Shown here piece after piece: positions 1 through 64,000 of a stretch of DNA of 64,000 nucleotides; position 1 is the first letter of the stretch, and every line of letters begins with the position of its first letter. The stretch comes from a plasmid. The notes beneath the pieces were generated by a model. It did no database searches and was not told the DNA's origin. It was given only the letters and a program-made list of their open reading frames with translations. The position numbers and the translations under genes were made by a program. The stretch lies in the sequence record NZ_CP088986.1; one strand, given 5' to 3'.

Positions 1-858
1 GTGACTGATCTTCACCAAACGTATTACCGCCAGGTAAAGAACCCGAATCCGGTGTTTACACCCCGTGAAGGTGCAGGAACGCTGAAGTTCTGCGAAAAAC
101 TGATGGAAAAGGCGGTGGGCTTCACTTCCCGTTTTGATTTCGCCATTCATGTGGCGCATGCCCGTTCGCGTGGTCTGCGTCGACGCATGCCACCAGTGCT
201 GCGTCGACGGGCTATTGATGCGCTCCTGCAGGGGCTGTGTTTCCACTATGACCCGCTGGCCAACCGCGTCCAGTGCTCCATCACCACGCTGGCCATTGAG
301 TGCGGACTGGCGACGGAGTCTGCTGCCGGAAAACTCTCCATCACCCGTGCCACCCGGGCCCTGACGTTCCTGTCAGAGCTGGGACTGATTACCTACCAGA
401 CGGAATATGACCCGCTTATCGGGTGCTACATTCCGACCGATATCACGTTCACATCTGCACTGTTTGCTGCCCTCGATGTATCAGAGGAGGCAGTGGCCGC
501 CGCGCGCCGCAGCCGTGTGGTATGGGAAAACAAACAACGCAAAAAGCAGGGGCTGGATACCCTGGGCATGGATGAACTGATAGCGAAAGCCTGGCGTTTT
601 GTTCGTGAGCGTTTTCGCAGTTATCAGACAGAGCTTAAGTCCCGGGGAATAAAGCGTGCCCGTGCGCGTCGTGATGCGGACAGGGAACGTCAGGATATTG
701 TCACCCTGGTGAAACGGCAGCTGACGCGCGAAATCGCGGAAGGGCGCTTCACTGCCAATCGTGAGGCGGTAAAACGCGAAGTTGAGCGTCGTGTGAAGGA
801 GCGCATGATTCTGTCACGTAACCGTAATTACAGCCGGCTGGCCACAGCTTCCCCCTGA
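1..858 (+). CDS. repA: IncFII RepA1 replication initiator (285 aa, GTG start at window pos 1)
   Basis: Full-length ORF; translation recognisably R100/NR1-type RepA1; ori-like region with DnaA box follows. Confidence 0.85.
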
Positions 859-999
859 AAGTGACCTCCTCTGAATAATCCGGCCTGCGCCGGAGGCTTC
901 CGCACGTCTGAAGCCCGACAGCGCACAAAAAATCAGCACCACATACAAAAAACAACCTCATCATCCAGCTTCTGGTGCATCCGGCCCCCCCTGTTTTCG

Positions 1000-1300
1000 A
1001 TACAAAACACGCCTCACAGACGGGGAATTTTGCTTATCCACATTTAACTGCAAGGGACTTCCCCATAAGGTTACAACCGTTCATGTCATAAAGCGCCAGC
1101 CGCCAGTCTTACAGGGTGCAATGTATCTTTTAAACACCTGTTTATATCTCCTTTAAACTACTTAATTACATTCATTTAAAAAGAAAACCTATTCACTGCC
1201 TGTCCTGTGGACAGACAGATATGCACCTCCCACCGCAAGCGGCGGGCCCCGACCGGAGCCACTTTAGTTACAACACACAAAAACAACCTCCAGAAAAACC
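1000..1300 (+). other. putative oriR region of IncFII replicon (DnaA box TTATCCACA at 1035-1043)
   Basis: Position immediately downstream of repA1; DnaA box motif read in sequence; boundaries approximate. Confidence 0.4.
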
Positions 1301-1796
1301 CCGGTCCAGCGCAGAACCGAAACCACAAAGCCCCTCCCTCATAACTGAAAAGCGGCCCCGCCCCGGCCCAAAGGGCCGGAACAGAGTCGCTTTTAATTAT
1401 GAATGTTGTAACTACATCTTCATCGCTGTCAGTCTTCTCGCTGGAAGTTCTCAGTACACGCTCGTAAGCGGCCCTCACGGCCCGCTAACGCGGAGATACG
1501 CCCCGACTTCGGGTAAACCCTCGTCGGGACCACTCCGACCGCGCACAGAAGCTCTCTCATGGCTGAAAGCGGGTATGGTCTGGCAGGGCTGGGGATGGGT
1601 AAGGTGAAATCTATCAATCAGTACCGGCTTACGCCGGGCTTCGGCGGTTTTACTCCTGTATCATATGAAACAACAGAGTGCCGCCTTCCATGCCGCTGAT
1701 GCGGCATATCCTGGTAACGATATCTGAATTGTTATACATGTGTATATACGTGGTAATGACAAAAATAGGACAAGTTAAAAATTTACAGGCGATGCA

Positions 1797-2450
1797 ATGA
1801 TTCAAACACGTAATCAATATCTGCAGTTTATGCTGGTTATGCTGGCTGCATGGGGCATTAGTTGGGGAGCCAGATTTGTCATGGAGCAGGCCGTTCTGCT
1901 TTATGGATCAGGAAAAAACTATTTGTTCTTCAGTCATGGTACTGTTCTGATGTACCTGCTGTGTGTTTTCCTGGTATACCGCCGTTGGATAGCTCCGCTA
2001 CCGGTCGTTGGTCAGCTGCGCAACGTTGGCGTACCGTGGCTGGTCGGTGCGATGGCCGTGGTGTATGTCGGTGTATTTCTGCTCGGTAAGGCGCTGGCTC
2101 TGCCTGCTGAGCCATTTATGACGAAACTTTTTGCCGATAAGTCCATACCTGACGTGATCCTGACGTTGCTGACCATCTTTATCCTTGCCCCGTTGAATGA
2201 GGAAACGCTGTTCCGGGGGATTATGCTGAACGTCTTCCGTTCACGGTACTGCTGGACGATGTGGCTGGGGGCGCTGATAACGTCGTTGTTGTTCGTCGCC
2301 GCGCACAGCCAGTATCAGAACCTGCTGACACTGGCAGAACTGTTCCTGGTGGGGTTGATTACATCAGTGGCCAGGATCAGAAGTGGTGGCCTGCTGCTGC
2401 CGGTATTGCTGCATATGGAAGCAACCACGCTGGGTTTACTGTTTGGTTGA
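1797..2450 (+). CDS. CPBP-family (CAAX/Abi) intramembrane metalloprotease, 217 aa; occupies the position of R100 tir
   Basis: Multi-TM ORF with EExxxR (NEETLFRG), FxxxH (FVAAHS) and H (HMEATT) motifs typical of CPBP proteases. Confidence 0.7.
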   Translation: MIQTRNQYLQFMLVMLAAWGISWGARFVMEQAVLLYGSGKNYLFFSHGTVLMYLLCVFLVYRRWIAPLPVVGQLRNVGVPWLVGAMAVVYVGVFLLGKALALPAEPFMTKLFADKSIPDVILTLLTIFILAPLNEETLFRGIMLNVFRSRYCWTMWLGALITSLLFVAAHSQYQNLLTLAELFLVGLITSVARIRSGGLLLPVLLHMEATTLGLLFG

Positions 2451-2542
2451 AAGTTATATTTTTATTAAACATTGTGCGTTAAAGCCTGGTGTGTTTTTTT
2501 AGTGGATGTTATATTTAAATATAACTTTTATGGAGGTGAAGA

Positions 2543-2800
2543 ATGCATACCACCCGACTGAAGAGGGTTGGCGGCTCAGTTATGCTGACCGTCCCACCGG
2601 CACTGCTGAATGCGCTGTCTCTGGGCACAGATAATGAAGTTGGCATGGTCATTGATAATGGCCGGCTGATTGTTGAGCCGTACAGACGCCCGCAATATTC
2701 ACTGGCTGAGCTACTGGCACAGTGTGATCCGAATGCTGAAATATCAGCTGAAGAACGAGAATGGCTGGATGCACCGGCGACTGGTCAGGAGGAAATCTGA
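2543..2800 (+). CDS. pemI: PemI/MazE-family antitoxin
   Basis: 85-aa ORF matching R100 PemI; immediately precedes pemK. Confidence 0.9.
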   Translation: MHTTRLKRVGGSVMLTVPPALLNALSLGTDNEVGMVIDNGRLIVEPYRRPQYSLAELLAQCDPNAEISAEEREWLDAPATGQEEI

Positions 2801-2801
2801 C

Positions 2802-3134
2802 ATGGAAAGAGGGGAAATCTGGCTTGTCTCGCTTGATCCTACCGCAGGTCATGAGCAGCAGGGAACGCGGCCGGTGCTGATTGTCACACCGGCGGCCTTT
2901 AATCGCGTGACCCGCCTGCCTGTTGTTGTGCCCGTAACCAGCGGAGGCAATTTTGCCCGCACTGCCGGCTTTGCGGTGTCGTTGGATGGTGTTGGCATAC
3001 GTACCACAGGTGTTGTACGTTGCGATCAACCCCGGACAATTGATATGAAAGCACGGGGCGGAAAACGACTCGAACGGGTTCCGGAGACTATCATGAACGA
3101 AGTTCTTGGCCGCCTGTCCACTATTCTGACTTGA
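2802..3134 (+). CDS. pemK: PemK/Kid (MazF-family) endoribonuclease toxin
   Basis: 110-aa ORF MERGEIWLVSLDPTAGHEQ... matching PemK/Kid; start overlaps pemI stop. Confidence 0.9.
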   Translation: MERGEIWLVSLDPTAGHEQQGTRPVLIVTPAAFNRVTRLPVVVPVTSGGNFARTAGFAVSLDGVGIRTTGVVRCDQPRTIDMKARGGKRLERVPETIMNEVLGRLSTILT

Positions 3135-3327
3135 ACATGGGGTTTGAGGGGCAACTGGATGAAAACGTACGATTTAGGGCACTAAAACCGCTGTTGTCCC
3201 ACCATTCTGGTGATTCCCAAACGTTATTTGGCTAAAAAGTAGTTTTGATGTGGTTTATTTTCCGAATTCCAAGCGCAGCCCTACTTTCTTGTGCGTATTT
3301 GCGTGTTTTGCGCAGTTTTGAAGTTCC

Positions 3328-3800
3328 GGTGATGCTGCCAACTTACTGATTTAGTGTATGATGGTGTTTTTGAGGTGCTCCAGTGGCTTCTGTTTCTATC
3401 AGCTGTCCCTCCTGTTCAGCTACTGACGGGGTGGTGCGTAACGGCAAAAGCACCGCCGGACATCAGCGCTATCTCTGCTCTCACTGCCGTAAAACATGGC
3501 AACTGCAGTTCACTTACACCGCTTCTCAACCCGGTACGCACCAGAAAATCATTGATATGGCCATGAATGGCGTTGGATGCCGGGCAACCGCCCGCATTAT
3601 GGGCGTTGGCCTCAACACGATTTTCCGCCATTTAAAAAACTCAGGCCGCAGTCGGTAACCTCGCGCATACAGCCGGGCAGTGACGTCATCGTCTGCGCGG
3701 AAATGGACGAACAGTGGGGATACGTCGGGGCTAAATCGCGCCAGCGCTGGCTGTTTTACGCGTATGACAGGCTCCGGAAGACGGTTGTTGCGCACGTATT
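3328..3800 (+). mobile_element. IS1 left fragment (IS1 coordinates 1-473): IRL, insA, 5' part of insB; interrupted by Tn2/Tn3 end
   Basis: IRL GGTGATGCTGCCAACTTACTGAT at 3328; IS1 sequence continues to GCGCACGTATT then switches to Tn3 IR. Confidence 0.9.
3383..3658 (+). CDS. insA: IS1 InsA
   Basis: 91-aa [25 protein letters not shown]... identical in type to IS1 InsA. Confidence 0.9.
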
Positions 3801-3838
3801 GGGGTCTGACGCTCAGTGGAACGAAAACTCACGTTAAG
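3801..3838 (+). repeat. 38-bp terminal inverted repeat of Tn2/Tn3 (tnpA end)
   Basis: GGGGTCTGACGCTCAGTGGAACGAAAACTCACGTTAAG read directly. Confidence 0.9.
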
Positions 3839-4392
3839 CAACGTTTTCTGCCTCTGACGCCTCTTTTAATGGTCTCAGATGTCCTTTGGTCACCAGTTCT
3901 GCCAGCGTGAAGGAATAATGGCCGAGCATATTGATATGTCCGTGGCAAAGCGGGGAGAGGCGTGCGATATCTTCATCATTCAGTGTTTCACCCTGCGCCC
4001 GGAGATGATCCAGGGCTGCCTGCATATAAATAGTGTTCCATAACACGACGGCGTTAGTGACCAGCCCCAGTGCGCCCAGTTGATCTTCCTGACCGTCGGT
4101 ATATCGTTTTCTTATCTCACCTTTTTGACCGTGACAGATGGCTCTGGCAACGGCATGGCGACTTTCTCCCCGATTAAGCTGGGTCAGAATGCGCCGGCGG
4201 TAATCTTCATCATCAATATAATTAAGCAGATACAGCGTTTTGTTGATGCGCCCCACTTCAATGATTGCCTGAGTCAGTCCGGAAGGACGTTCACTTTTCA
4301 GCAATGAACGGACCAGCACTGAAGCCTGTACTTTGCCCAGCTTCAGGGAGCCAGCGGTCCGGATCATTTCGTCCCACTGAAGGACTATTTTT
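3834..4392 (-). pseudogene. tnpA: Tn2/Tn3-family transposase TnpA, C-terminal ~186 aa only (5' end removed by IS26)
   Basis: ORF ends inside the Tn3 IR; upstream part cut at IS26 IR at 4393. Confidence 0.8.
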
Positions 4393-5212
4393 GGCACTGT
4401 TGCAAAGTTAGCGATGAGGCAGCCTTTTGTCTTATTCAAAGGCCTTACATTTCAAAAACTCTGCTTACCAGGCGCATTTCGCCCAGGGGATCACCATAAT
4501 AAAATGCTGATGCCTGGCCTTTGCGTAGTGCACGCATCACCTCAATACCTTTGATGGTGGCGTAAGCCGTCTTCATGGATTTAAATCCCAGCGTGGCGCC
4601 GATTATCCGTTTCAGTTTGCCATGATCGCATTCAATCACGTTGTTCCGGTACTTAATCTGTCGGTGTTCAACGTCAGACGGGCACCGGCCTTCGCGTTTG
4701 AGCAGAGCAAGCGCGCGACCATAGGCGGGCGCTTTATCCGTGTTGATGAATCGCGGGATCTGCCACTTCTTCACGTTGTTGAGGATTTTACCCAGAAACC
4801 GGTATGCAGCTTTGCTGTTACGACGGGAGGAGAGATAAAAATCGACAGTGCGGCCCCGGCTGTCGACGGCCCGGTACAGATACGCCCAGCGGCCATTGAC
4901 CTTCACGTAGGTTTCATCCATGTGCCACGGGCAAAGATCGGAAGGGTTACGCCAGTACCAGCGCAGCCGTTTTTCCATTTCAGGCGCATAACGCTGAACC
5001 CAGCGGTAAATCGTGGAGTGATCGACATTCACTCCGCGTTCAGCCAGCATCTCCTGCAGCTCACGGTAACTGATGCCGTATTTGCAGTACCAGCGTACGG
5101 CCCACAGAATGATGTCACGCTGAAAATGCCGGCCTTTGAATGGGTTCATGTGCAGCTCCATCAGCAAAAGGGGATGATAAGTTTATCACCACCGACTATT
5201 TGCAACAGTGCC
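4393..5212 (-). mobile_element. IS26 copy 1 (820 bp)
   Basis: 14-bp IRs GGCACTGTTGCAAA at 4393 and its complement ending 5212; no matching 8-bp flanks. Confidence 0.95.
4445..5149 (-). CDS. tnpA: IS26 transposase Tnp26 (234 aa)
   Basis: MNPFKGRHFQRDIILWAVRWYCKYGISYRELQEM... Confidence 0.95.
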   Translation of the reverse strand: MNPFKGRHFQRDIILWAVRWYCKYGISYRELQEMLAERGVNVDHSTIYRWVQRYAPEMEKRLRWYWRNPSDLCPWHMDETYVKVNGRWAYLYRAVDSRGRTVDFYLSSRRNSKAAYRFLGKILNNVKKWQIPRFINTDKAPAYGRALALLKREGRCPSDVEHRQIKYRNNVIECDHGKLKRIIGATLGFKSMKTAYATIKGIEVMRALRKGQASAFYYGDPLGEMRLVSRVFEM

Positions 5213-5474
5213 CGTAAGGTTGTGCCGGTGTGGGTGTCCCGGGTCGAGACGATACTCCGCCAATGCGCCCAGCAAACAACCTGGCCATCGCAGGTGGTGG
5301 GGAGCGGTGTGGCGGATGAGTTGGACAAGTTGGTGTAGCAGCACGAGCACGGCGAGATAACATCGCAGGAGTTCGACATGCTCAAGAGACAGCTGATTGC
5401 GAATCGCGATGCAGATTCATAACCCGATTGCGGGTTGGCTTCACTCCACCATCACCGAGCAGACTAGCACGGCG
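5213..5474 (-). other. 262-bp remnant of the mphR(A)-IS6100 spacer (inverted copy of 23234-23495)
   Basis: Reverse-complement identity to sequence flanking IS6100 copy 2; truncated by IS26. Confidence 0.8.
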
Positions 5475-6354
5475 GGCTCTGTTGCAAAGATTGGCGGCAG
5501 TCAGAGGTAGGCTGTCGCTCTGCGCCGATCAGGCGGCTGCTGCGAAATGGTGGTTGAGCATGCCCATGGCCTCCGTCAGCGCCGAGGGCCCAATGCCAAA
5601 AGCTCTCTCCACAAGGCGCACCTCGCCCCTGATGCCGGGCTGCAGGCACCAGGGGCGAGCCTGTCCTTTGCGCAGGGCTCGCATGACTTCGAATCCCTTG
5701 ATCGTGGCATAGGCCGTGGGGATCGATTTGAAACCGCGCACCGGCTTGATCAGTATCTTGAGCTTTCCGTGATCGGCCTCGATCACGTTATTGAGATACT
5801 TCACCTGCCGGTGGGCCGTCTCCCGGTCCAGCTTTCCTTCGCGCTTCAATTCGGTGATCGCTGCACCATAGCTCGGCGCTTTGTCGGTATTGAGCGTGGC
5901 AGGCTTTTCCCAGTGCTTCAGGCCTCGCAGGGCCTTGCCCAGGAACCGCTTCGCTGCCTTGGCGCTGCGGGTCGGCGACAGGTAGAAATCGATCGTGTCG
6001 CCCCGCTTGTCGACTGCCCGGTACAGGTAGGTCCACTTGCCCCGCACCTTGACGTAGGTTTCATCCAGGCGCCAGCTCGGATCAAAGCCACGCCGCCAGA
6101 ACCAGCGCAGCCGCTTCTCCATCTCCGGGGCGTAGCACTGGACCCAGCGATAGATCGTCGTATGGTCGACCGAAATGCCGCGTTCCGCCAGCATTTCCTC
6201 AAGGTCGCGATAGCTGATCGGATAGCGACAATACCAGCGCACCGCCCACAGGATCACATCACCCTGGAAATGGCGCCACTTGAAATCCGTCATCGTTCCG
6301 TCCGTCCAATCTCCGCCAAGCATGCTCAAGCTTCACGATTTTTGCAACAGAGCC
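5475..6354 (-). mobile_element. IS6100 copy 1 (880 bp, IS6 family)
   Basis: IRs GGCTCTGTTGCAAA at both ends; inserted into chrA. Confidence 0.9.
5529..6293 (-). CDS. tnpA: IS6100 transposase (254 aa)
   Basis: MTDFKWRHFQGDVILWAVRWYCRYPISYRDLEEM... Confidence 0.9.
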   Translation of the reverse strand: MTDFKWRHFQGDVILWAVRWYCRYPISYRDLEEMLAERGISVDHTTIYRWVQCYAPEMEKRLRWFWRRGFDPSWRLDETYVKVRGKWTYLYRAVDKRGDTIDFYLSPTRSAKAAKRFLGKALRGLKHWEKPATLNTDKAPSYGAAITELKREGKLDRETAHRQVKYLNNVIEADHGKLKILIKPVRGFKSIPTAYATIKGFEVMRALRKGQARPWCLQPGIRGEVRLVERAFGIGPSALTEAMGMLNHHFAAAA

Positions 6355-6580
6355 GTCCTACCGCTATGCCGACCTGGCTGCTTGCAGGCCCTGGCAAGAA
6401 CTGACAAAGCGCGACCAAGTCAGCATAGCTCCGTTCGGAGAGCCAGCGCCGCCGTGTGACAAATTCGGCGCGGAAGTAGCCCAAGTGCGCAATGGGGCCG
6501 CCAAAAGATGTCAATCCAAGCCGCAGAAAAATAAGAAAGACCGACCATGGTCTGCTGTCATCGGTAGGGTTATTCGTCAT
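6355..6580 (-). pseudogene. chrA: chromate transporter ChrA, 5' 226 bp only (interrupted by IS6100)
   Basis: Reverse-complement identity to start of intact chrA at 20667. Confidence 0.85.
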
Positions 6581-6735
6581 ACTTTCGCCTTCATGATCTG
6601 CAACGAGTTGATCAATAATAAGCGAAATTCGATAACGAAATTCGATATAAATCTAGAAAAAAATACCTCTATGTGTACTACGCAGTTTTAGCTGTGGCTT
6701 TCACAGGAGCACGCTTACTTACGGCTTAGCGTGCT

Positions 6736-6939
6736 TTATTTTCCGTTTTCTGAGGCGATCCCTAGGAGCTCGGATCTCAGGACGAAGGTCTCCGCGAATG
6801 TCCGGTCGATCCGCGCGACGTCCCAGGCGGGCGTTCCCTTGGCGGACATCCACGCCGCAGCGTCGTGCATCAGCCGCACAACCTCGTCGATATCACCCGA
6901 GCAGGCGACCCGAACGTTCGGAGGCTCCTCGCTGTCCAT
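6736..6939 (-). pseudogene. Δorf5 (GNAT acetyltransferase fragment of class 1 integron 3'-CS)
   Basis: 67-aa ORF identical to copy at 20308-20511. Confidence 0.7.
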
Positions 6940-7066
6940 TCGCTCCCCTGGCGCGGTATGAACCGCCGCCTCATAGTGCAGTTTGATCCTGACGAGCCCA
7001 GCATGTCTGCGCCCACCTTCGCGGAACCTGACCAGGGTCCGCTAGCGGGCGGCCGGAAGGTGAATG

Positions 7067-7906
7067 CTAGGCATGATCTAACCCTCGGTCTCTGGCGTCG
7101 CGACTGCGAAATTTCGCGAGGGTTTCCGAGAAGGTGATTGCGCTTCGCAGATCTCCAGGCGCGTGGGTGCGGACGTAGTCAGCGCCATTGCCGATCGCGT
7201 GAAGTTCCGCCGCAAGGCTCGCTGGACCCAGATCCTTTACAGGAAGGCCAACGGTGGCGCCCAAGAAGGATTTCCGCGACACCGAGACCAATAGCGGAAG
7301 CCCCAACGCCGACTTCAGCTTTTGAAGGTTCGACAGCACGTGCAGCGATGTTTCCGGTGCGGGGCTCAAGAAAAATCCCATCCCCGGATCGAGGATGAGC
7401 CGGTCGGCAGCGACCCCGCTCCGTCGCAAGGCGGAAACCCGCGCCTCGAAGAACCGCACAATCTCGTCGAGCGCGTCTTCGGGTCGAAGGTGACCGGTGC
7501 GGGTGGCGATGCCATCCCGCTGCGCTGAGTGCATAACCACCAGCCTGCAGTCCGCCTCAGCAATATCGGGATAGAGCGCAGGGTCAGGAAATCCTTGGAT
7601 ATCGTTCAGGTAGCCCACGCCGCGCTTGAGCGCATAGCGCTGGGTTTCCGGTTGGAAGCTGTCGATTGAAACACGGTGCATCTGATCGGACAGGGCGTCT
7701 AAGAGCGGCGCAATACGTCTGATCTCATCGGCCGGCGATACAGGCCTCGCGTCCGGATGGCTGGCGGCCGGTCCGACATCCACGACGTCTGATCCGACTC
7801 GCAGCATTTCGATCGCCGCGGTGACAGCGCCGGCGGGGTCTAGCCGCCGGCTCTCATCGAAGAAGGAGTCCTCGGTGAGATTCAGAATGCCGAACACCGT
7901 CACCAT
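7067..7906 (-). CDS. sul1: sulfonamide-resistant dihydropteroate synthase Sul1 (279 aa)
   Basis: [28 protein letters not shown]... full length; copy 1 of 2. Confidence 0.95.
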
Positions 7907-8176
7907 GGCGTCGGCCTCCGCAGCGACTTCCACGATGGGGATCGGGCGAGCAAAAAGGCAGCAATTATGAGCCCCATACCTACAAAGCCCCACGCATCAA
8001 GCTTTTGCCCATGAAGCAACCAGGCAATGGCTGTAATTATGACGACGCCGAGTCCCGACCAGACTGCATAAGCAACACCGACAGGGATGGATTTCAGAAC
8101 CAGAGAAAGAAAATAAAATGCGATGCCATAACCGATTATGACAACGGCGGAAGGGGCAAGCTTAGTAAAGCCCTCG
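7900..8176 (-). pseudogene. qacEdelta1: qacEΔ1 lacking its 5' end (3'-CS copy 2 of the complex integron)
   Basis: Identity to 19071-19347 ends at 8176/8177; reading frame continues from non-qac sequence. Confidence 0.8.
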
Positions 8177-8493
8177 GTGCGGCGGACATTATCCGCGAAC
8201 AGGCTGAACAGCACGGCATTGCGCGGGTAACGGATGTCTGGCTGGAAGTCGGCGCACTGGCGGATGTTGAGGAGAGTGCACTGCATTTCTGTTTTGATAT
8301 CGCCTGCCGTGATACCGTGGCGCAGGGCTGCACACTGCATATTGATGTTATCCCGGCACAGGCATGGTGCTGGGATTGCAGCCGTGAGGCCGAAATCATG
8401 CAGCACGCCGGATGCTGTCCGCACTGCGGCAGTGAACGGCTGCGCATCAGTGAAGGTGATGATTTGCGGGTAAAAAGCCTGGAAGGTGAGTGA
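8177..8493 (+). pseudogene. hybF: hydrogenase maturation factor HybF/HypA, N-terminally truncated (Morganella-derived remnant)
   Basis: ...[43 protein letters not shown]...CPHCGSERL metal-binding CxxC pairs; lacks first ~15 aa. Confidence 0.65.
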
Positions 8494-8496
8494 GTT

Positions 8497-9372
8497 TTAC
8501 GCCGCCGCCGTATTCAGCAGCCAGCGGGCGAATTGCTGCATGGCCGGGGTTTCCGTACGGGACTGTAACCGCGTCAGCCAGTAGCCGCCGAGGGTGATTT
8601 CTGCGGCAAACGGCTGTACCAGTGCGCCTGACTGTAACAGGCGGCTGAACATACATACCGGTGCGATCGCTACCCCGGCACCCAGTTGTGCCGCCTCGGC
8701 CATGGCCAGTGAGGTATCGAACACCATTACCGGCTGTGACGGGGAAGGCGGTGTGCCGCCCGCACAATCCAGCCAGCGGCTCCATTCATCCCGGCGGAAT
8801 GAGCGCAGCAGGGTAAAGCGGTGAACATCATCCGGCTGCTGTAACTGTTCTGCAATGGCCGGTGAGCACAGCGGAGCGTGTGGTGCACTGAAAATCAGTT
8901 CCGCATCTGACTCATGCCACGCGCCGTTACCGAAACGGATCGTATAATCATGCCCTTCCGCCGCCGGGTCCACATGATTGTTATGGGTGGAGATATGCAG
9001 ATCAATATGCGGATGGCTGTCATAGAATCCGGCCAGACGCGGCAGCAGCCAGCCTGCGGCAAATGTTCCCACCGCACCGACTTTCACCCGCTCACGGAAC
9101 TGCCCGTGAGAAAAACACTCCAGAGTATCCGCAATCCGGTCAAACGCCTCATTGAGCACCGGCAGTAATCCCTCACCTTCATGGGTCAGCACCAGCCCGC
9201 GCGAGACGCGGGTAAACAGCACACAGCCGAGTTGTTCTTCCAGCGCCCTGACCTGCTGGCTGACGGCGGCATGGGTGACATTCAGCTCAATCGCCGCGCG
9301 GGTAAAACTGAGATGACGGGCGGCGGCCTCAAAGGCGCGCAGCGGGTTAAGGGGGAGATAACGTCTGACCAT
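8497..9372 (-). CDS. ampR: LysR-family AmpR regulator of ampC
   Basis: 291-aa LysR ORF divergent from blaDHA-1. Confidence 0.9.
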   Translation of the reverse strand: MVRRYLPLNPLRAFEAAARHLSFTRAAIELNVTHAAVSQQVRALEEQLGCVLFTRVSRGLVLTHEGEGLLPVLNEAFDRIADTLECFSHGQFRERVKVGAVGTFAAGWLLPRLAGFYDSHPHIDLHISTHNNHVDPAAEGHDYTIRFGNGAWHESDAELIFSAPHAPLCSPAIAEQLQQPDDVHRFTLLRSFRRDEWSRWLDCAGGTPPSPSQPVMVFDTSLAMAEAAQLGAGVAIAPVCMFSRLLQSGALVQPFAAEITLGGYWLTRLQSRTETPAMQQFARWLLNTAAA

Positions 9373-9446
9373 AATCCACCTGTAAGTTTTTCTTTAGGCT
9401 CTTGTTATAAATAACCGTTTGTTCTGTCCGGTGAATCTGACGATAA

Positions 9447-10622
<1,176 letters not shown>

Positions 10623-10816
10623 TTTTTTTCCTGAACAGGCCCCTGCGGATACGCCGGGGCCGTAATTTAAGATTATTCCTTATGCAATAATTTGCTTTAT
10701 GGGCTGTTTTATGGAGGATGAGAGTATCGGGCACTGACAGCTTCCGGCTGAACCGGATTTCACTGTGTGCTGCGGCAAACTGATGTCAGTCTCAACACAC
10801 AGAGGAAAATGTTGTC

Positions 10817-11638
10817 ATGGACGTTCTGCGTTTTATCCTCCGCTTACCTTTTATTTTGCTGCGTCTGGCGGCTCGCAGTCTTGTTTATCTCTTTACTCTG
10901 CTGGGTTTTCTGCTGCGCCCGTTCACCGGACGGATCCGCTGGGCGGTGCCGGGCTGGGTGACCTTTGCCGGTAATCAGCTTGCCCGGCTGGAGCGGGGGG
11001 GCAACCGCTATCCGAAAACCATATCTGCCTTATTATTACTGACTGCTGCGGTGGCAGCGGGCAGTTATTACACCTGGCACTGGTATCAGAACAAACCGAA
11101 GCCGGTGGATGTTGCGCCGCTGGTGGTGCAGGATATTTCCGCGTCTGTGCAGCGCCCTTCGGCGGTTAATTATAACCGTGATGATAATTCAGCGCAGATT
11201 GTGGTGGTGACATTCTCCCGCTCTGCCGCACCGGTAACGCTGATCGGTAAACCGGTCACCGCCGGTATTACCCTGACCCCCGCAATGGAAGGTGAGTGGC
11301 AGTGGCGTAATGACCGTAAGCTGGTATTCACGGCGAAAAAAACCTTCCCGATGGGGAAAACCTACACCGTCGATATGGATGCCAAAACACTGCTGGCTCC
11401 GCAGGTGGCGTTAACAGAGAAACAAAAAACCTTTACCACCCCTGAGTTTTATTATCGCGGCGGCCGGGCGGAGTTCTATCAGGATCCGCAAGATCCGATG
11501 AAAAAACACGCCATTATCGGCCTGACCTTCAATGCCCCCGCTGATGTCAAAAATCTGGAATCGCGTCTGTCTATGACCCGTGACGGCAAGCCGGTGCCGT
11601 ATACCGTCACTGTAATGAACTGTTGTCATTTATGCTGA
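10817..11638 (+). CDS. hypothetical membrane-anchored protein (Morganella orf-1); possibly the 5' fragment of an alpha-2-macroglobulin-like gene
   Basis: 273-aa ORF with N-terminal TM helix; ends abruptly (…VMNCCHLC) before ~330 bp non-coding AT-rich DNA. Confidence 0.4.
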
Positions 11639-11972
11639 CGCCCGTGCCGGGAGGCATTGATGTCCCAACCCAGCAGCTCGGCGAACAAAGCTGTAATTTA
11701 TTATTTAGCCTGATTGCCGGTGAGAAAGGTTTACAAAATATCACCGTGGGTACACAAATATCGTTAGCCGACTCACTGGTATAAAAACTGGGGCATAACA
11801 ATGCCCCAGTGCATTTTAGAATGCGTAATTCACACCGATACCTGCATAATGGAGTCTGTCGCTTTCACCTTCATTTCTATTGGTAGCGATCCCATGACAC
11901 AAGAGACTACTCTGCCGCAAATTAACTGGGGGAATGTTGACTAAATGTTGCTTGCTTTTGTTGTTTCGGATA

Positions 11973-12215
11973 TCAGGGTTGATTACCTGAATAGCGTTTC
12001 GACAATTTTGTCGCTGCCCGGCTCAACAAAGGTTCCAATACTAACGCCAGCAACATTTTTAGCGGACGTCGGGCCACGGACTTCACCGCCCACCCTGCTA
12101 CCCCAGCCGGGCCATAGCGCAGCGCAGTCAGTAGCACCAGCTTACCTGCTATTTTAATGCCCGGCTTAACCCTTTGCCCGGCACGTTGCCAGCGATTATT
12201 CATTTCTAACCTCAC
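11973..12215 (-). CDS. pspD: phage shock protein D
   Basis: 80-aa ORF at end of pspABCD operon. Confidence 0.7.
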
Positions 12216-12571
12216 AATTGGCGGAAGCGGCTGCGTAATGTAAAAGTATCAGACGTTACATAACGCTCCATCTCACGCAAACGCTTTTCACTTGCAGCCA
12301 GTTCACGATCGACAGCATCCAATAGCTCACCGCTTGATGGCTGCTGTTCTCCGGAAACCACGTTGTCTGGCATCGGATCCAACACAAACGTCAGTACGAT
12401 GTAGGCGACAAAGGTGAAAAAGGCCAGACCAAAAAAGATGGACAGCACCACCAGGATCCGCACCAGTTTCACAGGAACATCGAGATAATGCGCAATACCC
12501 GCGCAAACCCCTTTCACCATGCCCTGCTGCGGTATACGCCACAGTTTTTTATTCAGATTAACGCCCCCCAT
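12212..12571 (-). CDS. pspC: phage shock protein C
   Basis: 119-aa membrane protein; operon position. Confidence 0.8.
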
Positions 12572-12795
12572 TAGCGGTCCCTCCAGTTTGGATGTTCAGC
12601 ATCAAGGATGTCTTCCAGCGCTTGAATGCGCTCACGCATCCGCTGTGCGTCCTGGTTAAGTTCTACCAGACGCTGTTGTTCACTTTGCGCCAGCTCGCCG
12701 CGACTGGAACGATTGCTGTAATGCAGCCAGAGCCAAATCGGTAAGACGAACAGCACAAAGATGGTTAACGGGATGGCCAGAAATAGCGCGCTCAT
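12571..12795 (-). CDS. pspB: phage shock protein B
   Basis: 74-aa single-TM protein MSALFLAIPLTIFVLFVLPIWLWLHY. Confidence 0.85.
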   Translation of the reverse strand: MSALFLAIPLTIFVLFVLPIWLWLHYSNRSSRGELAQSEQQRLVELNQDAQRMRERIQALEDILDAEHPNWRDR

Positions 12796-12849
12796 GAGTA
12801 CTCCTTACAGGTGATGAGCGGCGGCGCGTTCGGGCACCGCCAGATATTA

Positions 12850-13590
<741 letters not shown>

Positions 13591-13691
13591 CTTTTTAATT
13601 CATTGAAATATTTGAAAATAACTAATTTTACCTGTCGGGATAAATAGGGTAAATTGGTGAATAACACTAACAAATGGTGAATTTCATCATG

Positions 13692-14663
13692 GCAGGATAC
13701 AAAGATAATCTGCTGGGCGAAGCGAACAGCTTTATTGAAGTGCTGGAGCAGGTTTCTCGTCTCGCGCCGCTGGATAAACCTGTGCTGGTCATTGGGGAAC
13801 GAGGAACAGGGAAAGAGCTTATCGCCAACCGCCTGCACTACCTCTCAACCCGTTGGCAAGGCCCGTTTATTTCACTTAACTGCGCCGCGCTCAACGAAAA
13901 TTTACTTGATTCCGAACTCTTTGGGCACGAAGCGGGCGCCTTTACCGGCGCGCAGAAACGTCACCCAGGTCGGTTCGAGCGCGCCGATGGCGGCACACTG
14001 TTTCTTGATGAACTGGCAACCGCCCCGATGCTGGTACAGGAAAAACTGCTGCGCGTTATTGAGTACGGAGAGCTGGAACGCGTAGGCGGTAGCCAACCTC
14101 TGCAGGTCAATGTAAGACTGGTTTGCGCAACCAACGCCGACCTGCCACGCATGGTGAGTGAAGGCACGTTCCGCGCCGACCTGCTGGATCGTCTGGCCTT
14201 TGACGTGGTGCAACTTCCCCCGTTACGCGAACGTCAAAGCGATATCATGTTAATGGCTGAACATTTTGCCATTCAGATGTGCCGTGAGATCGGGTTACCG
14301 TTGTTTCCTGGGTTCACCGATGAGGCCAAAGAAACGCTCCTCCACTACCGTTGGCCGGGCAATATTCGTGAACTGAAAAACGTCGTGGAGCGTTCGGTAT
14401 ACCGACACGGGACCAGCGATTACCCACTGAATGAGATTGTGATTGACCCGTTCAGGCGTCACGCCGCACCGCCGCTGGCGCAAGAAACCAGACATACATC
14501 AGTAACCCTACCGCTGGATCTGCGTGAATTCCAACAGCAGCAGGAGAAGGAATTTTTGCAAACCAGCTTACAGCAGGCGAAATTTAATCAGAAAAAAGCC
14601 GCTGAATTATTAGGTCTGACCTACCATCAACTCCGCGCATTACTGAAGAAACACCAAATTTAG
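13692..14663 (+). CDS. pspF: sigma-54-dependent activator PspF
   Basis: AAA+ ORF with GERGTGKE Walker A, GAFTGA motif, C-terminal HTH; start taken at MAGYKDNLL. Confidence 0.9.
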   Translation, partial: AGYKDNLLGEANSFIEVLEQVSRLAPLDKPVLVIGERGTGKELIANRLHYLSTRWQGPFISLNCAALNENLLDSELFGHEAGAFTGAQKRHPGRFERADGGTLFLDELATAPMLVQEKLLRVIEYGELERVGGSQPLQVNVRLVCATNADLPRMVSEGTFRADLLDRLAFDVVQLPPLRERQSDIMLMAEHFAIQMCREIGLPLFPGFTDEAKETLLHYRWPGNIRELKNVVERSVYRHGTSDYPLNEIVIDPFRRHAAPPLAQETRHTSVTLPLDLREFQQQQEKEFLQTSLQQAKFNQKKAAELLGLTYHQLRALLKKHQI

Positions 14664-14721
14664 CGTGCAGGGGCAGACGTTGGACGCGAGAGTTAAAACA
14701 GTTTACCATGTTGCAATCACT

Positions 14722-14737
14722 GTATAAAAAAACAGGT
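14722..14737 (+). promoter_or_regulatory. LexA box CTGTATAAAAAAACAG upstream of qnrB
   Basis: Perfect CTGT-N8-ACAG palindrome 5 bp upstream of qnrB start. Confidence 0.7.
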
Positions 14738-14742
14738 TAATC

Positions 14743-15390
14743 ATGATGACTCTGGCGTTAGTTGGCGAAAAAATTGACAGAAACAGGTTCACCGGTGAAA
14801 AAGTTGAAAATAGCACATTTTTCAACTGTGATTTTTCGGGTGCCGACCTTAGCGGCACTGAATTTATTGGCTGCCAGTTTTATGATCGAGAAAGTCAGAA
14901 AGGATGTAATTTTAGTCGCGCTAACCTGAAAGATGCCATTTTCAAAAGTTGTGATCTCTCCATGGCTGATTTCAGGAATATCAATGCGCTGGGAATCGAA
15001 ATTCGCCACTGCCGGGCACAAGGGTCAGATTTTCGCGGCGCAAGTTTTATGAATATGATCACCACCCGCACCTGGTTTTGTAGCGCCTATATCACCAATA
15101 CCAACTTAAGCTACGCCAACTTTTCAAAAGTCGTACTGGAAAAGTGCGAGCTGTGGGAAAACCGCTGGATGGGTACTCAGGTGCTGGGCGCAACGTTCAG
15201 TGGATCAGACCTCTCTGGCGGCGAGTTTTCATCCTTCGACTGGCGAGCAGCAAACGTTACGCACTGTGATTTGACCAATTCGGAACTGGGCGATTTAGAT
15301 ATCCGCGGGGTTGATTTGCAAGGCGTCAAACTGGACAGCTACCAGGCATCGTTGCTCCTGGAACGTCTTGGTATCGCTGTCATGGGTTAA
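14743..15390 (+). CDS. qnrB4: pentapeptide-repeat quinolone resistance protein QnrB (QnrB4-like)
   Basis: MMTLALVGEKIDRNRFTGEKVENSTFFNCDFSGADLSG...; usual partner of blaDHA-1 module. Confidence 0.85.
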   Translation: MMTLALVGEKIDRNRFTGEKVENSTFFNCDFSGADLSGTEFIGCQFYDRESQKGCNFSRANLKDAIFKSCDLSMADFRNINALGIEIRHCRAQGSDFRGASFMNMITTRTWFCSAYITNTNLSYANFSKVVLEKCELWENRWMGTQVLGATFSGSDLSGGEFSSFDWRAANVTHCDLTNSELGDLDIRGVDLQGVKLDSYQASLLLERLGIAVMG

Positions 15391-15485
15391 TGTTCAGGGA
15401 GCGGTATATGCCGCCCCCTGCCCTTATACAATATTGTCCGGGCTGGCTTTCCCCCTCAGACGTTTCGACTTCGGGGGCATAAACG

Positions 15486-15742
15486 TCAGAGGGTTCCGGT
15501 CCCCCCGTCAGAACACCATACCTGACCGGATGTATAGCTGTTCTCTTCAGCCGCTAAAGTGACATACAGCGGAGCAATTTCTACCGGTTGGCCAGGGCGA
15601 CCAAGCGGCGCATTTGCACCAAATTTCTCAATTTTTTCCTGTGGTTGGCCGCCGCAGCACTGCAATACCGTCCAGTACGGCCCAGGCGCGACAGCATTTA
15701 CACGGATCCCTTTAGGGGCCAGTTGCTTCGCCAGCGATTTAG
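15486..15742 (-). pseudogene. short-chain dehydrogenase/reductase, C-terminal fragment truncated by IS26
   Basis: ...GIRVNAVAPGPYWT... SDR C-terminal motif; ORF runs into IS26 IR at 15743. Confidence 0.7.
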
Positions 15743-16562
15743 GGCACTGTTGCAAAGTTAGCGATGAGGCAGCCTTTTGTCTTATTCAAAGGCCTTACAT
15801 TTCAAAAACTCTGCTTACCAGGCGCATTTCGCCCAGGGGATCACCATAATAAAATGCTGATGCCTGGCCTTTGCGTAGTGCACGCATCACCTCAATACCT
15901 TTGATGGTGGCGTAAGCCGTCTTCATGGATTTAAATCCCAGCGTGGCGCCGATTATCCGTTTCAGTTTGCCATGATCGCATTCAATCACGTTGTTCCGGT
16001 ACTTAATCTGTCGGTGTTCAACGTCAGACGGGCACCGGCCTTCGCGTTTGAGCAGAGCAAGCGCGCGACCATAGGCGGGCGCTTTATCCGTGTTGATGAA
16101 TCGCGGGATCTGCCACTTCTTCACGTTGTTGAGGATTTTACCCAGAAACCGGTATGCAGCTTTGCTGTTACGACGGGAGGAGAGATAAAAATCGACAGTG
16201 CGGCCCCGGCTGTCGACGGCCCGGTACAGATACGCCCAGCGGCCATTGACCTTCACGTAGGTTTCATCCATGTGCCACGGGCAAAGATCGGAAGGGTTAC
16301 GCCAGTACCAGCGCAGCCGTTTTTCCATTTCAGGCGCATAACGCTGAACCCAGCGGTAAATCGTGGAGTGATCGACATTCACTCCGCGTTCAGCCAGCAT
16401 CTCCTGCAGCTCACGGTAACTGATGCCGTATTTGCAGTACCAGCGTACGGCCCACAGAATGATGTCACGCTGAAAATGCCGGCCTTTGAATGGGTTCATG
16501 TGCAGCTCCATCAGCAAAAGGGGATGATAAGTTTATCACCACCGACTATTTGCAACAGTGCC
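15743..16562 (-). mobile_element. IS26 copy 2 (820 bp)
   Basis: IRs at 15743 and ending 16562; identical to copy 1. Confidence 0.95.
15795..16499 (-). CDS. tnpA: IS26 transposase
   Basis: Identical to 4445-5149. Confidence 0.95.
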   Translation of the reverse strand: MNPFKGRHFQRDIILWAVRWYCKYGISYRELQEMLAERGVNVDHSTIYRWVQRYAPEMEKRLRWYWRNPSDLCPWHMDETYVKVNGRWAYLYRAVDSRGRTVDFYLSSRRNSKAAYRFLGKILNNVKKWQIPRFINTDKAPAYGRALALLKREGRCPSDVEHRQIKYRNNVIECDHGKLKRIIGATLGFKSMKTAYATIKGIEVMRALRKGQASAFYYGDPLGEMRLVSRVFEM

Positions 16563-17244
16563 GCCAGGAATGCCCGGCGCGCGGATACTTCCGCTCAAGG
16601 GCGTCGGGAAGCGCAACGCCGCTGCGGCCCTCGGCCTGGTCCTTCAGCCACCATGCCCGTGCACGCGACAGCTGCTCGCGCAGGCTGGGTGCCAAGCTCT
16701 CGGGTAACATCAAGGCCCGATCCTTGGAGCCCTTGCCCTCCCGCACGATGATCGTGCCGTGATCGAAATCCAGATCCTTGACCCGCAGTTGCAAACCCTC
16801 ACTGATCCGCATGCCCGTTCCATACAGAAGCTGGGCGAACAAACGATGCTCGCCTTCCAGAAAACCGAGGATGCGAACCACTTCATCCGGGGTCAGCACC
16901 ACCGGCAAGCGCCGCGACGGCCGAGGTCTTCCGATCTCCTGAAGCCAGGGCAGATCCGTGCACAGCACCTTGCCGTAGAAGAACAGCAAGGCCGCCAATG
17001 CCTGACGATGCGTGGAGACCGAAACCTTGCGCTCGTTCGCCAGCCAGGACAGAAATGCCTCGACTTCGCTGCTGCCCAAGGTTGCCGGGTGACGCACACC
17101 GTGGAAACGGATGAAGGCACGAACCCAGTGGACATAAGCCTGTTCGGTTCGTAAACTGTAATGCAAGTAGCGTATGCGCTCACGCAACTGGTCCAGAACC
17201 TTGACCGAACGCAGCGGTGGTAACGGCGCAGTGGCGGTTTTCAT
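16563..17244 (-). pseudogene. intI1: class 1 integron integrase IntI1, 3'-truncated by IS26 (N-terminal ~227 aa retained)
   Basis: [40 protein letters not shown]...; frame continues artefactually into IS26. Confidence 0.9.
17129..17157 (+). promoter_or_regulatory. integron cassette promoter Pc, weak variant (TGGACA-17-TAAACT)
   Basis: Hexamers read at 17129-17134 and 17152-17157 inside intI1. Confidence 0.7.
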
Positions 17245-17401
17245 GGCTTGTTATGACTGTTTTTTTGTACAGTCTATGCCTCGGGCATCCAAGCAGCAAG
17301 CGCGTTACGCCGTGGGTCGATGTTTGATGTTATGGAGCAGCAACGATGTTACGCAGCAGGGCAGTCGCCCTAAAACAAAGTTAGCCATTAAGGGAGTTAA
17401 A
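17245..17401 (+). other. attI1 recombination site / 5'-CS end
   Basis: Sequence between intI1 start and dfrA17 cassette boundary (…AAAACAAAGTTAGCC). Confidence 0.6.
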
Positions 17402-17875
17402 TTGAAAATATCATTGATTTCTGCAGTGTCAGAAAATGGCGTAATCGGTAGTGGTCCTGATATCCCGTGGTCAGTAAAAGGTGAGCAACTACTCTTTAAA
17501 GCGCTCACATATAATCAATGGCTCCTTGTCGGAAGAAAAACATTTGACTCTATGGGTGTTCTTCCAAATCGCAAATATGCAGTAGTGTCAAAGAACGGAA
17601 TTTCAAGCTCAAATGAAAACGTCCTAGTTTTTCCTTCAATAGAAAATGCTTTGAAAGAGCTATCAAAAGTTACAGATCATGTATATGTCTCTGGCGGGGG
17701 TCAAATCTATAATAGCCTTATTGAAAAAGCAGATATAATTCATTTGTCTACTGTTCACGTTGAAGTCGAAGGTGATATCAAATTCCCTATAATGCCTGAG
17801 AATTTCAATTTGGTTTTTGAACAGTTTTTTATGTCTAATATAAATTATACATACCAGATTTGGAAAAAAGGCTAA
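17402..17875 (+). CDS. dfrA17: trimethoprim-resistant dihydrofolate reductase DfrA17 (TTG start)
   Basis: (M)[34 protein letters not shown]...; first cassette. Confidence 0.85.
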
Positions 17876-17879
17876 CAAT

Positions 17880-18001
17880 GCGTTGCAGCACCAGTCGCTT
17901 CGCTCCTTGGACAGCTTTTAAGTCGCGTCTTTGTGGTTTTGCTGCGCAAAAGTATTCCACAAAGCCGCAACTTAAAAGCTGCCGCTGAACTTAACGTTAG
18001 G
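17880..18001 (+). other. attC (59-be) of dfrA17 cassette
   Basis: Imperfect palindrome ending in core GTTAGGC at 17995-18001. Confidence 0.55.
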
Positions 18002-18005
18002 CATC

Positions 18006-18794
18006 ATGGGTGAATTTTTCCCTGCACAAGTTTTCAAGCAGCTGTCCCACGCTCGCGCGGTGATCGAGCGCCATCTGGCTGCGACACTGGACACAATCCA
18101 CCTGTTCGGATCTGCGATCGATGGAGGGCTGAAGCCGGACAGCGACATAGACTTGCTCGTGACCGTCAGCGCCGCACCTAACGATTCGCTCCGGCAGGCG
18201 CTAATGCTCGATTTGCTGAAAGTCTCATCACCGCCAGGCGATGGCGGAACATGGCGACCGCTGGAGCTAACTGTTGTCGCTCGAAGCGAAGTAGTGCCTT
18301 GGCGCTATCCGGCGCGGCGTGAGCTTCAGTTCGGTGAGTGGCTCCGCCACGACATCCTTTCCGGAACGTTCGAGCCTGCCGTTCTGGATCACGATCTTGC
18401 GATTTTGCTGACCAAGGCGAGGCAACACAGCCTTGCGCTTCTAGGCCCATCCGCAGCCACGTTTTTCGAGCCGGTGCCGAAGGAGCATTTCTCCAAGGCG
18501 CTTTTCGACACTATTGCCCAGTGGAATGCAGAGTCGGATTGGAAGGGTGACGAGCGGAACGTCGTTCTTGCTCTTGCTCGCATTTGGTACAGCGCTTCAA
18601 CTGGTCTCATTGCTCCTAAGGACGTTGCTGCCGCATGGGTATCGGAGCGTTTGCCTGCCGAGCATCGGCCCCTCATCTGCAAGGCACGCGCGGCGTACCT
18701 GGGTAGCGAGGACGACGACCTAGCAATGCGCGTCGAAGAGACGGCCGCGTTCGTTCGATATGCCAAAGCAACGATTGAGAGAATCTTGCGTTGA
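18006..18794 (+). CDS. aadA5: aminoglycoside 3''-adenylyltransferase AadA5
   Basis: MGEFFPAQVFKQLSHARAVIERHLAATLDTIHLFGSAIDGGLKPDSDIDLLV... Confidence 0.85.
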   Translation: MGEFFPAQVFKQLSHARAVIERHLAATLDTIHLFGSAIDGGLKPDSDIDLLVTVSAAPNDSLRQALMLDLLKVSSPPGDGGTWRPLELTVVARSEVVPWRYPARRELQFGEWLRHDILSGTFEPAVLDHDLAILLTKARQHSLALLGPSAATFFEPVPKEHFSKALFDTIAQWNAESDWKGDERNVVLALARIWYSASTGLIAPKDVAAAWVSERLPAEHRPLICKARAAYLGSEDDDLAMRVEETAAFVRYAKATIERILR

Positions 18795-18829
18795 GCGGCA
18801 TGTGCGAAAAGTGCATCGACCCGCGCCGA

Positions 18830-18895
18830 GGGCATCTGATGCCTAACTCGGCGTTCAAGCGGACGGGCTGCGCCCGCCGCTCAACTATGCGTTAG
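18830..18895 (+). other. attC of aadA5 cassette
   Basis: GCCTAAC...GTTAGAT inverse/core sites. Confidence 0.5.
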
Positions 18896-18999
18896 ATGCA
18901 CTAAGCACATAATTGCTCACAGCCAAACTATCAGGTCAAGTCTGCTTTTATTATTTTTAAGCGTGCATAATAAGCCCTACACAAATTGGGAGATATATC

Positions 19000-19347
19000 A
19001 TGAAAGGCTGGCTTTTTCTTGTTATCGCAATAGTTGGCGAAGTAATCGCAACATCCGCATTAAAATCTAGCGAGGGCTTTACTAAGCTTGCCCCTTCCGC
19101 CGTTGTCATAATCGGTTATGGCATCGCATTTTATTTTCTTTCTCTGGTTCTGAAATCCATCCCTGTCGGTGTTGCTTATGCAGTCTGGTCGGGACTCGGC
19201 GTCGTCATAATTACAGCCATTGCCTGGTTGCTTCATGGGCAAAAGCTTGATGCGTGGGGCTTTGTAGGTATGGGGCTCATAATTGCTGCCTTTTTGCTCG
19301 CCCGATCCCCATCGTGGAAGTCGCTGCGGAGGCCGACGCCATGGTGA
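19000..19347 (+). CDS. qacEdelta1: QacEΔ1 small multidrug resistance protein (3'-CS)
   Basis: 115-aa [27 protein letters not shown]... Confidence 0.9.
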
Positions 19348-20180
19348 CGGTGTTCGGCATTCTGAATCTCACCGAGGACTCCTTCTTCGATGAGAGCCGG
19401 CGGCTAGACCCCGCCGGCGCTGTCACCGCGGCGATCGAAATGCTGCGAGTCGGATCAGACGTCGTGGATGTCGGACCGGCCGCCAGCCATCCGGACGCGA
19501 GGCCTGTATCGCCGGCCGATGAGATCAGACGTATTGCGCCGCTCTTAGACGCCCTGTCCGATCAGATGCACCGTGTTTCAATCGACAGCTTCCAACCGGA
19601 AACCCAGCGCTATGCGCTCAAGCGCGGCGTGGGCTACCTGAACGATATCCAAGGATTTCCTGACCCTGCGCTCTATCCCGATATTGCTGAGGCGGACTGC
19701 AGGCTGGTGGTTATGCACTCAGCGCAGCGGGATGGCATCGCCACCCGCACCGGTCACCTTCGACCCGAAGACGCGCTCGACGAGATTGTGCGGTTCTTCG
19801 AGGCGCGGGTTTCCGCCTTGCGACGGAGCGGGGTCGCTGCCGACCGGCTCATCCTCGATCCGGGGATGGGATTTTTCTTGAGCCCCGCACCGGAAACATC
19901 GCTGCACGTGCTGTCGAACCTTCAAAAGCTGAAGTCGGCGTTGGGGCTTCCGCTATTGGTCTCGGTGTCGCGGAAATCCTTCTTGGGCGCCACCGTTGGC
20001 CTTCCTGTAAAGGATCTGGGTCCAGCGAGCCTTGCGGCGGAACTTCACGCGATCGGCAATGGCGCTGACTACGTCCGCACCCACGCGCCTGGAGATCTGC
20101 GAAGCGCAATCACCTTCTCGGAAACCCTCGCGAAATTTCGCAGTCGCGACGCCAGAGACCGAGGGTTAGATCATGCCTAG
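19341..20180 (+). CDS. sul1: Sul1 dihydropteroate synthase (copy 2)
   Basis: Identical to 7067-7906 inverted. Confidence 0.95.
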
Positions 20181-20307
20181 CATTCACCTTCCGGCCGCCC
20201 GCTAGCGGACCCTGGTCAGGTTCCGCGAAGGTGGGCGCAGACATGCTGGGCTCGTCAGGATCAAACTGCACTATGAGGCGGCGGTTCATACCGCGCCAGG
20301 GGAGCGA

Positions 20308-20511
20308 ATGGACAGCGAGGAGCCTCCGAACGTTCGGGTCGCCTGCTCGGGTGATATCGACGAGGTTGTGCGGCTGATGCACGACGCTGCGGCGTGGATG
20401 TCCGCCAAGGGAACGCCCGCCTGGGACGTCGCGCGGATCGACCGGACATTCGCGGAGACCTTCGTCCTGAGATCCGAGCTCCTAGGGATCGCCTCAGAAA
20501 ACGGAAAATAA
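20308..20511 (+). pseudogene. Δorf5 of 3'-CS
   Basis: Identical to 6736-6939. Confidence 0.7.
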
Positions 20512-20666
20512 AGCACGCTAAGCCGTAAGTAAGCGTGCTCCTGTGAAAGCCACAGCTAAAACTGCGTAGTACACATAGAGGTATTTTTTTCTAGATTTAT
20601 ATCGAATTTCGTTATCGAATTTCGCTTATTATTGATCAACTCGTTGCAGATCATGAAGGCGAAAGT

Positions 20667-21872
20667 ATGACGAATAACCCTACCGATGACAGCAGACCAT
20701 GGTCGGTCTTTCTTATTTTTCTGCGGCTTGGATTGACATCTTTTGGCGGCCCCATTGCGCACTTGGGCTACTTCCGCGCCGAATTTGTCACACGGCGGCG
20801 CTGGCTCTCCGAACGGAGCTATGCTGACTTGGTCGCGCTTTGTCAGTTCTTGCCAGGGCCTGCAAGCAGCCAGGTCGGCATAGCGGTAGGACTGTCTCGG
20901 GCTGGATACAGCGGGGCGCTGGCTGCTTGGGCTGGCTTCACGCTGCCGTCTGCCATAGCCTTGATCCTTTTTGCGCTCGGCATCTCCAGCTATGGCGATT
21001 ACGTCTCGCAGGGCGCGTTGCATGGCTTAAAAGTGGTGGCTGTGGCCGTGGTCGCTCAAGCAGTATGGGGCATGGCGCGTAACCTATGCACGGATGGGCT
21101 GCGAGTCACCATCATGGCAATTGCTACCTGCGTCGTTTTACTTGTGCCGTCCGCGTGGGGACAGGTTGGCGTGATTGCTATCGCAGGCATCGCAGGCCGG
21201 TTATTGTTCAAGCCAGCGAAAGTTGTTGAGCATGACCCCCTACCTATCACGGTCAGTCACCGGGCCGGCGTGCTTTGGCTCTCGCTGTTCTTTGTCTTGC
21301 TGATTGGCCTGCCGGTGTTGGCCGAACTGATGCCAAGTCAAACCATGGCAATGGTGGATTCCTTCTATCGTGTCGGATCACTGGTGTTCGGCGGTGGTCA
21401 CGTTGTGCTGCCATTACTGCAAGCCGAAGTGGTGCCCTCCGGCTGGGTCAACAATGAATCCTTTCTCGCGGGGTACGGGGCAGCTCAAGCGGTGCCCGGC
21501 CCTTTGTTCACGTTCGCCGCGTTTCTTGGTGCCTCGATGAACACCGCCCCGTCGGGCTGGATCGGCGGCATTGTGTGTCTGCTGGCTATCTTCGCGCCCT
21601 CGTTCTTGCTGGTCGTCGGATCAATGCCATTTTGGGAGCGTTTGCGCCGCAATACAGGCATCCAAGCTGCGCTGGCCGGGATCAATGCCGCTGTAGTCGG
21701 CTTGCTGCTGGCCGCGCTGTATCAGCCTGTATGGACTAGCGCCATCTTTCAGCCGCAAGACTTCGGCTTGGCATTAGTTGCCCTTGTCGCACTTATGTTC
21801 TGGAAGCTCCCGCCGTGGCTGGTTGTCCTCGGTAGCGGTGCAGCTGGGTGGCTGTTGAGCGTCGCTCTGTGA
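20667..21872 (+). CDS. chrA: chromate ion transporter ChrA (401 aa)
   Basis: Multi-TM CHR-family ORF; intact here. Confidence 0.85.
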   Translation: MTNNPTDDSRPWSVFLIFLRLGLTSFGGPIAHLGYFRAEFVTRRRWLSERSYADLVALCQFLPGPASSQVGIAVGLSRAGYSGALAAWAGFTLPSAIALILFALGISSYGDYVSQGALHGLKVVAVAVVAQAVWGMARNLCTDGLRVTIMAIATCVVLLVPSAWGQVGVIAIAGIAGRLLFKPAKVVEHDPLPITVSHRAGVLWLSLFFVLLIGLPVLAELMPSQTMAMVDSFYRVGSLVFGGGHVVLPLLQAEVVPSGWVNNESFLAGYGAAQAVPGPLFTFAAFLGASMNTAPSGWIGGIVCLLAIFAPSFLLVVGSMPFWERLRRNTGIQAALAGINAAVVGLLLAALYQPVWTSAIFQPQDFGLALVALVALMFWKLPPWLVVLGSGAAGWLLSVAL

Positions 21873-21882
21873 GGCACAAAAA

Positions 21883-22188
21883 ATGACTGACAAAGACCTC
21901 TACGGCGGTTTGATCCGCCTGCACATCCTTCACCATGCAGCCGAGGAACCTGTCTTTGGGCTGGGGATCATCGAAGAGCTACGCCGACACGGCTACGAGA
22001 TGAGCGCTGGCACCGTGTACCCGATGCTGCACGGCCTGGAAAAAAAAGGCTATCTGACCTCACGCCACGAACGCACCGGGCGACGTGAACGGCGTGTTTA
22101 TGACATCACTGAACAAGGCAGAACTGCACTTGCTGATGCGAAAACAAAGGTCAAGGAGCTGTTCGGAGAGTTGGTAGAAGGTGGTTGA
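21883..22188 (+). CDS. padR: PadR-family transcriptional regulator
   Basis: 101-aa winged-HTH ORF downstream of chrA. Confidence 0.75.
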   Translation: MTDKDLYGGLIRLHILHHAAEEPVFGLGIIEELRRHGYEMSAGTVYPMLHGLEKKGYLTSRHERTGRRERRVYDITEQGRTALADAKTKVKELFGELVEGG

Positions 22189-22352
22189 GTTTTTGCTTCT
22201 ATGTCAGGTTGAGCTATACCCTAACTGGATTGTCATTTTCAGAAGACGACTGCACCAGTTGATTGGGCGTAATGGCTGTTGTGCAGCCAGCTCCTGACAG
22301 TTCAATATCAGAAGTGATCTGCACCAATCTCGACTATGCTCAATACTCGTGT

Positions 22353-23232
22353 GGGCTCTGTTGCAAAAATCGTGAAGCTTGAGCATGCTTGGCGGAGATT
22401 GGACGGACGGAACGATGACGGATTTCAAGTGGCGCCATTTCCAGGGTGATGTGATCCTGTGGGCGGTGCGCTGGTATTGTCGCTATCCGATCAGCTATCG
22501 CGACCTTGAGGAAATGCTGGCGGAACGCGGCATTTCGGTCGACCATACGACGATCTATCGCTGGGTCCAGTGCTACGCCCCGGAGATGGAGAAGCGGCTG
22601 CGCTGGTTCTGGCGGCGTGGCTTTGATCCGAGCTGGCGCCTGGATGAAACCTACGTCAAGGTGCGGGGCAAGTGGACCTACCTGTACCGGGCAGTCGACA
22701 AGCGGGGCGACACGATCGATTTCTACCTGTCGCCGACCCGCAGCGCCAAGGCAGCGAAGCGGTTCCTGGGCAAGGCCCTGCGAGGCCTGAAGCACTGGGA
22801 AAAGCCTGCCACGCTCAATACCGACAAAGCGCCGAGCTATGGTGCAGCGATCACCGAATTGAAGCGCGAAGGAAAGCTGGACCGGGAGACGGCCCACCGG
22901 CAGGTGAAGTATCTCAATAACGTGATCGAGGCCGATCACGGAAAGCTCAAGATACTGATCAAGCCGGTGCGCGGTTTCAAATCGATCCCCACGGCCTATG
23001 CCACGATCAAGGGATTCGAAGTCATGCGAGCCCTGCGCAAAGGACAGGCTCGCCCCTGGTGCCTGCAGCCCGGCATCAGGGGCGAGGTGCGCCTTGTGGA
23101 GAGAGCTTTTGGCATTGGGCCCTCGGCGCTGACGGAGGCCATGGGCATGCTCAACCACCATTTCGCAGCAGCCGCCTGATCGGCGCAGAGCGACAGCCTA
23201 CCTCTGACTGCCGCCAATCTTTGCAACAGAGC
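22353..23232 (+). mobile_element. IS6100 copy 2 (inverted relative to copy 1)
   Basis: IRs GGCTCTGTTGCAAA; by my count the span is 880-881 bp (end 23232 or 23233). Confidence 0.9.
22415..23179 (+). CDS. tnpA: IS6100 transposase
   Basis: Identical to 5529-6293. Confidence 0.9.
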   Translation: MTDFKWRHFQGDVILWAVRWYCRYPISYRDLEEMLAERGISVDHTTIYRWVQCYAPEMEKRLRWFWRRGFDPSWRLDETYVKVRGKWTYLYRAVDKRGDTIDFYLSPTRSAKAAKRFLGKALRGLKHWEKPATLNTDKAPSYGAAITELKREGKLDRETAHRQVKYLNNVIEADHGKLKILIKPVRGFKSIPTAYATIKGFEVMRALRKGQARPWCLQPGIRGEVRLVERAFGIGPSALTEAMGMLNHHFAAAA

Positions 23233-23671
23233 CCGCCGTGCTAGTCTGCTCGGTGATGGTGGAGTGAAGCCAACCCGCAATCGGGTTATGAATCTGCATC
23301 GCGATTCGCAATCAGCTGTCTCTTGAGCATGTCGAACTCCTGCGATGTTATCTCGCCGTGCTCGTGCTGCTACACCAACTTGTCCAACTCATCCGCCACA
23401 CCGCTCCCCACCACCTGCGATGGCCAGGTTGTTTGCTGGGCGCATTGGCGGAGTATCGTCTCGACCCGGGACACCCACACCGGCACAACCTTACGGGAGT
23501 GATTCACTGTCAAAGAATCGGCCCGGTGCTCTGACGCAAGTATCGGGATGGTCACCATTTGTAAGCCGTAGACCTGAGTGGTGATCAAGACTTCGATACC
23601 ACCGACCGTACCGGTACTAATCGACGACGGTCGTGTTCGTCGCCTGCCGCAGGGACTCTGCACACCTCCGT

Positions 23672-24256
23672 TTACGCATGTGCCTGGAGGAGTTGGAAAT
23701 CGTCGTGTTCGGGAAACATTAAACACAGGATGGCAGCGATCTGAGCCAGCACATGATCAGCTAGCTCACCATCCGGATCGACGGCCCACTGCATCGTCGC
23801 GCCAGCGATGACCGAGTGCAGGAGCAACTCAGCTGCCGCAGGAGCACCTGGGGGCAGTCGCTTGCGGATCCCCTCCACCACCGCGCGGTTCCGCTGGATC
23901 GCAAGCGTGCGTAGCTCCGGCACCTGGAGCTCGTACCAGGAGATGAGATAGTTCACCGAGAAGTCGTTGCGAGTGTTCATGCTCCGAACGAGCACCTGCA
24001 AAAATTCCCAGAGCCCTTGCGGCCCTGCGCCTATCGGTATCGCATTCAGGTAATGCCGCACCTGCTCGACGCCGCGCTCCATCATCCTCACCAGCAGCGT
24101 ATCGCGGTTGGTGAAGCGCTGGATTAACGCTGCGCGGGAGAGCCCCACCTCCTTTGCTACTCCGCTGAGCGTGAACTCTATGGGACCGCAACGCTTCAGC
24201 ACTACGGTGGCGGCCTCGAGTACCTCGTCATCGGACTTGAGCTTGGGGCGGGGCAT
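23672..24256 (-). CDS. mphR(A): TetR-family repressor MphR(A)
   Basis: 194-aa TetR ORF MPRPKLKSDDEVLEAATVVLKRCGPIEFTL... Confidence 0.9.
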   Translation of the reverse strand: MPRPKLKSDDEVLEAATVVLKRCGPIEFTLSGVAKEVGLSRAALIQRFTNRDTLLVRMMERGVEQVRHYLNAIPIGAGPQGLWEFLQVLVRSMNTRNDFSVNYLISWYELQVPELRTLAIQRNRAVVEGIRKRLPPGAPAAAELLLHSVIAGATMQWAVDPDGELADHVLAQIAAILCLMFPEHDDFQLLQAHA

Positions 24257-25494
24257 CAGTGTTCACCTTCTGTATGGGTTGGGGCGGAGGCTGTGGCTGC
24301 CGCCGCCATTGTAGCAAATTGAAGACGGAGCGAGAGTAGAGCCACGAGCCCCGCAAACACGGCCGATACAACGAGGCCAGGGAGCGGACCAGCAAGGTCG
24401 ACAAACGCGCCGGCCGCAAGCATAACCATGGGCGAGGCTGACAGCATCACCGCCGAGACCGTGCCGAGTACCCGGCCGAGAAGTTCTGGCGGCGTGCGGT
24501 TGTAGATGGCAGCGTTGAGAATGGGAGAGACTGAGCCGGTCAGCAGTCCCACGAGCGCGCCCAACAACATCAGCACCGGCACGCCTGGCAACTGTGAAAG
24601 CAGAAGCGAGCCCACCGCAGAGCCACAAAATGCCACCGCCAGCCAGTTCTGCGCTGATATCCGGGCGCCGACCGACGCATGAATGGCAATGCCAAGGAGA
24701 CCACCAGCCCCCATCATTGAGGAGAACAGCCCGAGCTCTGCTACTTGGCGTCCTGCATCTACAAACAGCGCAGGCATGATGACGCTGCCGTTGGCGCCAA
24801 CGATGCCCACGAAGATCATCACTATACCAAAGAGAGGGCGCAGCAGGGGTTCGCTCCAGAGAAAAGCGACGCCGGCGCGCATGGAGAGAGTCGCCGTCGT
24901 GGTCATCGTCCGAGCGGCACGCGCGGGAAGCACCCACGCGCCGAGCAGACCTGCAAGGACGGAGCAGAACGCCGTCAGCCCGAGCGTTGGCGCAGCGCCA
25001 AGCAGGCCGATTGCGGCCCCCCCAAGGGCCGGGCCACCTAGAATCGCGACGTTCCCGATCACCGCTTTCAGTGACGAGACGCGCTCAACGGAGAGCCCGG
25101 CGACGTGGCCGAGTTTGGGCAGCTCACTGTCCTGCGCGGCCATACCGGGTGCGTCGAACGCGGCACCGAGCACCACGCAAGCGATCAGCCCAGTGTTCGA
25201 GAGGGCGCCAACGGCATCGAGCAGTGGGATGCTCGCCATGGCCACGCCGCCCACCACACCCGAGATCAATGCGACGGGCGCGCGCCCGAACCGATCGACG
25301 AGGCCACCACCAACCCACGCGCCGATGATGGTCGCGATGACGCTGCTAGCGGCCGTGGCGCCCGCCCAGGCCGCGCTCTTTGTATGAGACAGGACGAACC
25401 ATGGAAGCGCGAGGGCCGCCACCGCGTTGCCGATCCGGAAGAGAAAGGTCGCCGCGAACAGCGTCGCGAGCGGGCTATATCGACGTTCGCTCAT
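24256..25494 (-). CDS. mrx: MFS membrane protein Mrx
   Basis: 412-aa 12-TM ORF between mphR and mph(A). Confidence 0.85.
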   Translation of the reverse strand: MSERRYSPLATLFAATFLFRIGNAVAALALPWFVLSHTKSAAWAGATAASSVIATIIGAWVGGGLVDRFGRAPVALISGVVGGVAMASIPLLDAVGALSNTGLIACVVLGAAFDAPGMAAQDSELPKLGHVAGLSVERVSSLKAVIGNVAILGGPALGGAAIGLLGAAPTLGLTAFCSVLAGLLGAWVLPARAARTMTTTATLSMRAGVAFLWSEPLLRPLFGIVMIFVGIVGANGSVIMPALFVDAGRQVAELGLFSSMMGAGGLLGIAIHASVGARISAQNWLAVAFCGSAVGSLLLSQLPGVPVLMLLGALVGLLTGSVSPILNAAIYNRTPPELLGRVLGTVSAVMLSASPMVMLAAGAFVDLAGPLPGLVVSAVFAGLVALLSLRLQFATMAAAATASAPTHTEGEH

Positions 25495-26396
25495 TCCGCT
25501 GCGGCGAGCTGCGCCTTCGCCGCAGCGAGGTACTCTTCGTTACCCGAGTCGAGGGCGAAGAGTGCGTAGGTGACCGCCCCGAACGCAAGGCGCTCCGCGA
25601 TGTGGTGGGCGAGCCGCGGCCACACCCGGCCACCGGCCGCTTCATACGTGAGGAGGAGCTTCGCGAGCCCCTCTTCACCAAAGACCATAAGGTGCGCGGC
25701 CATGTCGATGGCAGGGTCATCAACGCGGGCCTCGCTCCAGTCGATCATCCCGCTGACGCGCTCCGTGTTGTCGATGAGCACATGGCCCACGTAGAGATCG
25801 CCATGCACCACCACGGAGAAATCTGGCCACGACGAATCGTCGTCGAGCCAGCGCTGCCACCGGTGGAGGCGCTTGTCGTTCACCACGAACTCGCGTCGGA
25901 CGCGGTCAACGTCGTCGGCCACCTTCTGACGGGCCTGCGTCGGTGTACGGATGAGCATCCCCGCATCCACGGCGGCGGAAATGGGGACGGCATGCAGGGC
26001 GGCGAGCGCGGTCGCGAAGCTCTCCGCGAAGACCTCCGAGTCCTGCGGCACGACCCAGTCGGGCGTGGACGAACCAGGCTGGATGACCATCGCAGTCGAG
26101 TCTTCGAGCATGGGATAGGCAACGAGCTCGGCGTTGGCCACGCGCCAGTCCGGCACCGCGAACGGCAGGCGATTCTTGAGCATTGCCAGCACCCGCGCCT
26201 CTGGTTCGACCTTCGCGCTTACCTCGGCTCGGCGCGGGATGCGCAGCACCCACCGACGTCCATCGTCGACGGTGGCGATCACGATCCTATAGTCGAGCCC
26301 AAGCTCATTGACAGTCAGCGGGCCATGGAGCTTGAGCCCATGTCGGGCTGCAAGTGCGTACAGTTGGGAGGTATCGGCGGTCGTGACTACGGTCAT
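25491..26396 (-). CDS. mph(A): macrolide 2'-phosphotransferase Mph(A)
   Basis: 301-aa APH-fold ORF with HGDLYVGHVLID motif. Confidence 0.9.
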   Translation of the reverse strand: MTVVTTADTSQLYALAARHGLKLHGPLTVNELGLDYRIVIATVDDGRRWVLRIPRRAEVSAKVEPEARVLAMLKNRLPFAVPDWRVANAELVAYPMLEDSTAMVIQPGSSTPDWVVPQDSEVFAESFATALAALHAVPISAAVDAGMLIRTPTQARQKVADDVDRVRREFVVNDKRLHRWQRWLDDDSSWPDFSVVVHGDLYVGHVLIDNTERVSGMIDWSEARVDDPAIDMAAHLMVFGEEGLAKLLLTYEAAGGRVWPRLAHHIAERLAFGAVTYALFALDSGNEEYLAAAKAQLAAAE

Positions 26397-26465
26397 GATT
26401 CACTCCTGAGGGCTTGACGGGTTTAGCCACCTAAATGTAACAGTCACGTCGGTTATATTCAATCC

Positions 26466-27285
26466 GGCACTGTTGCAAAGTTAGCGATGAGGCAGCCTTT
26501 TGTCTTATTCAAAGGCCTTACATTTCAAAAACTCTGCTTACCAGGCGCATTTCGCCCAGGGGATCACCATAATAAAATGCTGATGCCTGGCCTTTGCGTA
26601 GTGCACGCATCACCTCAATACCTTTGATGGTGGCGTAAGCCGTCTTCATGGATTTAAATCCCAGCGTGGCGCCGATTATCCGTTTCAGTTTGCCATGATC
26701 GCATTCAATCACGTTGTTCCGGTACTTAATCTGTCGGTGTTCAACGTCAGACGGGCACCGGCCTTCGCGTTTGAGCAGAGCAAGCGCGCGACCATAGGCG
26801 GGCGCTTTATCCGTGTTGATGAATCGCGGGATCTGCCACTTCTTCACGTTGTTGAGGATTTTACCCAGAAACCGGTATGCAGCTTTGCTGTTACGACGGG
26901 AGGAGAGATAAAAATCGACAGTGCGGCCCCGGCTGTCGACGGCCCGGTACAGATACGCCCAGCGGCCATTGACCTTCACGTAGGTTTCATCCATGTGCCA
27001 CGGGCAAAGATCGGAAGGGTTACGCCAGTACCAGCGCAGCCGTTTTTCCATTTCAGGCGCATAACGCTGAACCCAGCGGTAAATCGTGGAGTGATCGACA
27101 TTCACTCCGCGTTCAGCCAGCATCTCCTGCAGCTCACGGTAACTGATGCCGTATTTGCAGTACCAGCGTACGGCCCACAGAATGATGTCACGCTGAAAAT
27201 GCCGGCCTTTGAATGGGTTCATGTGCAGCTCCATCAGCAAAAGGGGATGATAAGTTTATCACCACCGACTATTTGCAACAGTGCC
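26466..27285 (-). mobile_element. IS26 copy 3 (820 bp), inserted in IS1
   Basis: IRs at 26466 and ending 27285. Confidence 0.95.
26518..27222 (-). CDS. tnpA: IS26 transposase
   Basis: Identical to other copies. Confidence 0.95.
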   Translation of the reverse strand: MNPFKGRHFQRDIILWAVRWYCKYGISYRELQEMLAERGVNVDHSTIYRWVQRYAPEMEKRLRWYWRNPSDLCPWHMDETYVKVNGRWAYLYRAVDSRGRTVDFYLSSRRNSKAAYRFLGKILNNVKKWQIPRFINTDKAPAYGRALALLKREGRCPSDVEHRQIKYRNNVIECDHGKLKRIIGATLGFKSMKTAYATIKGIEVMRALRKGQASAFYYGDPLGEMRLVSRVFEM

Positions 27286-27763
27286 CGATTTTCCGCCATT
27301 TAAAAAACTCAGGCCGCAGTCGGTAACCTCGCGCATACAGCCGGGCAGTGACGTCATCGTCTGCGCGGAAATGGACGAACAGTGGGGATACGTCGGGGCT
27401 AAATCGCGCCAGCGCTGGCTGTTTTACGCGTATGACAGGCTCCGGAAGACGGTTGTTGCGCACGTATTCGGTGAACGCACTATGGCGACGCTGGGGCGTC
27501 TTATGAGCCTGCTGTCACCCTTTGACGTGGTGATATGGATGACGGATGGCTGGCCGCTGTATGAATCCCGCCTGAAGGGAAAGCTGCACGTAATCAGCAA
27601 GCGATATACGCAGCGAATTGAGCGGCATAACCTGAATCTGAGGCAGCACCTGGCACGGCTGGGACGGAAGTCGCTGTCGTTCTCAAAATCGGTGGAGCTG
27701 CATGACAAAGTCATCGGGCATTATCTGAACATAAAACACTATCAATAAGTTGGAGTCATTACC
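27286..27763 (+). mobile_element. IS1 right fragment (IS1 coordinates 291-768) with insB 3' part and IRR
   Basis: Begins CGATTTTCCGCCATTTAAAAAACTCAGG; ends ...GGAGTCATTACC at 27763. Confidence 0.9.
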
Positions 27764-27769
27764 AAACAG

Positions 27770-28261
27770 GGATTATTTATTCTCTCAGGCGAGAATAAAA
27801 TAGACGAAGAATGTTTCATTAATATAGTCCAAACGGCTGTCGCCATAAATAACATCGGTAGAGAATCTAATGGTTATATTTTAGTTGGTGTTTCCGATAC
27901 CAAAGCTACGGCAGACAGAGTTAAGACTTTATATGGTGTTACCCCTATTGAGTGCAATGGCTATTATATCAATGGAATTGATCATGAAGCTGTAATTCAA
28001 TCAAAAAACATAGATAATTACTTTCTGTTCATAAAACAAAAAATAGAATCATTTAATTTTAATGAGGCTTTGAAACAACAAATACTAAAAGATATTTCAT
28101 TATGTTCATATGAAGGACTGCATGTTTTAAAAATCGAAATAAAAAGTGTCGGAGAAGTCTGTCATTTTGAAAATAGGTATTATATAAGACAAGGAACAGC
28201 TACGCATTTAATCACTGACGGTGAAGCAATTAGTAGTTTACACAGATTATATTACTCATAA
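27770..28261 (+). pseudogene. 5'-truncated ORF (163 codons, no start codon) possibly encoding a C-terminal nucleic-acid-binding (AlbA_2/Schlafen-like) domain; cut by IS1
   Basis: Open frame starts at IS1 boundary: ...ENKIDEECFINIVQTAVAINNIGRESNGYILVGVSDTKATADRV...TDGEAISSLHRLYYS; AT-rich. Confidence 0.4.
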
Positions 28262-29293
28262 TTACTTAAGCACTATGAAGGTATCATACACCTTCATAGT
28301 GTACTTTTTTACTGCGCTTTGGGGCTAAATTGTTTTTGTGAATAGCCAGAATATCGTGGCTACGGCGGCAATGGAAATATATGATCTCTGCTGCCAGAGA
28401 CTGGAGATGTAATTGGGGGCAGTTTGGATATCGAAAATTATTGTACTATAAGGGGTCCGCTTGAGGGGGCCGCTTGGAAAACGGAAATTTTCCCACGCTA
28501 AGAGAATTGAGTTGAACGAGTGGTTACATCTAGGCCAGCTAACTCACTGAACGTAAAGGCTGTACGAAATGTTCCGACCGTCCGATAACCATTTGGCTTA
28601 CTTCCGTACATTTCCTTGCGTAGATGTACAGAATTGTACGATTTCGGACACCAAAACTGCTGTTGTCCCGGTGCATGAAGCTACTTTCCGGGTTGGTGGT
28701 ACTGACTTTGGTGTTCTTAACGACGACGTTTTCAACTCTGAAAATCGCCTCTCTGCACGGGGATTTTTACCCCCCCATAGAGCCGTCATATAAATTCAAA
28801 TTATTAACTTTGATGGTAGAATTATCTTAGGTTTGATAAAATTTTGAGCCGTCGCCGTTTACTTCACAGGATTCAATATAATGGCTAAATATACAGTTTG
28901 TGATTACCAATAAACTATTAGAAATAATGGGAATGGTTGTGCCAATCTCTATCTGGAGGTCTTATTGCAGGGAACATCCACCCCATCGTTACACCAATAC
29001 AGAATTGCCCCCGATACAAGACATCCAGACATTAACCTAATAAAAGCGCACCTTGACGAGGGCTTTCAGCAGGCAAAGTCTGAGGGATTAAAAGTAGAGA
29101 TTTCAGATTATAAAGAACGTCTTTACCTGTACATTAGAACACCTGGTAATAACCTAATGCAATATTCTGGTTGCAGAGAAAAATAATACAGTCGCGCTGG
29201 ATACGCTGACATTGACGCAGTTATATGATTTTCTGGCGTTGGTCAGTAAACCAGCTGCAGCCAAAACGGTGTAGTCCCTGACACAGGCGCCGG

Positions 29294-29530
29294 TCATTCT
29301 GTTAACTCATCCACGTATGGGATGAACAGTTGTTTCAGTTTGAAACCAGGGATGTCAGACGGATTTTTGCTGGCGAGTACGAAATCCGTTACGAACTTAA
29401 TGGCCAGACTATTTATGTATTGCGCCTGTGACACACACGAGAAAACAGGTAGATTGTGTGTGAGGGCAACTTTAACATAGCCTGCAGGTGTTAATTCAGG
29501 AGCATTGTTATCAGACCAAATATTTTTCAT
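29294..29530 (-). CDS. hypothetical protein (78 aa)
   Basis: [33 protein letters not shown]...; divergent from next ORF. Confidence 0.35.
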
Positions 29531-29558
29531 TCCATTAAATAGTCTTGTAGGGGATAAA

Positions 29559-29840
29559 ATGAATTACGATGAAATAACGAAAATCACTGCAGAACGTATT
29601 AGCGACTACATGACTGAAGCGGTTAATACAGACTCTAAATCTGTTGCGGAAATGTTTCATAACGCTGCATGGGGAGTGCTATCATTGTGGTTTGAACTCG
29701 TCACAAAAATAGATCTGGATATACATAAAAAGAACAGGTATGCAAGTTATGATTTTAGAAGAAAAATCGAAATGCAGCATGAAGAGTTTCAGAAAATGAC
29801 AGAGCGTGAGCAAGTGCCTTTATTGAAATTGCCTGAATAA
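29559..29840 (+). CDS. hypothetical protein (93 aa from MNYDEIT)
   Basis: ORF with GGGG-type RBS region (tagggga taaaatg); charged helical protein. Confidence 0.4.
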
Positions 29841-29962
29841 CAGAGACAGTGCAAACGATTATTTCATAATAACGATTATGTAATGACTGGTAAGAAAATA
29901 ACTTGATTGAGTTCCCTTTATCCAGCCTGATAGTGGATAAAGGGAACTCAATAATAATTGAA

Positions 29963-30316
29963 TTAATTTATTAGCTTCATCGCATTTTTTTTGGTCTCTT
30001 CATCACTTTTTTGCTCTTGTTGTGAAGAGGATTGAGTGACTATTGAAGAATTAAAATCGGCCATCTCTTTTGGAAATAGCGATCTCAATATATTCACGAT
30101 ATCTGAAAATGTGGTTTCTTTCGTCAGCAGCTCACATAAAAGGAAAGGGGTCCGGGGATCTTGTCTGTATAAGGCCAGACCTGCCGTCAGTGCGGCCCGG
30201 TTAAGGCGGCTTCGTTCCCCTTGCGGGATACTGTCCAGTGTATCACAAACAATTTTATCTGTTTGATTTACATCTGGATTTAGTTTGAAGGCAATGGTTC
30301 TGCGCTTGTCCATCAT
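29963..30316 (-). CDS. parR: plasmid partition adaptor ParR (StbB)
   Basis: 117-aa [31 protein letters not shown]... matching R1/R100 ParR. Confidence 0.9.
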   Translation of the reverse strand: MMDKRRTIAFKLNPDVNQTDKIVCDTLDSIPQGERSRLNRAALTAGLALYRQDPRTPFLLCELLTKETTFSDIVNILRSLFPKEMADFNSSIVTQSSSQQEQKSDEETKKNAMKLIN

Positions 30317-31278
30317 TAATTACCTATGAGATACATACCGTTAACTAAATCATATTGAGAGTTATTGGTTTTGAAAAAACGTTCATCACGAATCTGTGTG
30401 TGTTTTTTTACTGCATCGCATATTAATTCTGCGCCACCGCCTATAACCATAACATGAGTATAACCAGAAAATTCATTGAGCGTATTTAATACACGTTGCT
30501 CAAGTTTACGAAGTGCTTCATTCATTGCTTCGGTGACTATTGATATTTTGTTCTCATCATTAATTCGTTGCTTCAGATAGTTATTATCTTTTCTGTGAAT
30601 GATTATATCGTCAGCAAGATAGCTACTTCCTTTTGTTCTCGCAAGAGAAAGGGCATCTTTTACTGCAGATGTAACCAGAGAGACACCAAGAGATGAGTCT
30701 CCGTATATTTTACTGATCCCCGATAATTTCCCCATTACCTGAGAAATATCTAATGTGGTGCCCCCGAGATCTATAATTAATAAAGAATCTAACTCATCCA
30801 GTTCTTGTAGAACTTCATAACCTGCCGGTATAGATTCAGGCATGACTTTTACATCTTTTATTGTGAATGTATCCCCGCCATTTAATGTAATTTTTTTCCG
30901 GAAGTTTGCTTTCTTACGCTCAATATTTTCCGTATTGGGTTGGTTATTTCTGTCGTAATACTCTGTCAGAGGAAGTGTGCAAACAATATCCACTTCGCTT
31001 ACCGGCAGACCACTGGTCAGTAAGGCGTGATGCACTGCAACGACATTAACGTCGCTGTATTGCCATGCGATATTGGTTGTGACTACAGCATCCGGGCTGA
31101 TTGGATCAAATGAATACTGTTCGCCGTTCAGTGTGTAGTTAAAGACCTTTTTATCACCAAAAGAGACTGCCCACTCGCGTTTGAAGCTGTTCGGGCTAAT
31201 GTGCTGTTTAATTGTTCCGTCGCTTTCCTGCCACTGTAGTTTGATGTTTGTTGAACCGTCATCAATGAATACCAACAT
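30316..31278 (-). CDS. parM: actin-like partition ATPase ParM (StbA)
   Basis: 320-aa [21 protein letters not shown]... matching R1 ParM. Confidence 0.95.
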
Positions 31279-31284
31279 TTATAA

Positions 31285-31460
31285 AACTCCTTATGGTGTT
31301 TTTTTTGGTGTGTGTTTGGGTATGTTTTGGGTTTTAAGTGGGTTTGTTTGTCAAGTTTACCCCATTTCAACCATCAATCAATGATTATTTGTCTTGTTTT
31401 GGTGTTTTATTGGGTTGGGTATGGGTTGTTTTTGGGTTTTGTTTGGCGGGTAACAAAAGA
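31285..31460 (-). repeat. parC: parC centromere-like iteron region upstream of parM
   Basis: Arrays of TTTGGGT/GGGTTT-rich ~11-bp repeats immediately upstream of parM. Confidence 0.55.
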
Positions 31461-31795
31461 TGTCGCCGGGCTCCTCTTTTTACTGCGCCGGCTGACGCGG
31501 CGCGGCAGGAACGCTGCCTGTGGTCAGTGTCCCGCGTCCGGCCGGGCACGGGACGGGCGCTTTTACCGCTCCCGGCTGGCGTTGGTGACAGTGTACGCCA
31601 GCCCGTCGCCCTTTTCTGATGAACGCCCTTCAAGCCGCTTTCGCGGCATATCCTCGCCGTCAAAAAGACGACGGCTGCGGTATTCCACGGTCGGCCTGAC
31701 CCGTTACCGGACGCGGTGAACAGCCCACAGGCAGCGGGGAACGGGCACCACAGGGGTGCCCTCCCGGTGCCCTCTGTAAGAGAAGGAGTGCTGTT

Positions 31796-32479
31796 ATGTC
31801 CCGTTTTATCCTGGGTGACTGCGTGCGTGTTATGGCCACGTTTCCGGGCAATGCTGTCGATTTCATCCTCACCGACCCGCCGTATCTCGTCGGTTTCCGT
31901 GACCGTTCCGGGCGCACCATCGCCGGCGATAAAACCGATGAATGGCTGCAACCAGCCTGTAATGAAATGTACCGCGTACTCAAAAAAGACGCGTTAATGG
32001 TGAGCTTCTATGGCTGGAACCGCGTCGATCGCTTTATGGCCGCCTGGAAAAATGCGGGATTCAGCGTTGTTGGTCACCTGGTCTTCACCAAAAACTACAC
32101 ATCGAAGGCCGCATATGTGGGCTATCGCCACGAATGTGCCTACATCCTGGCAAAAGGCCGTCCACGTCTGCCACAAAACCCGCTGCCGGACGTGCTGGGC
32201 TGGAAATATTCGGGCAATCGCCATCACCCGACGGAAAAGCCCGTTACCAGCCTGCAACCGCTGATTGAGAGCTTCACACACCCGAACGCAATTGTGCTGG
32301 ACCCGTTTGCAGGCAGCGGCTCAACCTGCGTCGCCGCCCTCCAGTCCGGACGCCGGTATATCGGTATCGAGCTGCTTGAGCAGTATCACCGTGCCGGGCA
32401 GCAACGCCTTGCCGCCGTGCAACGGGCCATGCAGCAGGGGGCCGCGAATGATGACTGGTTTATGCCGGAGGCTGCGTAA
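31796..32479 (+). CDS. orphan DNA methyltransferase (DPPY motif; N6-adenine/N4-cytosine class)
   Basis: 227-aa ORF with FILTDPPY and C-terminal AdoMet motif (VLDPFAGSGST). Confidence 0.8.
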   Translation: MSRFILGDCVRVMATFPGNAVDFILTDPPYLVGFRDRSGRTIAGDKTDEWLQPACNEMYRVLKKDALMVSFYGWNRVDRFMAAWKNAGFSVVGHLVFTKNYTSKAAYVGYRHECAYILAKGRPRLPQNPLPDVLGWKYSGNRHHPTEKPVTSLQPLIESFTHPNAIVLDPFAGSGSTCVAALQSGRRYIGIELLEQYHRAGQQRLAAVQRAMQQGAANDDWFMPEAA

Positions 32480-32701
32480 ATGAACTATGCAGGACACGAA
32501 AAACTGCGCGCCGAAGTGGCGGAGGTGGCCAATGCCATGTGCGACCTGCGTACAACCATGAATGAGATGGAGCAGCGGTACAGCTTTAATGCCGACACCC
32601 TGCCGGAACGTCTGGTGCGTCAGACGCTGTTTCGCGCAAACCGCCTCCTGATGGAGGCATATACCGAAATTCTGGAACTGGAAGCGTGCTTTAAAGATTG
32701 A
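32480..32701 (+). CDS. hypothetical leading-region protein (73 aa)
   Basis: ORF start overlaps MTase stop (TAAATG). Confidence 0.5.
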   Translation: MNYAGHEKLRAEVAEVANAMCDLRTTMNEMEQRYSFNADTLPERLVRQTLFRANRLLMEAYTEILELEACFKD

Positions 32702-32714
32702 GAAGGAGACGAGA

Positions 32715-33149
32715 ATGTACGGAACATGCGAAACGCTATGCCGGGAGCTGGCAGTAAAGTATCCGGGAGACATGCCGCTGATGCTGGTTATCTGGTCCCC
32801 GGAAGAGATTCAGGCACTGGCTGACGGTATGGAAATTTCTCTGACCGGTCATGAAATCAGGACCGTCCTGGCACGCCTGGAGGACATCCCGGAAGACCAG
32901 CGGATTGAGTCCGGTATTTCTTCCGCTGCGGTGATGGAGATTATCCGCAACGAGAGCGAAAACCGCCTGGTGACCGTCCCTGCTGAACTGCTGGCGTCCC
33001 TGATTCAGACCGCTGAACAGGCATTGTGGAAACGTGAATGGGCCGCCCGGGATCATGGCCTCGCCGTCCCGGAATGCGTCACCCGCCGTCAGGAGGTGGT
33101 TAATCAGGCCCGCACCCTGCTGAAAAACAACACACACGAAAACGACTGA
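32715..33149 (+). CDS. hypothetical protein, DUF1380-like (paralog of 34866-35288)
   Basis: 144-aa ORF; N-terminal MYGTCETL.../MYCTVKEI... and ...VTVPAELL.../...VTVPAVML... similarity between the two paralogs. Confidence 0.55.
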
Positions 33150-33976
33150 TGTTATCGCCGCCTGCCCTGCGGGCGGCGATACAGGGAGAACGCTTAATCA
33201 TGAACGAAAACAGCACGCTGAACGCACTGATTTGTCGTCACGCCCGCAACCTGCTGCTGGCGCAGGGCTGGCCGGAAGAGACGGATGTTGACCAGCGTAA
33301 CCCGAAGTATCCGGGCTGGATCAGCATTTATGTTCTGCTGGATGCGCCCCGGCTGGCGACGTTACTTATCAACCGTCACGGCGGCGTACTGCCGCCGCTC
33401 CTGGCCTCCGCCATTCAGAAACTGACCGGAACCGGGGCGGAACTGGTACTGTCCGGCAGTCAGTGGCAGTCGCTGCCGGTACTTCCGGCAGACGGAACGC
33501 AGGTGTCTTTCCCGTATGCCGGAGAATGGCTGACCGAAGACGAAATCAGGGCTGTACTTGCGGCGGTGCGCGATGCGGTACGCAGTGTCAGTTGCCGGGT
33601 GGCAGAAGATGCGCGGCGTATCCGGGCGGCGCTGACCACCACCGGTCAGACGTTGCTGACTCGCCAGACGCGCCGCTTTCGTCTGGTTGTGAAGGAAAGC
33701 GATCACCCCTGCTGGCTCGATGAAGATGACGAAAACCTGCCCGTGGTGCTCGATGCCATCGTGAACCGGGGAGCACGTTTTTCGTCGGTGGAAATGTACC
33801 TGGTCAGCGATTGTATTGAGCATATCCTGTCCAGTGGGCTGGCCTGCGATGTGCTGCGTATACCGGATGAACCGCCCCGCCGCTGGTTTGACCGTGGTGT
33901 TCTGCGGGAGGTGGTCCGGGAAGCCCGGGCCGAAATCCGCAGCATGGCGGATGCCCTGGCAAAAATCCGGAAATGA
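33149..33976 (+). CDS. hypothetical leading-region protein (258-275 aa; likely start ATG 33200)
   Basis: Long ORF; RBS GGGAGAA before 33200. Confidence 0.55.
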
Positions 33977-34393
33977 TGACGTTGGCGGGGTAAATCCCCG
34001 CCTTTTTCCTGCCGGTCCCCGGACAGAGCACAAAGGAAGTCGCCGCCGGCTCCGCTTTACCCGGCCATGCGGGGCATGGCCTTGTGGGTTTTCAGTTATG
34101 TGGCCTCAGCGTCGTGTGCGGGCTGTGCCGTGCCTCCATCGTAGCCGGGCTGGCAGGGATGCAAGGGTACGCTTCGCCGCTGCGGTCACCCGGTCCCTCC
34201 TTCCCGTCTGCCGTGATTTTCCGGTCGTTCACCCGCTCAGATTTCGCGGTCTCACCCTCCAACTCCCGCCAGCCGTGTGCGTCAGGCTGCGGCTTCCCTT
34301 GCGCCCTGTGCATCCCCGCCTTATCGCCCGGCTTTTATGGAGGCACGGCACCGCCCGGTGTCGCGGAATATGTGAACAACGGAGGAAAACATC

Positions 34394-34819
34394 ATGCAAT
34401 ATGCGAAACCTGTCACTCTGAACGTTGAAGAGTGCGACCGTCTCTCCTTTCTACCGTATCTGTTTGGCAACGATTTTCTGTATGCCGAGGCGTATGTGTA
34501 CGCGCTGGCGCAAAAAATGATGCCGGAATATCAGGGAGGCTTCTGGCACTTCATCCGCCTGCCGGACGGTGGCGGTTACATGATGCCGGATGGCGACCGT
34601 TTCCACATGGTGAACGGTGCAAACTGGTTTGACCGTACCGTGAGTGCTGATGCCGCAGGCATCATTCTGACTTCCCTTGTGATTAACCGCCAGTTGTGGC
34701 TGTACCACGACAGCGGGGATGCAGGACTGACCCAGCTTTACCGGATGCGCGATGCGCAGTTGTGGCGTCACATCGAATTTCACCCCGAATGCAACGCGAT
34801 TTACGCGGCACTGGACTGA
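34394..34819 (+). CDS. klcA: antirestriction protein KlcA/ArdB family
   Basis: 141-aa [39 protein letters not shown]... Confidence 0.8.
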
Positions 34820-34865
34820 TTAACGGACGGGGCGGCAATGCCGCCCCTGTAAAGGAGACGAGAAC

Positions 34866-35288
34866 ATGTACTGTACTGTTAAAGAAATTATCCGCGAAGT
34901 GCTGAACACAGACGTGCCGGACAGTGAATGCGTTTTTGCCGTGGTGCTGACCCGTGGGGATGTGCGTCACATAGCCCAGGACTGGAGTCTGACAGACGAT
35001 GAGCTGGAAACCGTCATGCAGCGACTGGACGATGCCTTTGCGCATGGTGCGGATGTCAGCATTGTTCACGACGTTGTTCGTGAGCTGATGGAAGAAAAGC
35101 GCGCCAGCCGTCAGGTGACAGTTCCGGCGGTGATGCTGGAAAAAGTGATGGCGCTGGCAGGCAGTGAAATGAAGCGCCTGTATGCCGTCGGGAGCGAGAA
35201 CGGGGGCGACGGTGACGCATTCGTCAGGGAAGAACGCGAAGCAATGGACGTTGTGTTACAGGCGCTGGACGGGGAGCACATGTCATGA
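34866..35288 (+). CDS. hypothetical protein, DUF1380-like
   Basis: 140-aa ORF; paralog of 32715-33149. Confidence 0.55.
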   Translation: MYCTVKEIIREVLNTDVPDSECVFAVVLTRGDVRHIAQDWSLTDDELETVMQRLDDAFAHGADVSIVHDVVRELMEEKRASRQVTVPAVMLEKVMALAGSEMKRLYAVGSENGGDGDAFVREEREAMDVVLQALDGEHMS

Positions 35289-35476
35289 ATATCAGCACAG
35301 AAACCCGCGAAATTCTGCGCAATTACAAAGCCGTGATTAATGCGCGGCGTCGTGAAATGGGGCAGAAACCGCTCACCACTGCGCAGATTGTTGATGAAAT
35401 CTGCGATTTTGTGGCGAATCAGCAGGCTGTATTCCTCGGCGGTCACTACATCCTTCAGGGCAGCATAAACAGGTGA
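35285..35476 (+). CDS. small hypothetical protein (63 aa)
   Basis: Start overlaps previous stop (ATGA). Confidence 0.4.
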   Translation: MNISTETREILRNYKAVINARRREMGQKPLTTAQIVDEICDFVANQQAVFLGGHYILQGSINR

Positions 35477-35672
35477 TACAGGGGCAGGCGGTGGAGGCCG
35501 CCTGTCAGCCCGCGCGAAAACCCCTGGCAGGCTGACGCCTGCCGGAAGGGAAGCGGGCCACGCTGGCGCGTCGCCCGTTACCCTTCCCGTCTGTGATGTG
35601 TCTGACTCAGGAGTGTTTCTTTCTTATGTTATGGAACTGTTCCTGATGTTGTTGTTCCTTTATCTACTGCTC

Positions 35673-36280
35673 TGATTCTGACTACTGCAGTGTTGTTCTG
35701 TCTGCCGGGCGCACCTTCGGCTCCCGGCTGCCTGGCGGCATCCGGTCGTCAGGCCCGACTCCGACAGGCAGCTGCTGGCGCACCTGCCAGTCTCCGCCGA
35801 ACCCGCTGGCGCGGTTTCGGGCTGCCGCTACGGTCCGATGCGTGAAAACCCCTGGCTTGCAGCGACCGTTCCGGTCGCGCCGCCTCTGTCGCGCCGTGGC
35901 CTGCGCTCCCGGCATCCCGGCAAAAGGCCGCCGGGATGTAAGGGGCAACGCCGTTTCGCGCACGCGCTCTCCGTCGTTGCGGCGGGCCCCTGCTCATTGC
36001 CTGCCGGGTGCCACACACCCGTATGAGTCCCTGTCGCCGGGGGCATAGACAGCCACAACCTGCCGCACTGACTGTCCAGGGTAAATGAACAGCCCACAAA
36101 ATTTTTTACCCAAAAACCGGTAAAAAATTTTGCGTTCTGCCCAGGACAGGTGCGTCAGGCCGTGGCAGTGATGCCCCTTGCGGCGAAGGTTCTCAAACGG
36201 GTGAAGTTCATACCACAGGGAATACAGCAGCAGGTTCCCGCGAAACGTCAAAACCGCGGCTCCCGAAACTCAACGGGTGA
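35673..36280 (+). repeat. structured leading-region repeat copy A (Frpo/ssi-like single-strand promoter element)
   Basis: ~600 bp GC-rich; >90% identical to copies at 39001, 49087 and partially 44935; abundant hairpin potential. Confidence 0.7.
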
Positions 36281-36513
36281 TGTTCTTTAAAAATCAGGAT
36301 TTATTTCAGGCTCCGGCAATACGCATTTATTTGTTCTGTCAGTCATCCGGCTGGCAGGTAATGAGAACGCAGGAACAGAAGGAGGAAAACACCGGAGAAC
36401 GTCAGACGCAGATATGAAAAAAGCAGGCCGGGGAGGACCTGCTTAATCCACACCGCAAAAACTGTTCGAGCAGTTTCTGCGGTTCCATTCAACAGTCATA
36501 AGGAGTTTCATTT

Positions 36514-36744
36514 ATGACGGTAAGTATTGTTTCACCTTCCGCAGCGGCTGTAAAGCCCCGCCGTCATCCCCGTTTCAGACGCGAAGACATCCCCGCGCCG
36601 GAAATTGACCCCGTGCTGAAAGCCTTCGGGCGACACATTGCCCGGAGTTTTCACCGGGGACGTGGTGTACACATCCCCGCCATGAAAAATACGGCTTTCG
36701 GGCAGGTGCTCCGCACACTCGAACTGAAACGCGCTTTTAACTGA
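36514..36744 (+). CDS. small hypothetical protein (76 aa)
   Basis: RBS AAGGAG before ATG. Confidence 0.45.
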   Translation: MTVSIVSPSAAAVKPRRHPRFRREDIPAPEIDPVLKAFGRHIARSFHRGRGVHIPAMKNTAFGQVLRTLELKRAFN

Positions 36745-36795
36745 TGAGGTGAGCCGCCCCGCGAGGGGCGGCAACAGACGGAAGGAGAACATTTT

Positions 36796-38157
36796 ATGAC
36801 ATTAGCTGCAATCACCATGACCGCCCCGGAAGCCGCCAGCCCTGTGCAGATGTACCGCGCGACCTACTCACCGGATGACAACAAACTGCGCCTGTATGCC
36901 GCGTCACGTCTTGACCCGGAGACGTATAAAAAAGTGCATGATGCCGGTTTCCGCTGGGCACCCAGACAGGCGCTGTTTGTCGCGCCAGCCTGGACACCGG
37001 GCCGGGAAGACGTGCTCCTCTCACTTGCCGGAGAGATTGAGGATGAAGACAGCACGCTCGCTGAACGTCAGGAAGCACGGGCGGAGCGGTTTACCGGATA
37101 CAGCGGAAAGCGGGCCAGTGAATCCGCACAGGCACTTGATGAAGTGGAAAGACTGGCCGCGATGATCCCGCCCGGTCAGCCCATTCTTGTGGGGCATCAC
37201 AGCGAACGCCGCGCCCGTCGTGATGCGCAGCGTATTGAAAACGGCATGAAACGTGCCGTGATGCTCTTTGAACGTGCGGAATACTGGGAAGAACGGGCGC
37301 GGTCGGCACTGCTTCACGCGAAGTATAAAGAACGCCCGGACGTTCGCTGGCGTCGTATCAAAAAAATCGAAGCTGATTTGCGCAAGGCTGAAAAGACCAT
37401 CGCACAGTCGCAGAAATATCTGACGATGTGGCGGGCTGAATCGCTGGATCTGAATATGGCAAAACTCATCAGCAGTCATGACCATATCAGCGCCTGTTTC
37501 CCGCTGGATACGTATCCGCGCCCGGCAGAAAAAAGCCAGTATGAAGGGAGCCGGTCGTTATGGTCGGCCCTGGATGATGACATCATCACCACGGAGCAGG
37601 CCCGCGAAATTGCGATCCGCTGTCATGAACGGCAGATTCAGCATCAGCAACGCTGGGTTAACCACTATCAGAACCGCCTGATCTATGAGCGTGCCATGCT
37701 GGACGAAAGCGGTGGTGTGGTTACCCGGATACAGGATTTTGAGCCGGGCGGGCAGATTTGCAGCCGGGGCGAGTGGCTGACCATCATTCGCGTGAACAAA
37801 AGCAACGGGGCGGTGAGTTCAGTCACAACGCCGAATTACAGTTTTCTCGGGTACAGCGGCACGATGAAAGTGACGCCCGATCGCATCACGGACTACAAAG
37901 CGCCATCGGCAGAAGAGGCTGCCGTCGCCAGACAGACCGCGAAGCGTCCACCGGTAGTCAACTATCCTGGGGAAGGTTTCCGGGAAATGACAAAGGCACA
38001 GTGGGCCGCCCTGCCCCGGGACTGTAAGGCCGTGCGCAGTGTGGCAGAAGCAGAAGACCACGGGGCATACCGCTACCGCCGCACAATGGACAATAATTTC
38101 CGCCTGGTGAATGTGTATATCACCGACATGAAAATCACGGAAATCCCACAGAAATAA
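36796..38157 (+). CDS. conserved leading-region protein, DUF3560-like (453 aa)
   Basis: Long ORF with RBS GGAAGGAGA; charged/coiled region. Confidence 0.6.
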   Translation: MTLAAITMTAPEAASPVQMYRATYSPDDNKLRLYAASRLDPETYKKVHDAGFRWAPRQALFVAPAWTPGREDVLLSLAGEIEDEDSTLAERQEARAERFTGYSGKRASESAQALDEVERLAAMIPPGQPILVGHHSERRARRDAQRIENGMKRAVMLFERAEYWEERARSALLHAKYKERPDVRWRRIKKIEADLRKAEKTIAQSQKYLTMWRAESLDLNMAKLISSHDHISACFPLDTYPRPAEKSQYEGSRSLWSALDDDIITTEQAREIAIRCHERQIQHQQRWVNHYQNRLIYERAMLDESGGVVTRIQDFEPGGQICSRGEWLTIIRVNKSNGAVSSVTTPNYSFLGYSGTMKVTPDRITDYKAPSAEEAAVARQTAKRPPVVNYPGEGFREMTKAQWAALPRDCKAVRSVAEAEDHGAYRYRRTMDNNFRLVNVYITDMKITEIPQK

Positions 38158-38203
38158 GGTATATCCCCCCGGGAAATCCCCGGGGGATGACGGAGATAAT
38201 GAC

Positions 38204-38767
38204 ATGCACAGTCAGTTAAGAGAACGTATCCGGCTGATGCGCGCAAGGCTGGATAACGCCGCGCCGGTTGCTGAAATCCGGGCTGAATCTCAGCTTTTTG
38301 TGACACCTGCCCCGGTCTGCGATCGCCTGGTGACGCTGGCGGAAATCAGCAACCGTGATCACATTCTGGAACCCTCTGCCGGGACCGGAGCCATACTGCG
38401 GGCGATTCGGGATACCGCGCCGGGGGCCATGTGTGATGCGGTGGAGATTAACAGCGGGCTGGTCCGGTATCTGCGGGAAAATTTTAACGGTGTCAGGGTT
38501 CAGTGTGGCGACTTCATGGAATGGCAGCCGGTGCAGTATTACAGCCGGGTTATCATGAATCCGCCGTTCAGTCACGGGCAGGATATCCGGCATATCCTGC
38601 GGGCTTTTTCCCTGTTGCGTCCGGGTGGTGTGCTGGTCGCCGTCTGTCTGAACGGGCCGCGCCAGCAGGAGAAGCTGTTGCCGTTTTCTGACGTCCGCGA
38701 GGAGCTGCCGCGCGGCACGTTTGCTTATACCCGTGTTCCGACGATGATTATTCGTCTGCGGGCCTGA
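38204..38767 (+). CDS. SAM-dependent methyltransferase (class I fold, NPPF motif; N6-adenine MTase-like)
   Basis: 187-aa ORF with EPSAGTGAI (motif I) and NPPF (motif IV). Confidence 0.7.
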   Translation: MHSQLRERIRLMRARLDNAAPVAEIRAESQLFVTPAPVCDRLVTLAEISNRDHILEPSAGTGAILRAIRDTAPGAMCDAVEINSGLVRYLRENFNGVRVQCGDFMEWQPVQYYSRVIMNPPFSHGQDIRHILRAFSLLRPGGVLVAVCLNGPRQQEKLLPFSDVREELPRGTFAYTRVPTMIIRLRA

Positions 38768-38935
38768 AGACGCCGGGCAGGCGGGAGGATAAATGCCTGT
38801 CTGTCCGCGTCGGGAAAAGACCGCGCGCCGGTGGCGCTGAAAGGGGCCGCGCTCACGCGCCGCCCCTTTCATTACGCGGAAGTTCTGACGGGGGCTTCTG
38901 TTTCTTCATGCCTGTCATTTGTCTGTTACTGATGA

Positions 38936-39605
38936 TGTTCCTGCTACTGCTACTGCTACTGCTACTGCTACTGCTACTGTTCTTCTTTTTCCTGCTGCTC
39001 TGATTCTGACTACTGCAGTGTTGTCCTGTCTGCCGGGCGCACCTTCGGCTCCCGGCTGCCTGGCGGCATCCGGTCGTCAGGCCCGACTCCGACAGGCAGC
39101 TGCTGGCGCACCCGCCAGTCTCCGCCGAACCCGCTGGCGCGGTTTCGGGCTGTCGCTACGGTCCGATGCGTGAAAACCCCCGGCTTGCAGCGACCGTTCC
39201 GGTCGCGCCGCCTCTGTCGCGCCGTGACCTGCGCTCCTGGCATCCCGGCAAAAGGCCGCCGGGATGTGAGGGGCAACGCCGTTTCGCGCACGCGCTCTTC
39301 GTCGTTGCGGCGGGTCCCTGCCCGTTGTTGTGTCCGGTGCCATACACCTGTTTAAGCCCCTGTCGCCGGGGGCAAAGACAGCCACAACCGTCTCCGCCAG
39401 TCCAGGGGTGAAATGCACATCCCACAAAAGTTTTTGCCCAAAAGCCGGCAAAAACTTTTGCGGTCTGCCCCCGGACAGTCGTTTCCGGCCGTGGCAGTGA
39501 TGCCCCTTGCGGCGAAGGTTCTCAAACGGGTGATGGTTAATACCGGAGGGAACAAACGGCAGGTCCCCGCAAAACGTCAAAACCGCGGCTCCCGAAACTC
39601 AACGG
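38936..39605 (+). repeat. structured repeat copy B preceded by (CTGCTA)6.5 microsatellite; upstream of ssb
   Basis: Microsatellite 38941-38979; repeat core from 39001. Confidence 0.7.
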
Positions 39606-39644
39606 GTGATGGGGGCTGAAAACATCAACAGAAGGAGGCACATC

Positions 39645-40178
39645 ATGGCAGTTCGTGGAATTAACAAGGTTGTACTCGTTGGTCGTCTGGGTAAAGACCC
39701 GGAAGTCCGTTACATCCCCAACGGGGGCGCAGTGGCAAACCTGCAGGTGGCCACGTCAGAAAGCTGGCGCGACAAACAGACGGGAGAAATTAAGGAACTG
39801 ACGGAATGGCACCGCGTGGTGCTGTTCGGCAAGTTCGCGGAAGTGGCTGGTGAGTATCTGCGTAAGGGTGCGCAGGTCTACATCGAAGGTCAGCTTCGCA
39901 CCCGTAGCTGGGAGGATAACGGTATCACCCGTTACGTCACCGAAATTCTTGTTAAGACCACGGGCACCATGCAGATGCTGGGACGTGCCGCAGGTACTCA
40001 GACTCAGCCGGAAGAGGCGCAACAGTTCAGCGGTCAGCCTCAGCCGGAATCACAGCCGGAACCGAAAAAAGGAGGCGCGAAAACGAAAGGTCGTGGACGT
40101 AAAGCCGCGCAGCCGGAGCCTCAGCCGCAACCGCCGGAGGGGGAGGATTACGGGTTTTCAGACGATATCCCGTTCTGA
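39645..40178 (+). CDS. ssb: plasmid single-stranded DNA-binding protein
   Basis: [48 protein letters not shown]...DDIPF. Confidence 0.95.
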
Positions 40179-40196
40179 CTGGCCTGAATGTGATAA

Positions 40197-40469
<273 letters not shown>

Positions 40470-40532
40470 GAGAGGTGCCGGACGGGAACGCGTCCGGCAG
40501 ACATACAACCATCCCAGCTAAAGGAGAAATAT

Positions 40533-42491
40533 ATGTCAGTTACAGAGTCTAAGGCAAAAACGGAGCGTAAATCCAGTCGTAAAGCTGCAAAAACGCAGGA
40601 AACTGCACTGTCTGCCCTGCTGGCGCAGACGGAGGAAGTGAGCGTGCCGCTGGCCTCGCTGATTAAGTCACCGCTGAATGTGCGCACGGTGCCGTATTCT
40701 GCGGAGTCCGTCAGCGAACTGGCGGACTCCATTAAAGGTGTCGGCCTGCTGCAGAATCTGGTTGTTCATGCCCTGTCGGGTGAGCGTTACGGTGTCGCCG
40801 CAGGCGGTCGCCGACTGGCAGCACTCAACATGCTGGCAGAGCGCAACATCCTTCCGGCTGACTGGCCTGTCCGCGTGAAGGTTATTCCGCAGGAACTGGC
40901 GACTGCCGCATCAATGACTGAAAACGGTCATCGTCGGGATATGCACCCTGCCGAACAGATTGCCGGATTCCGTGCAATGGCGCAGGAAGGCAAAACGCCT
41001 GCACAAATCGGTGATTTGCTGGGCTATTCACCCCGCCACGTTCAGCGAATGCTGAAACTGGCAGACCTTGCGCCTGTCATCCTCGATGCGCTGGCAGAAG
41101 ACCGCATCACCACAGAGCACTGTCAGGCGCTGGCGCTGGAGAACGACACCGCGCGTCAGGTGCAGGTGTTTGAAGCTGCCTGTCAGTCGGGATGGGGCGG
41201 AAAACCGGAAGTACAGACCATTCGTCGTCTGGTGACCGAAAGTGAAGTGGCGGTGGCGGGGAACACTAAATTCCGCTTTGTGGGGGCTGATGCCTTCTCA
41301 CCTGACGAACTGCGCACCGATTTGTTCAGCGACGACGAGGGTGGCTATGTGGACCGTGTGGCGCTCGATGCCGCTCTGCTGGAAAAACTCCAGGCTGTCG
41401 CTGAACACCTTCGGGAAGCCGAAGGCTGGGAATGGTGCGCCGGGCGCATGGAGCCTGTTGGTGAGTGCCGTGAGGATGCCGGAACATACCGCTGTCTGCC
41501 GGAGCCGGAAGCGGTGCTGACGGAGGCGGAAGAAGAACGCCTGAACGAACTGATGACGCGTTACGACGCGCCGGAAAATCAGTGTGAGGAATCCGACCTG
41601 CTGGAAGCAGAAATGAAGCTGATGCGCTGTATGGCGAAGGTCAGAGCGTGGACGCCGGAGATGCGTGCCGGAAGCGGTGTGGTGGTGTCCTGGCGTTACG
41701 GCAATGTGTGTGTCCAGCGTGGTGTGCAGTTGCGCAGTGAAGATGACGTGGCTGACGACGCTGACCGCACGGAACAGGTGCAGGAAAAGGCCTCCGTGGA
41801 GGAAGTCAGCCTGCCGTTGCTGACGAAAATGTCCTCAGAGCGCACGCTGGCAGTCCAGGCAGCACTGATGCAGCAACCGGACAAATCCCTGGCACTGCTG
41901 GCATGGACGCTCTGTCTGAATGTGTTTGGCAGCGGAGCGTACAGTAAACCAGCACAAATCAGCCTGGAATGTAAACATTATGCGCTGACCAGCGATGCGC
42001 CATCGGGGAAGGAAGGTGCTGCATTCCTGGCGCTGATGGCCGAAAAAGCCCGTCTTGCAGCCCTGCTGCCGGAGGGATGGTCACGGGACATGGCGACGTT
42101 CCTGTCACTCAGCCAGGAGGTACTGTTATCCCTGCTCAGTTTCTGCACCGCATGCAGCATCCACGGCGTTCAGACCCGTGAGTGTGGTCACACGTCACGC
42201 AGTCCGCTTGACCCGCTGGAAACCGCTATCGGATTCCACATGCGCGACTGGTGGCAGCCGACAAAAGCGAACTTCTTCGGACACCTGAAAAAGCCGCAGA
42301 TTATCGCAGCCCTGAATGATGCCGGACTGTCCGGTGCCGCCCGGGACGCGGAGAAGATGAAGAAAGGCGATGCGGCTGAACATGCAGAGCACCATATGAA
42401 AGACAACCGCTGGGTGCCTGGCTGGATGTGTGCACCACGTCCACAGACGGATACCACTGAACGCACCGATAACCTGGCTGATGCCGCCTGA
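40533..42491 (+). CDS. ParB/Spo0J-like nuclease-domain protein (652 aa)
   Basis: N-terminal ParB box (…GLLQNLVVH…) in long ORF; conserved in F-like leading regions. Confidence 0.75.
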   Translation: MSVTESKAKTERKSSRKAAKTQETALSALLAQTEEVSVPLASLIKSPLNVRTVPYSAESVSELADSIKGVGLLQNLVVHALSGERYGVAAGGRRLAALNMLAERNILPADWPVRVKVIPQELATAASMTENGHRRDMHPAEQIAGFRAMAQEGKTPAQIGDLLGYSPRHVQRMLKLADLAPVILDALAEDRITTEHCQALALENDTARQVQVFEAACQSGWGGKPEVQTIRRLVTESEVAVAGNTKFRFVGADAFSPDELRTDLFSDDEGGYVDRVALDAALLEKLQAVAEHLREAEGWEWCAGRMEPVGECREDAGTYRCLPEPEAVLTEAEEERLNELMTRYDAPENQCEESDLLEAEMKLMRCMAKVRAWTPEMRAGSGVVVSWRYGNVCVQRGVQLRSEDDVADDADRTEQVQEKASVEEVSLPLLTKMSSERTLAVQAALMQQPDKSLALLAWTLCLNVFGSGAYSKPAQISLECKHYALTSDAPSGKEGAAFLALMAEKARLAALLPEGWSRDMATFLSLSQEVLLSLLSFCTACSIHGVQTRECGHTSRSPLDPLETAIGFHMRDWWQPTKANFFGHLKKPQIIAALNDAGLSGAARDAEKMKKGDAAEHAEHHMKDNRWVPGWMCAPRPQTDTTERTDNLADAA

Positions 42492-42545
42492 TGAACAACC
42501 ACACCGCCCCGCCGGAGACGGGGCGGCAGCAAGGGAGATACCGTG

Positions 42546-42980
42546 ATGAAAACTGAACTGACCCTGAATGTATTACAGACCATGAACGCACAGGAATATG
42601 AAGATATCCGGGCTGCCGGAAGTGATGAACGCCGTGAGCTGACTCACGCCGTGATGCGGGAGCTGGATGCCCCGGATAACTGGACGATGAACGGCGAGTA
42701 CGGCAGCGAGTTTGGCGGCTTTTTCCCCGTCCAGGTCCGTTTCACGCCTGCCCACGAACGTTTTCACCTGGCGTTATGTTCACCAGGTGACGTCTCTCAG
42801 GTCTGGGTGCTGGTTCTGGTCAATGCCGGTGGTGAGCCGTTTGCGGTGGTTCAGGTGCAGCGGCGGTTTGTACCGGAAGCCGTCAGCCATTCACTGGCAC
42901 TGGCGGCGTCACTGGATGAACAGGGATACAGCGTCAGTGACATCATCCATATCCTGATGGCGGAAGGAGGTCAGGCATGA
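42546..42980 (+). CDS. psiB: plasmid SOS inhibition protein PsiB
   Basis: [40 protein letters not shown]... Confidence 0.9.
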
Positions 42981-43696
42981 GCGCATGTTCACAGGCACTG
43001 GTTCCCCTCAGCACAGAGCAACAGGCCGCATGGCGGGCGGTGGTGGAGACGGAAAAACGCCGCCATCAGGGAAACACGCTGGCGGAATATCCGTATGCGG
43101 GGGCGTTTTTCCGCTGTCTGAACGGAAGCCGCAGGATTTCGCTGTCTGACCTGCGATTTTTCATGCCATCCCTGACCGCAGAAGAACTGCGCGGTAACCG
43201 TCTTCAGTGGCTGTATGCCGTCGATGTGTTGATTGAAACACAGGGCGAGGTCTGCCTCCTTCCCCTTCCCGGTGATGCGGCAGAGCGGTTGTTCCCGTCG
43301 GTGCGGTTCCGTGTCAGGGAACGCAGTCGCCATAAATCCGCGCTGGTCATGCAGAAGTACAGCCGTCAGCAGGCACGGGAGGCAGAGCAGAAAGCCCGTG
43401 CGTACCAGGCGCTGGTTGCTCAGGCTGAAATCGAACTGGCATTCCATTCACCGGAAACAGTCGGAAGCTGGCATGCCCGCTGGAGTGACCGGGTGGCGGA
43501 GCATGACCTGGAAACGCTGTTCTGGCAGTGGGGTGAGCGTTTTCCGTCACTGGCCGGGATGGAACGCTGGCAGTGGCAGGATATGCCGTTCTGGCAGGTC
43601 ATCGCGGAAGCCAGTATGGCGGCAAGGGAGGCCGGTCATGTTGTCCGTGAGATGGAGCGGTGGATGGTGCCGAACAAACTCCGGGAGGTGGCGTGA
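42977..43696 (+). CDS. psiA: PsiA
   Basis: 239-aa ORF overlapping psiB stop. Confidence 0.85.
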
Positions 43697-44214
43697 TGCA
43701 GAACGCCAGACATCCGAAAACACACAGGGAACTGTGTGAACTGGCCTGCCGTTTTCTCCGCAACAACGGCTTTAAGGTGGTGTTCGGTGACCGTTTTCAC
43801 GCATGGACGCCCTGCGGTGAACATCCTGATGCCCTGGGCTTCCGTAACGGAGCGTCATGTCTCATTGAGGTGAAATGCTCACGGTCTGATTTCCTGGCTG
43901 ACCGGAAAAAGGTGTTCCGGTCAGAGCCGGAAAAGGGCATGGGAGACTGGCGTTTTTATCTCTGCGAGCCGGGGGTGATTACCGTGGCCGATTTACCGGC
44001 GGGCTGGGGGTTGCTGTATGCGATTAACGGGCGGGTCAGGAAAGTACATGGCTGGCCCGGAAATCATCAGTGGGTGGTTACGGTCGCGAAACCGTTCAGG
44101 GCAAACAAACAGGCTGAATGCGATTATCTGTTCAGTGCTCTGCGTCGGCTGGAAATCCGGGGCGTGACGGAGAACGGTGCAGATGCTGACAGGGTGCAGA
44201 CATATGGGCTATGA
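43696..44214 (+). CDS. conserved leading-region protein (flmC-position); possible PD-(D/E)xK-fold protein
   Basis: 172-aa ORF; start ATG overlaps psiA TGA; D...EVK motif (HPDALGF...LIEVKCS). Confidence 0.55.
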   Translation: MQNARHPKTHRELCELACRFLRNNGFKVVFGDRFHAWTPCGEHPDALGFRNGASCLIEVKCSRSDFLADRKKVFRSEPEKGMGDWRFYLCEPGVITVADLPAGWGLLYAINGRVRKVHGWPGNHQWVVTVAKPFRANKQAECDYLFSALRRLEIRGVTENGADADRVQTYGL

Positions 44215-44289
44215 TGTGCCCGGCGCTTGAGGCTTTTTGCCTCATGACGTGAAGGTGGTTTGTTACCGTGTTGTGTGGCAGAAAGCAGA

Positions 44290-44360
44290 AAGCCCCGTAG
44301 TTAATTTTCATTAACCCACGAGGCCCACTGTATGTCTAACCAACACCAGTATGGCCTCTT
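44290..44360 (-). ncRNA. sok: putative Sok-like antisense RNA of hok/mok locus
   Basis: Position antisense to mok start/hok leader, by analogy with R1 hok/sok; not delimited from sequence. Confidence 0.3.
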
Positions 44361-44547
44361 ACCGTGCAAATTGCAAGGAGGAGTAAACCATGAAACTACC
44401 GGGAAACGCCCTTATCTGGTGCGTATTAATCGTGTGCTGCACGTTGTTGATATTCACACTCCTGACCCGGAATCGCCTGTGCGAAGTCCGGCTGAAGGAC
44501 GGATACAGGGAAGTTACGGCAACAATGGCTTACGAATCCGGCGGTAA
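44332..44547 (+). CDS. mok: Mok (modulator of killing) overlapping reading frame
   Basis: 71-aa ORF overlapping hok in +2 frame. Confidence 0.5.
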
Positions 44548-44551
44548 GTAG
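44390..44551 (+). CDS. hok: Hok/FlmA-family membrane toxin (53 aa)
   Basis: [53 protein letters not shown]; RBS GGAGGAG. Confidence 0.8.
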
Positions 44552-44934
44552 CAACCTGGAGGCGGGCGCAGGCCCGCCTTTTCAGGGCTGATGCTGGTCT
44601 GACTGCACTGAAGCGCCTTTATAAAGGGGCTGCTGGTTCGCCGGTGGCCCCTTTCTCCTTGCTGGCATTGTGCGGGCATGAACAACCAGACTGCCAGGAA
44701 GGCCGTTTCCCTCCGGGAACGGGGAAGAACGCGCGCCTGCGGCGCCCGTTCTTTTCCCCCGCCTTCTCTGTTTATGACCTGTCAGAAATCACATCCCTTC
44801 CCTTTGATTATTCTCTTTTTCCTCCTGTTCTGACTCTGATTACTGCTGCCCTGATTATTGTCTGTTTTGTTGTTCTCCTGGCTGTGTCTTTTCCGGGCGT
44901 CCCCCTGGCGGGCTTCCATCCCTGACGCGAAACC

Positions 44935-45365
44935 CCGGGCTTGCAGCGACCGTTCCGGTCGCGCCGCCTCTGTCGCGCCGTGGCCTGCGCTCCTGGCATC
45001 CCGGCAAAAGGCCGCCGGGATGTAAGGCGCAACGCCGTTTCGCAAACCGCGCTTCACGTCGTTGCGGCGGGTCCCTGCCCGTTGTTCTGTCCGGTGCCAT
45101 TCACCTGTTTAATCCCCTGTCGCCGGGGGCATAGACAGCCACAACCTGCCGCACTGACTGTCCAGGGTAAATGAACAGCCCACAAAATTTTTTACCTAAA
45201 ACCCGGTAAAAAATTTTGCGTTCTGCCCAGGACAGGTGCGTCAGGTCGTGGCAGTGATGCCCCTTGCGGCGAAGGTTCTCAAAAAGGTGATGGTGAATAC
45301 CGGAGGGAATAAAAGGCAGGTCCCCGCAAAACGTCAAAACCGCGGCTCCCGAAACTCAAAAGATG
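44935..45365 (+). repeat. structured repeat copy C (3' two-thirds only; divergent 5' part 44780-44934)
   Basis: Aligns with copies A/B/D from AAACCCCGGGCTTGCAGCGACCG onward. Confidence 0.65.
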
Positions 45366-45719
45366 ATGGGGGCAAAAAACAGAGGTGTATTAAAGATGGG
45401 CAGAAATATGTCAGCAGCACGTACCGATGGCTTTATTCGTAATATTCATTCCCGCAATCCCTTTGATGTTATCCGGGCTGATGTGGTGATCAGCAGGCTG
45501 GAAAAGCAGGCTCATTGGGGATGTGGTCTGCACTATGAAATTTATGAAGCGAATTTGTTTGATATGGCGATGAATCATCTTTCCCGGCTTCCTCTGAAGG
45601 ATCGTCCGGTATTCATTGGTGCTGCTGCACGAAAGGGGCTTTTTCTGACGATGGAAGAAACCAGGCTGGCACGGGAAGCGAAAGATGCTCTGATGGCTGA
45701 ACTTGCTCTGGAATACTGA
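45363..45719 (+). CDS. hypothetical leading-region protein (up to 118 aa; probable start MGRNM/MSAAR)
   Basis: ORF immediately after repeat C. Confidence 0.45.
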   Translation: MMGAKNRGVLKMGRNMSAARTDGFIRNIHSRNPFDVIRADVVISRLEKQAHWGCGLHYEIYEANLFDMAMNHLSRLPLKDRPVFIGAAARKGLFLTMEETRLAREAKDALMAELALEY

Positions 45720-45839
45720 AAATCGGGCCGCACCGTCGTCCCGGATAGTGCTGAAATATTTAATGTGGAGAGAATGGATGGGATATATCACATATGTTAC
45801 AGATCAACGGTAAGCGACTCGTCAGAACCGTATTGATAT

Positions 45840-47411
45840 TTACTGAGAGCTCAGATCAACTTTCCAGGGCAACAGATCGCGTACCCGGTTTGCCGGCCAG
45901 TCCTGGATATGTTCAATGACGTAACGCAGCCACTTTTCTGGCTCCACATTGTTCAGACGGCATGTGCCGATCAGCGAGTACAACACCGCCGCATGTTCAC
46001 CACCGCTGTCGGAACCCGCGAACATCCAGTTTTTCCGGCCTACGGCCACTCCCCGTAAGGCGTTCTCTGCGATGTTGTTGTCGATTTCCACCCAGCCATT
46101 ACTGCAGTACACGTTCAGTGCATCCCACTGTTTCAGCAGGTATGCGAACGCTTTTGCCGTATCTGAGTGACGCGACAGTGTTTTCATCTGTTGCTGTATC
46201 CAGTCATACAGTGACTGCATCAGTGGCGCGGCTCTGGCTTTTCTTGCCGCCAGACGCTGTTCTGCTGAACAGCCCCGGACCTCTGCCTCGATGGCATACA
46301 GTTCACCGATACGCTGCAGGGCTTCCGTGGTGATGTAGGTGGGCGCTCTTGCATGCACATCGTGGATTTTTCTCCGGGCATGAGCCATACACGCGGCTTC
46401 CGTTATTCTGCCGGATTCGTATAACGCCCGGTAACCACCGTAAGCATCGGCCTGAAGCACACCGCTGTAACCGGCCAGGTGATTTTGTGGATGGATACCT
46501 TTCCGGTCCGGACTGTACGCGAACCAGACCGCCGGGGGCATCTGTGAACCGGCGTTACGGTCATCACGGACGTAGACCCACAGCCGGGCTGTCCGGGTTT
46601 TACCGCTGCCCGGCTCCTGGACCGGGACGGGGATATCATCAGCATGGACTTTACCGGGCATCAGCACATACTGGCGCAGGACGTCATACAGCGGCTCCAG
46701 CAGTTCAGCAACAGCACCTGTCCAGCGCCCCAGTGTGGCACGGCTCAGCTCCACTCCCTGACGACGGTATATTTCTGACTGGCGGTATAACGGCAGATGG
46801 TCTGCATATTTCCCGGTGACAACATGGGCCAGAAGCCCCGCTCCGGCATAACTGCGTGCAATGGGTTTTGAAGGTACTGGTGCCTGCACGATATGGTCGC
46901 ACCGGCAACAGGCCTGTTTCGGACGTTGTGTTTCGATAACCTTAAAGGCGCTGCTGATAAGCTCCAGTTGCTCTGACACATCACATCCCAGAGAACTGAG
47001 TTCACCACCACAGGCAGGACAGCATTCCTCTTCCGGCCGGATAACCCGGGTTTCACGGGGAAGTGAGGCCGGTAACGGTTTACGGGCTGAAGACTGGCGC
47101 AGGGCGGATGGCAGTACCGGGTCATATTGCTCACCCAGCGTTTCCGCCATTTCTTCCTGAAGTGCGCTGATTCGCTCCTGTGCTTCCTGTATCTGCCGTT
47201 CGGTTTTTGCACGAAGTTTTTCTGAGCTTTTACCGAACTGCATACGTTGCAGTTTCGCAACCAGCGCCTTCAGCCGGTTGATTTCGGAAGCATAAGCCGC
47301 CACCCGCTGTGAGAGCAGGCGGTTGTATTCAGCCATCTGGCGGATGGTGTCCTGTTGCGTCTGCAACAGTGCCCGCAGGCGGGCGTTCTCATGAGCAAGT
47401 GAGGTGTCCAT
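45840..47411 (-). CDS. tnpC: IS66-family transposase TnpC (523 aa)
   Basis: Leucine-zipper N-terminus, CxxC zinc motif, DDE region. Confidence 0.85.
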
Positions 47412-47430
47412 ATCCTCACTTTACAACGGG

Positions 47431-47778
47431 TTATATGCGGATTCCAGCGCGTTCCGTTCGTTTCGGGTGCTTCCAGTTGATACCTTCAAGAAGCATGGAT
47501 AACTGAGCCGGAGTAAGGTGCACCTTGCCGTCACGGGTGACTGGCCAGACGAAGCGGCCCCGCTCCAGGCGTTTGGTGAAGAGGCACAGTCCGTCACTGT
47601 CAGCCCACAACACTTTTATCTGGTCACCCCGGCGTCCGCGGAAGATGAACAGGTGTCCGGAGAACGGGTCATCCTTCAGGACGTTCTGAACTTTTGATGC
47701 CAGGCCGTTAAAGCCATTTCGCATATCGGTGATACCTGCAACCAGCCAGATACGCGAACCTGCAGGGAGAGATATCAT
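47431..47778 (-). CDS. tnpB: IS66 Orf2 (TnpB, 115 aa)
   Basis: MISLPAGSRIWLVAGITDMRNGFNGLA... Confidence 0.85.
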   Translation of the reverse strand: MISLPAGSRIWLVAGITDMRNGFNGLASKVQNVLKDDPFSGHLFIFRGRRGDQIKVLWADSDGLCLFTKRLERGRFVWPVTRDGKVHLTPAQLSMLLEGINWKHPKRTERAGIRI

Positions 47779-48455
47779 CAGTGGCTGCTCCCTTTTATTT
47801 CGCGGATAAGTGTCTGTAATAACGCCGGCGTCAGTTTACCTTTAAGCCTGAGAGTTCCGGCCGGCAGAACCAGCTCACAACACAGACTGTCGGACGGTGT
47901 ATTTATCTGCTCTGGTTCCTGTGCGGGGGCCGGGATTTTATTATCCGGCTCCGGCGTTAACGTCACGGGAAGCAGTGCCGGCATATTTTTTCCGGAAGGC
48001 AGCAGGCCACCTTTCCGGTATTGATGGCGCCAGTTGAAGAGCAGGTTATCGTTGATTCCGTTTTCCCGGGCGATCTGCGCCACACAGGCTCCGGGCTGCA
48101 GTGACTGCTCCACTAAGGCGATTTTAAACTCATAAGGGAAGTTGGGCCGCCGGGGACGTTTTTTTACCATGGGGGCTTCGGATATAACGGTGCTTTCAGG
48201 ACGTACGACTGGTACCGTGGAAAATTGTCCGTAAAGGCAGGCATCAAGTTCCTGCTCCGACATGCCTGCGGGCAAAGGCCACGAAAGGCCAGCTCTCCGA
48301 AAGCGCACGAACATACTACAAACTGTTGATTTTGGTACACCCAGGCGACGCCCGGCCACAACCCGGGGTAAATGTTCTTCAAAGTGAAGACGTAAAGCTT
48401 CAGTGATCCAGGTCCGGTGTTTCATACGATAGTGTCCATTAAAAATGATGGACAT
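47778..48455 (-). CDS. tnpA: IS66 Orf1 (TnpA-like HTH protein; unusually long 225-aa frame, true start may be internal)
   Basis: ORF abutting tnpB start. Confidence 0.55.
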   Translation of the reverse strand: MSIIFNGHYRMKHRTWITEALRLHFEEHLPRVVAGRRLGVPKSTVCSMFVRFRRAGLSWPLPAGMSEQELDACLYGQFSTVPVVRPESTVISEAPMVKKRPRRPNFPYEFKIALVEQSLQPGACVAQIARENGINDNLLFNWRHQYRKGGLLPSGKNMPALLPVTLTPEPDNKIPAPAQEPEQINTPSDSLCCELVLPAGTLRLKGKLTPALLQTLIREIKGSSH

Positions 48456-48775
48456 TATTTTTGTAGAGCCGGAGGAAACAGACCAGACGGTTTAAATGAG
48501 CCGGTTACGATCAACGACCCGGTGAACCAGATATCCTGACCGGGAACACGTTTGCTGATCTGGAGATTTGTGATTCTGATGGGCATCTTCTGCTGAAAGT
48601 GTCTGCACCTGAAGCCGGCTGGACACACGAAAGCCTGAACCTTGTTCAGCCGCAGGAAGTGCAGGAGGGGAATGATGCATTTGATGCTTATCTGAATGGT
48701 ATATGGATCGGTTCGACAGAGGTCTGAACAAATCACGCCAGCAGAAGACGTTGCTGGCGTCTTCTGCATTCCCGG

Positions 48776-48841
48776 GGAGCTGTCGCGCGGCATGTTTGCT
48801 TATACCCGTGCCCCGAGATGATTATTTGTCTGCGGGCCTGA
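48776..48841 (+). pseudogene. 3'-terminal remnant of a second copy of the 38204-38767 methyltransferase gene
   Basis: ~90% identity of 48776-48960 to 38700-38930 including stop codon and downstream spacer. Confidence 0.6.
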
Positions 48842-49015
48842 AGACGCCGGGCAGGCGGGAGGATAAATGCCCGTCTGCCCGCGCCGGGAAAAGACAGCAC
48901 GCCGGTGGCGCTGAAAGGGGCCGCGCTTACGCGCCGCCCCTTTCATTACGCGGATGTTCTGCTGTGTGCTTCTGTCTTTTCATGCCTGTCATTTGTCTGT
49001 TACTGATGATGTTGT

Positions 49016-49692
49016 TGTTCCTGCTACTGCTACTGCTACTGCTACTGCTACTGCTACTGCTACTGCTCTTCTTTTTCCTGCCGCTCTGATTCTGACTACT
49101 GCAGTGTTGTCCTGTCTGTCGGGCGCACCTTCGGCTCCCGGCTGCCTGGCGGCATCCGGTCGTCAGGCCCGACTCCGACAGGCAGCTGCTGGCGCACCCG
49201 CCAGTCTCCGCCGAACCCGCTGGCGCGGTTTCGGGCTGTCGCTACGGTCCGATGCGTGAAAACCCCGGGCTTGCAGCGACCGTTCCGGTCGCGCCGCCTC
49301 TGTCGTGCCGTGGCCTGCGCTCCTGGCATCCCGGCAAAAGGCCGCCGGGATGTAAGGCGCAACGCCGTTTCGCAAACCGCGCTTCACGTCGTTGCGGCGG
49401 GTCCCTGCCCGTTGTTCTGTCCGGTGCCATTCACCTGTTTAAGCCCCTGTCGCCGGGGGCATAGACAGCCACAACCTGCCGCACCTGTCCAGGGTAAATG
49501 AACAGCCCACAAAATTTTTCACCCAAAACCCGGTAAAAAATTTTGCGTTCTGCCCAGGACAGGTGCGTCAGGCCGTGGCAGTGATGCCCCTTGCGGCGAA
49601 GGTTCTCAAACAGGTGATGGTGAATACCGGAGGGAACAAAAGGCAGGTCCCCGCAAAACGTCAAAACCGCGGCTCCCGAAACTCAACAGATG
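49016..49692 (+). repeat. structured repeat copy D preceded by (CTGCTA)7.5 microsatellite
   Basis: Microsatellite 49021-49068; repeat core from 49087. Confidence 0.7.
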
Positions 49693-49726
49693 ATGGGGGC
49701 TGAAAACATCAGATACAGGAGGAATT

Positions 49727-50023
49727 ATGAGCGCATTTTCTTTTAACACCACTTATCAGCCAACAGGCGATCAGCAGAAAGACGCAATCGCACAAATCGG
49801 GATCATGCAGAATCGTGCTGTTCAGGCAAATCTTGCATATCAGAGCTGCCGGGATTCTGGTGCACTCTTTAAGGTGCTCCACCAGGTCAATAATGAGCTG
49901 CATGACTTACTGGATAGCCTGGAGAATCATACTCCTCTTGTCAGAAAAAACGCTGATGAGTTGATCGCGCTGTTACTGCTTTTCACCCGGCAGGTTGGTC
50001 AGTCCCGAACTGACCTGATTTGA
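49727..50023 (+). CDS. hypothetical leading-region protein (98 aa)
   Basis: RBS AGGAGG before ATG. Confidence 0.5.
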   Translation: MSAFSFNTTYQPTGDQQKDAIAQIGIMQNRAVQANLAYQSCRDSGALFKVLHQVNNELHDLLDSLENHTPLVRKNADELIALLLLFTRQVGQSRTDLI

Positions 50024-50132
50024 TGGTCCTTCCCCTCGGAATTGTTGTCTTTTTGTTAACGATAACCGAGGGGGATGATATTAAGCGAAAAAACTTTTAT
50101 TAATTTTATGCCTTCATAAAGGAGTTACTGTT

Positions 50133-50954
50133 ATGCGATTAGCTTCCCGTTTTGGTCGATATAATTCTATTCGCCGTGAGCGCCCGTTAACGGATGACGA
50201 ATTAATGCAGTTTGTTCCATCTGTCTTTTCTGGTGATAAACATGAATCCCGGAGTGAGCGTTATACATATATCCCAACCATCAATATCATCAATAAGTTA
50301 CGTGATGAAGGTTTCCAGCCGTTCTTTGCCTGTCAGAGTCGGGTTCGTGATTTAGGACGCCGCGAATACAGTAAACATATGTTACGTCTTCGCAGGGAAG
50401 GGCATATTAACGGGAAAGAAGTTCCTGAAATTATCCTGCTTAATTCACATGATGGTTCATCCAGTTATCAGATGATCCCAGGAATTTTTCGTTTTGTCTG
50501 CACAAATGGCCTGGTGTGTGGGAATAATTTTGGCGAAATCCGCGTTCCACATAAAGGTGATATTGTCGGGCAGGTTATTGAGGGAGCGTATGAAGTGCTC
50601 GGTGTCTTTGATAAAGTCACTGAAAATATGGAGGCAATGAAAGAGATACATCTTAACAGTGACGAACAACATTTATTTGGCAGAGCTGCATTGATGGCCA
50701 GGTACGAAGATGAAAATAAAACGCCAGTGACGCCAGAACAAATAATTACTCCCCGCCGTTGGGAGGATAAACAGAACGATCTCTGGACAACCTGGCAGCG
50801 GGTTCAGGAGAATATGATAAAAGGTGGATTATCGGGGCGAAGTGCCTCCGGTAAAAATACCAGAACAAGAGCCATTACAGGCATTGACGGTGATATCCGA
50901 ATCAACAAAGCATTATGGATGATTGCCGAAAAGTTCAGGGAGTGGAAGTCATGA
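50133..50954 (+). CDS. DUF932/DUF945-family protein (273 aa; F-plasmid orf273/YubP-like)
   Basis: Conserved F-like leading-region ORF. Confidence 0.65.
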   Translation: MRLASRFGRYNSIRRERPLTDDELMQFVPSVFSGDKHESRSERYTYIPTINIINKLRDEGFQPFFACQSRVRDLGRREYSKHMLRLRREGHINGKEVPEIILLNSHDGSSSYQMIPGIFRFVCTNGLVCGNNFGEIRVPHKGDIVGQVIEGAYEVLGVFDKVTENMEAMKEIHLNSDEQHLFGRAALMARYEDENKTPVTPEQIITPRRWEDKQNDLWTTWQRVQENMIKGGLSGRSASGKNTRTRAITGIDGDIRINKALWMIAEKFREWKS

Positions 50955-51250
50955 TAATATAAGTAAAGCCCCGAAAAATTTTTCGGGGCTTTACTTATAT
51001 TATCATCCTGCGGCATTGCTGTGTCGTCTGATAGGCCTCAATTTCATCAACTGGCTTTTCGGTAGTCTGTAAATATTGTGCCCGCGAAAAATGGTCTGGC
51101 AGGAGGCTGCGCAGTTACCGGATATATATAAGATGGGGTCCCGCTTTGCGGGGCTTCGGCCAGTCAGCATTATCACTCATATGATATTTTTGTGTGTGGC
51201 CTTCCATGCCGCTGTCGCGGCATAACCGGTATTTGACAATGTATACAATA

Positions 51251-51760
51251 TTAATTGTTCTGCACACTGTTAATTTGGGAAAGTGATTTCTTCGTGGTCG
51301 GAACCCGGATGCCTTTACTGCTCTTTATCCAGGTATAAATCCGGTAAACCTCTGATGCGTAGGCAAGACGTCTCTGGTTCTGGCGTTCGGTCTTCCTGAA
51401 TCCGGCATTGTATGCACCAACGGCCTCCCAGGAGACTCCCCATTTTTTAAAGGCTATTGCCAGATAATAAGCACCGGTATAAATGTTCATGCAGGGATCT
51501 GTTGTCAGATGTTCCGGCTTAATTCCATAGCGGGCCAGTTCGTTAAAATGCTGGGAATCTACCTGCATCAGTCCGCTGCCATATCCCGTTACCGGATTAA
51601 TACCAATGGCATTAACCCGGTAACGGGATTCTTTCCATGATATCGCTCTCAGTAAATCCGGGTCTATTTTGTAATCCCGACCTGCAAGATCAAAGCAATC
51701 GGCGGCTTCGCAGATCCCATTTATAAACATCAGGCAGATTGCTAACATCCATTTTTTCAT
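51251..51760 (-). CDS. lytic transglycosylase gene X (orf169)
   Basis: [19 protein letters not shown] signal peptide + SLT domain; adjacent to oriT. Confidence 0.85.
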
Positions 51761-51819
51761 TTTTCCACCTCTGGTGACTTTATCCGTAAATAATTTAACC
51801 CACTCCACAAAAAGGCTCA

Positions 51820-52170
51820 ACAGGTTGGTGGTTCTCACCACCAAAAGCACCACACACTACGCAAAAACAAGTTTTTGCTGATTTGCTTTTTGAATCATTA
51901 GCTTATGTTTTTAATAATGTATTTTAATTTATTTTACATTATTAAATAGGGTCGTTGACGACCCTATGGCGACCCTATGGCGACCCTTGTTAGGGTCAGT
52001 ACTGACAAATTTTATGAAAAACATTTGGATATATTAGGGCCGCCCCTAGCAGCGCCGTGCGTTTTTTTATAGTATGCCCCTAGGGGCGCTGCTAGGGGTG
52101 CTCTTCTTTTTTCAGACCAAACTATGAGTAAATGAAATAAAACACTTGTTTCAGAATATAAAAGGTACTG
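51820..52170 (-). other. oriT: oriT region (R100-type nic sequence GTGTGGTGCTTTTGGTGGTGAGAACCACC on minus strand; TraM/IHF/TraY binding repeats)
   Basis: 51821-51860 reverse complement matches F/R100 nic region; inverted/direct repeats upstream of traM. Confidence 0.75.
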
Positions 52171-52174
52171 TCTT

Positions 52175-52558
52175 ATGGCCAGAGTAAATCTGTATATCAG
52201 TAATGAGGTTCATGAAAAAATTAACATGATTGTTGAAAAGCGTCGTCAGGAGGGAGCAAGAGATAAAGATATAAGCCTTTCAGGAACTGCTTCAATGCTT
52301 CTTGAATTGGGGCTTCGCGTATATGATGCACAGATGGAGCGTAAAGAGTCTGCGTTTAACCAGACAGAGTTTAATAAACTTCTTCTTGAATGTGTTGTAA
52401 AAACACAGTCAACGGTGGCAAAGATTTTAGGTATTGAGTCTCTCAGTCCTCATGTCTCCGGAAACCCGAAGTTTGAATATGCCAGTATGGTTGACGATAT
52501 CAGAGAGAAAGTGTCTGTTGAGATGGACCGGTTTTTTCCAAAAAATGATGATGAATAA
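52175..52558 (+). CDS. traM: TraM relaxosome protein
   Basis: 127-aa MARVNLYISNEVHEKINMIVEKRRQEGARDKDIS... Confidence 0.9.
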   Translation: MARVNLYISNEVHEKINMIVEKRRQEGARDKDISLSGTASMLLELGLRVYDAQMERKESAFNQTEFNKLLLECVVKTQSTVAKILGIESLSPHVSGNPKFEYASMVDDIREKVSVEMDRFFPKNDDE

Positions 52559-52664
52559 ATGAAAATGAAGTTTGAGTTGGTTCAAATATAAGAATTTTTA
52601 TGATTCAAAAAGATGACAATACGTCAGATAATTAGTATATTAATTACGTGGTTAATGCCACGTT

Positions 52665-52745
52665 AAAAATTGAAACTGAAAATCGCCGATGCAGGGAGGT
52701 CTGAACTCCCTGCATCGACTGTCCATAGAATCCTTAACGGAGGTT
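52665..52745 (-). ncRNA. finP: FinP antisense RNA (approximate)
   Basis: Stem-loop GATGCAGGGAG...CTCCCTGCATC in traJ leader; position by analogy with F. Confidence 0.45.
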
Positions 52746-52748
52746 CCT

Positions 52749-53435
52749 ATGTGTGCGCTGGATCGTAGAGAAAGGCCACTTAACAGTCAATCTGTAAATA
52801 AGTACATCCTTAACGTTCAGAATATCTACAGAAATTCTCCCGTTCCGGTTTGTGTCCGTAACAAAAACCGGAAAATCCTTTATGCCAATGGGGCTTTTAT
52901 TGAACTCTTTTCCAGAGAAGATAAACCCTTATCCGGAGAGAGTTATATACGTCTGCAGGTTGAAATTTTTCTTTCATCACTTGAATTGGAATGCCAGGCT
53001 CTTGGACATGGCTCTGCATTTTGTCGTCGTTTTAATTTTCATGGCGAAATCTATCAGATAAGGATGGAGAATGTTTCTTTTTATAATGACGAATCTGTTG
53101 TTTTATGGCAAATTAATCCGTTTCCTGATTATCCATTTTTTGCGTTAAGTCAGAGTGGAAGTAATACAAATACTTCTGATAAATTAACGATATGGAATGA
53201 TCTTTCCCCCGGGACATTGCTTGTTTTCTCTTTTTATATGCTGGGTGTTGGTCATGCAACAATTGCCAGAGAATTGGGTATTACAGACAGAGCATCTGAG
53301 GATCGAATTAAACCAGTTAAACGGAAAATAAAAGAATTTTTTGAACACTTTGATTTATTCAGAGTGTCATGTATCTATAAAGGGAAAATAGATTTGCTAT
53401 TAAATATAATTCGTGAATTTTATAGCGTTAAGTAA
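52749..53435 (+). CDS. traJ: TraJ transfer activator (229 aa)
   Basis: ORF following traM; start at [10 protein letters not shown]. Confidence 0.75.
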
Positions 53436-53528
53436 ATGTTAAATAAGGCACGCCAATTTTGGCGTGTTTTTTTTCGTCGGTTTCTGTGCAATCATAATTT
53501 TATTAGTCGGGAAACAGAGGTGAATTGA

Positions 53529-53756
53529 GTGAGGAGGCGTAACGCGAGAGGCGGTATAAGCAGAACAGTCTCGGTGTATCTCGATGAAGATACAAATAAC
53601 CGACTTATTAAGGCCAAAGATCGTAGTGGAAGAAGTAAAACGATAGAAGTCCAGATCCGTCTCAGAGATCATCTGAAACGATTTCCTGATTTCTATAACG
53701 AAGAAATATTCAGGGAGGTGACCGAAGAGAGCGAGTCAACATTTAAAGAACTTTAG
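53529..53756 (+). CDS. traY: TraY (GTG start)
   Basis: 75-aa ribbon-helix-helix ORF preceding traA. Confidence 0.8.
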   Translation: MRRRNARGGISRTVSVYLDEDTNNRLIKAKDRSGRSKTIEVQIRLRDHLKRFPDFYNEEIFREVTEESESTFKEL

Positions 53757-53789
53757 TTTTTATCTATCAATATTAAACAGAGGAATCAT

Positions 53790-54152
53790 ATGGACGCCGT
53801 TTTAAGTGTTCAGGGTGCTTCTGCGCCCGTCAAAAAGAAGTCGTTTTTTTCTAAATTCACTCGTCTGAATATGCTTCGCCTGGCTCGCGCTGTGATCCCG
53901 GCTGCTGTTCTGATGATGTTCTTCCCGCAACTGGCAATGGCAGCACAGGGCCAGGACCTGATGGCAAGCGGTAACACCACGGTTAAGGCGACCTTCGGTA
54001 AGGACTCCAGTGTTGTTAAATGGGTCGTTCTGGCTGAAGTTCTGGTCGGTGCGGTCATGTACATGATGACCAAAAACGTCAAGTTCCTGGCCGGTTTTGC
54101 CATCATCTCTGTATTTATTGCTGTGGGTATGGCCGTCGTTGGCCTGAAATAA
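53790..54152 (+). CDS. traA: propilin TraA
   Basis: 120 aa ...[21 protein letters not shown]-terminus. Confidence 0.9.
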
Positions 54153-54156
54153 AACG

Positions 54157-54468
54157 ATGTCGGGAGACGAGAATAAACTTAAGAAATATCGTTTCCCGGA
54201 AACACTGACCAACCAGAGCCGCTGGTTTGGCCTGCCACTGGATGAACTGATCCCCGCAGCAATCTGTATTGGCTGGGGTATCACAACATCGAAATATCTG
54301 TTCGGTATTGGTGCAGCGGTTCTGGTTTATTTCGGGATTAAAAAACTGAAAAAAGGGCGGGGCAGTTCCTGGTTACGTGATCTGATTTACTGGTATATGC
54401 CAACAGCCCTGCTGCGCGGTATTTTTCATAATGTTCCCGATTCGTGTTTCCGGCAGTGGATTAAATAG
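54157..54468 (+). CDS. traL: TraL
   Basis: 103 aa, operon order. Confidence 0.85.
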
Positions 54469-54489
54469 AACTGATACCAGGATTGTTAT

Positions 54490-55056
54490 ATGGAACACGG
54501 TGCCCGTTTAAGTACCAGTCGTGTAATGGCCATCGCCTTTATATTTATGTCAGTGCTTATTGTTCTCAGCCTCTCTGTTAACGTCATTCAGGGGGTGAAT
54601 AACTACCGTCTTCAGAATGAGCAACGCACTGCCGTGACGCCAATGGCATTTAATGCCCCCTTTGCCGTGTCACAGAACAGTGCCGACGCCTCTTATTTAC
54701 AGCAGATGGCGCTGTCATTTATTGCCCTCCGTCTGAATGTTTCATCAGAAACCGTCGATGCCTCACATCAGGCGCTTCTGCAATATATCCGCCCGGGCGC
54801 ACAGAACCAGATGAAAGTTATTCTGGCTGAAGAAGCGAAGCGTATTAAAAACGATAACGTGAACTCAGCCTTTTTCCAGACCAGTGTTCGTGTCTGGCCT
54901 CAGTATGGCCGTGTGGAAATTCGTGGTGTGCTTAAAACCTGGATTGGTGATTCAAAACCTTTCACTGATATCAAACATTACATCCTTATTCTGAAGCGGG
55001 AAAACGGGGTAACCTGGCTGGATAATTTCGGGGAAACAGACGATGAGAAAAAATAA
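54490..55056 (+). CDS. traE: TraE
   Basis: 188 aa, operon order. Confidence 0.85.
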
Positions 55057-55771
55057 TACGGCAATAATATTCGGCAGCCTGTTTTTTTCCTGCAGCGTGA
55101 TGGCCGCAAACGGTACGCTGGCCCCCACCGTGGTGCCAATGGTGAACGGTGGTCAGGCCAGTATTGCCATCAGCAATACCAGCCCGAATCTGTTTACCGT
55201 TCCCGGTGACCGGATTATCGCCGTGAACAGTCTGGATGGTGCCCTGACCAATAATGAGCAGACCGCCTCCGGCGGTGTGGTGGTGGCCACCGTCAACAAA
55301 AAGCCCTTTACGTTCATTCTGGAAACAGAACGTGGTCTGAATCTTTCCATTCAGGCCGTTCCCCGTGAAGGCGCGGGGCGTACCATTCAGCTGGTCAGTG
55401 ACCTGCGCGGAACCGGAGAAGAAGCCGGTGCGTGGGAAACGTCCACGCCTTACGAATCCCTGCTTGTGACCATCAGCCAGGCCGTCCGTGGCGGAAAATT
55501 ACCCGCAGGCTGGTATCAGGTCCCGGTGACAAAGGAAACCCTGCAGGCCCCGGCGGGGCTGTCTTCAGTGGCAGATGCCGTATGGACGGGGAATCACCTG
55601 AAGATGGTCCGCTTTGCCGTGGAAAATAAAACGCTGTCTGCCCTGAATATCCGGGAAAGTGACTTCTGGCAGCCGGGAACCCGTGCCGTGATGTTCAGCC
55701 AGCCTGCCAGCCAGTTACTGGCAGGTGCGCGCATGGATGTGTATGTCATCCGTGACGGGGAGGGCAACTGA
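55043..55771 (+). CDS. traK: TraK
   Basis: 242 aa, operon order. Confidence 0.85.
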
Positions 55772-57198
55772 TGGCCAGTATCAATACCATTGTGAAACGC
55801 AAGCAGTACCTGTGGCTGGGGATTGTGGTTGTCGGTACAGCCTCCGCGATTGGTGGGGCACTGTATCTGTCTGATGTGGACATGTCCGGTAACGGTGAAA
55901 CCGTGGCTGAACAGGAGCCTGTGCCGGATATGACCGGTGTGGTGGATACGACCTTTGATGACAAGGTGCGTCAGCATGCCACCACAGAGATGCAGGTGAC
56001 GGCAGCGCAGATGCAGAAGCAGTATGAGGAAATCCGTCGTGAGCTGGATGTTCTGAACAAACAGCGCGGTGATGACCAGCGTCGTATTGAAAAGCTGGGA
56101 CAGGACAATGCCGCCCTGGCAGAGCAGGTAAAAGCCCTGGGTGCTAATCCCGTCACGGCGACCGGTGAGCCTGTACCGCAGATGCCTGCCTCACCGCCCG
56201 GCCCGGAAGGCGAACCACAGCCAGGAAACACCCCCGTATCCTTCCCGCCGCAGGGCAGCGTTGCTGTTCCACCGCCGACGGCGTTTTATCCCGGGAATGG
56301 TGTCACGCCACCACCACAGGTGACGTACCAGTCTGTGCCGGTGCCTAACCGGATACAGCGTAAGGTGTTTACCCGTAATGAGGGAAAACAGGGACCATCA
56401 CTGCCGTACATTCCGTCAGGAAGTTTTGCGAAAGCCATGCTGATTGAAGGGGCGGATGCCAATGCCTCTGTCACCGGTAATGAATCCACGGTGCCGATGC
56501 AGCTGCGTATCACCGGCCTGGTGGAAATGCCGAACAGCAAGACGTATGACGCAACGGGATGTTTTGTGGGTCTGGAAGCCTGGGGGGATGTGTCCAGTGA
56601 GCGTGCCATTGTACGTACCCGCAATATCAGCTGCCTGAAGGACGGCAAAACTATTGATATGCCGATTAAGGGGCATGTCAGCTTCCGGGGTAAAAACGGT
56701 ATCAAGGGCGAAGTGGTGATGCGTAACGGCAAAATCCTCGGCTGGGCATGGGGCGCGGGATTTGTTGACGGTATCGGTCAGGGAATGGAGCGCGCCTCCC
56801 AGCCGGCTGTCGGGCTGGGTGCCACTGCTGCTTACGGGGCCGGCGATGTCCTTAAAATGGGTATCGGTGGCGGCGCATCGAAAGCCGCACAGACGCTCAG
56901 TGACTACTACATCAAACGTGCCGAACAGTATCACCCGGTGATACCGATTGGTGCGGGCAACGAAGTGACCGTGGTGTTCCAGGACGGCTTCCAGCTGAAA
57001 ACCGTGGAAGAGATGGCGCTGGAACGCACGCAGAGCAGAGCGGAAGAAGACAATCCGGAAAGTCCGGTTCCTGTTCCGCCATCGGCTGAAAGTCATCTTA
57101 ACGGCTTTAATACTGACCAGATGCTGAAGCAGCTGGGCAACCTGAATCCGCAGCAGTTTATGTCCGGCAGTCAGGGAGGGGGCAATGATGGCAAATAA
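55771..57198 (+). CDS. traB: TraB
   Basis: 475 aa, Pro-rich linker, operon order. Confidence 0.85.
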   Translation: MASINTIVKRKQYLWLGIVVVGTASAIGGALYLSDVDMSGNGETVAEQEPVPDMTGVVDTTFDDKVRQHATTEMQVTAAQMQKQYEEIRRELDVLNKQRGDDQRRIEKLGQDNAALAEQVKALGANPVTATGEPVPQMPASPPGPEGEPQPGNTPVSFPPQGSVAVPPPTAFYPGNGVTPPPQVTYQSVPVPNRIQRKVFTRNEGKQGPSLPYIPSGSFAKAMLIEGADANASVTGNESTVPMQLRITGLVEMPNSKTYDATGCFVGLEAWGDVSSERAIVRTRNISCLKDGKTIDMPIKGHVSFRGKNGIKGEVVMRNGKILGWAWGAGFVDGIGQGMERASQPAVGLGATAAYGAGDVLKMGIGGGASKAAQTLSDYYIKRAEQYHPVIPIGAGNEVTVVFQDGFQLKTVEEMALERTQSRAEEDNPESPVPVPPSAESHLNGFNTDQMLKQLGNLNPQQFMSGSQGGGNDGK

Positions 57199-57760
57199 TA
57201 CGTCGTCCCGTCAGGCGGGCCATGCCGCCCGGTATGTTGTCGCCCGGGTTCTGCGAGGACTGTTCTGGTGTCTGAAATACGCCGTCATTCTGCCACTGGC
57301 CACAATGGCCCTGATGGCTCTGTTTGTTTTATGGAAGGACAACACCACACCAGGAAAATTACTGGTTCAGGAAATTGACTTCGTAAGACAAACAGCCCCT
57401 GCCGGGCAGTTTCCTGTAAGAGAATGTTTGCCTTCTCTGCATGATCTTCCAGGAGCAGAAGAGAAAATCTGCCGTTACCGTGCTGCTGATGCTGCAGATT
57501 ATGTCAGGGAGACTGACCGGTCACTGATGCAACTGGTCACCGCATTCTGGGCAACGCTGGCACTTATGTATATGTCGTTTGCGGCAGGCACCGGGAAATA
57601 TCCGGTGCGACCCGGAAAAATGAAATGTGTCCGTGTGGCAACAGCAGATGAGCGTCTGAAGGAAGTTCTTGCAGAAGACACTTCCCTGCCGGGAAAAATC
57701 AGGGAATGCCATGTTTATTTCCCCGATGACAGAACAATCAGAAACAACGGAGAAAAATGA
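57185..57760 (+). CDS. traP: TraP
   Basis: 191 aa membrane protein. Confidence 0.7.
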   Translation: MMANNTSSRQAGHAARYVVARVLRGLFWCLKYAVILPLATMALMALFVLWKDNTTPGKLLVQEIDFVRQTAPAGQFPVRECLPSLHDLPGAEEKICRYRAADAADYVRETDRSLMQLVTAFWATLALMYMSFAAGTGKYPVRPGKMKCVRVATADERLKEVLAEDTSLPGKIRECHVYFPDDRTIRNNGEK

Positions 57761-57954
57761 ACATGCGTAATATTAATGTTATTACAGCCCTCTCTGTGCC
57801 GGGTAAAACCGTGTCAGATGATTTTATGCATGCTGTTCTCAGTAACTGCGCCACAAGAATCGTACTTCCTGCACCGGAGAAATTCGGTTCTGAGTCATTG
57901 CCGGACAATTTTAATATGACTGCTGTCGGTGTGATGAAGAATTCAGAAATATAA
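57757..57954 (+). CDS. trbD: TrbD
   Basis: 65 aa. Confidence 0.6.
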   Translation: MNMRNINVITALSVPGKTVSDDFMHAVLSNCATRIVLPAPEKFGSESLPDNFNMTAVGVMKNSEI

Positions 57955-57965
57955 GGAACCCTTCG

Positions 57966-58217
57966 ATGAATAAGCTGGTTTCTGATGGCAGCGTCAAAAA
58001 AATAAATTATCCGGTGCTGTATGAGTCCGGAATAACACCTCCGTTATGTGAAGTCAGTGCACCAGAGCCTGATGCGGGTGGGAAACGCATTGTGGCATAT
58101 GTTTATAAATCATCACGGAATACGGTTTTTGAAAATCCTGACATTGTAAAAACCTGTACGGTCAGGGATTTGAAGAATGATTTTGTGAACTGCGATGAGA
58201 AAGGTGAGGGACAATGA
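57966..58217 (+). CDS. trbG: TrbG
   Basis: 83 aa. Confidence 0.6.
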   Translation: MNKLVSDGSVKKINYPVLYESGITPPLCEVSAPEPDAGGKRIVAYVYKSSRNTVFENPDIVKTCTVRDLKNDFVNCDEKGEGQ

Positions 58218-58729
58218 AACAGATTTCTTTATTTATTCCTCTGCTGGGGACCTTATTACTTTCCGGCTGTGCCGGAACCAGTACGGAATTTGAGTGTAAC
58301 GCCACCACATCCGATACCTGTATGACGATGGAGCAGGCCAATGAGAAGGCCAAAAAACTGGAGCAGTCCTCAGAAGCAAAGCCGGTTGCGGCATCACTGC
58401 CGCGCCTGGCTGAAGGGAACTTCCGGACAATGCCGGTGCAGACCGTCACCGCGACCACTCCGTCCGGCAGCAGACCTGCGGTGACAGCACATCCGGAGCA
58501 GAAACTGCTGGCACCTCGCCCGCTGTTTACCGCGGCCCGGGAAGTGAAAACGGTTGTTCCGGTCAGTTCAGTTACGCCGGTAACACCACCTCGTCCGCTA
58601 AGAACGGGTGAGCAGACGGCAGCATTATGGATAGCGCCTTATATTGATAACCAGGATGTTTATCATCAGCCATCCAGCGTGTTTTTTGTTATTAAACCGT
58701 CTGCGTGGGGAAAACCACGTATTAATTAA
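58214..58729 (+). CDS. traV: TraV outer-membrane lipoprotein
   Basis: Lipobox LLSGC; 171 aa. Confidence 0.85.
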   Translation: MKQISLFIPLLGTLLLSGCAGTSTEFECNATTSDTCMTMEQANEKAKKLEQSSEAKPVAASLPRLAEGNFRTMPVQTVTATTPSGSRPAVTAHPEQKLLAPRPLFTAAREVKTVVPVSSVTPVTPPRPLRTGEQTAALWIAPYIDNQDVYHQPSSVFFVIKPSAWGKPRIN

Positions 58730-58863
58730 CTGGCCCTGAAGTTGTATATCAGCCGGCAATGCCGGCGGGCTTTCTGTATTCAAAATCTGCCTGTAAAACG
58801 AGTGCCCTGTGCGTGAAAAGGGATGGGCGGTAGCGTGTCAGAACATGTCGGGAGGAATATTCC

Positions 58864-59085
58864 GTGAGTGATGAAGCCGATGAAGCATATTCAGTGACAG
58901 AACAACTGACCATGACAGGAATAAACCGGATACGCCAGAAAATAAATGCTCATGGTATTCCTGTTTATCTCTGTGAAGCATGCGGAAATCCTATTCCGGA
59001 AGCCCGGCGGAAAATATTTCCCGGTGTGACGTTGTGCGTTGAATGTCAGGCGTATCAGGAAAGACAGAGAAAACATTATGCATAA
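58864..59085 (+). CDS. traR: TraR (DksA/TraR C4 zinc finger)
   Basis: CEACGNPIPEARRKIFPGVTLCVEC. Confidence 0.85.
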   Translation: MSDEADEAYSVTEQLTMTGINRIRQKINAHGIPVYLCEACGNPIPEARRKIFPGVTLCVECQAYQERQRKHYA

Positions 59086-59244
59086 GTCAGTCGCAGAACA
59101 TAGTGATTTAATTCCGGATGAACATGAGTGGATATTCAGAAAACAGAAATCTTTGTATATGCGCCGGGAAATGGCGCGTTAATTACAGGTATTCCCTTCA
59201 TGGCTACCGCATTTCTCGCTTTATTTTTCAACTAAGGAATTCAT

Positions 59245-61872
59245 GTGAATAACCCACTTGAGGCCGTCACTCAGGCGGTTAACTCCCTCGTCACAGCACT
59301 GAAACTGCCTGACGAATCCGCAAAGGCCAATGAAGTTCTGGGCGAAATGAGCTTCCCGCAGTTCAGCCGTCTGCTGCCGTACCGTGATTACAACCAGGAA
59401 TCCGGTCTGTTCATGAATGACACCACGATGGGCTTTATGCTGGAAGCCATCCCCATCAATGGGGCGAATGAGTCCATTGTGGAGGCCCTCGATCATATGC
59501 TGCGCACCAAACTGCCGCGCGGTATTCCGTTGTGTATCCATCTGATGTCCAGTCAGCTGGTTGGTGACAGGATTGAATACGGGCTGCGTGAGTTCTCCTG
59601 GTCTGGCGAACAGGCCGAACGGTTTAACGCCATTACCCGGGCCTATTATATGAAAGCGGCAGCGACACAGTTTCCGCTGCCGGAGGGAATGAATCTGCCC
59701 CTGACCCTGCGCCATTACCGGGTGTTTATCTCGTACTGTTCTCCCTCGAAGAAAAAAAGCCGGGCCGACATTCTGGAAATGGAAAACCTGGTGAAAATCA
59801 TCCGGGCGTCGTTACAGGGGGCCAGTATCACCACACAGACGGTGGATGCACAGGCCTTTATCGATATTGTCGGGGAGATGATTAACCATAACCCGGATTC
59901 CCTGTACCCGAAAAGACGTCAGCTGGACCCGTATTCTGATCTGAATTATCAGTGTGTGGAGGACAGTTTTGATCTGAAAGTCCGGGCTGATTACCTGACG
60001 CTGGGCCTGCGTGAGAACGGCAGGAACAGCACGGCCCGCATCCTGAATTTCCATCTGGCCCGTAACCCGGAAATCGCCTTCCTGTGGAACATGGCCGACA
60101 ACTACAGCAACCTGCTGAACCCGGAACTGTCCATCTCCTGTCCGTTCATCCTGACGCTGACTCTGGTGGTGGAAGACCAGGTGAAAACCCACAGCGAAGC
60201 CAACCTGAAGTACATGGACCTGGAGAAAAAGTCGAAGACCTCCTATGCCAAATGGTTTCCGTCCGTGGAGAAAGAGGCGAAGGAGTGGGGGGAACTGCGT
60301 CAGCGGCTGGGCTCCGGTCAGTCCTCCGTGGTGTCCTACTTCCTCAACATCACAGCCTTCTGCAAGGATAATAATGAAACGGCACTGGAAGTGGAGCAGG
60401 ACATCCTGAACAGCTTCCGTAAAAACGGTTTTGAGCTGATTTCACCGCGCTTTAACCACATGCGCAATTTCCTGACCTGTCTGCCCTTTATGGCCGGGAA
60501 AGGGTTGTTTAAACAGCTGAAAGAGGCCGGAGTGGTACAGCGCGCAGAGAGCTTTAATGTGGCCAACCTGATGCCGTTAGTGGCGGATAACCCCCTGACA
60601 CCGGCAGGTCTGCTGGCACCCACCTACCGTAACCAGCTGGCGTTTATCGATATTTTCTTCCGGGGGATGAATAACACCAACTACAACATGGCGGTCTGTG
60701 GCACCTCCGGGGCCGGTAAAACCGGGCTGATACAGCCACTTATCCGCAGCGTGCTGGACTCCGGAGGCTTTGCCGTGGTGTTCGACATGGGGGATGGATA
60801 CAAGTCCCTGTGTGAGAACATGGGCGGGGTGTATCTGGACGGTGAAACCCTGCGTTTTAACCCGTTTGCGAACATCACCGATATTGACCAGTCAGCGGAG
60901 CGTGTCCGTGACCAGTTGTCAGTGATGGCCAGCCCCAACGGTAACCTGGATGAAGTGCATGAAGGTCTGCTGTTGCAGGCGGTCAGAGCCTCCTGGCTGG
61001 CCAAAGAGAACAGAGCACGTATTGATGACGTGGTGGATTTCCTGAAAAACGCCAGTGACAGCGAGCAGTATGCCGAGTCACCGACTATCCGCAGCCGTCT
61101 GGACGAAATGATTGTGCTGCTTGACCAGTACACTGCCAACGGCACTTACGGCCAGTATTTTAACTCTGATGAGCCGTCCCTGCGGGATGACGCAAAAATG
61201 GTGGTGCTGGAGCTGGGCGGACTGGAAGACCGTCCGTCACTGCTGGTTGCGGTGATGTTCTCCCTGATTATCTACATCGAGAACAGGATGTACCGCACGC
61301 CGCGTAACCTCAAGAAACTGAACGTTATTGATGAAGGCTGGCGTCTGCTGGACTTCAAAAATCACAAGGTCGGTGAATTTATTGAGAAAGGCTACCGTAC
61401 GGCCCGCCGTCATACCGGTGCCTATATCACCATCACACAGAACATCGTCGACTTTGACTCTGATAAGGCCTCCAGTGCTGCCCGCGCGGCATGGGGTAAC
61501 TCCTCCTACAAAATTATCCTCAAACAGAGTGCGAAGGAGTTCGCGAAATACAACCAACTGTATCCGGACCAGTTCCTGCCACTGCAGCGCGACATGATTG
61601 GTAAGTTTGGTGCGGCCAAAGACCAGTGGTTCAGTTCCTTCCTGCTGCAGGTGGAAAACCATTCCTCCTGGCACCGTCTGTTTGTGGACCCGTTAAGCCG
61701 CGCCATGTACAGCTCTGACGGCCCGGATTTTGAGTTTGTGCAGCAGAAGCGTAAAGAGGGGCTGAGTATTCATGAGGCGGTGTGGCAGCTGGCGTGGAAG
61801 AAGTCAGGGCCGGAGATGGCTTCGCTGGAAGCCTGGCTGGAAGAACATGAGAAATACAGGAGTGTTGCATGA
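59245..61872 (+). CDS. traC: TraC VirB4-like ATPase (875 aa)
   Basis: Walker A GTSGAGKT; length and order. Confidence 0.9.
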   Translation: MNNPLEAVTQAVNSLVTALKLPDESAKANEVLGEMSFPQFSRLLPYRDYNQESGLFMNDTTMGFMLEAIPINGANESIVEALDHMLRTKLPRGIPLCIHLMSSQLVGDRIEYGLREFSWSGEQAERFNAITRAYYMKAAATQFPLPEGMNLPLTLRHYRVFISYCSPSKKKSRADILEMENLVKIIRASLQGASITTQTVDAQAFIDIVGEMINHNPDSLYPKRRQLDPYSDLNYQCVEDSFDLKVRADYLTLGLRENGRNSTARILNFHLARNPEIAFLWNMADNYSNLLNPELSISCPFILTLTLVVEDQVKTHSEANLKYMDLEKKSKTSYAKWFPSVEKEAKEWGELRQRLGSGQSSVVSYFLNITAFCKDNNETALEVEQDILNSFRKNGFELISPRFNHMRNFLTCLPFMAGKGLFKQLKEAGVVQRAESFNVANLMPLVADNPLTPAGLLAPTYRNQLAFIDIFFRGMNNTNYNMAVCGTSGAGKTGLIQPLIRSVLDSGGFAVVFDMGDGYKSLCENMGGVYLDGETLRFNPFANITDIDQSAERVRDQLSVMASPNGNLDEVHEGLLLQAVRASWLAKENRARIDDVVDFLKNASDSEQYAESPTIRSRLDEMIVLLDQYTANGTYGQYFNSDEPSLRDDAKMVVLELGGLEDRPSLLVAVMFSLIIYIENRMYRTPRNLKKLNVIDEGWRLLDFKNHKVGEFIEKGYRTARRHTGAYITITQNIVDFDSDKASSAARAAWGNSSYKIILKQSAKEFAKYNQLYPDQFLPLQRDMIGKFGAAKDQWFSSFLLQVENHSSWHRLFVDPLSRAMYSSDGPDFEFVQQKRKEGLSIHEAVWQLAWKKSGPEMASLEAWLEEHEKYRSVA

Positions 61873-62255
61873 CCACAACGCAAAAAACGACTGACGTTAC
61901 AGCCCGTCGACGCAGCCACTGGTGGTGGACGGTGCCGGGATGCCTGGCAATGGTGTTACTGAACGCAGCCATCAGTTACGGCATTGTCAGACTGAACGCA
62001 CCGGTGACTGCCGCCTTCAACATGAAACAGACCGTGGATGCGTTTTTTGACAGCGCCAGTCAGAAACAACTGTCAGAAGCACAGTCAAAAGCCCTTTCAG
62101 CGCGTTTTAACACGGCACTGGAAGCCAGCCTGCAGGCATGGCAGCAGAAACACCACGCGGTCATTCTGGTGTCGCCTGCCGTGGTACAGGGGGCTCCGGA
62201 TATCACCCGGGAAATCCAGCAGGATATCGCCCGGCGAATGAGGGCGGAGCCATGA
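61869..62255 (+). CDS. trbI: TrbI
   Basis: 128 aa. Confidence 0.7.
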   Translation: MTTTQKTTDVTARRRSHWWWTVPGCLAMVLLNAAISYGIVRLNAPVTAAFNMKQTVDAFFDSASQKQLSEAQSKALSARFNTALEASLQAWQQKHHAVILVSPAVVQGAPDITREIQQDIARRMRAEP

Positions 62256-62884
62256 GATGCCGGGGGCTGATTGCCCTGCTGATATGGGGGCAGAGTGTGG
62301 CCGCCGCCGATCTTGGTACCTGGGGCGATCTGTGGCCGGTAAAGGAGCCGGACATGCTGACGGTGATCATGCAGCGCCTGACGGCACTGGAGCAGTCCGG
62401 TGAGATGGGCCGGAAAATGGATGCCTTTAAGGAGCGGGTGATCCGCAACAGTCTGCGGCCCCCTGCCGTGCCCGGTATCGGACGCACGGAGAAATACGGC
62501 AGCCGGTTGTTTGACCCGTCCGTCAGACTGGCTGCGGATATCCGGGATAACGAAGGGCGGGTGTTTGCCCGTCAGGGTGAAGTGATGAATCCGCTGCAGT
62601 ATGTTCCTTTTAACCAGACGCTGTATTTCATCAATGGCGATGATCCGGCGCAGGTGGCCTGGATGAAACGCCAGACGCCGCCCACACTGGAGAGCAAAAT
62701 TATCCTCGTGCAGGGCAGTATCCCGGAGATGCAGAAGTCTCTGGACAGCCGTGTTTACTTTGACCAGAACGGTGTGCTCTGCCAGCGCCTCGGCATTGAT
62801 CAGGTCCCGGCACGGGTGAGCGCCGTTCCCGGCGATCGCTTCCTGAAGGTGGAATTTATTCCGGCAGAGGAGGGCAGAAAATGA
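62252..62884 (+). CDS. traW: TraW
   Basis: 210 aa with signal peptide; ATG overlaps trbI stop. Confidence 0.8.
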   Translation: MRCRGLIALLIWGQSVAAADLGTWGDLWPVKEPDMLTVIMQRLTALEQSGEMGRKMDAFKERVIRNSLRPPAVPGIGRTEKYGSRLFDPSVRLAADIRDNEGRVFARQGEVMNPLQYVPFNQTLYFINGDDPAQVAWMKRQTPPTLESKIILVQGSIPEMQKSLDSRVYFDQNGVLCQRLGIDQVPARVSAVPGDRFLKVEFIPAEEGRK

Positions 62885-63873
62885 AGCGAAGGCTGTGGCT
62901 GCTGATGTTATTCCTTTTCGCCGGTCATGTCCCTGCGGCGTCTGCGGATTCTGCCTGTGAGGGGCGTTTTGTAAACCCGATCACAGATATCTGCTGGAGC
63001 TGTATTTTCCCGCTCTCGCTGGGCAGTATCAAAGTCAGTCAGGGTAAGGTCCCCGACACGGCGAACCCGTCGATGCCCATTCAGATTTGTCCGGCACCGC
63101 CGCCGCTGTTCAGGCGTATCGGGCTGGCCATTGGTTACTGGGAGCCGATGGCGTTGACGGACGTCACCCGGTCACCGGGATGCATGGTGAACCTGGGCTT
63201 CAGCCTGCCGGCTTTTGGTAAAACGGCACAGGGAACGGCGAAAAAGGATGAGAAGCAGGTAAATGGGGCGTTCTATCACGTTCACTGGTACAAATACCCG
63301 CTGACGTACTGGCTGAACATCATCACATCGCTGGGCTGTCTGGAAGGTGGTGACCTGGATATCGCTTATCTTTCTGAAATCGACCCCACCTGGACGGACA
63401 GCAGCCTGACCACCATTCTCAATCCGGAAGCTGTCATCTTTGCCAATCCGATAGCACAGGGAGCCTGCGCAGCAGATGCGATTGCCAGCGCCTTTAATAT
63501 GCCTCTCGATGTTCTGTTCTGGTGTGCCGGTTCGCAGGGCAGTATGTACCCGTTCAATGGCTGGGTGAGTAATGAGTCCAGTCCGTTGCAGTCCTCCCTG
63601 CTGGTCAGTGAACGCATGGCGTTCAAGCTGCACCGTCAGGGCATGATTATGGAAACCATCGGGAAAAATAACGCCGTCTGTAATGAATATCCGTCCCCAA
63701 TCCTGCCCAAAGAACGCTGGCGTTACCAGATGGTGAATATGTACCCGGACAGCGGACAGTGCCATCCGTTCGGGCGCAGTGTGACCCGCTGGGAAACCGG
63801 GAAAAATCCGCCCAATACAAAGAAAAACTTCGGCTACCTGATGTGGCGTAAACGTAACTGTGTCTTCCTGTAA
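62881..63873 (+). CDS. traU: TraU
   Basis: 330 aa with signal peptide. Confidence 0.85.
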   Translation: MKRRLWLLMLFLFAGHVPAASADSACEGRFVNPITDICWSCIFPLSLGSIKVSQGKVPDTANPSMPIQICPAPPPLFRRIGLAIGYWEPMALTDVTRSPGCMVNLGFSLPAFGKTAQGTAKKDEKQVNGAFYHVHWYKYPLTYWLNIITSLGCLEGGDLDIAYLSEIDPTWTDSSLTTILNPEAVIFANPIAQGACAADAIASAFNMPLDVLFWCAGSQGSMYPFNGWVSNESSPLQSSLLVSERMAFKLHRQGMIMETIGKNNAVCNEYPSPILPKERWRYQMVNMYPDSGQCHPFGRSVTRWETGKNPPNTKKNFGYLMWRKRNCVFL

Positions 63874-63898
63874 AACTACTAATTCTGAAGGATTTTTT

Positions 63899-64000
63899 AT
63901 GTATAAACAGGCAACAGAATTAATGCTGAACTTTAAAGACCGCATTCTGATTAAGGGGGAAGAAGATACCGGCAAGTCAACTCTCCTGACTGAAATAAGA
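63899..64000 (+). CDS. partial ORF (5' 34 codons) with P-loop-like GEEDTGKST, inside tra operon after traU; truncated by window end
   Basis: MYKQATELMLNFKDRILIKGEEDTGKSTLLTEI...; not TrbC-like (no signal peptide). Confidence 0.3.
   Translation, partial: MYKQATELMLNFKDRILIKGEEDTGKSTLLTEIR

Follow-up and report, generated by a model that had tools for sequence, protein, structure and literature searches.

In the stretch of plasmid DNA analysed here (64,000 nucleotides, hereafter the window), the part below 51.85 kb is the leading region of an IncF plasmid. A nic-site motif of the R100 oriT type (GTGT/GGTGCTTTT) matches the minus strand at 51843-51855, and traM, the traJ 5' UTR and FinP lie downstream. 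Because this motif is on the minus strand, the minus strand is both the T-strand and the template of the plus-strand genes. An ssiE-type site adjoins oriT (51068-51256), and the window also contains an ssp2 orthologue (34080-34400) and a candidate ssp3 (31512-31736). Using a repeat search, MAFFT and blastn, we found four direct repeats at approximately 35.6-36.3, 38.6-39.6, 44.9-45.4 and 48.7-49.7 kb (copies A to D), and no fifth copy elsewhere in the 64-kb window. All four are plus-oriented and lie 5' of plus-strand genes. Counting from copy D to copy A, they are located 2.3, 6.6, 12.3 and 15.7 kb from nic. Hence copy D, at only about 2.3 kb, enters the recipient first.

Each repeat is associated with a distinct gene block. 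Copy D (48722-49723, plus strand, the extent of its homology to copy B by blastn, alignment and Pfam) precedes orf98/ygeA (ATG at 49727) and DUF932/ygeB (50133-50954), and by position is the Frpo1 of F. Copy C (44930-45381, plus strand, by blastn and alignment) comprises the core only, with an F-type 5' flank, and heads a block of orf107 (45396-45719) and orf80 broken by an IS66-family element. The start of orf107 is the ATG at 45396; the ATG at 45363 falls within the repeat. Copy B (38646-39636, plus strand, the extent of its homology to copy D by blastn and alignment) is followed by ssb (ATG at 39645), DUF905, a ParB-like gene, psiB and psiA, and corresponds by position (ssb to psiA) to the Frpo2 of F. 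Copy A (35636-36282, plus strand, delimited by blastn and by alignment to F Frpo1 and Frpo2) lies 5' of a block formed by orf76, DUF3560 and a class I methyltransferase, as indicated by Pfam hits downstream. An earlier note on this DNA had placed every copy directly 5' of leading-region genes. This holds for copies B, C and D, where an RBS and an ATG follow within about 35-45 nt, but not for copy A, which is separated from orf76 (36514) by a gap of 240 nt containing the Rfam AS-pc01 antisense RNA. Searches of PHROGs and NCBIfam returned no match for orf76, orf98, orf107 or orf80, and a Pfam run on the first three of these gave nothing above the cut-offs.

The repeats are closely related, with an overall identity of 88-97%, and their GC content is 58-64% vs 54% for the whole window. 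By blastn, copies C and D are 97% identical over 452 nt (44930-45381 vs 49260-49708), copy A (35636-36282) matches copies B and D at 89-91% over about 650 nt, and copies B and D are 90% identical over 1007 nt, a homology that reaches upstream into the final ~120 nt of the methyltransferase gene. The alignment of the four copies that the earlier note had called for thus confirms four homologous direct repeats, and its description of near-identical, GC-rich elements in one orientation is borne out; the four loci stand as well, but the homology between B and D runs further upstream than it had stated. A 25-mer, CAAAACCGCGGCTCCCGAAACTCAA, is invariant at the 3' end of the repeats on the plus strand (36249-36273, 39578-39602, 45335-45359 and 49662-49686). 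It occurs exactly four times, also when three mismatches are tolerated, and never in shuffled sequence. A second 25-mer in the template arm, GCAGTGATGCCCCTTGCGGCGAAGG, is also the same in all four copies. Block-wise identity reveals mosaic copies, in which each segment comes in two or more sequence types, and this agrees with the modular evolution proposed earlier. In this sense, an upstream module of about 190 nt is common to A, B and D, and copy C carries another 5' flank, TCCCCCTGGCGGGCTTCCATCCCTGACGCG, as in F Frpo1 and Frpo2. The 5' ~150 bp that copy C was said to lack are indeed absent, but they are replaced by this F-type flank.

On the T-strand, DNA-parameter MFE folding yields a long hairpin in each copy, of about 260-315 nt and with 99-126 pairs across the full-length folds. 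The hairpin of copy A (minus strand, 35982-36241; 99 pairs, loop at 36110-36119) has an AT-rich 16-bp tip and an 8-nt bulge, TTCATTTA. That of copy D (minus strand, 49367-49682) has 126 pairs and a loop at 49523-49532, and the invariant 25-mer forms its stem base on the T-strand. For copy C, the upper part was located at 45120-45272 on the minus strand (59 pairs, loop at 45196-45205), with a stem that extends below, also by MFE. The copy B hairpin is placed at 39310-39570 on the minus strand, with coordinates carried over from copy A by homology offset; its tip belongs to the F Frpo1/ssiD type and differs from those of A, C and D by compensatory changes. The right-arm base of copy A is divergent (60% identity to the other copies), and its lower arm has changed on both sides with pairing kept. 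Covariation among 12 homologues supports a conserved structure. Compensatory changes were found at 17 of 45 pairs, and 94.4% of cells were paired vs 83.5% in shuffles, none of 500 reaching the observed value; in slid controls, only 36-47% of cells were paired. The 628-nt T-strand fold of copy A has an energy of -179.2 kcal/mol (z = -9.1 vs shuffles). Moreover, when MFE folds were computed independently for each strand, as the earlier note had suggested, the T-strand was more stable than its complement in all 12 homologues, by 4-17 kcal/mol. Alifold did not discriminate between the two strands (-9.7 vs -8.2).

This strand preference bears on a role at the RNA level, in which the repeats would act as a structured 5' UTR, a processing site or an inter-operon insulator or terminator in a read-through mRNA. 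In favour of it, the plus-sense strand has a stable fold of its own (-167 kcal/mol, z = -7.8), and the predicted 5' UTR includes the invariant 25-mer. However, it is the T-strand, antisense to the mRNA, that is consistently more stable. G-T wobbles point the same way (49 on the T-strand vs 6 on the complement), in a count that is T-strand-biased because the structure was derived there. Furthermore, an Rfam search at the gathering threshold assigned no family to the four repeats, and no terminator-like T-run follows them. We consider such a role very unlikely.

As regards promoter elements, a putative -35 box, TGGACA, can be placed in the 3' arm of the copy A hairpin (minus strand, 36073-36078) from motif coordinates, with minus-strand equivalents at 39399-39404 (TGGACT) in copy B, 45159-45164 in C and 49486-49491 in D. 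A conserved internal loop sits 17 bp downstream of this TGGACA, and the candidate -10 region, CTGTCT after TGn, lies at this loop, at 36047-36052 (minus strand; 39376-39381, 45133-45138 and 49463-49468 in B, C and D). CTGTCT is a weak match to TATAAT and does not have an A at -11. Among the 12 homologues, the helix with the candidate -35 is near-invariant (6 of 8 pairs unvarying) and the spacer helix covaries (7 of 11 pairs compensatory), as would be the case for a box read by a protein next to a spacer with a purely structural role. Transcription of copy A would then start near 36177-36183, and at the corresponding positions in the other copies; given this start, the invariant 25-mer would be part of the 5' UTR. 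In a scan of copies A and D, neither strand contained a linear sigma-70 consensus, and the boxes are thus not readable from one strand alone. This result fits with inactivity as double-stranded DNA. We discarded two other placements, at the AT-rich tip and at a TTGACG of the 5' arm that falls within the 25-mer, since either their spacing or their candidate -10 is not conserved when the Serratia, insect and ColIb homologues are compared. Boxes on the 5' arm (TTGAGA-17 nt-CATCAC) are a weaker alternative, from which transcription would run up the stem.

Taken together, our results indicate that the four repeats are very probably class 1 single-stranded DNA promoters of the Frpo/ssi/ssp1 family, with promoter activity assigned by homology. 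The Frpo/ssi-like character proposed in the earlier note is thereby supported by homology, the strand of nic, structure, covariation and strand preference. In particular, a core of about 430 nt aligns end to end with F ssiD and Frpo2, at 88-100% by block. For the F orthologues, ssDNA-dependent transcription has been documented in vitro and in vivo (Masai & Arai 1997 via PMC9849209; Couturier 2023, PMC9849209; Wen 2025, PMC12672017). Early transient expression and priming by F and IncI orthologues have been shown by others, with priming validated in vivo (bioRxiv 10.64898/2026.01.09.698686). Sigma-70 transcription of ssDNA and inactivity on dsDNA have been reported for the F and ColIb orthologues, and the transcription starts of the pESBL class 1 elements were mapped by 5' RACE (PMC12672017). 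The Frpo identity of such repeats is already known, and none of our findings alters the current understanding.

In the proposed mechanism, during conjugation the minus strand would enter the recipient 5'-first from nic, at about 51.85 kb, and every repeat on the incoming strand would snap back into a long imperfect hairpin. Its stem duplex could offer the -35-like TGGACA, a paired spacer and a partly unpaired -10 to the sigma-70 RNA polymerase of the host. The polymerase would leave through the hairpin base and transcribe the T-strand into the downstream genes, namely ygeA/ygeB from copy D, orf107 from C, ssb to psiA from B, and orf76, DUF3560 and the methyltransferase from A. These transcripts may also prime complementary-strand synthesis. 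Double-stranding would then remove the hairpin and silence the promoters, so that establishment and anti-defence genes would be expressed in a brief burst.

The priming activity raises the question of whether the repeats are chiefly ssi sites, that is, whether they provide RNA primers at four points of the incoming strand and gene expression is secondary. F ssiD was originally isolated as an ssi, Frpo transcripts persist as RNA-DNA hybrids for DNA polymerase III (PMC7690428), early conversion near the ssp1/Frpo loci is rifampicin-sensitive in vivo (bioRxiv 10.64898/2026.01.09.698686), and the spacing of the copies from nic is as for Okazaki-like start points. Nevertheless, priming is compatible with promoter function, each copy is followed by an RBS and genes in its own orientation, and a separate ssiE-type site is found next to oriT. 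A primarily priming role is possible, but we think it rather unlikely.

It can also be argued that only B and D are working promoters, and that A and C are decaying duplicates kept as recombination substrates or scars. The mosaic copies, the divergent right-arm base of A and the interruption of the C operon by an IS speak for this reading, and cassette content varies between plasmids exactly at the repeats, where recombination has been proposed earlier (PMC3817090; PMC9849209). Yet A and C have kept both 25-mers (template-arm and invariant 3'), as well as the internal loop and the -35 helix, and their hairpins match those of B and D in stability. Their 3-nt spacer bulge is also found in the functional Frpo2 of F, the divergent lower arm of A still pairs, and the A position is conserved among typical three-copy plasmids. 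Decay of these two copies is therefore improbable. Finally, being multicopy and having long internal inverted repeats, the elements are reminiscent of MITE-like non-autonomous mobile elements. Against this, their orientation is constant, they always lie in the leading region 5' of genes, and their ends have neither target-site duplications nor terminal inverted repeats. A survey of 5,426 E. coli genomes yielded 10,599 repeat places, of which 10,485 were on plasmids. A MITE-like origin is thus hardly credible, and class 1 ssDNA promoters remain our preferred reading.

These repeats are widespread. Among complete E. coli genomes, 64% carry them, and 13,089 Frpo homologues have been described across 6,006 conjugative elements (PMC11541004). 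F has two copies, an ST131 plasmid three, and the present lineage four. The claim that four copies exceed the usual number holds only in comparison with F. Four is above the modal number of three in sequenced plasmids, but such plasmids are not rare, as 7-17% of the sampled records have at least four; the unusualness implied earlier is overstated, and the repeats are ordinary for plasmids of this group. The position of copy A is also occupied in typical three-copy IncF plasmids, and copy C is the less common extra. Of note, both types of conserved upstream module (A/B/D and C/F) also occur beside other promoter classes in Salmonella and in metagenome elements.

Frpo elements govern the first minutes of plasmid establishment, including SSB, SOS inhibition, anti-restriction and methylation. 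The four hairpins, the ssp2 orthologue and the candidate ssp3 would define up to six early operons in the window, and orf76, DUF3560, the methyltransferase and orf107/orf80 are candidate establishment or anti-defence genes. More tentatively, the repeats might be more than promoters and also act as the joints at which recombination lets IncF and IncI plasmids shuffle cassettes of such genes, each led by an ssDNA promoter, an idea that we find doubtful. The unit of this shuffling would be the promoter hairpin plus one upstream structured module out of two that are interchangeable, and homologous recombination would swap, duplicate or delete it. The modules could be ssDNA elements in their own right, such as barriers that slow complementary-strand synthesis and prolong the single-stranded state of the promoter. 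For the window itself, the practical value lies in annotation; spurious pipeline calls on the repeats, such as "hypothetical protein" or "frameshifted ssb", arise because of the Frpo hairpins.

The closest counterparts are Frpo1 (ssiD, ssp1a) and Frpo2 (ssp1b) of F, which have the same core, AT-rich tip, 8-nt bulge, CCCTGGAC helix and internal loop, as well as the invariant 3' 25-mer and the orientation relative to oriT. The F ssiD of Samuel 2024 (Supplementary file 4) also aligns with the present repeats. Frpo2 and Frpo1 share their downstream genes with copies B and D, respectively. The present copies mix both F alleles, with blocks of 100% identity between copy A and Frpo2 at the left-arm base, and between copy B and Frpo1 in the upper stem. 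Unlike the present plasmid, F lacks the ~190-nt 5' module of A, B and D, and the orf76-DUF3560-methyltransferase and orf107/orf80 cassettes are extra with respect to F. The IncI1 class 1 elements ssi1-3 of ColIb-P9/pESBL (Bates 1999; Nasim 2004; Wen 2025) are likewise dispersed leading-region repeats, one per operon, with a homologous hairpin showing compensatory changes relative to ours. However, they are more divergent (mean column identity of 66% in the 12-sequence alignment), have another lower stem and 3' end without the 25-mer, and carry other cargo (ardA). The present repeats do not align with class 2 (ssp2, the F hairpin upstream of ardB/yfgB), and an assignment to this class, which has its own orthologue in the window, was rejected. 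Class 2 (ssp2) and class 3 (ssp3) of F and pESBL (Wen 2025; Fraikin 2026 preprint) follow the same principle of a T-strand hairpin that rebuilds promoter boxes. The ssp2 element has clearer boxes (TTGCAT ... TACGAT) and a reported replication-roadblock activity. While their overall sequences differ and the four repeats align with neither, class 1 and ssp2/ssp3 show a local likeness around the -35 (CATTTACCCTGGACA vs CACTTTACCCTTGCAT).

The earlier note on this DNA had described four repeats in one orientation, and the repeat search, MAFFT, and blastn of the window all recovered them as direct repeats, which we call copies A to D (about 35.6-36.3, 38.6-39.6, 44.9-45.4, and 48.7-49.7 kb). The count of a 25-mer, CAAAACCGCGGCTCCCGAAACTCAA, agrees, as it occurs exactly four times with up to three mismatches tolerated and is absent from shuffles. 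Copies C and D (44930-45381 and 49260-49708) are 97% identical over 452 nt, copy A (35636-36282) matches B and D at 89-91% over about 650 nt, and B and D (38646-39636 and 48722-49723) match at 90% over 1007 nt. This last homology passes through a (CTGCTA)n microsatellite and extends into the 3'-terminal ~120 nt of the methyltransferase gene. Hence, all four copies were correctly located, but the B-D homology stretches further upstream than had been proposed. The sequence at 48722-48843, 5' of copy D, is about 90% homologous to the end of the methyltransferase gene preceding copy B; therefore, past duplication or recombination moved more than the promoter itself. Perfect (CTGCTA)n microsatellites lie upstream of B (38941-38979, 6.5 units) and D (49021-49067, 7.8 units) in a pyrimidine-rich tract, and the corresponding position in the F plasmid is occupied by a CT-rich tract. 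The GC content of the copies is 58-64%, versus 54% for the window.

The window is almost identical to the IncF plasmid pVE155 (98.8% over 14.7 kb) and contains Rfam matches to the traJ 5' UTR, FinP, and sok. A short distance upstream of traM, at 51843-51855, the minus strand carries an R100-type nic motif, GTGT|GGTGCTTTT, and is therefore the strand transferred in conjugation (T-strand). The recipient first receives the DNA below 51.85 kb, in which copies D, C, B, and A lie about 2.3, 6.6, 12.3, and 15.7 kb from nic, and the transferred strand is the template of the plus-strand leading genes. At 51068-51256, 0.6-0.8 kb from nic and between the DUF932 and SLT transglycosylase genes, the minus strand matches F ssiE at 92%; ssiE is a single-strand initiation site of another kind. 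Rfam also matched AAC_AAD_leader / attI at 17334-17415 (68.8 bits), and a class 1 integron unrelated to the Frpo repeats is present elsewhere in the window.

The F plasmid (NC_002483) carries two such repeats, upstream of ssb and upstream of ygeA/ygeB, which are Frpo2 and Frpo1 (ssiD), respectively, of Couturier et al. (PMC9849209). Over a core of ~430 nt, each of copies A to D can be aligned with both F repeats. By position and genes, copy B is the equivalent of Frpo2 (ssb, DUF905, ParB-like, psiB, and psiA) and copy D that of Frpo1 (orf98/ygeA and DUF932/ygeB). The cassette of copy A comprises orf76, DUF3560, and a class I SAM methyltransferase, and that of copy C leads with orf107. Its second gene, orf80, is disrupted by a 2.7-kb IS66-family (ISCro1-like) element on the minus strand (45810-48503), recognised by comparison with plasmid p4_4.2, where orf107 and orf80 follow copy C without the insertion. 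The 240 nt that separate copy A from the start of orf76 contain a match to the Rfam antisense RNA AS-pc01 (36418-36519, minus strand, 89.7 bits), which overlaps the orf76 ribosome-binding site and start codon and has a terminator-like hairpin at 36444-36421; this suggests that the copy A operon is under antisense control. On Frpo repeats (L004 13142-13411 and 21231-21436; L001 7174-7716), annotation pipelines call "hypothetical protein" CDSs and "frameshifted single-stranded DNA-binding protein" pseudogenes. These calls are probably artefactual, caused by the hairpin sequence and by the duplicated region 5' of ssb.

Folded with DNA energy parameters, each copy forms a single long imperfect hairpin on the transferred strand, with 99 pairs in copy A (35982-36241, minus) and 126 in copy D (49367-49682, minus). 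The hairpin ends in an AT-rich tip of 16 bp, 8 nt (TTCATTTA) bulge out of its 3' arm, and a small internal loop is conserved. The fold of copy A (628 nt) reaches -179 kcal/mol (z = -9.1 versus shuffles). Copies A to D were aligned with Frpo1 and Frpo2 of F, ssi1-3 of ColIb-P9, and homologues from Serratia and insect metagenomes; Supplementary file 4 of PMC11541004 supplied the sequences from outside the window. Compensatory changes were found in 17 of the 45 pairs of the consensus hairpin, and 94.4% of cells were paired, versus 83.5% after shuffling (0 of 500 as high) and 36-47% with slid partners. Moreover, the T-strand was more stable than its complement in all 12 sequences, by 4-17 kcal/mol in independent MFE folds. 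The Frpo/ssi-like identity proposed earlier for the transferred strand is thus borne out at the sequence level by the match to F, the minus T-strand, and the conserved hairpin on which that proposal had been made to depend.

Other readings of the repeats fare less well. An RNA-level element is disfavoured, since the strand asymmetry favours a DNA fold of the T-strand and an Rfam search of the repeats gave no match. The copies keep a fixed orientation and context, which excludes a MITE-like element. Copies A and C are unlikely to be dead duplicates, because both retain all conserved core features and form stable hairpins. On the other hand, a main role in priming the complementary strand is compatible with promoter function, and the two are not exclusive. 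In vitro, Frpo is both a sigma-70 ssDNA promoter and a primer source (Masai and Arai, 1997, as related in PMC9849209 and PMC7690428), and ssp1/Frpo priming was described in 2026 together with an ssp2 replication roadblock (bioRxiv 10.64898/2026.01.09.698686).

No linear sigma-70 consensus was found on either strand of copies A and D, a result consistent with a promoter inactive in double-stranded form. Guided by class 2 (ssp2) hairpins, which have clearer boxes (TTGCAT ... TAAGAT on the T-strand 3' arm), we placed a candidate -35 at TGGACA (TGGACT in B), inside the motif CCCTGGAC. It would be followed by a paired 17-bp spacer, with three extra bases bulged out in A, C, and F Frpo2, and by a putative -10 region, TGn plus CTGTCT, at the conserved internal loop. 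The hexamer CTGTCT fits TATAAT poorly. This layout is supported because the candidate -35 helix is nearly invariant (6 of 8 pairs without variation) while the spacer helix covaries (7 of 11 pairs compensatory). A possible alternative reading uses the 5' arm (TTGAGA-17-CATCAC). With the TGGACA layout, transcription would start near 36177-36183 in copy A, 39506-39512 in B, 45263-45269 in C, and 49590-49596 in D, and would exit via the hairpin base; the invariant 25-mer, which forms the base of the DNA stem, would then also lie within the 5' UTR.

In the variable-site table, every copy is pieced together from at least two alleles per segment. The left-arm base of copy A is identical to F Frpo2, and the upper stem of copy B to F Frpo1. 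In the tip of copy B, the substitutions that distinguish it from the other copies are matched across the two arms (T to G with A to C; A to G with T to C). The right-arm base of copy A is peculiar to that copy (60% identical to the others), yet it keeps its pairing with the left arm of A. The modular character suggested earlier is evident in this mosaic; copy C, however, is not simply shortened at its 5' end but bears an F-type flank, instead of the different ~190-nt structured module (fold z = -4.3) of A, B, and D. Both flank types are also seen in elements from Salmonella and metagenomes, beside other candidate ssDNA promoters. The allele patchwork and the recurring flanks point to recombination or gene conversion among copies, as previously proposed for such repeats (PMC3817090; PMC9849209).

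Other early operons may be controlled similarly. An ssp2 orthologue (34080-34400, folding on the minus strand) lies upstream of an antirestriction gene (34394-34819) and has TTGCAT ... TACGAT on its 3' arm; it matches the F sequence preceding ardB/yfgB almost perfectly and an insect-metagenome Frpo' candidate at about 90% identity. Shortly before a DNA methylase gene (31796-32479), a large inverted repeat at 31512-31736, its 30-nt arms separated by 165 nt (T-strand fold z = -6.3), is a candidate class 3 (ssp3-like) ssDNA promoter. Counting both, there would be up to six early operons. The remaining value of these results lies in annotation, and the cassette genes of unknown function are flagged for follow-up.

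In homology to F, leading-region position, T-strand hairpin, and covariation, copies A to D behave as class 1 Frpo/ssi elements, and on this basis they are very probably ssDNA promoters of an already known class. Class 1 transcription starts have been mapped in pESBL, classes 2 and 3 have been defined (PMC12672017), and 13,089 Frpo homologues are known across 6,006 conjugative elements (Samuel et al., PMC11541004). We found 13,672 places in the best 5,000 PLSDB records (mean 2.7 per record), and a spread sample of 60 records had 1, 2, 3, 4, and 5 copies in 5, 14, 31, 7, and 3 records, respectively. In E. coli, the element is present in 3,469 of 5,426 complete genomes (10,599 places in 4,147 records, 99% of places plasmid-borne, median 3 per genome), with at least four copies in 4 of 60 sampled records. 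Given these counts, four copies, which the earlier note had considered more than usual, exceed the mode yet are not unusual. The positions of A, B, and D are the ones occupied in a typical, three-copy ST131 IncF plasmid. Plasmids p4_4.2 and pVE155 carry all four, as does the window; the four-copy layout is a common variant.
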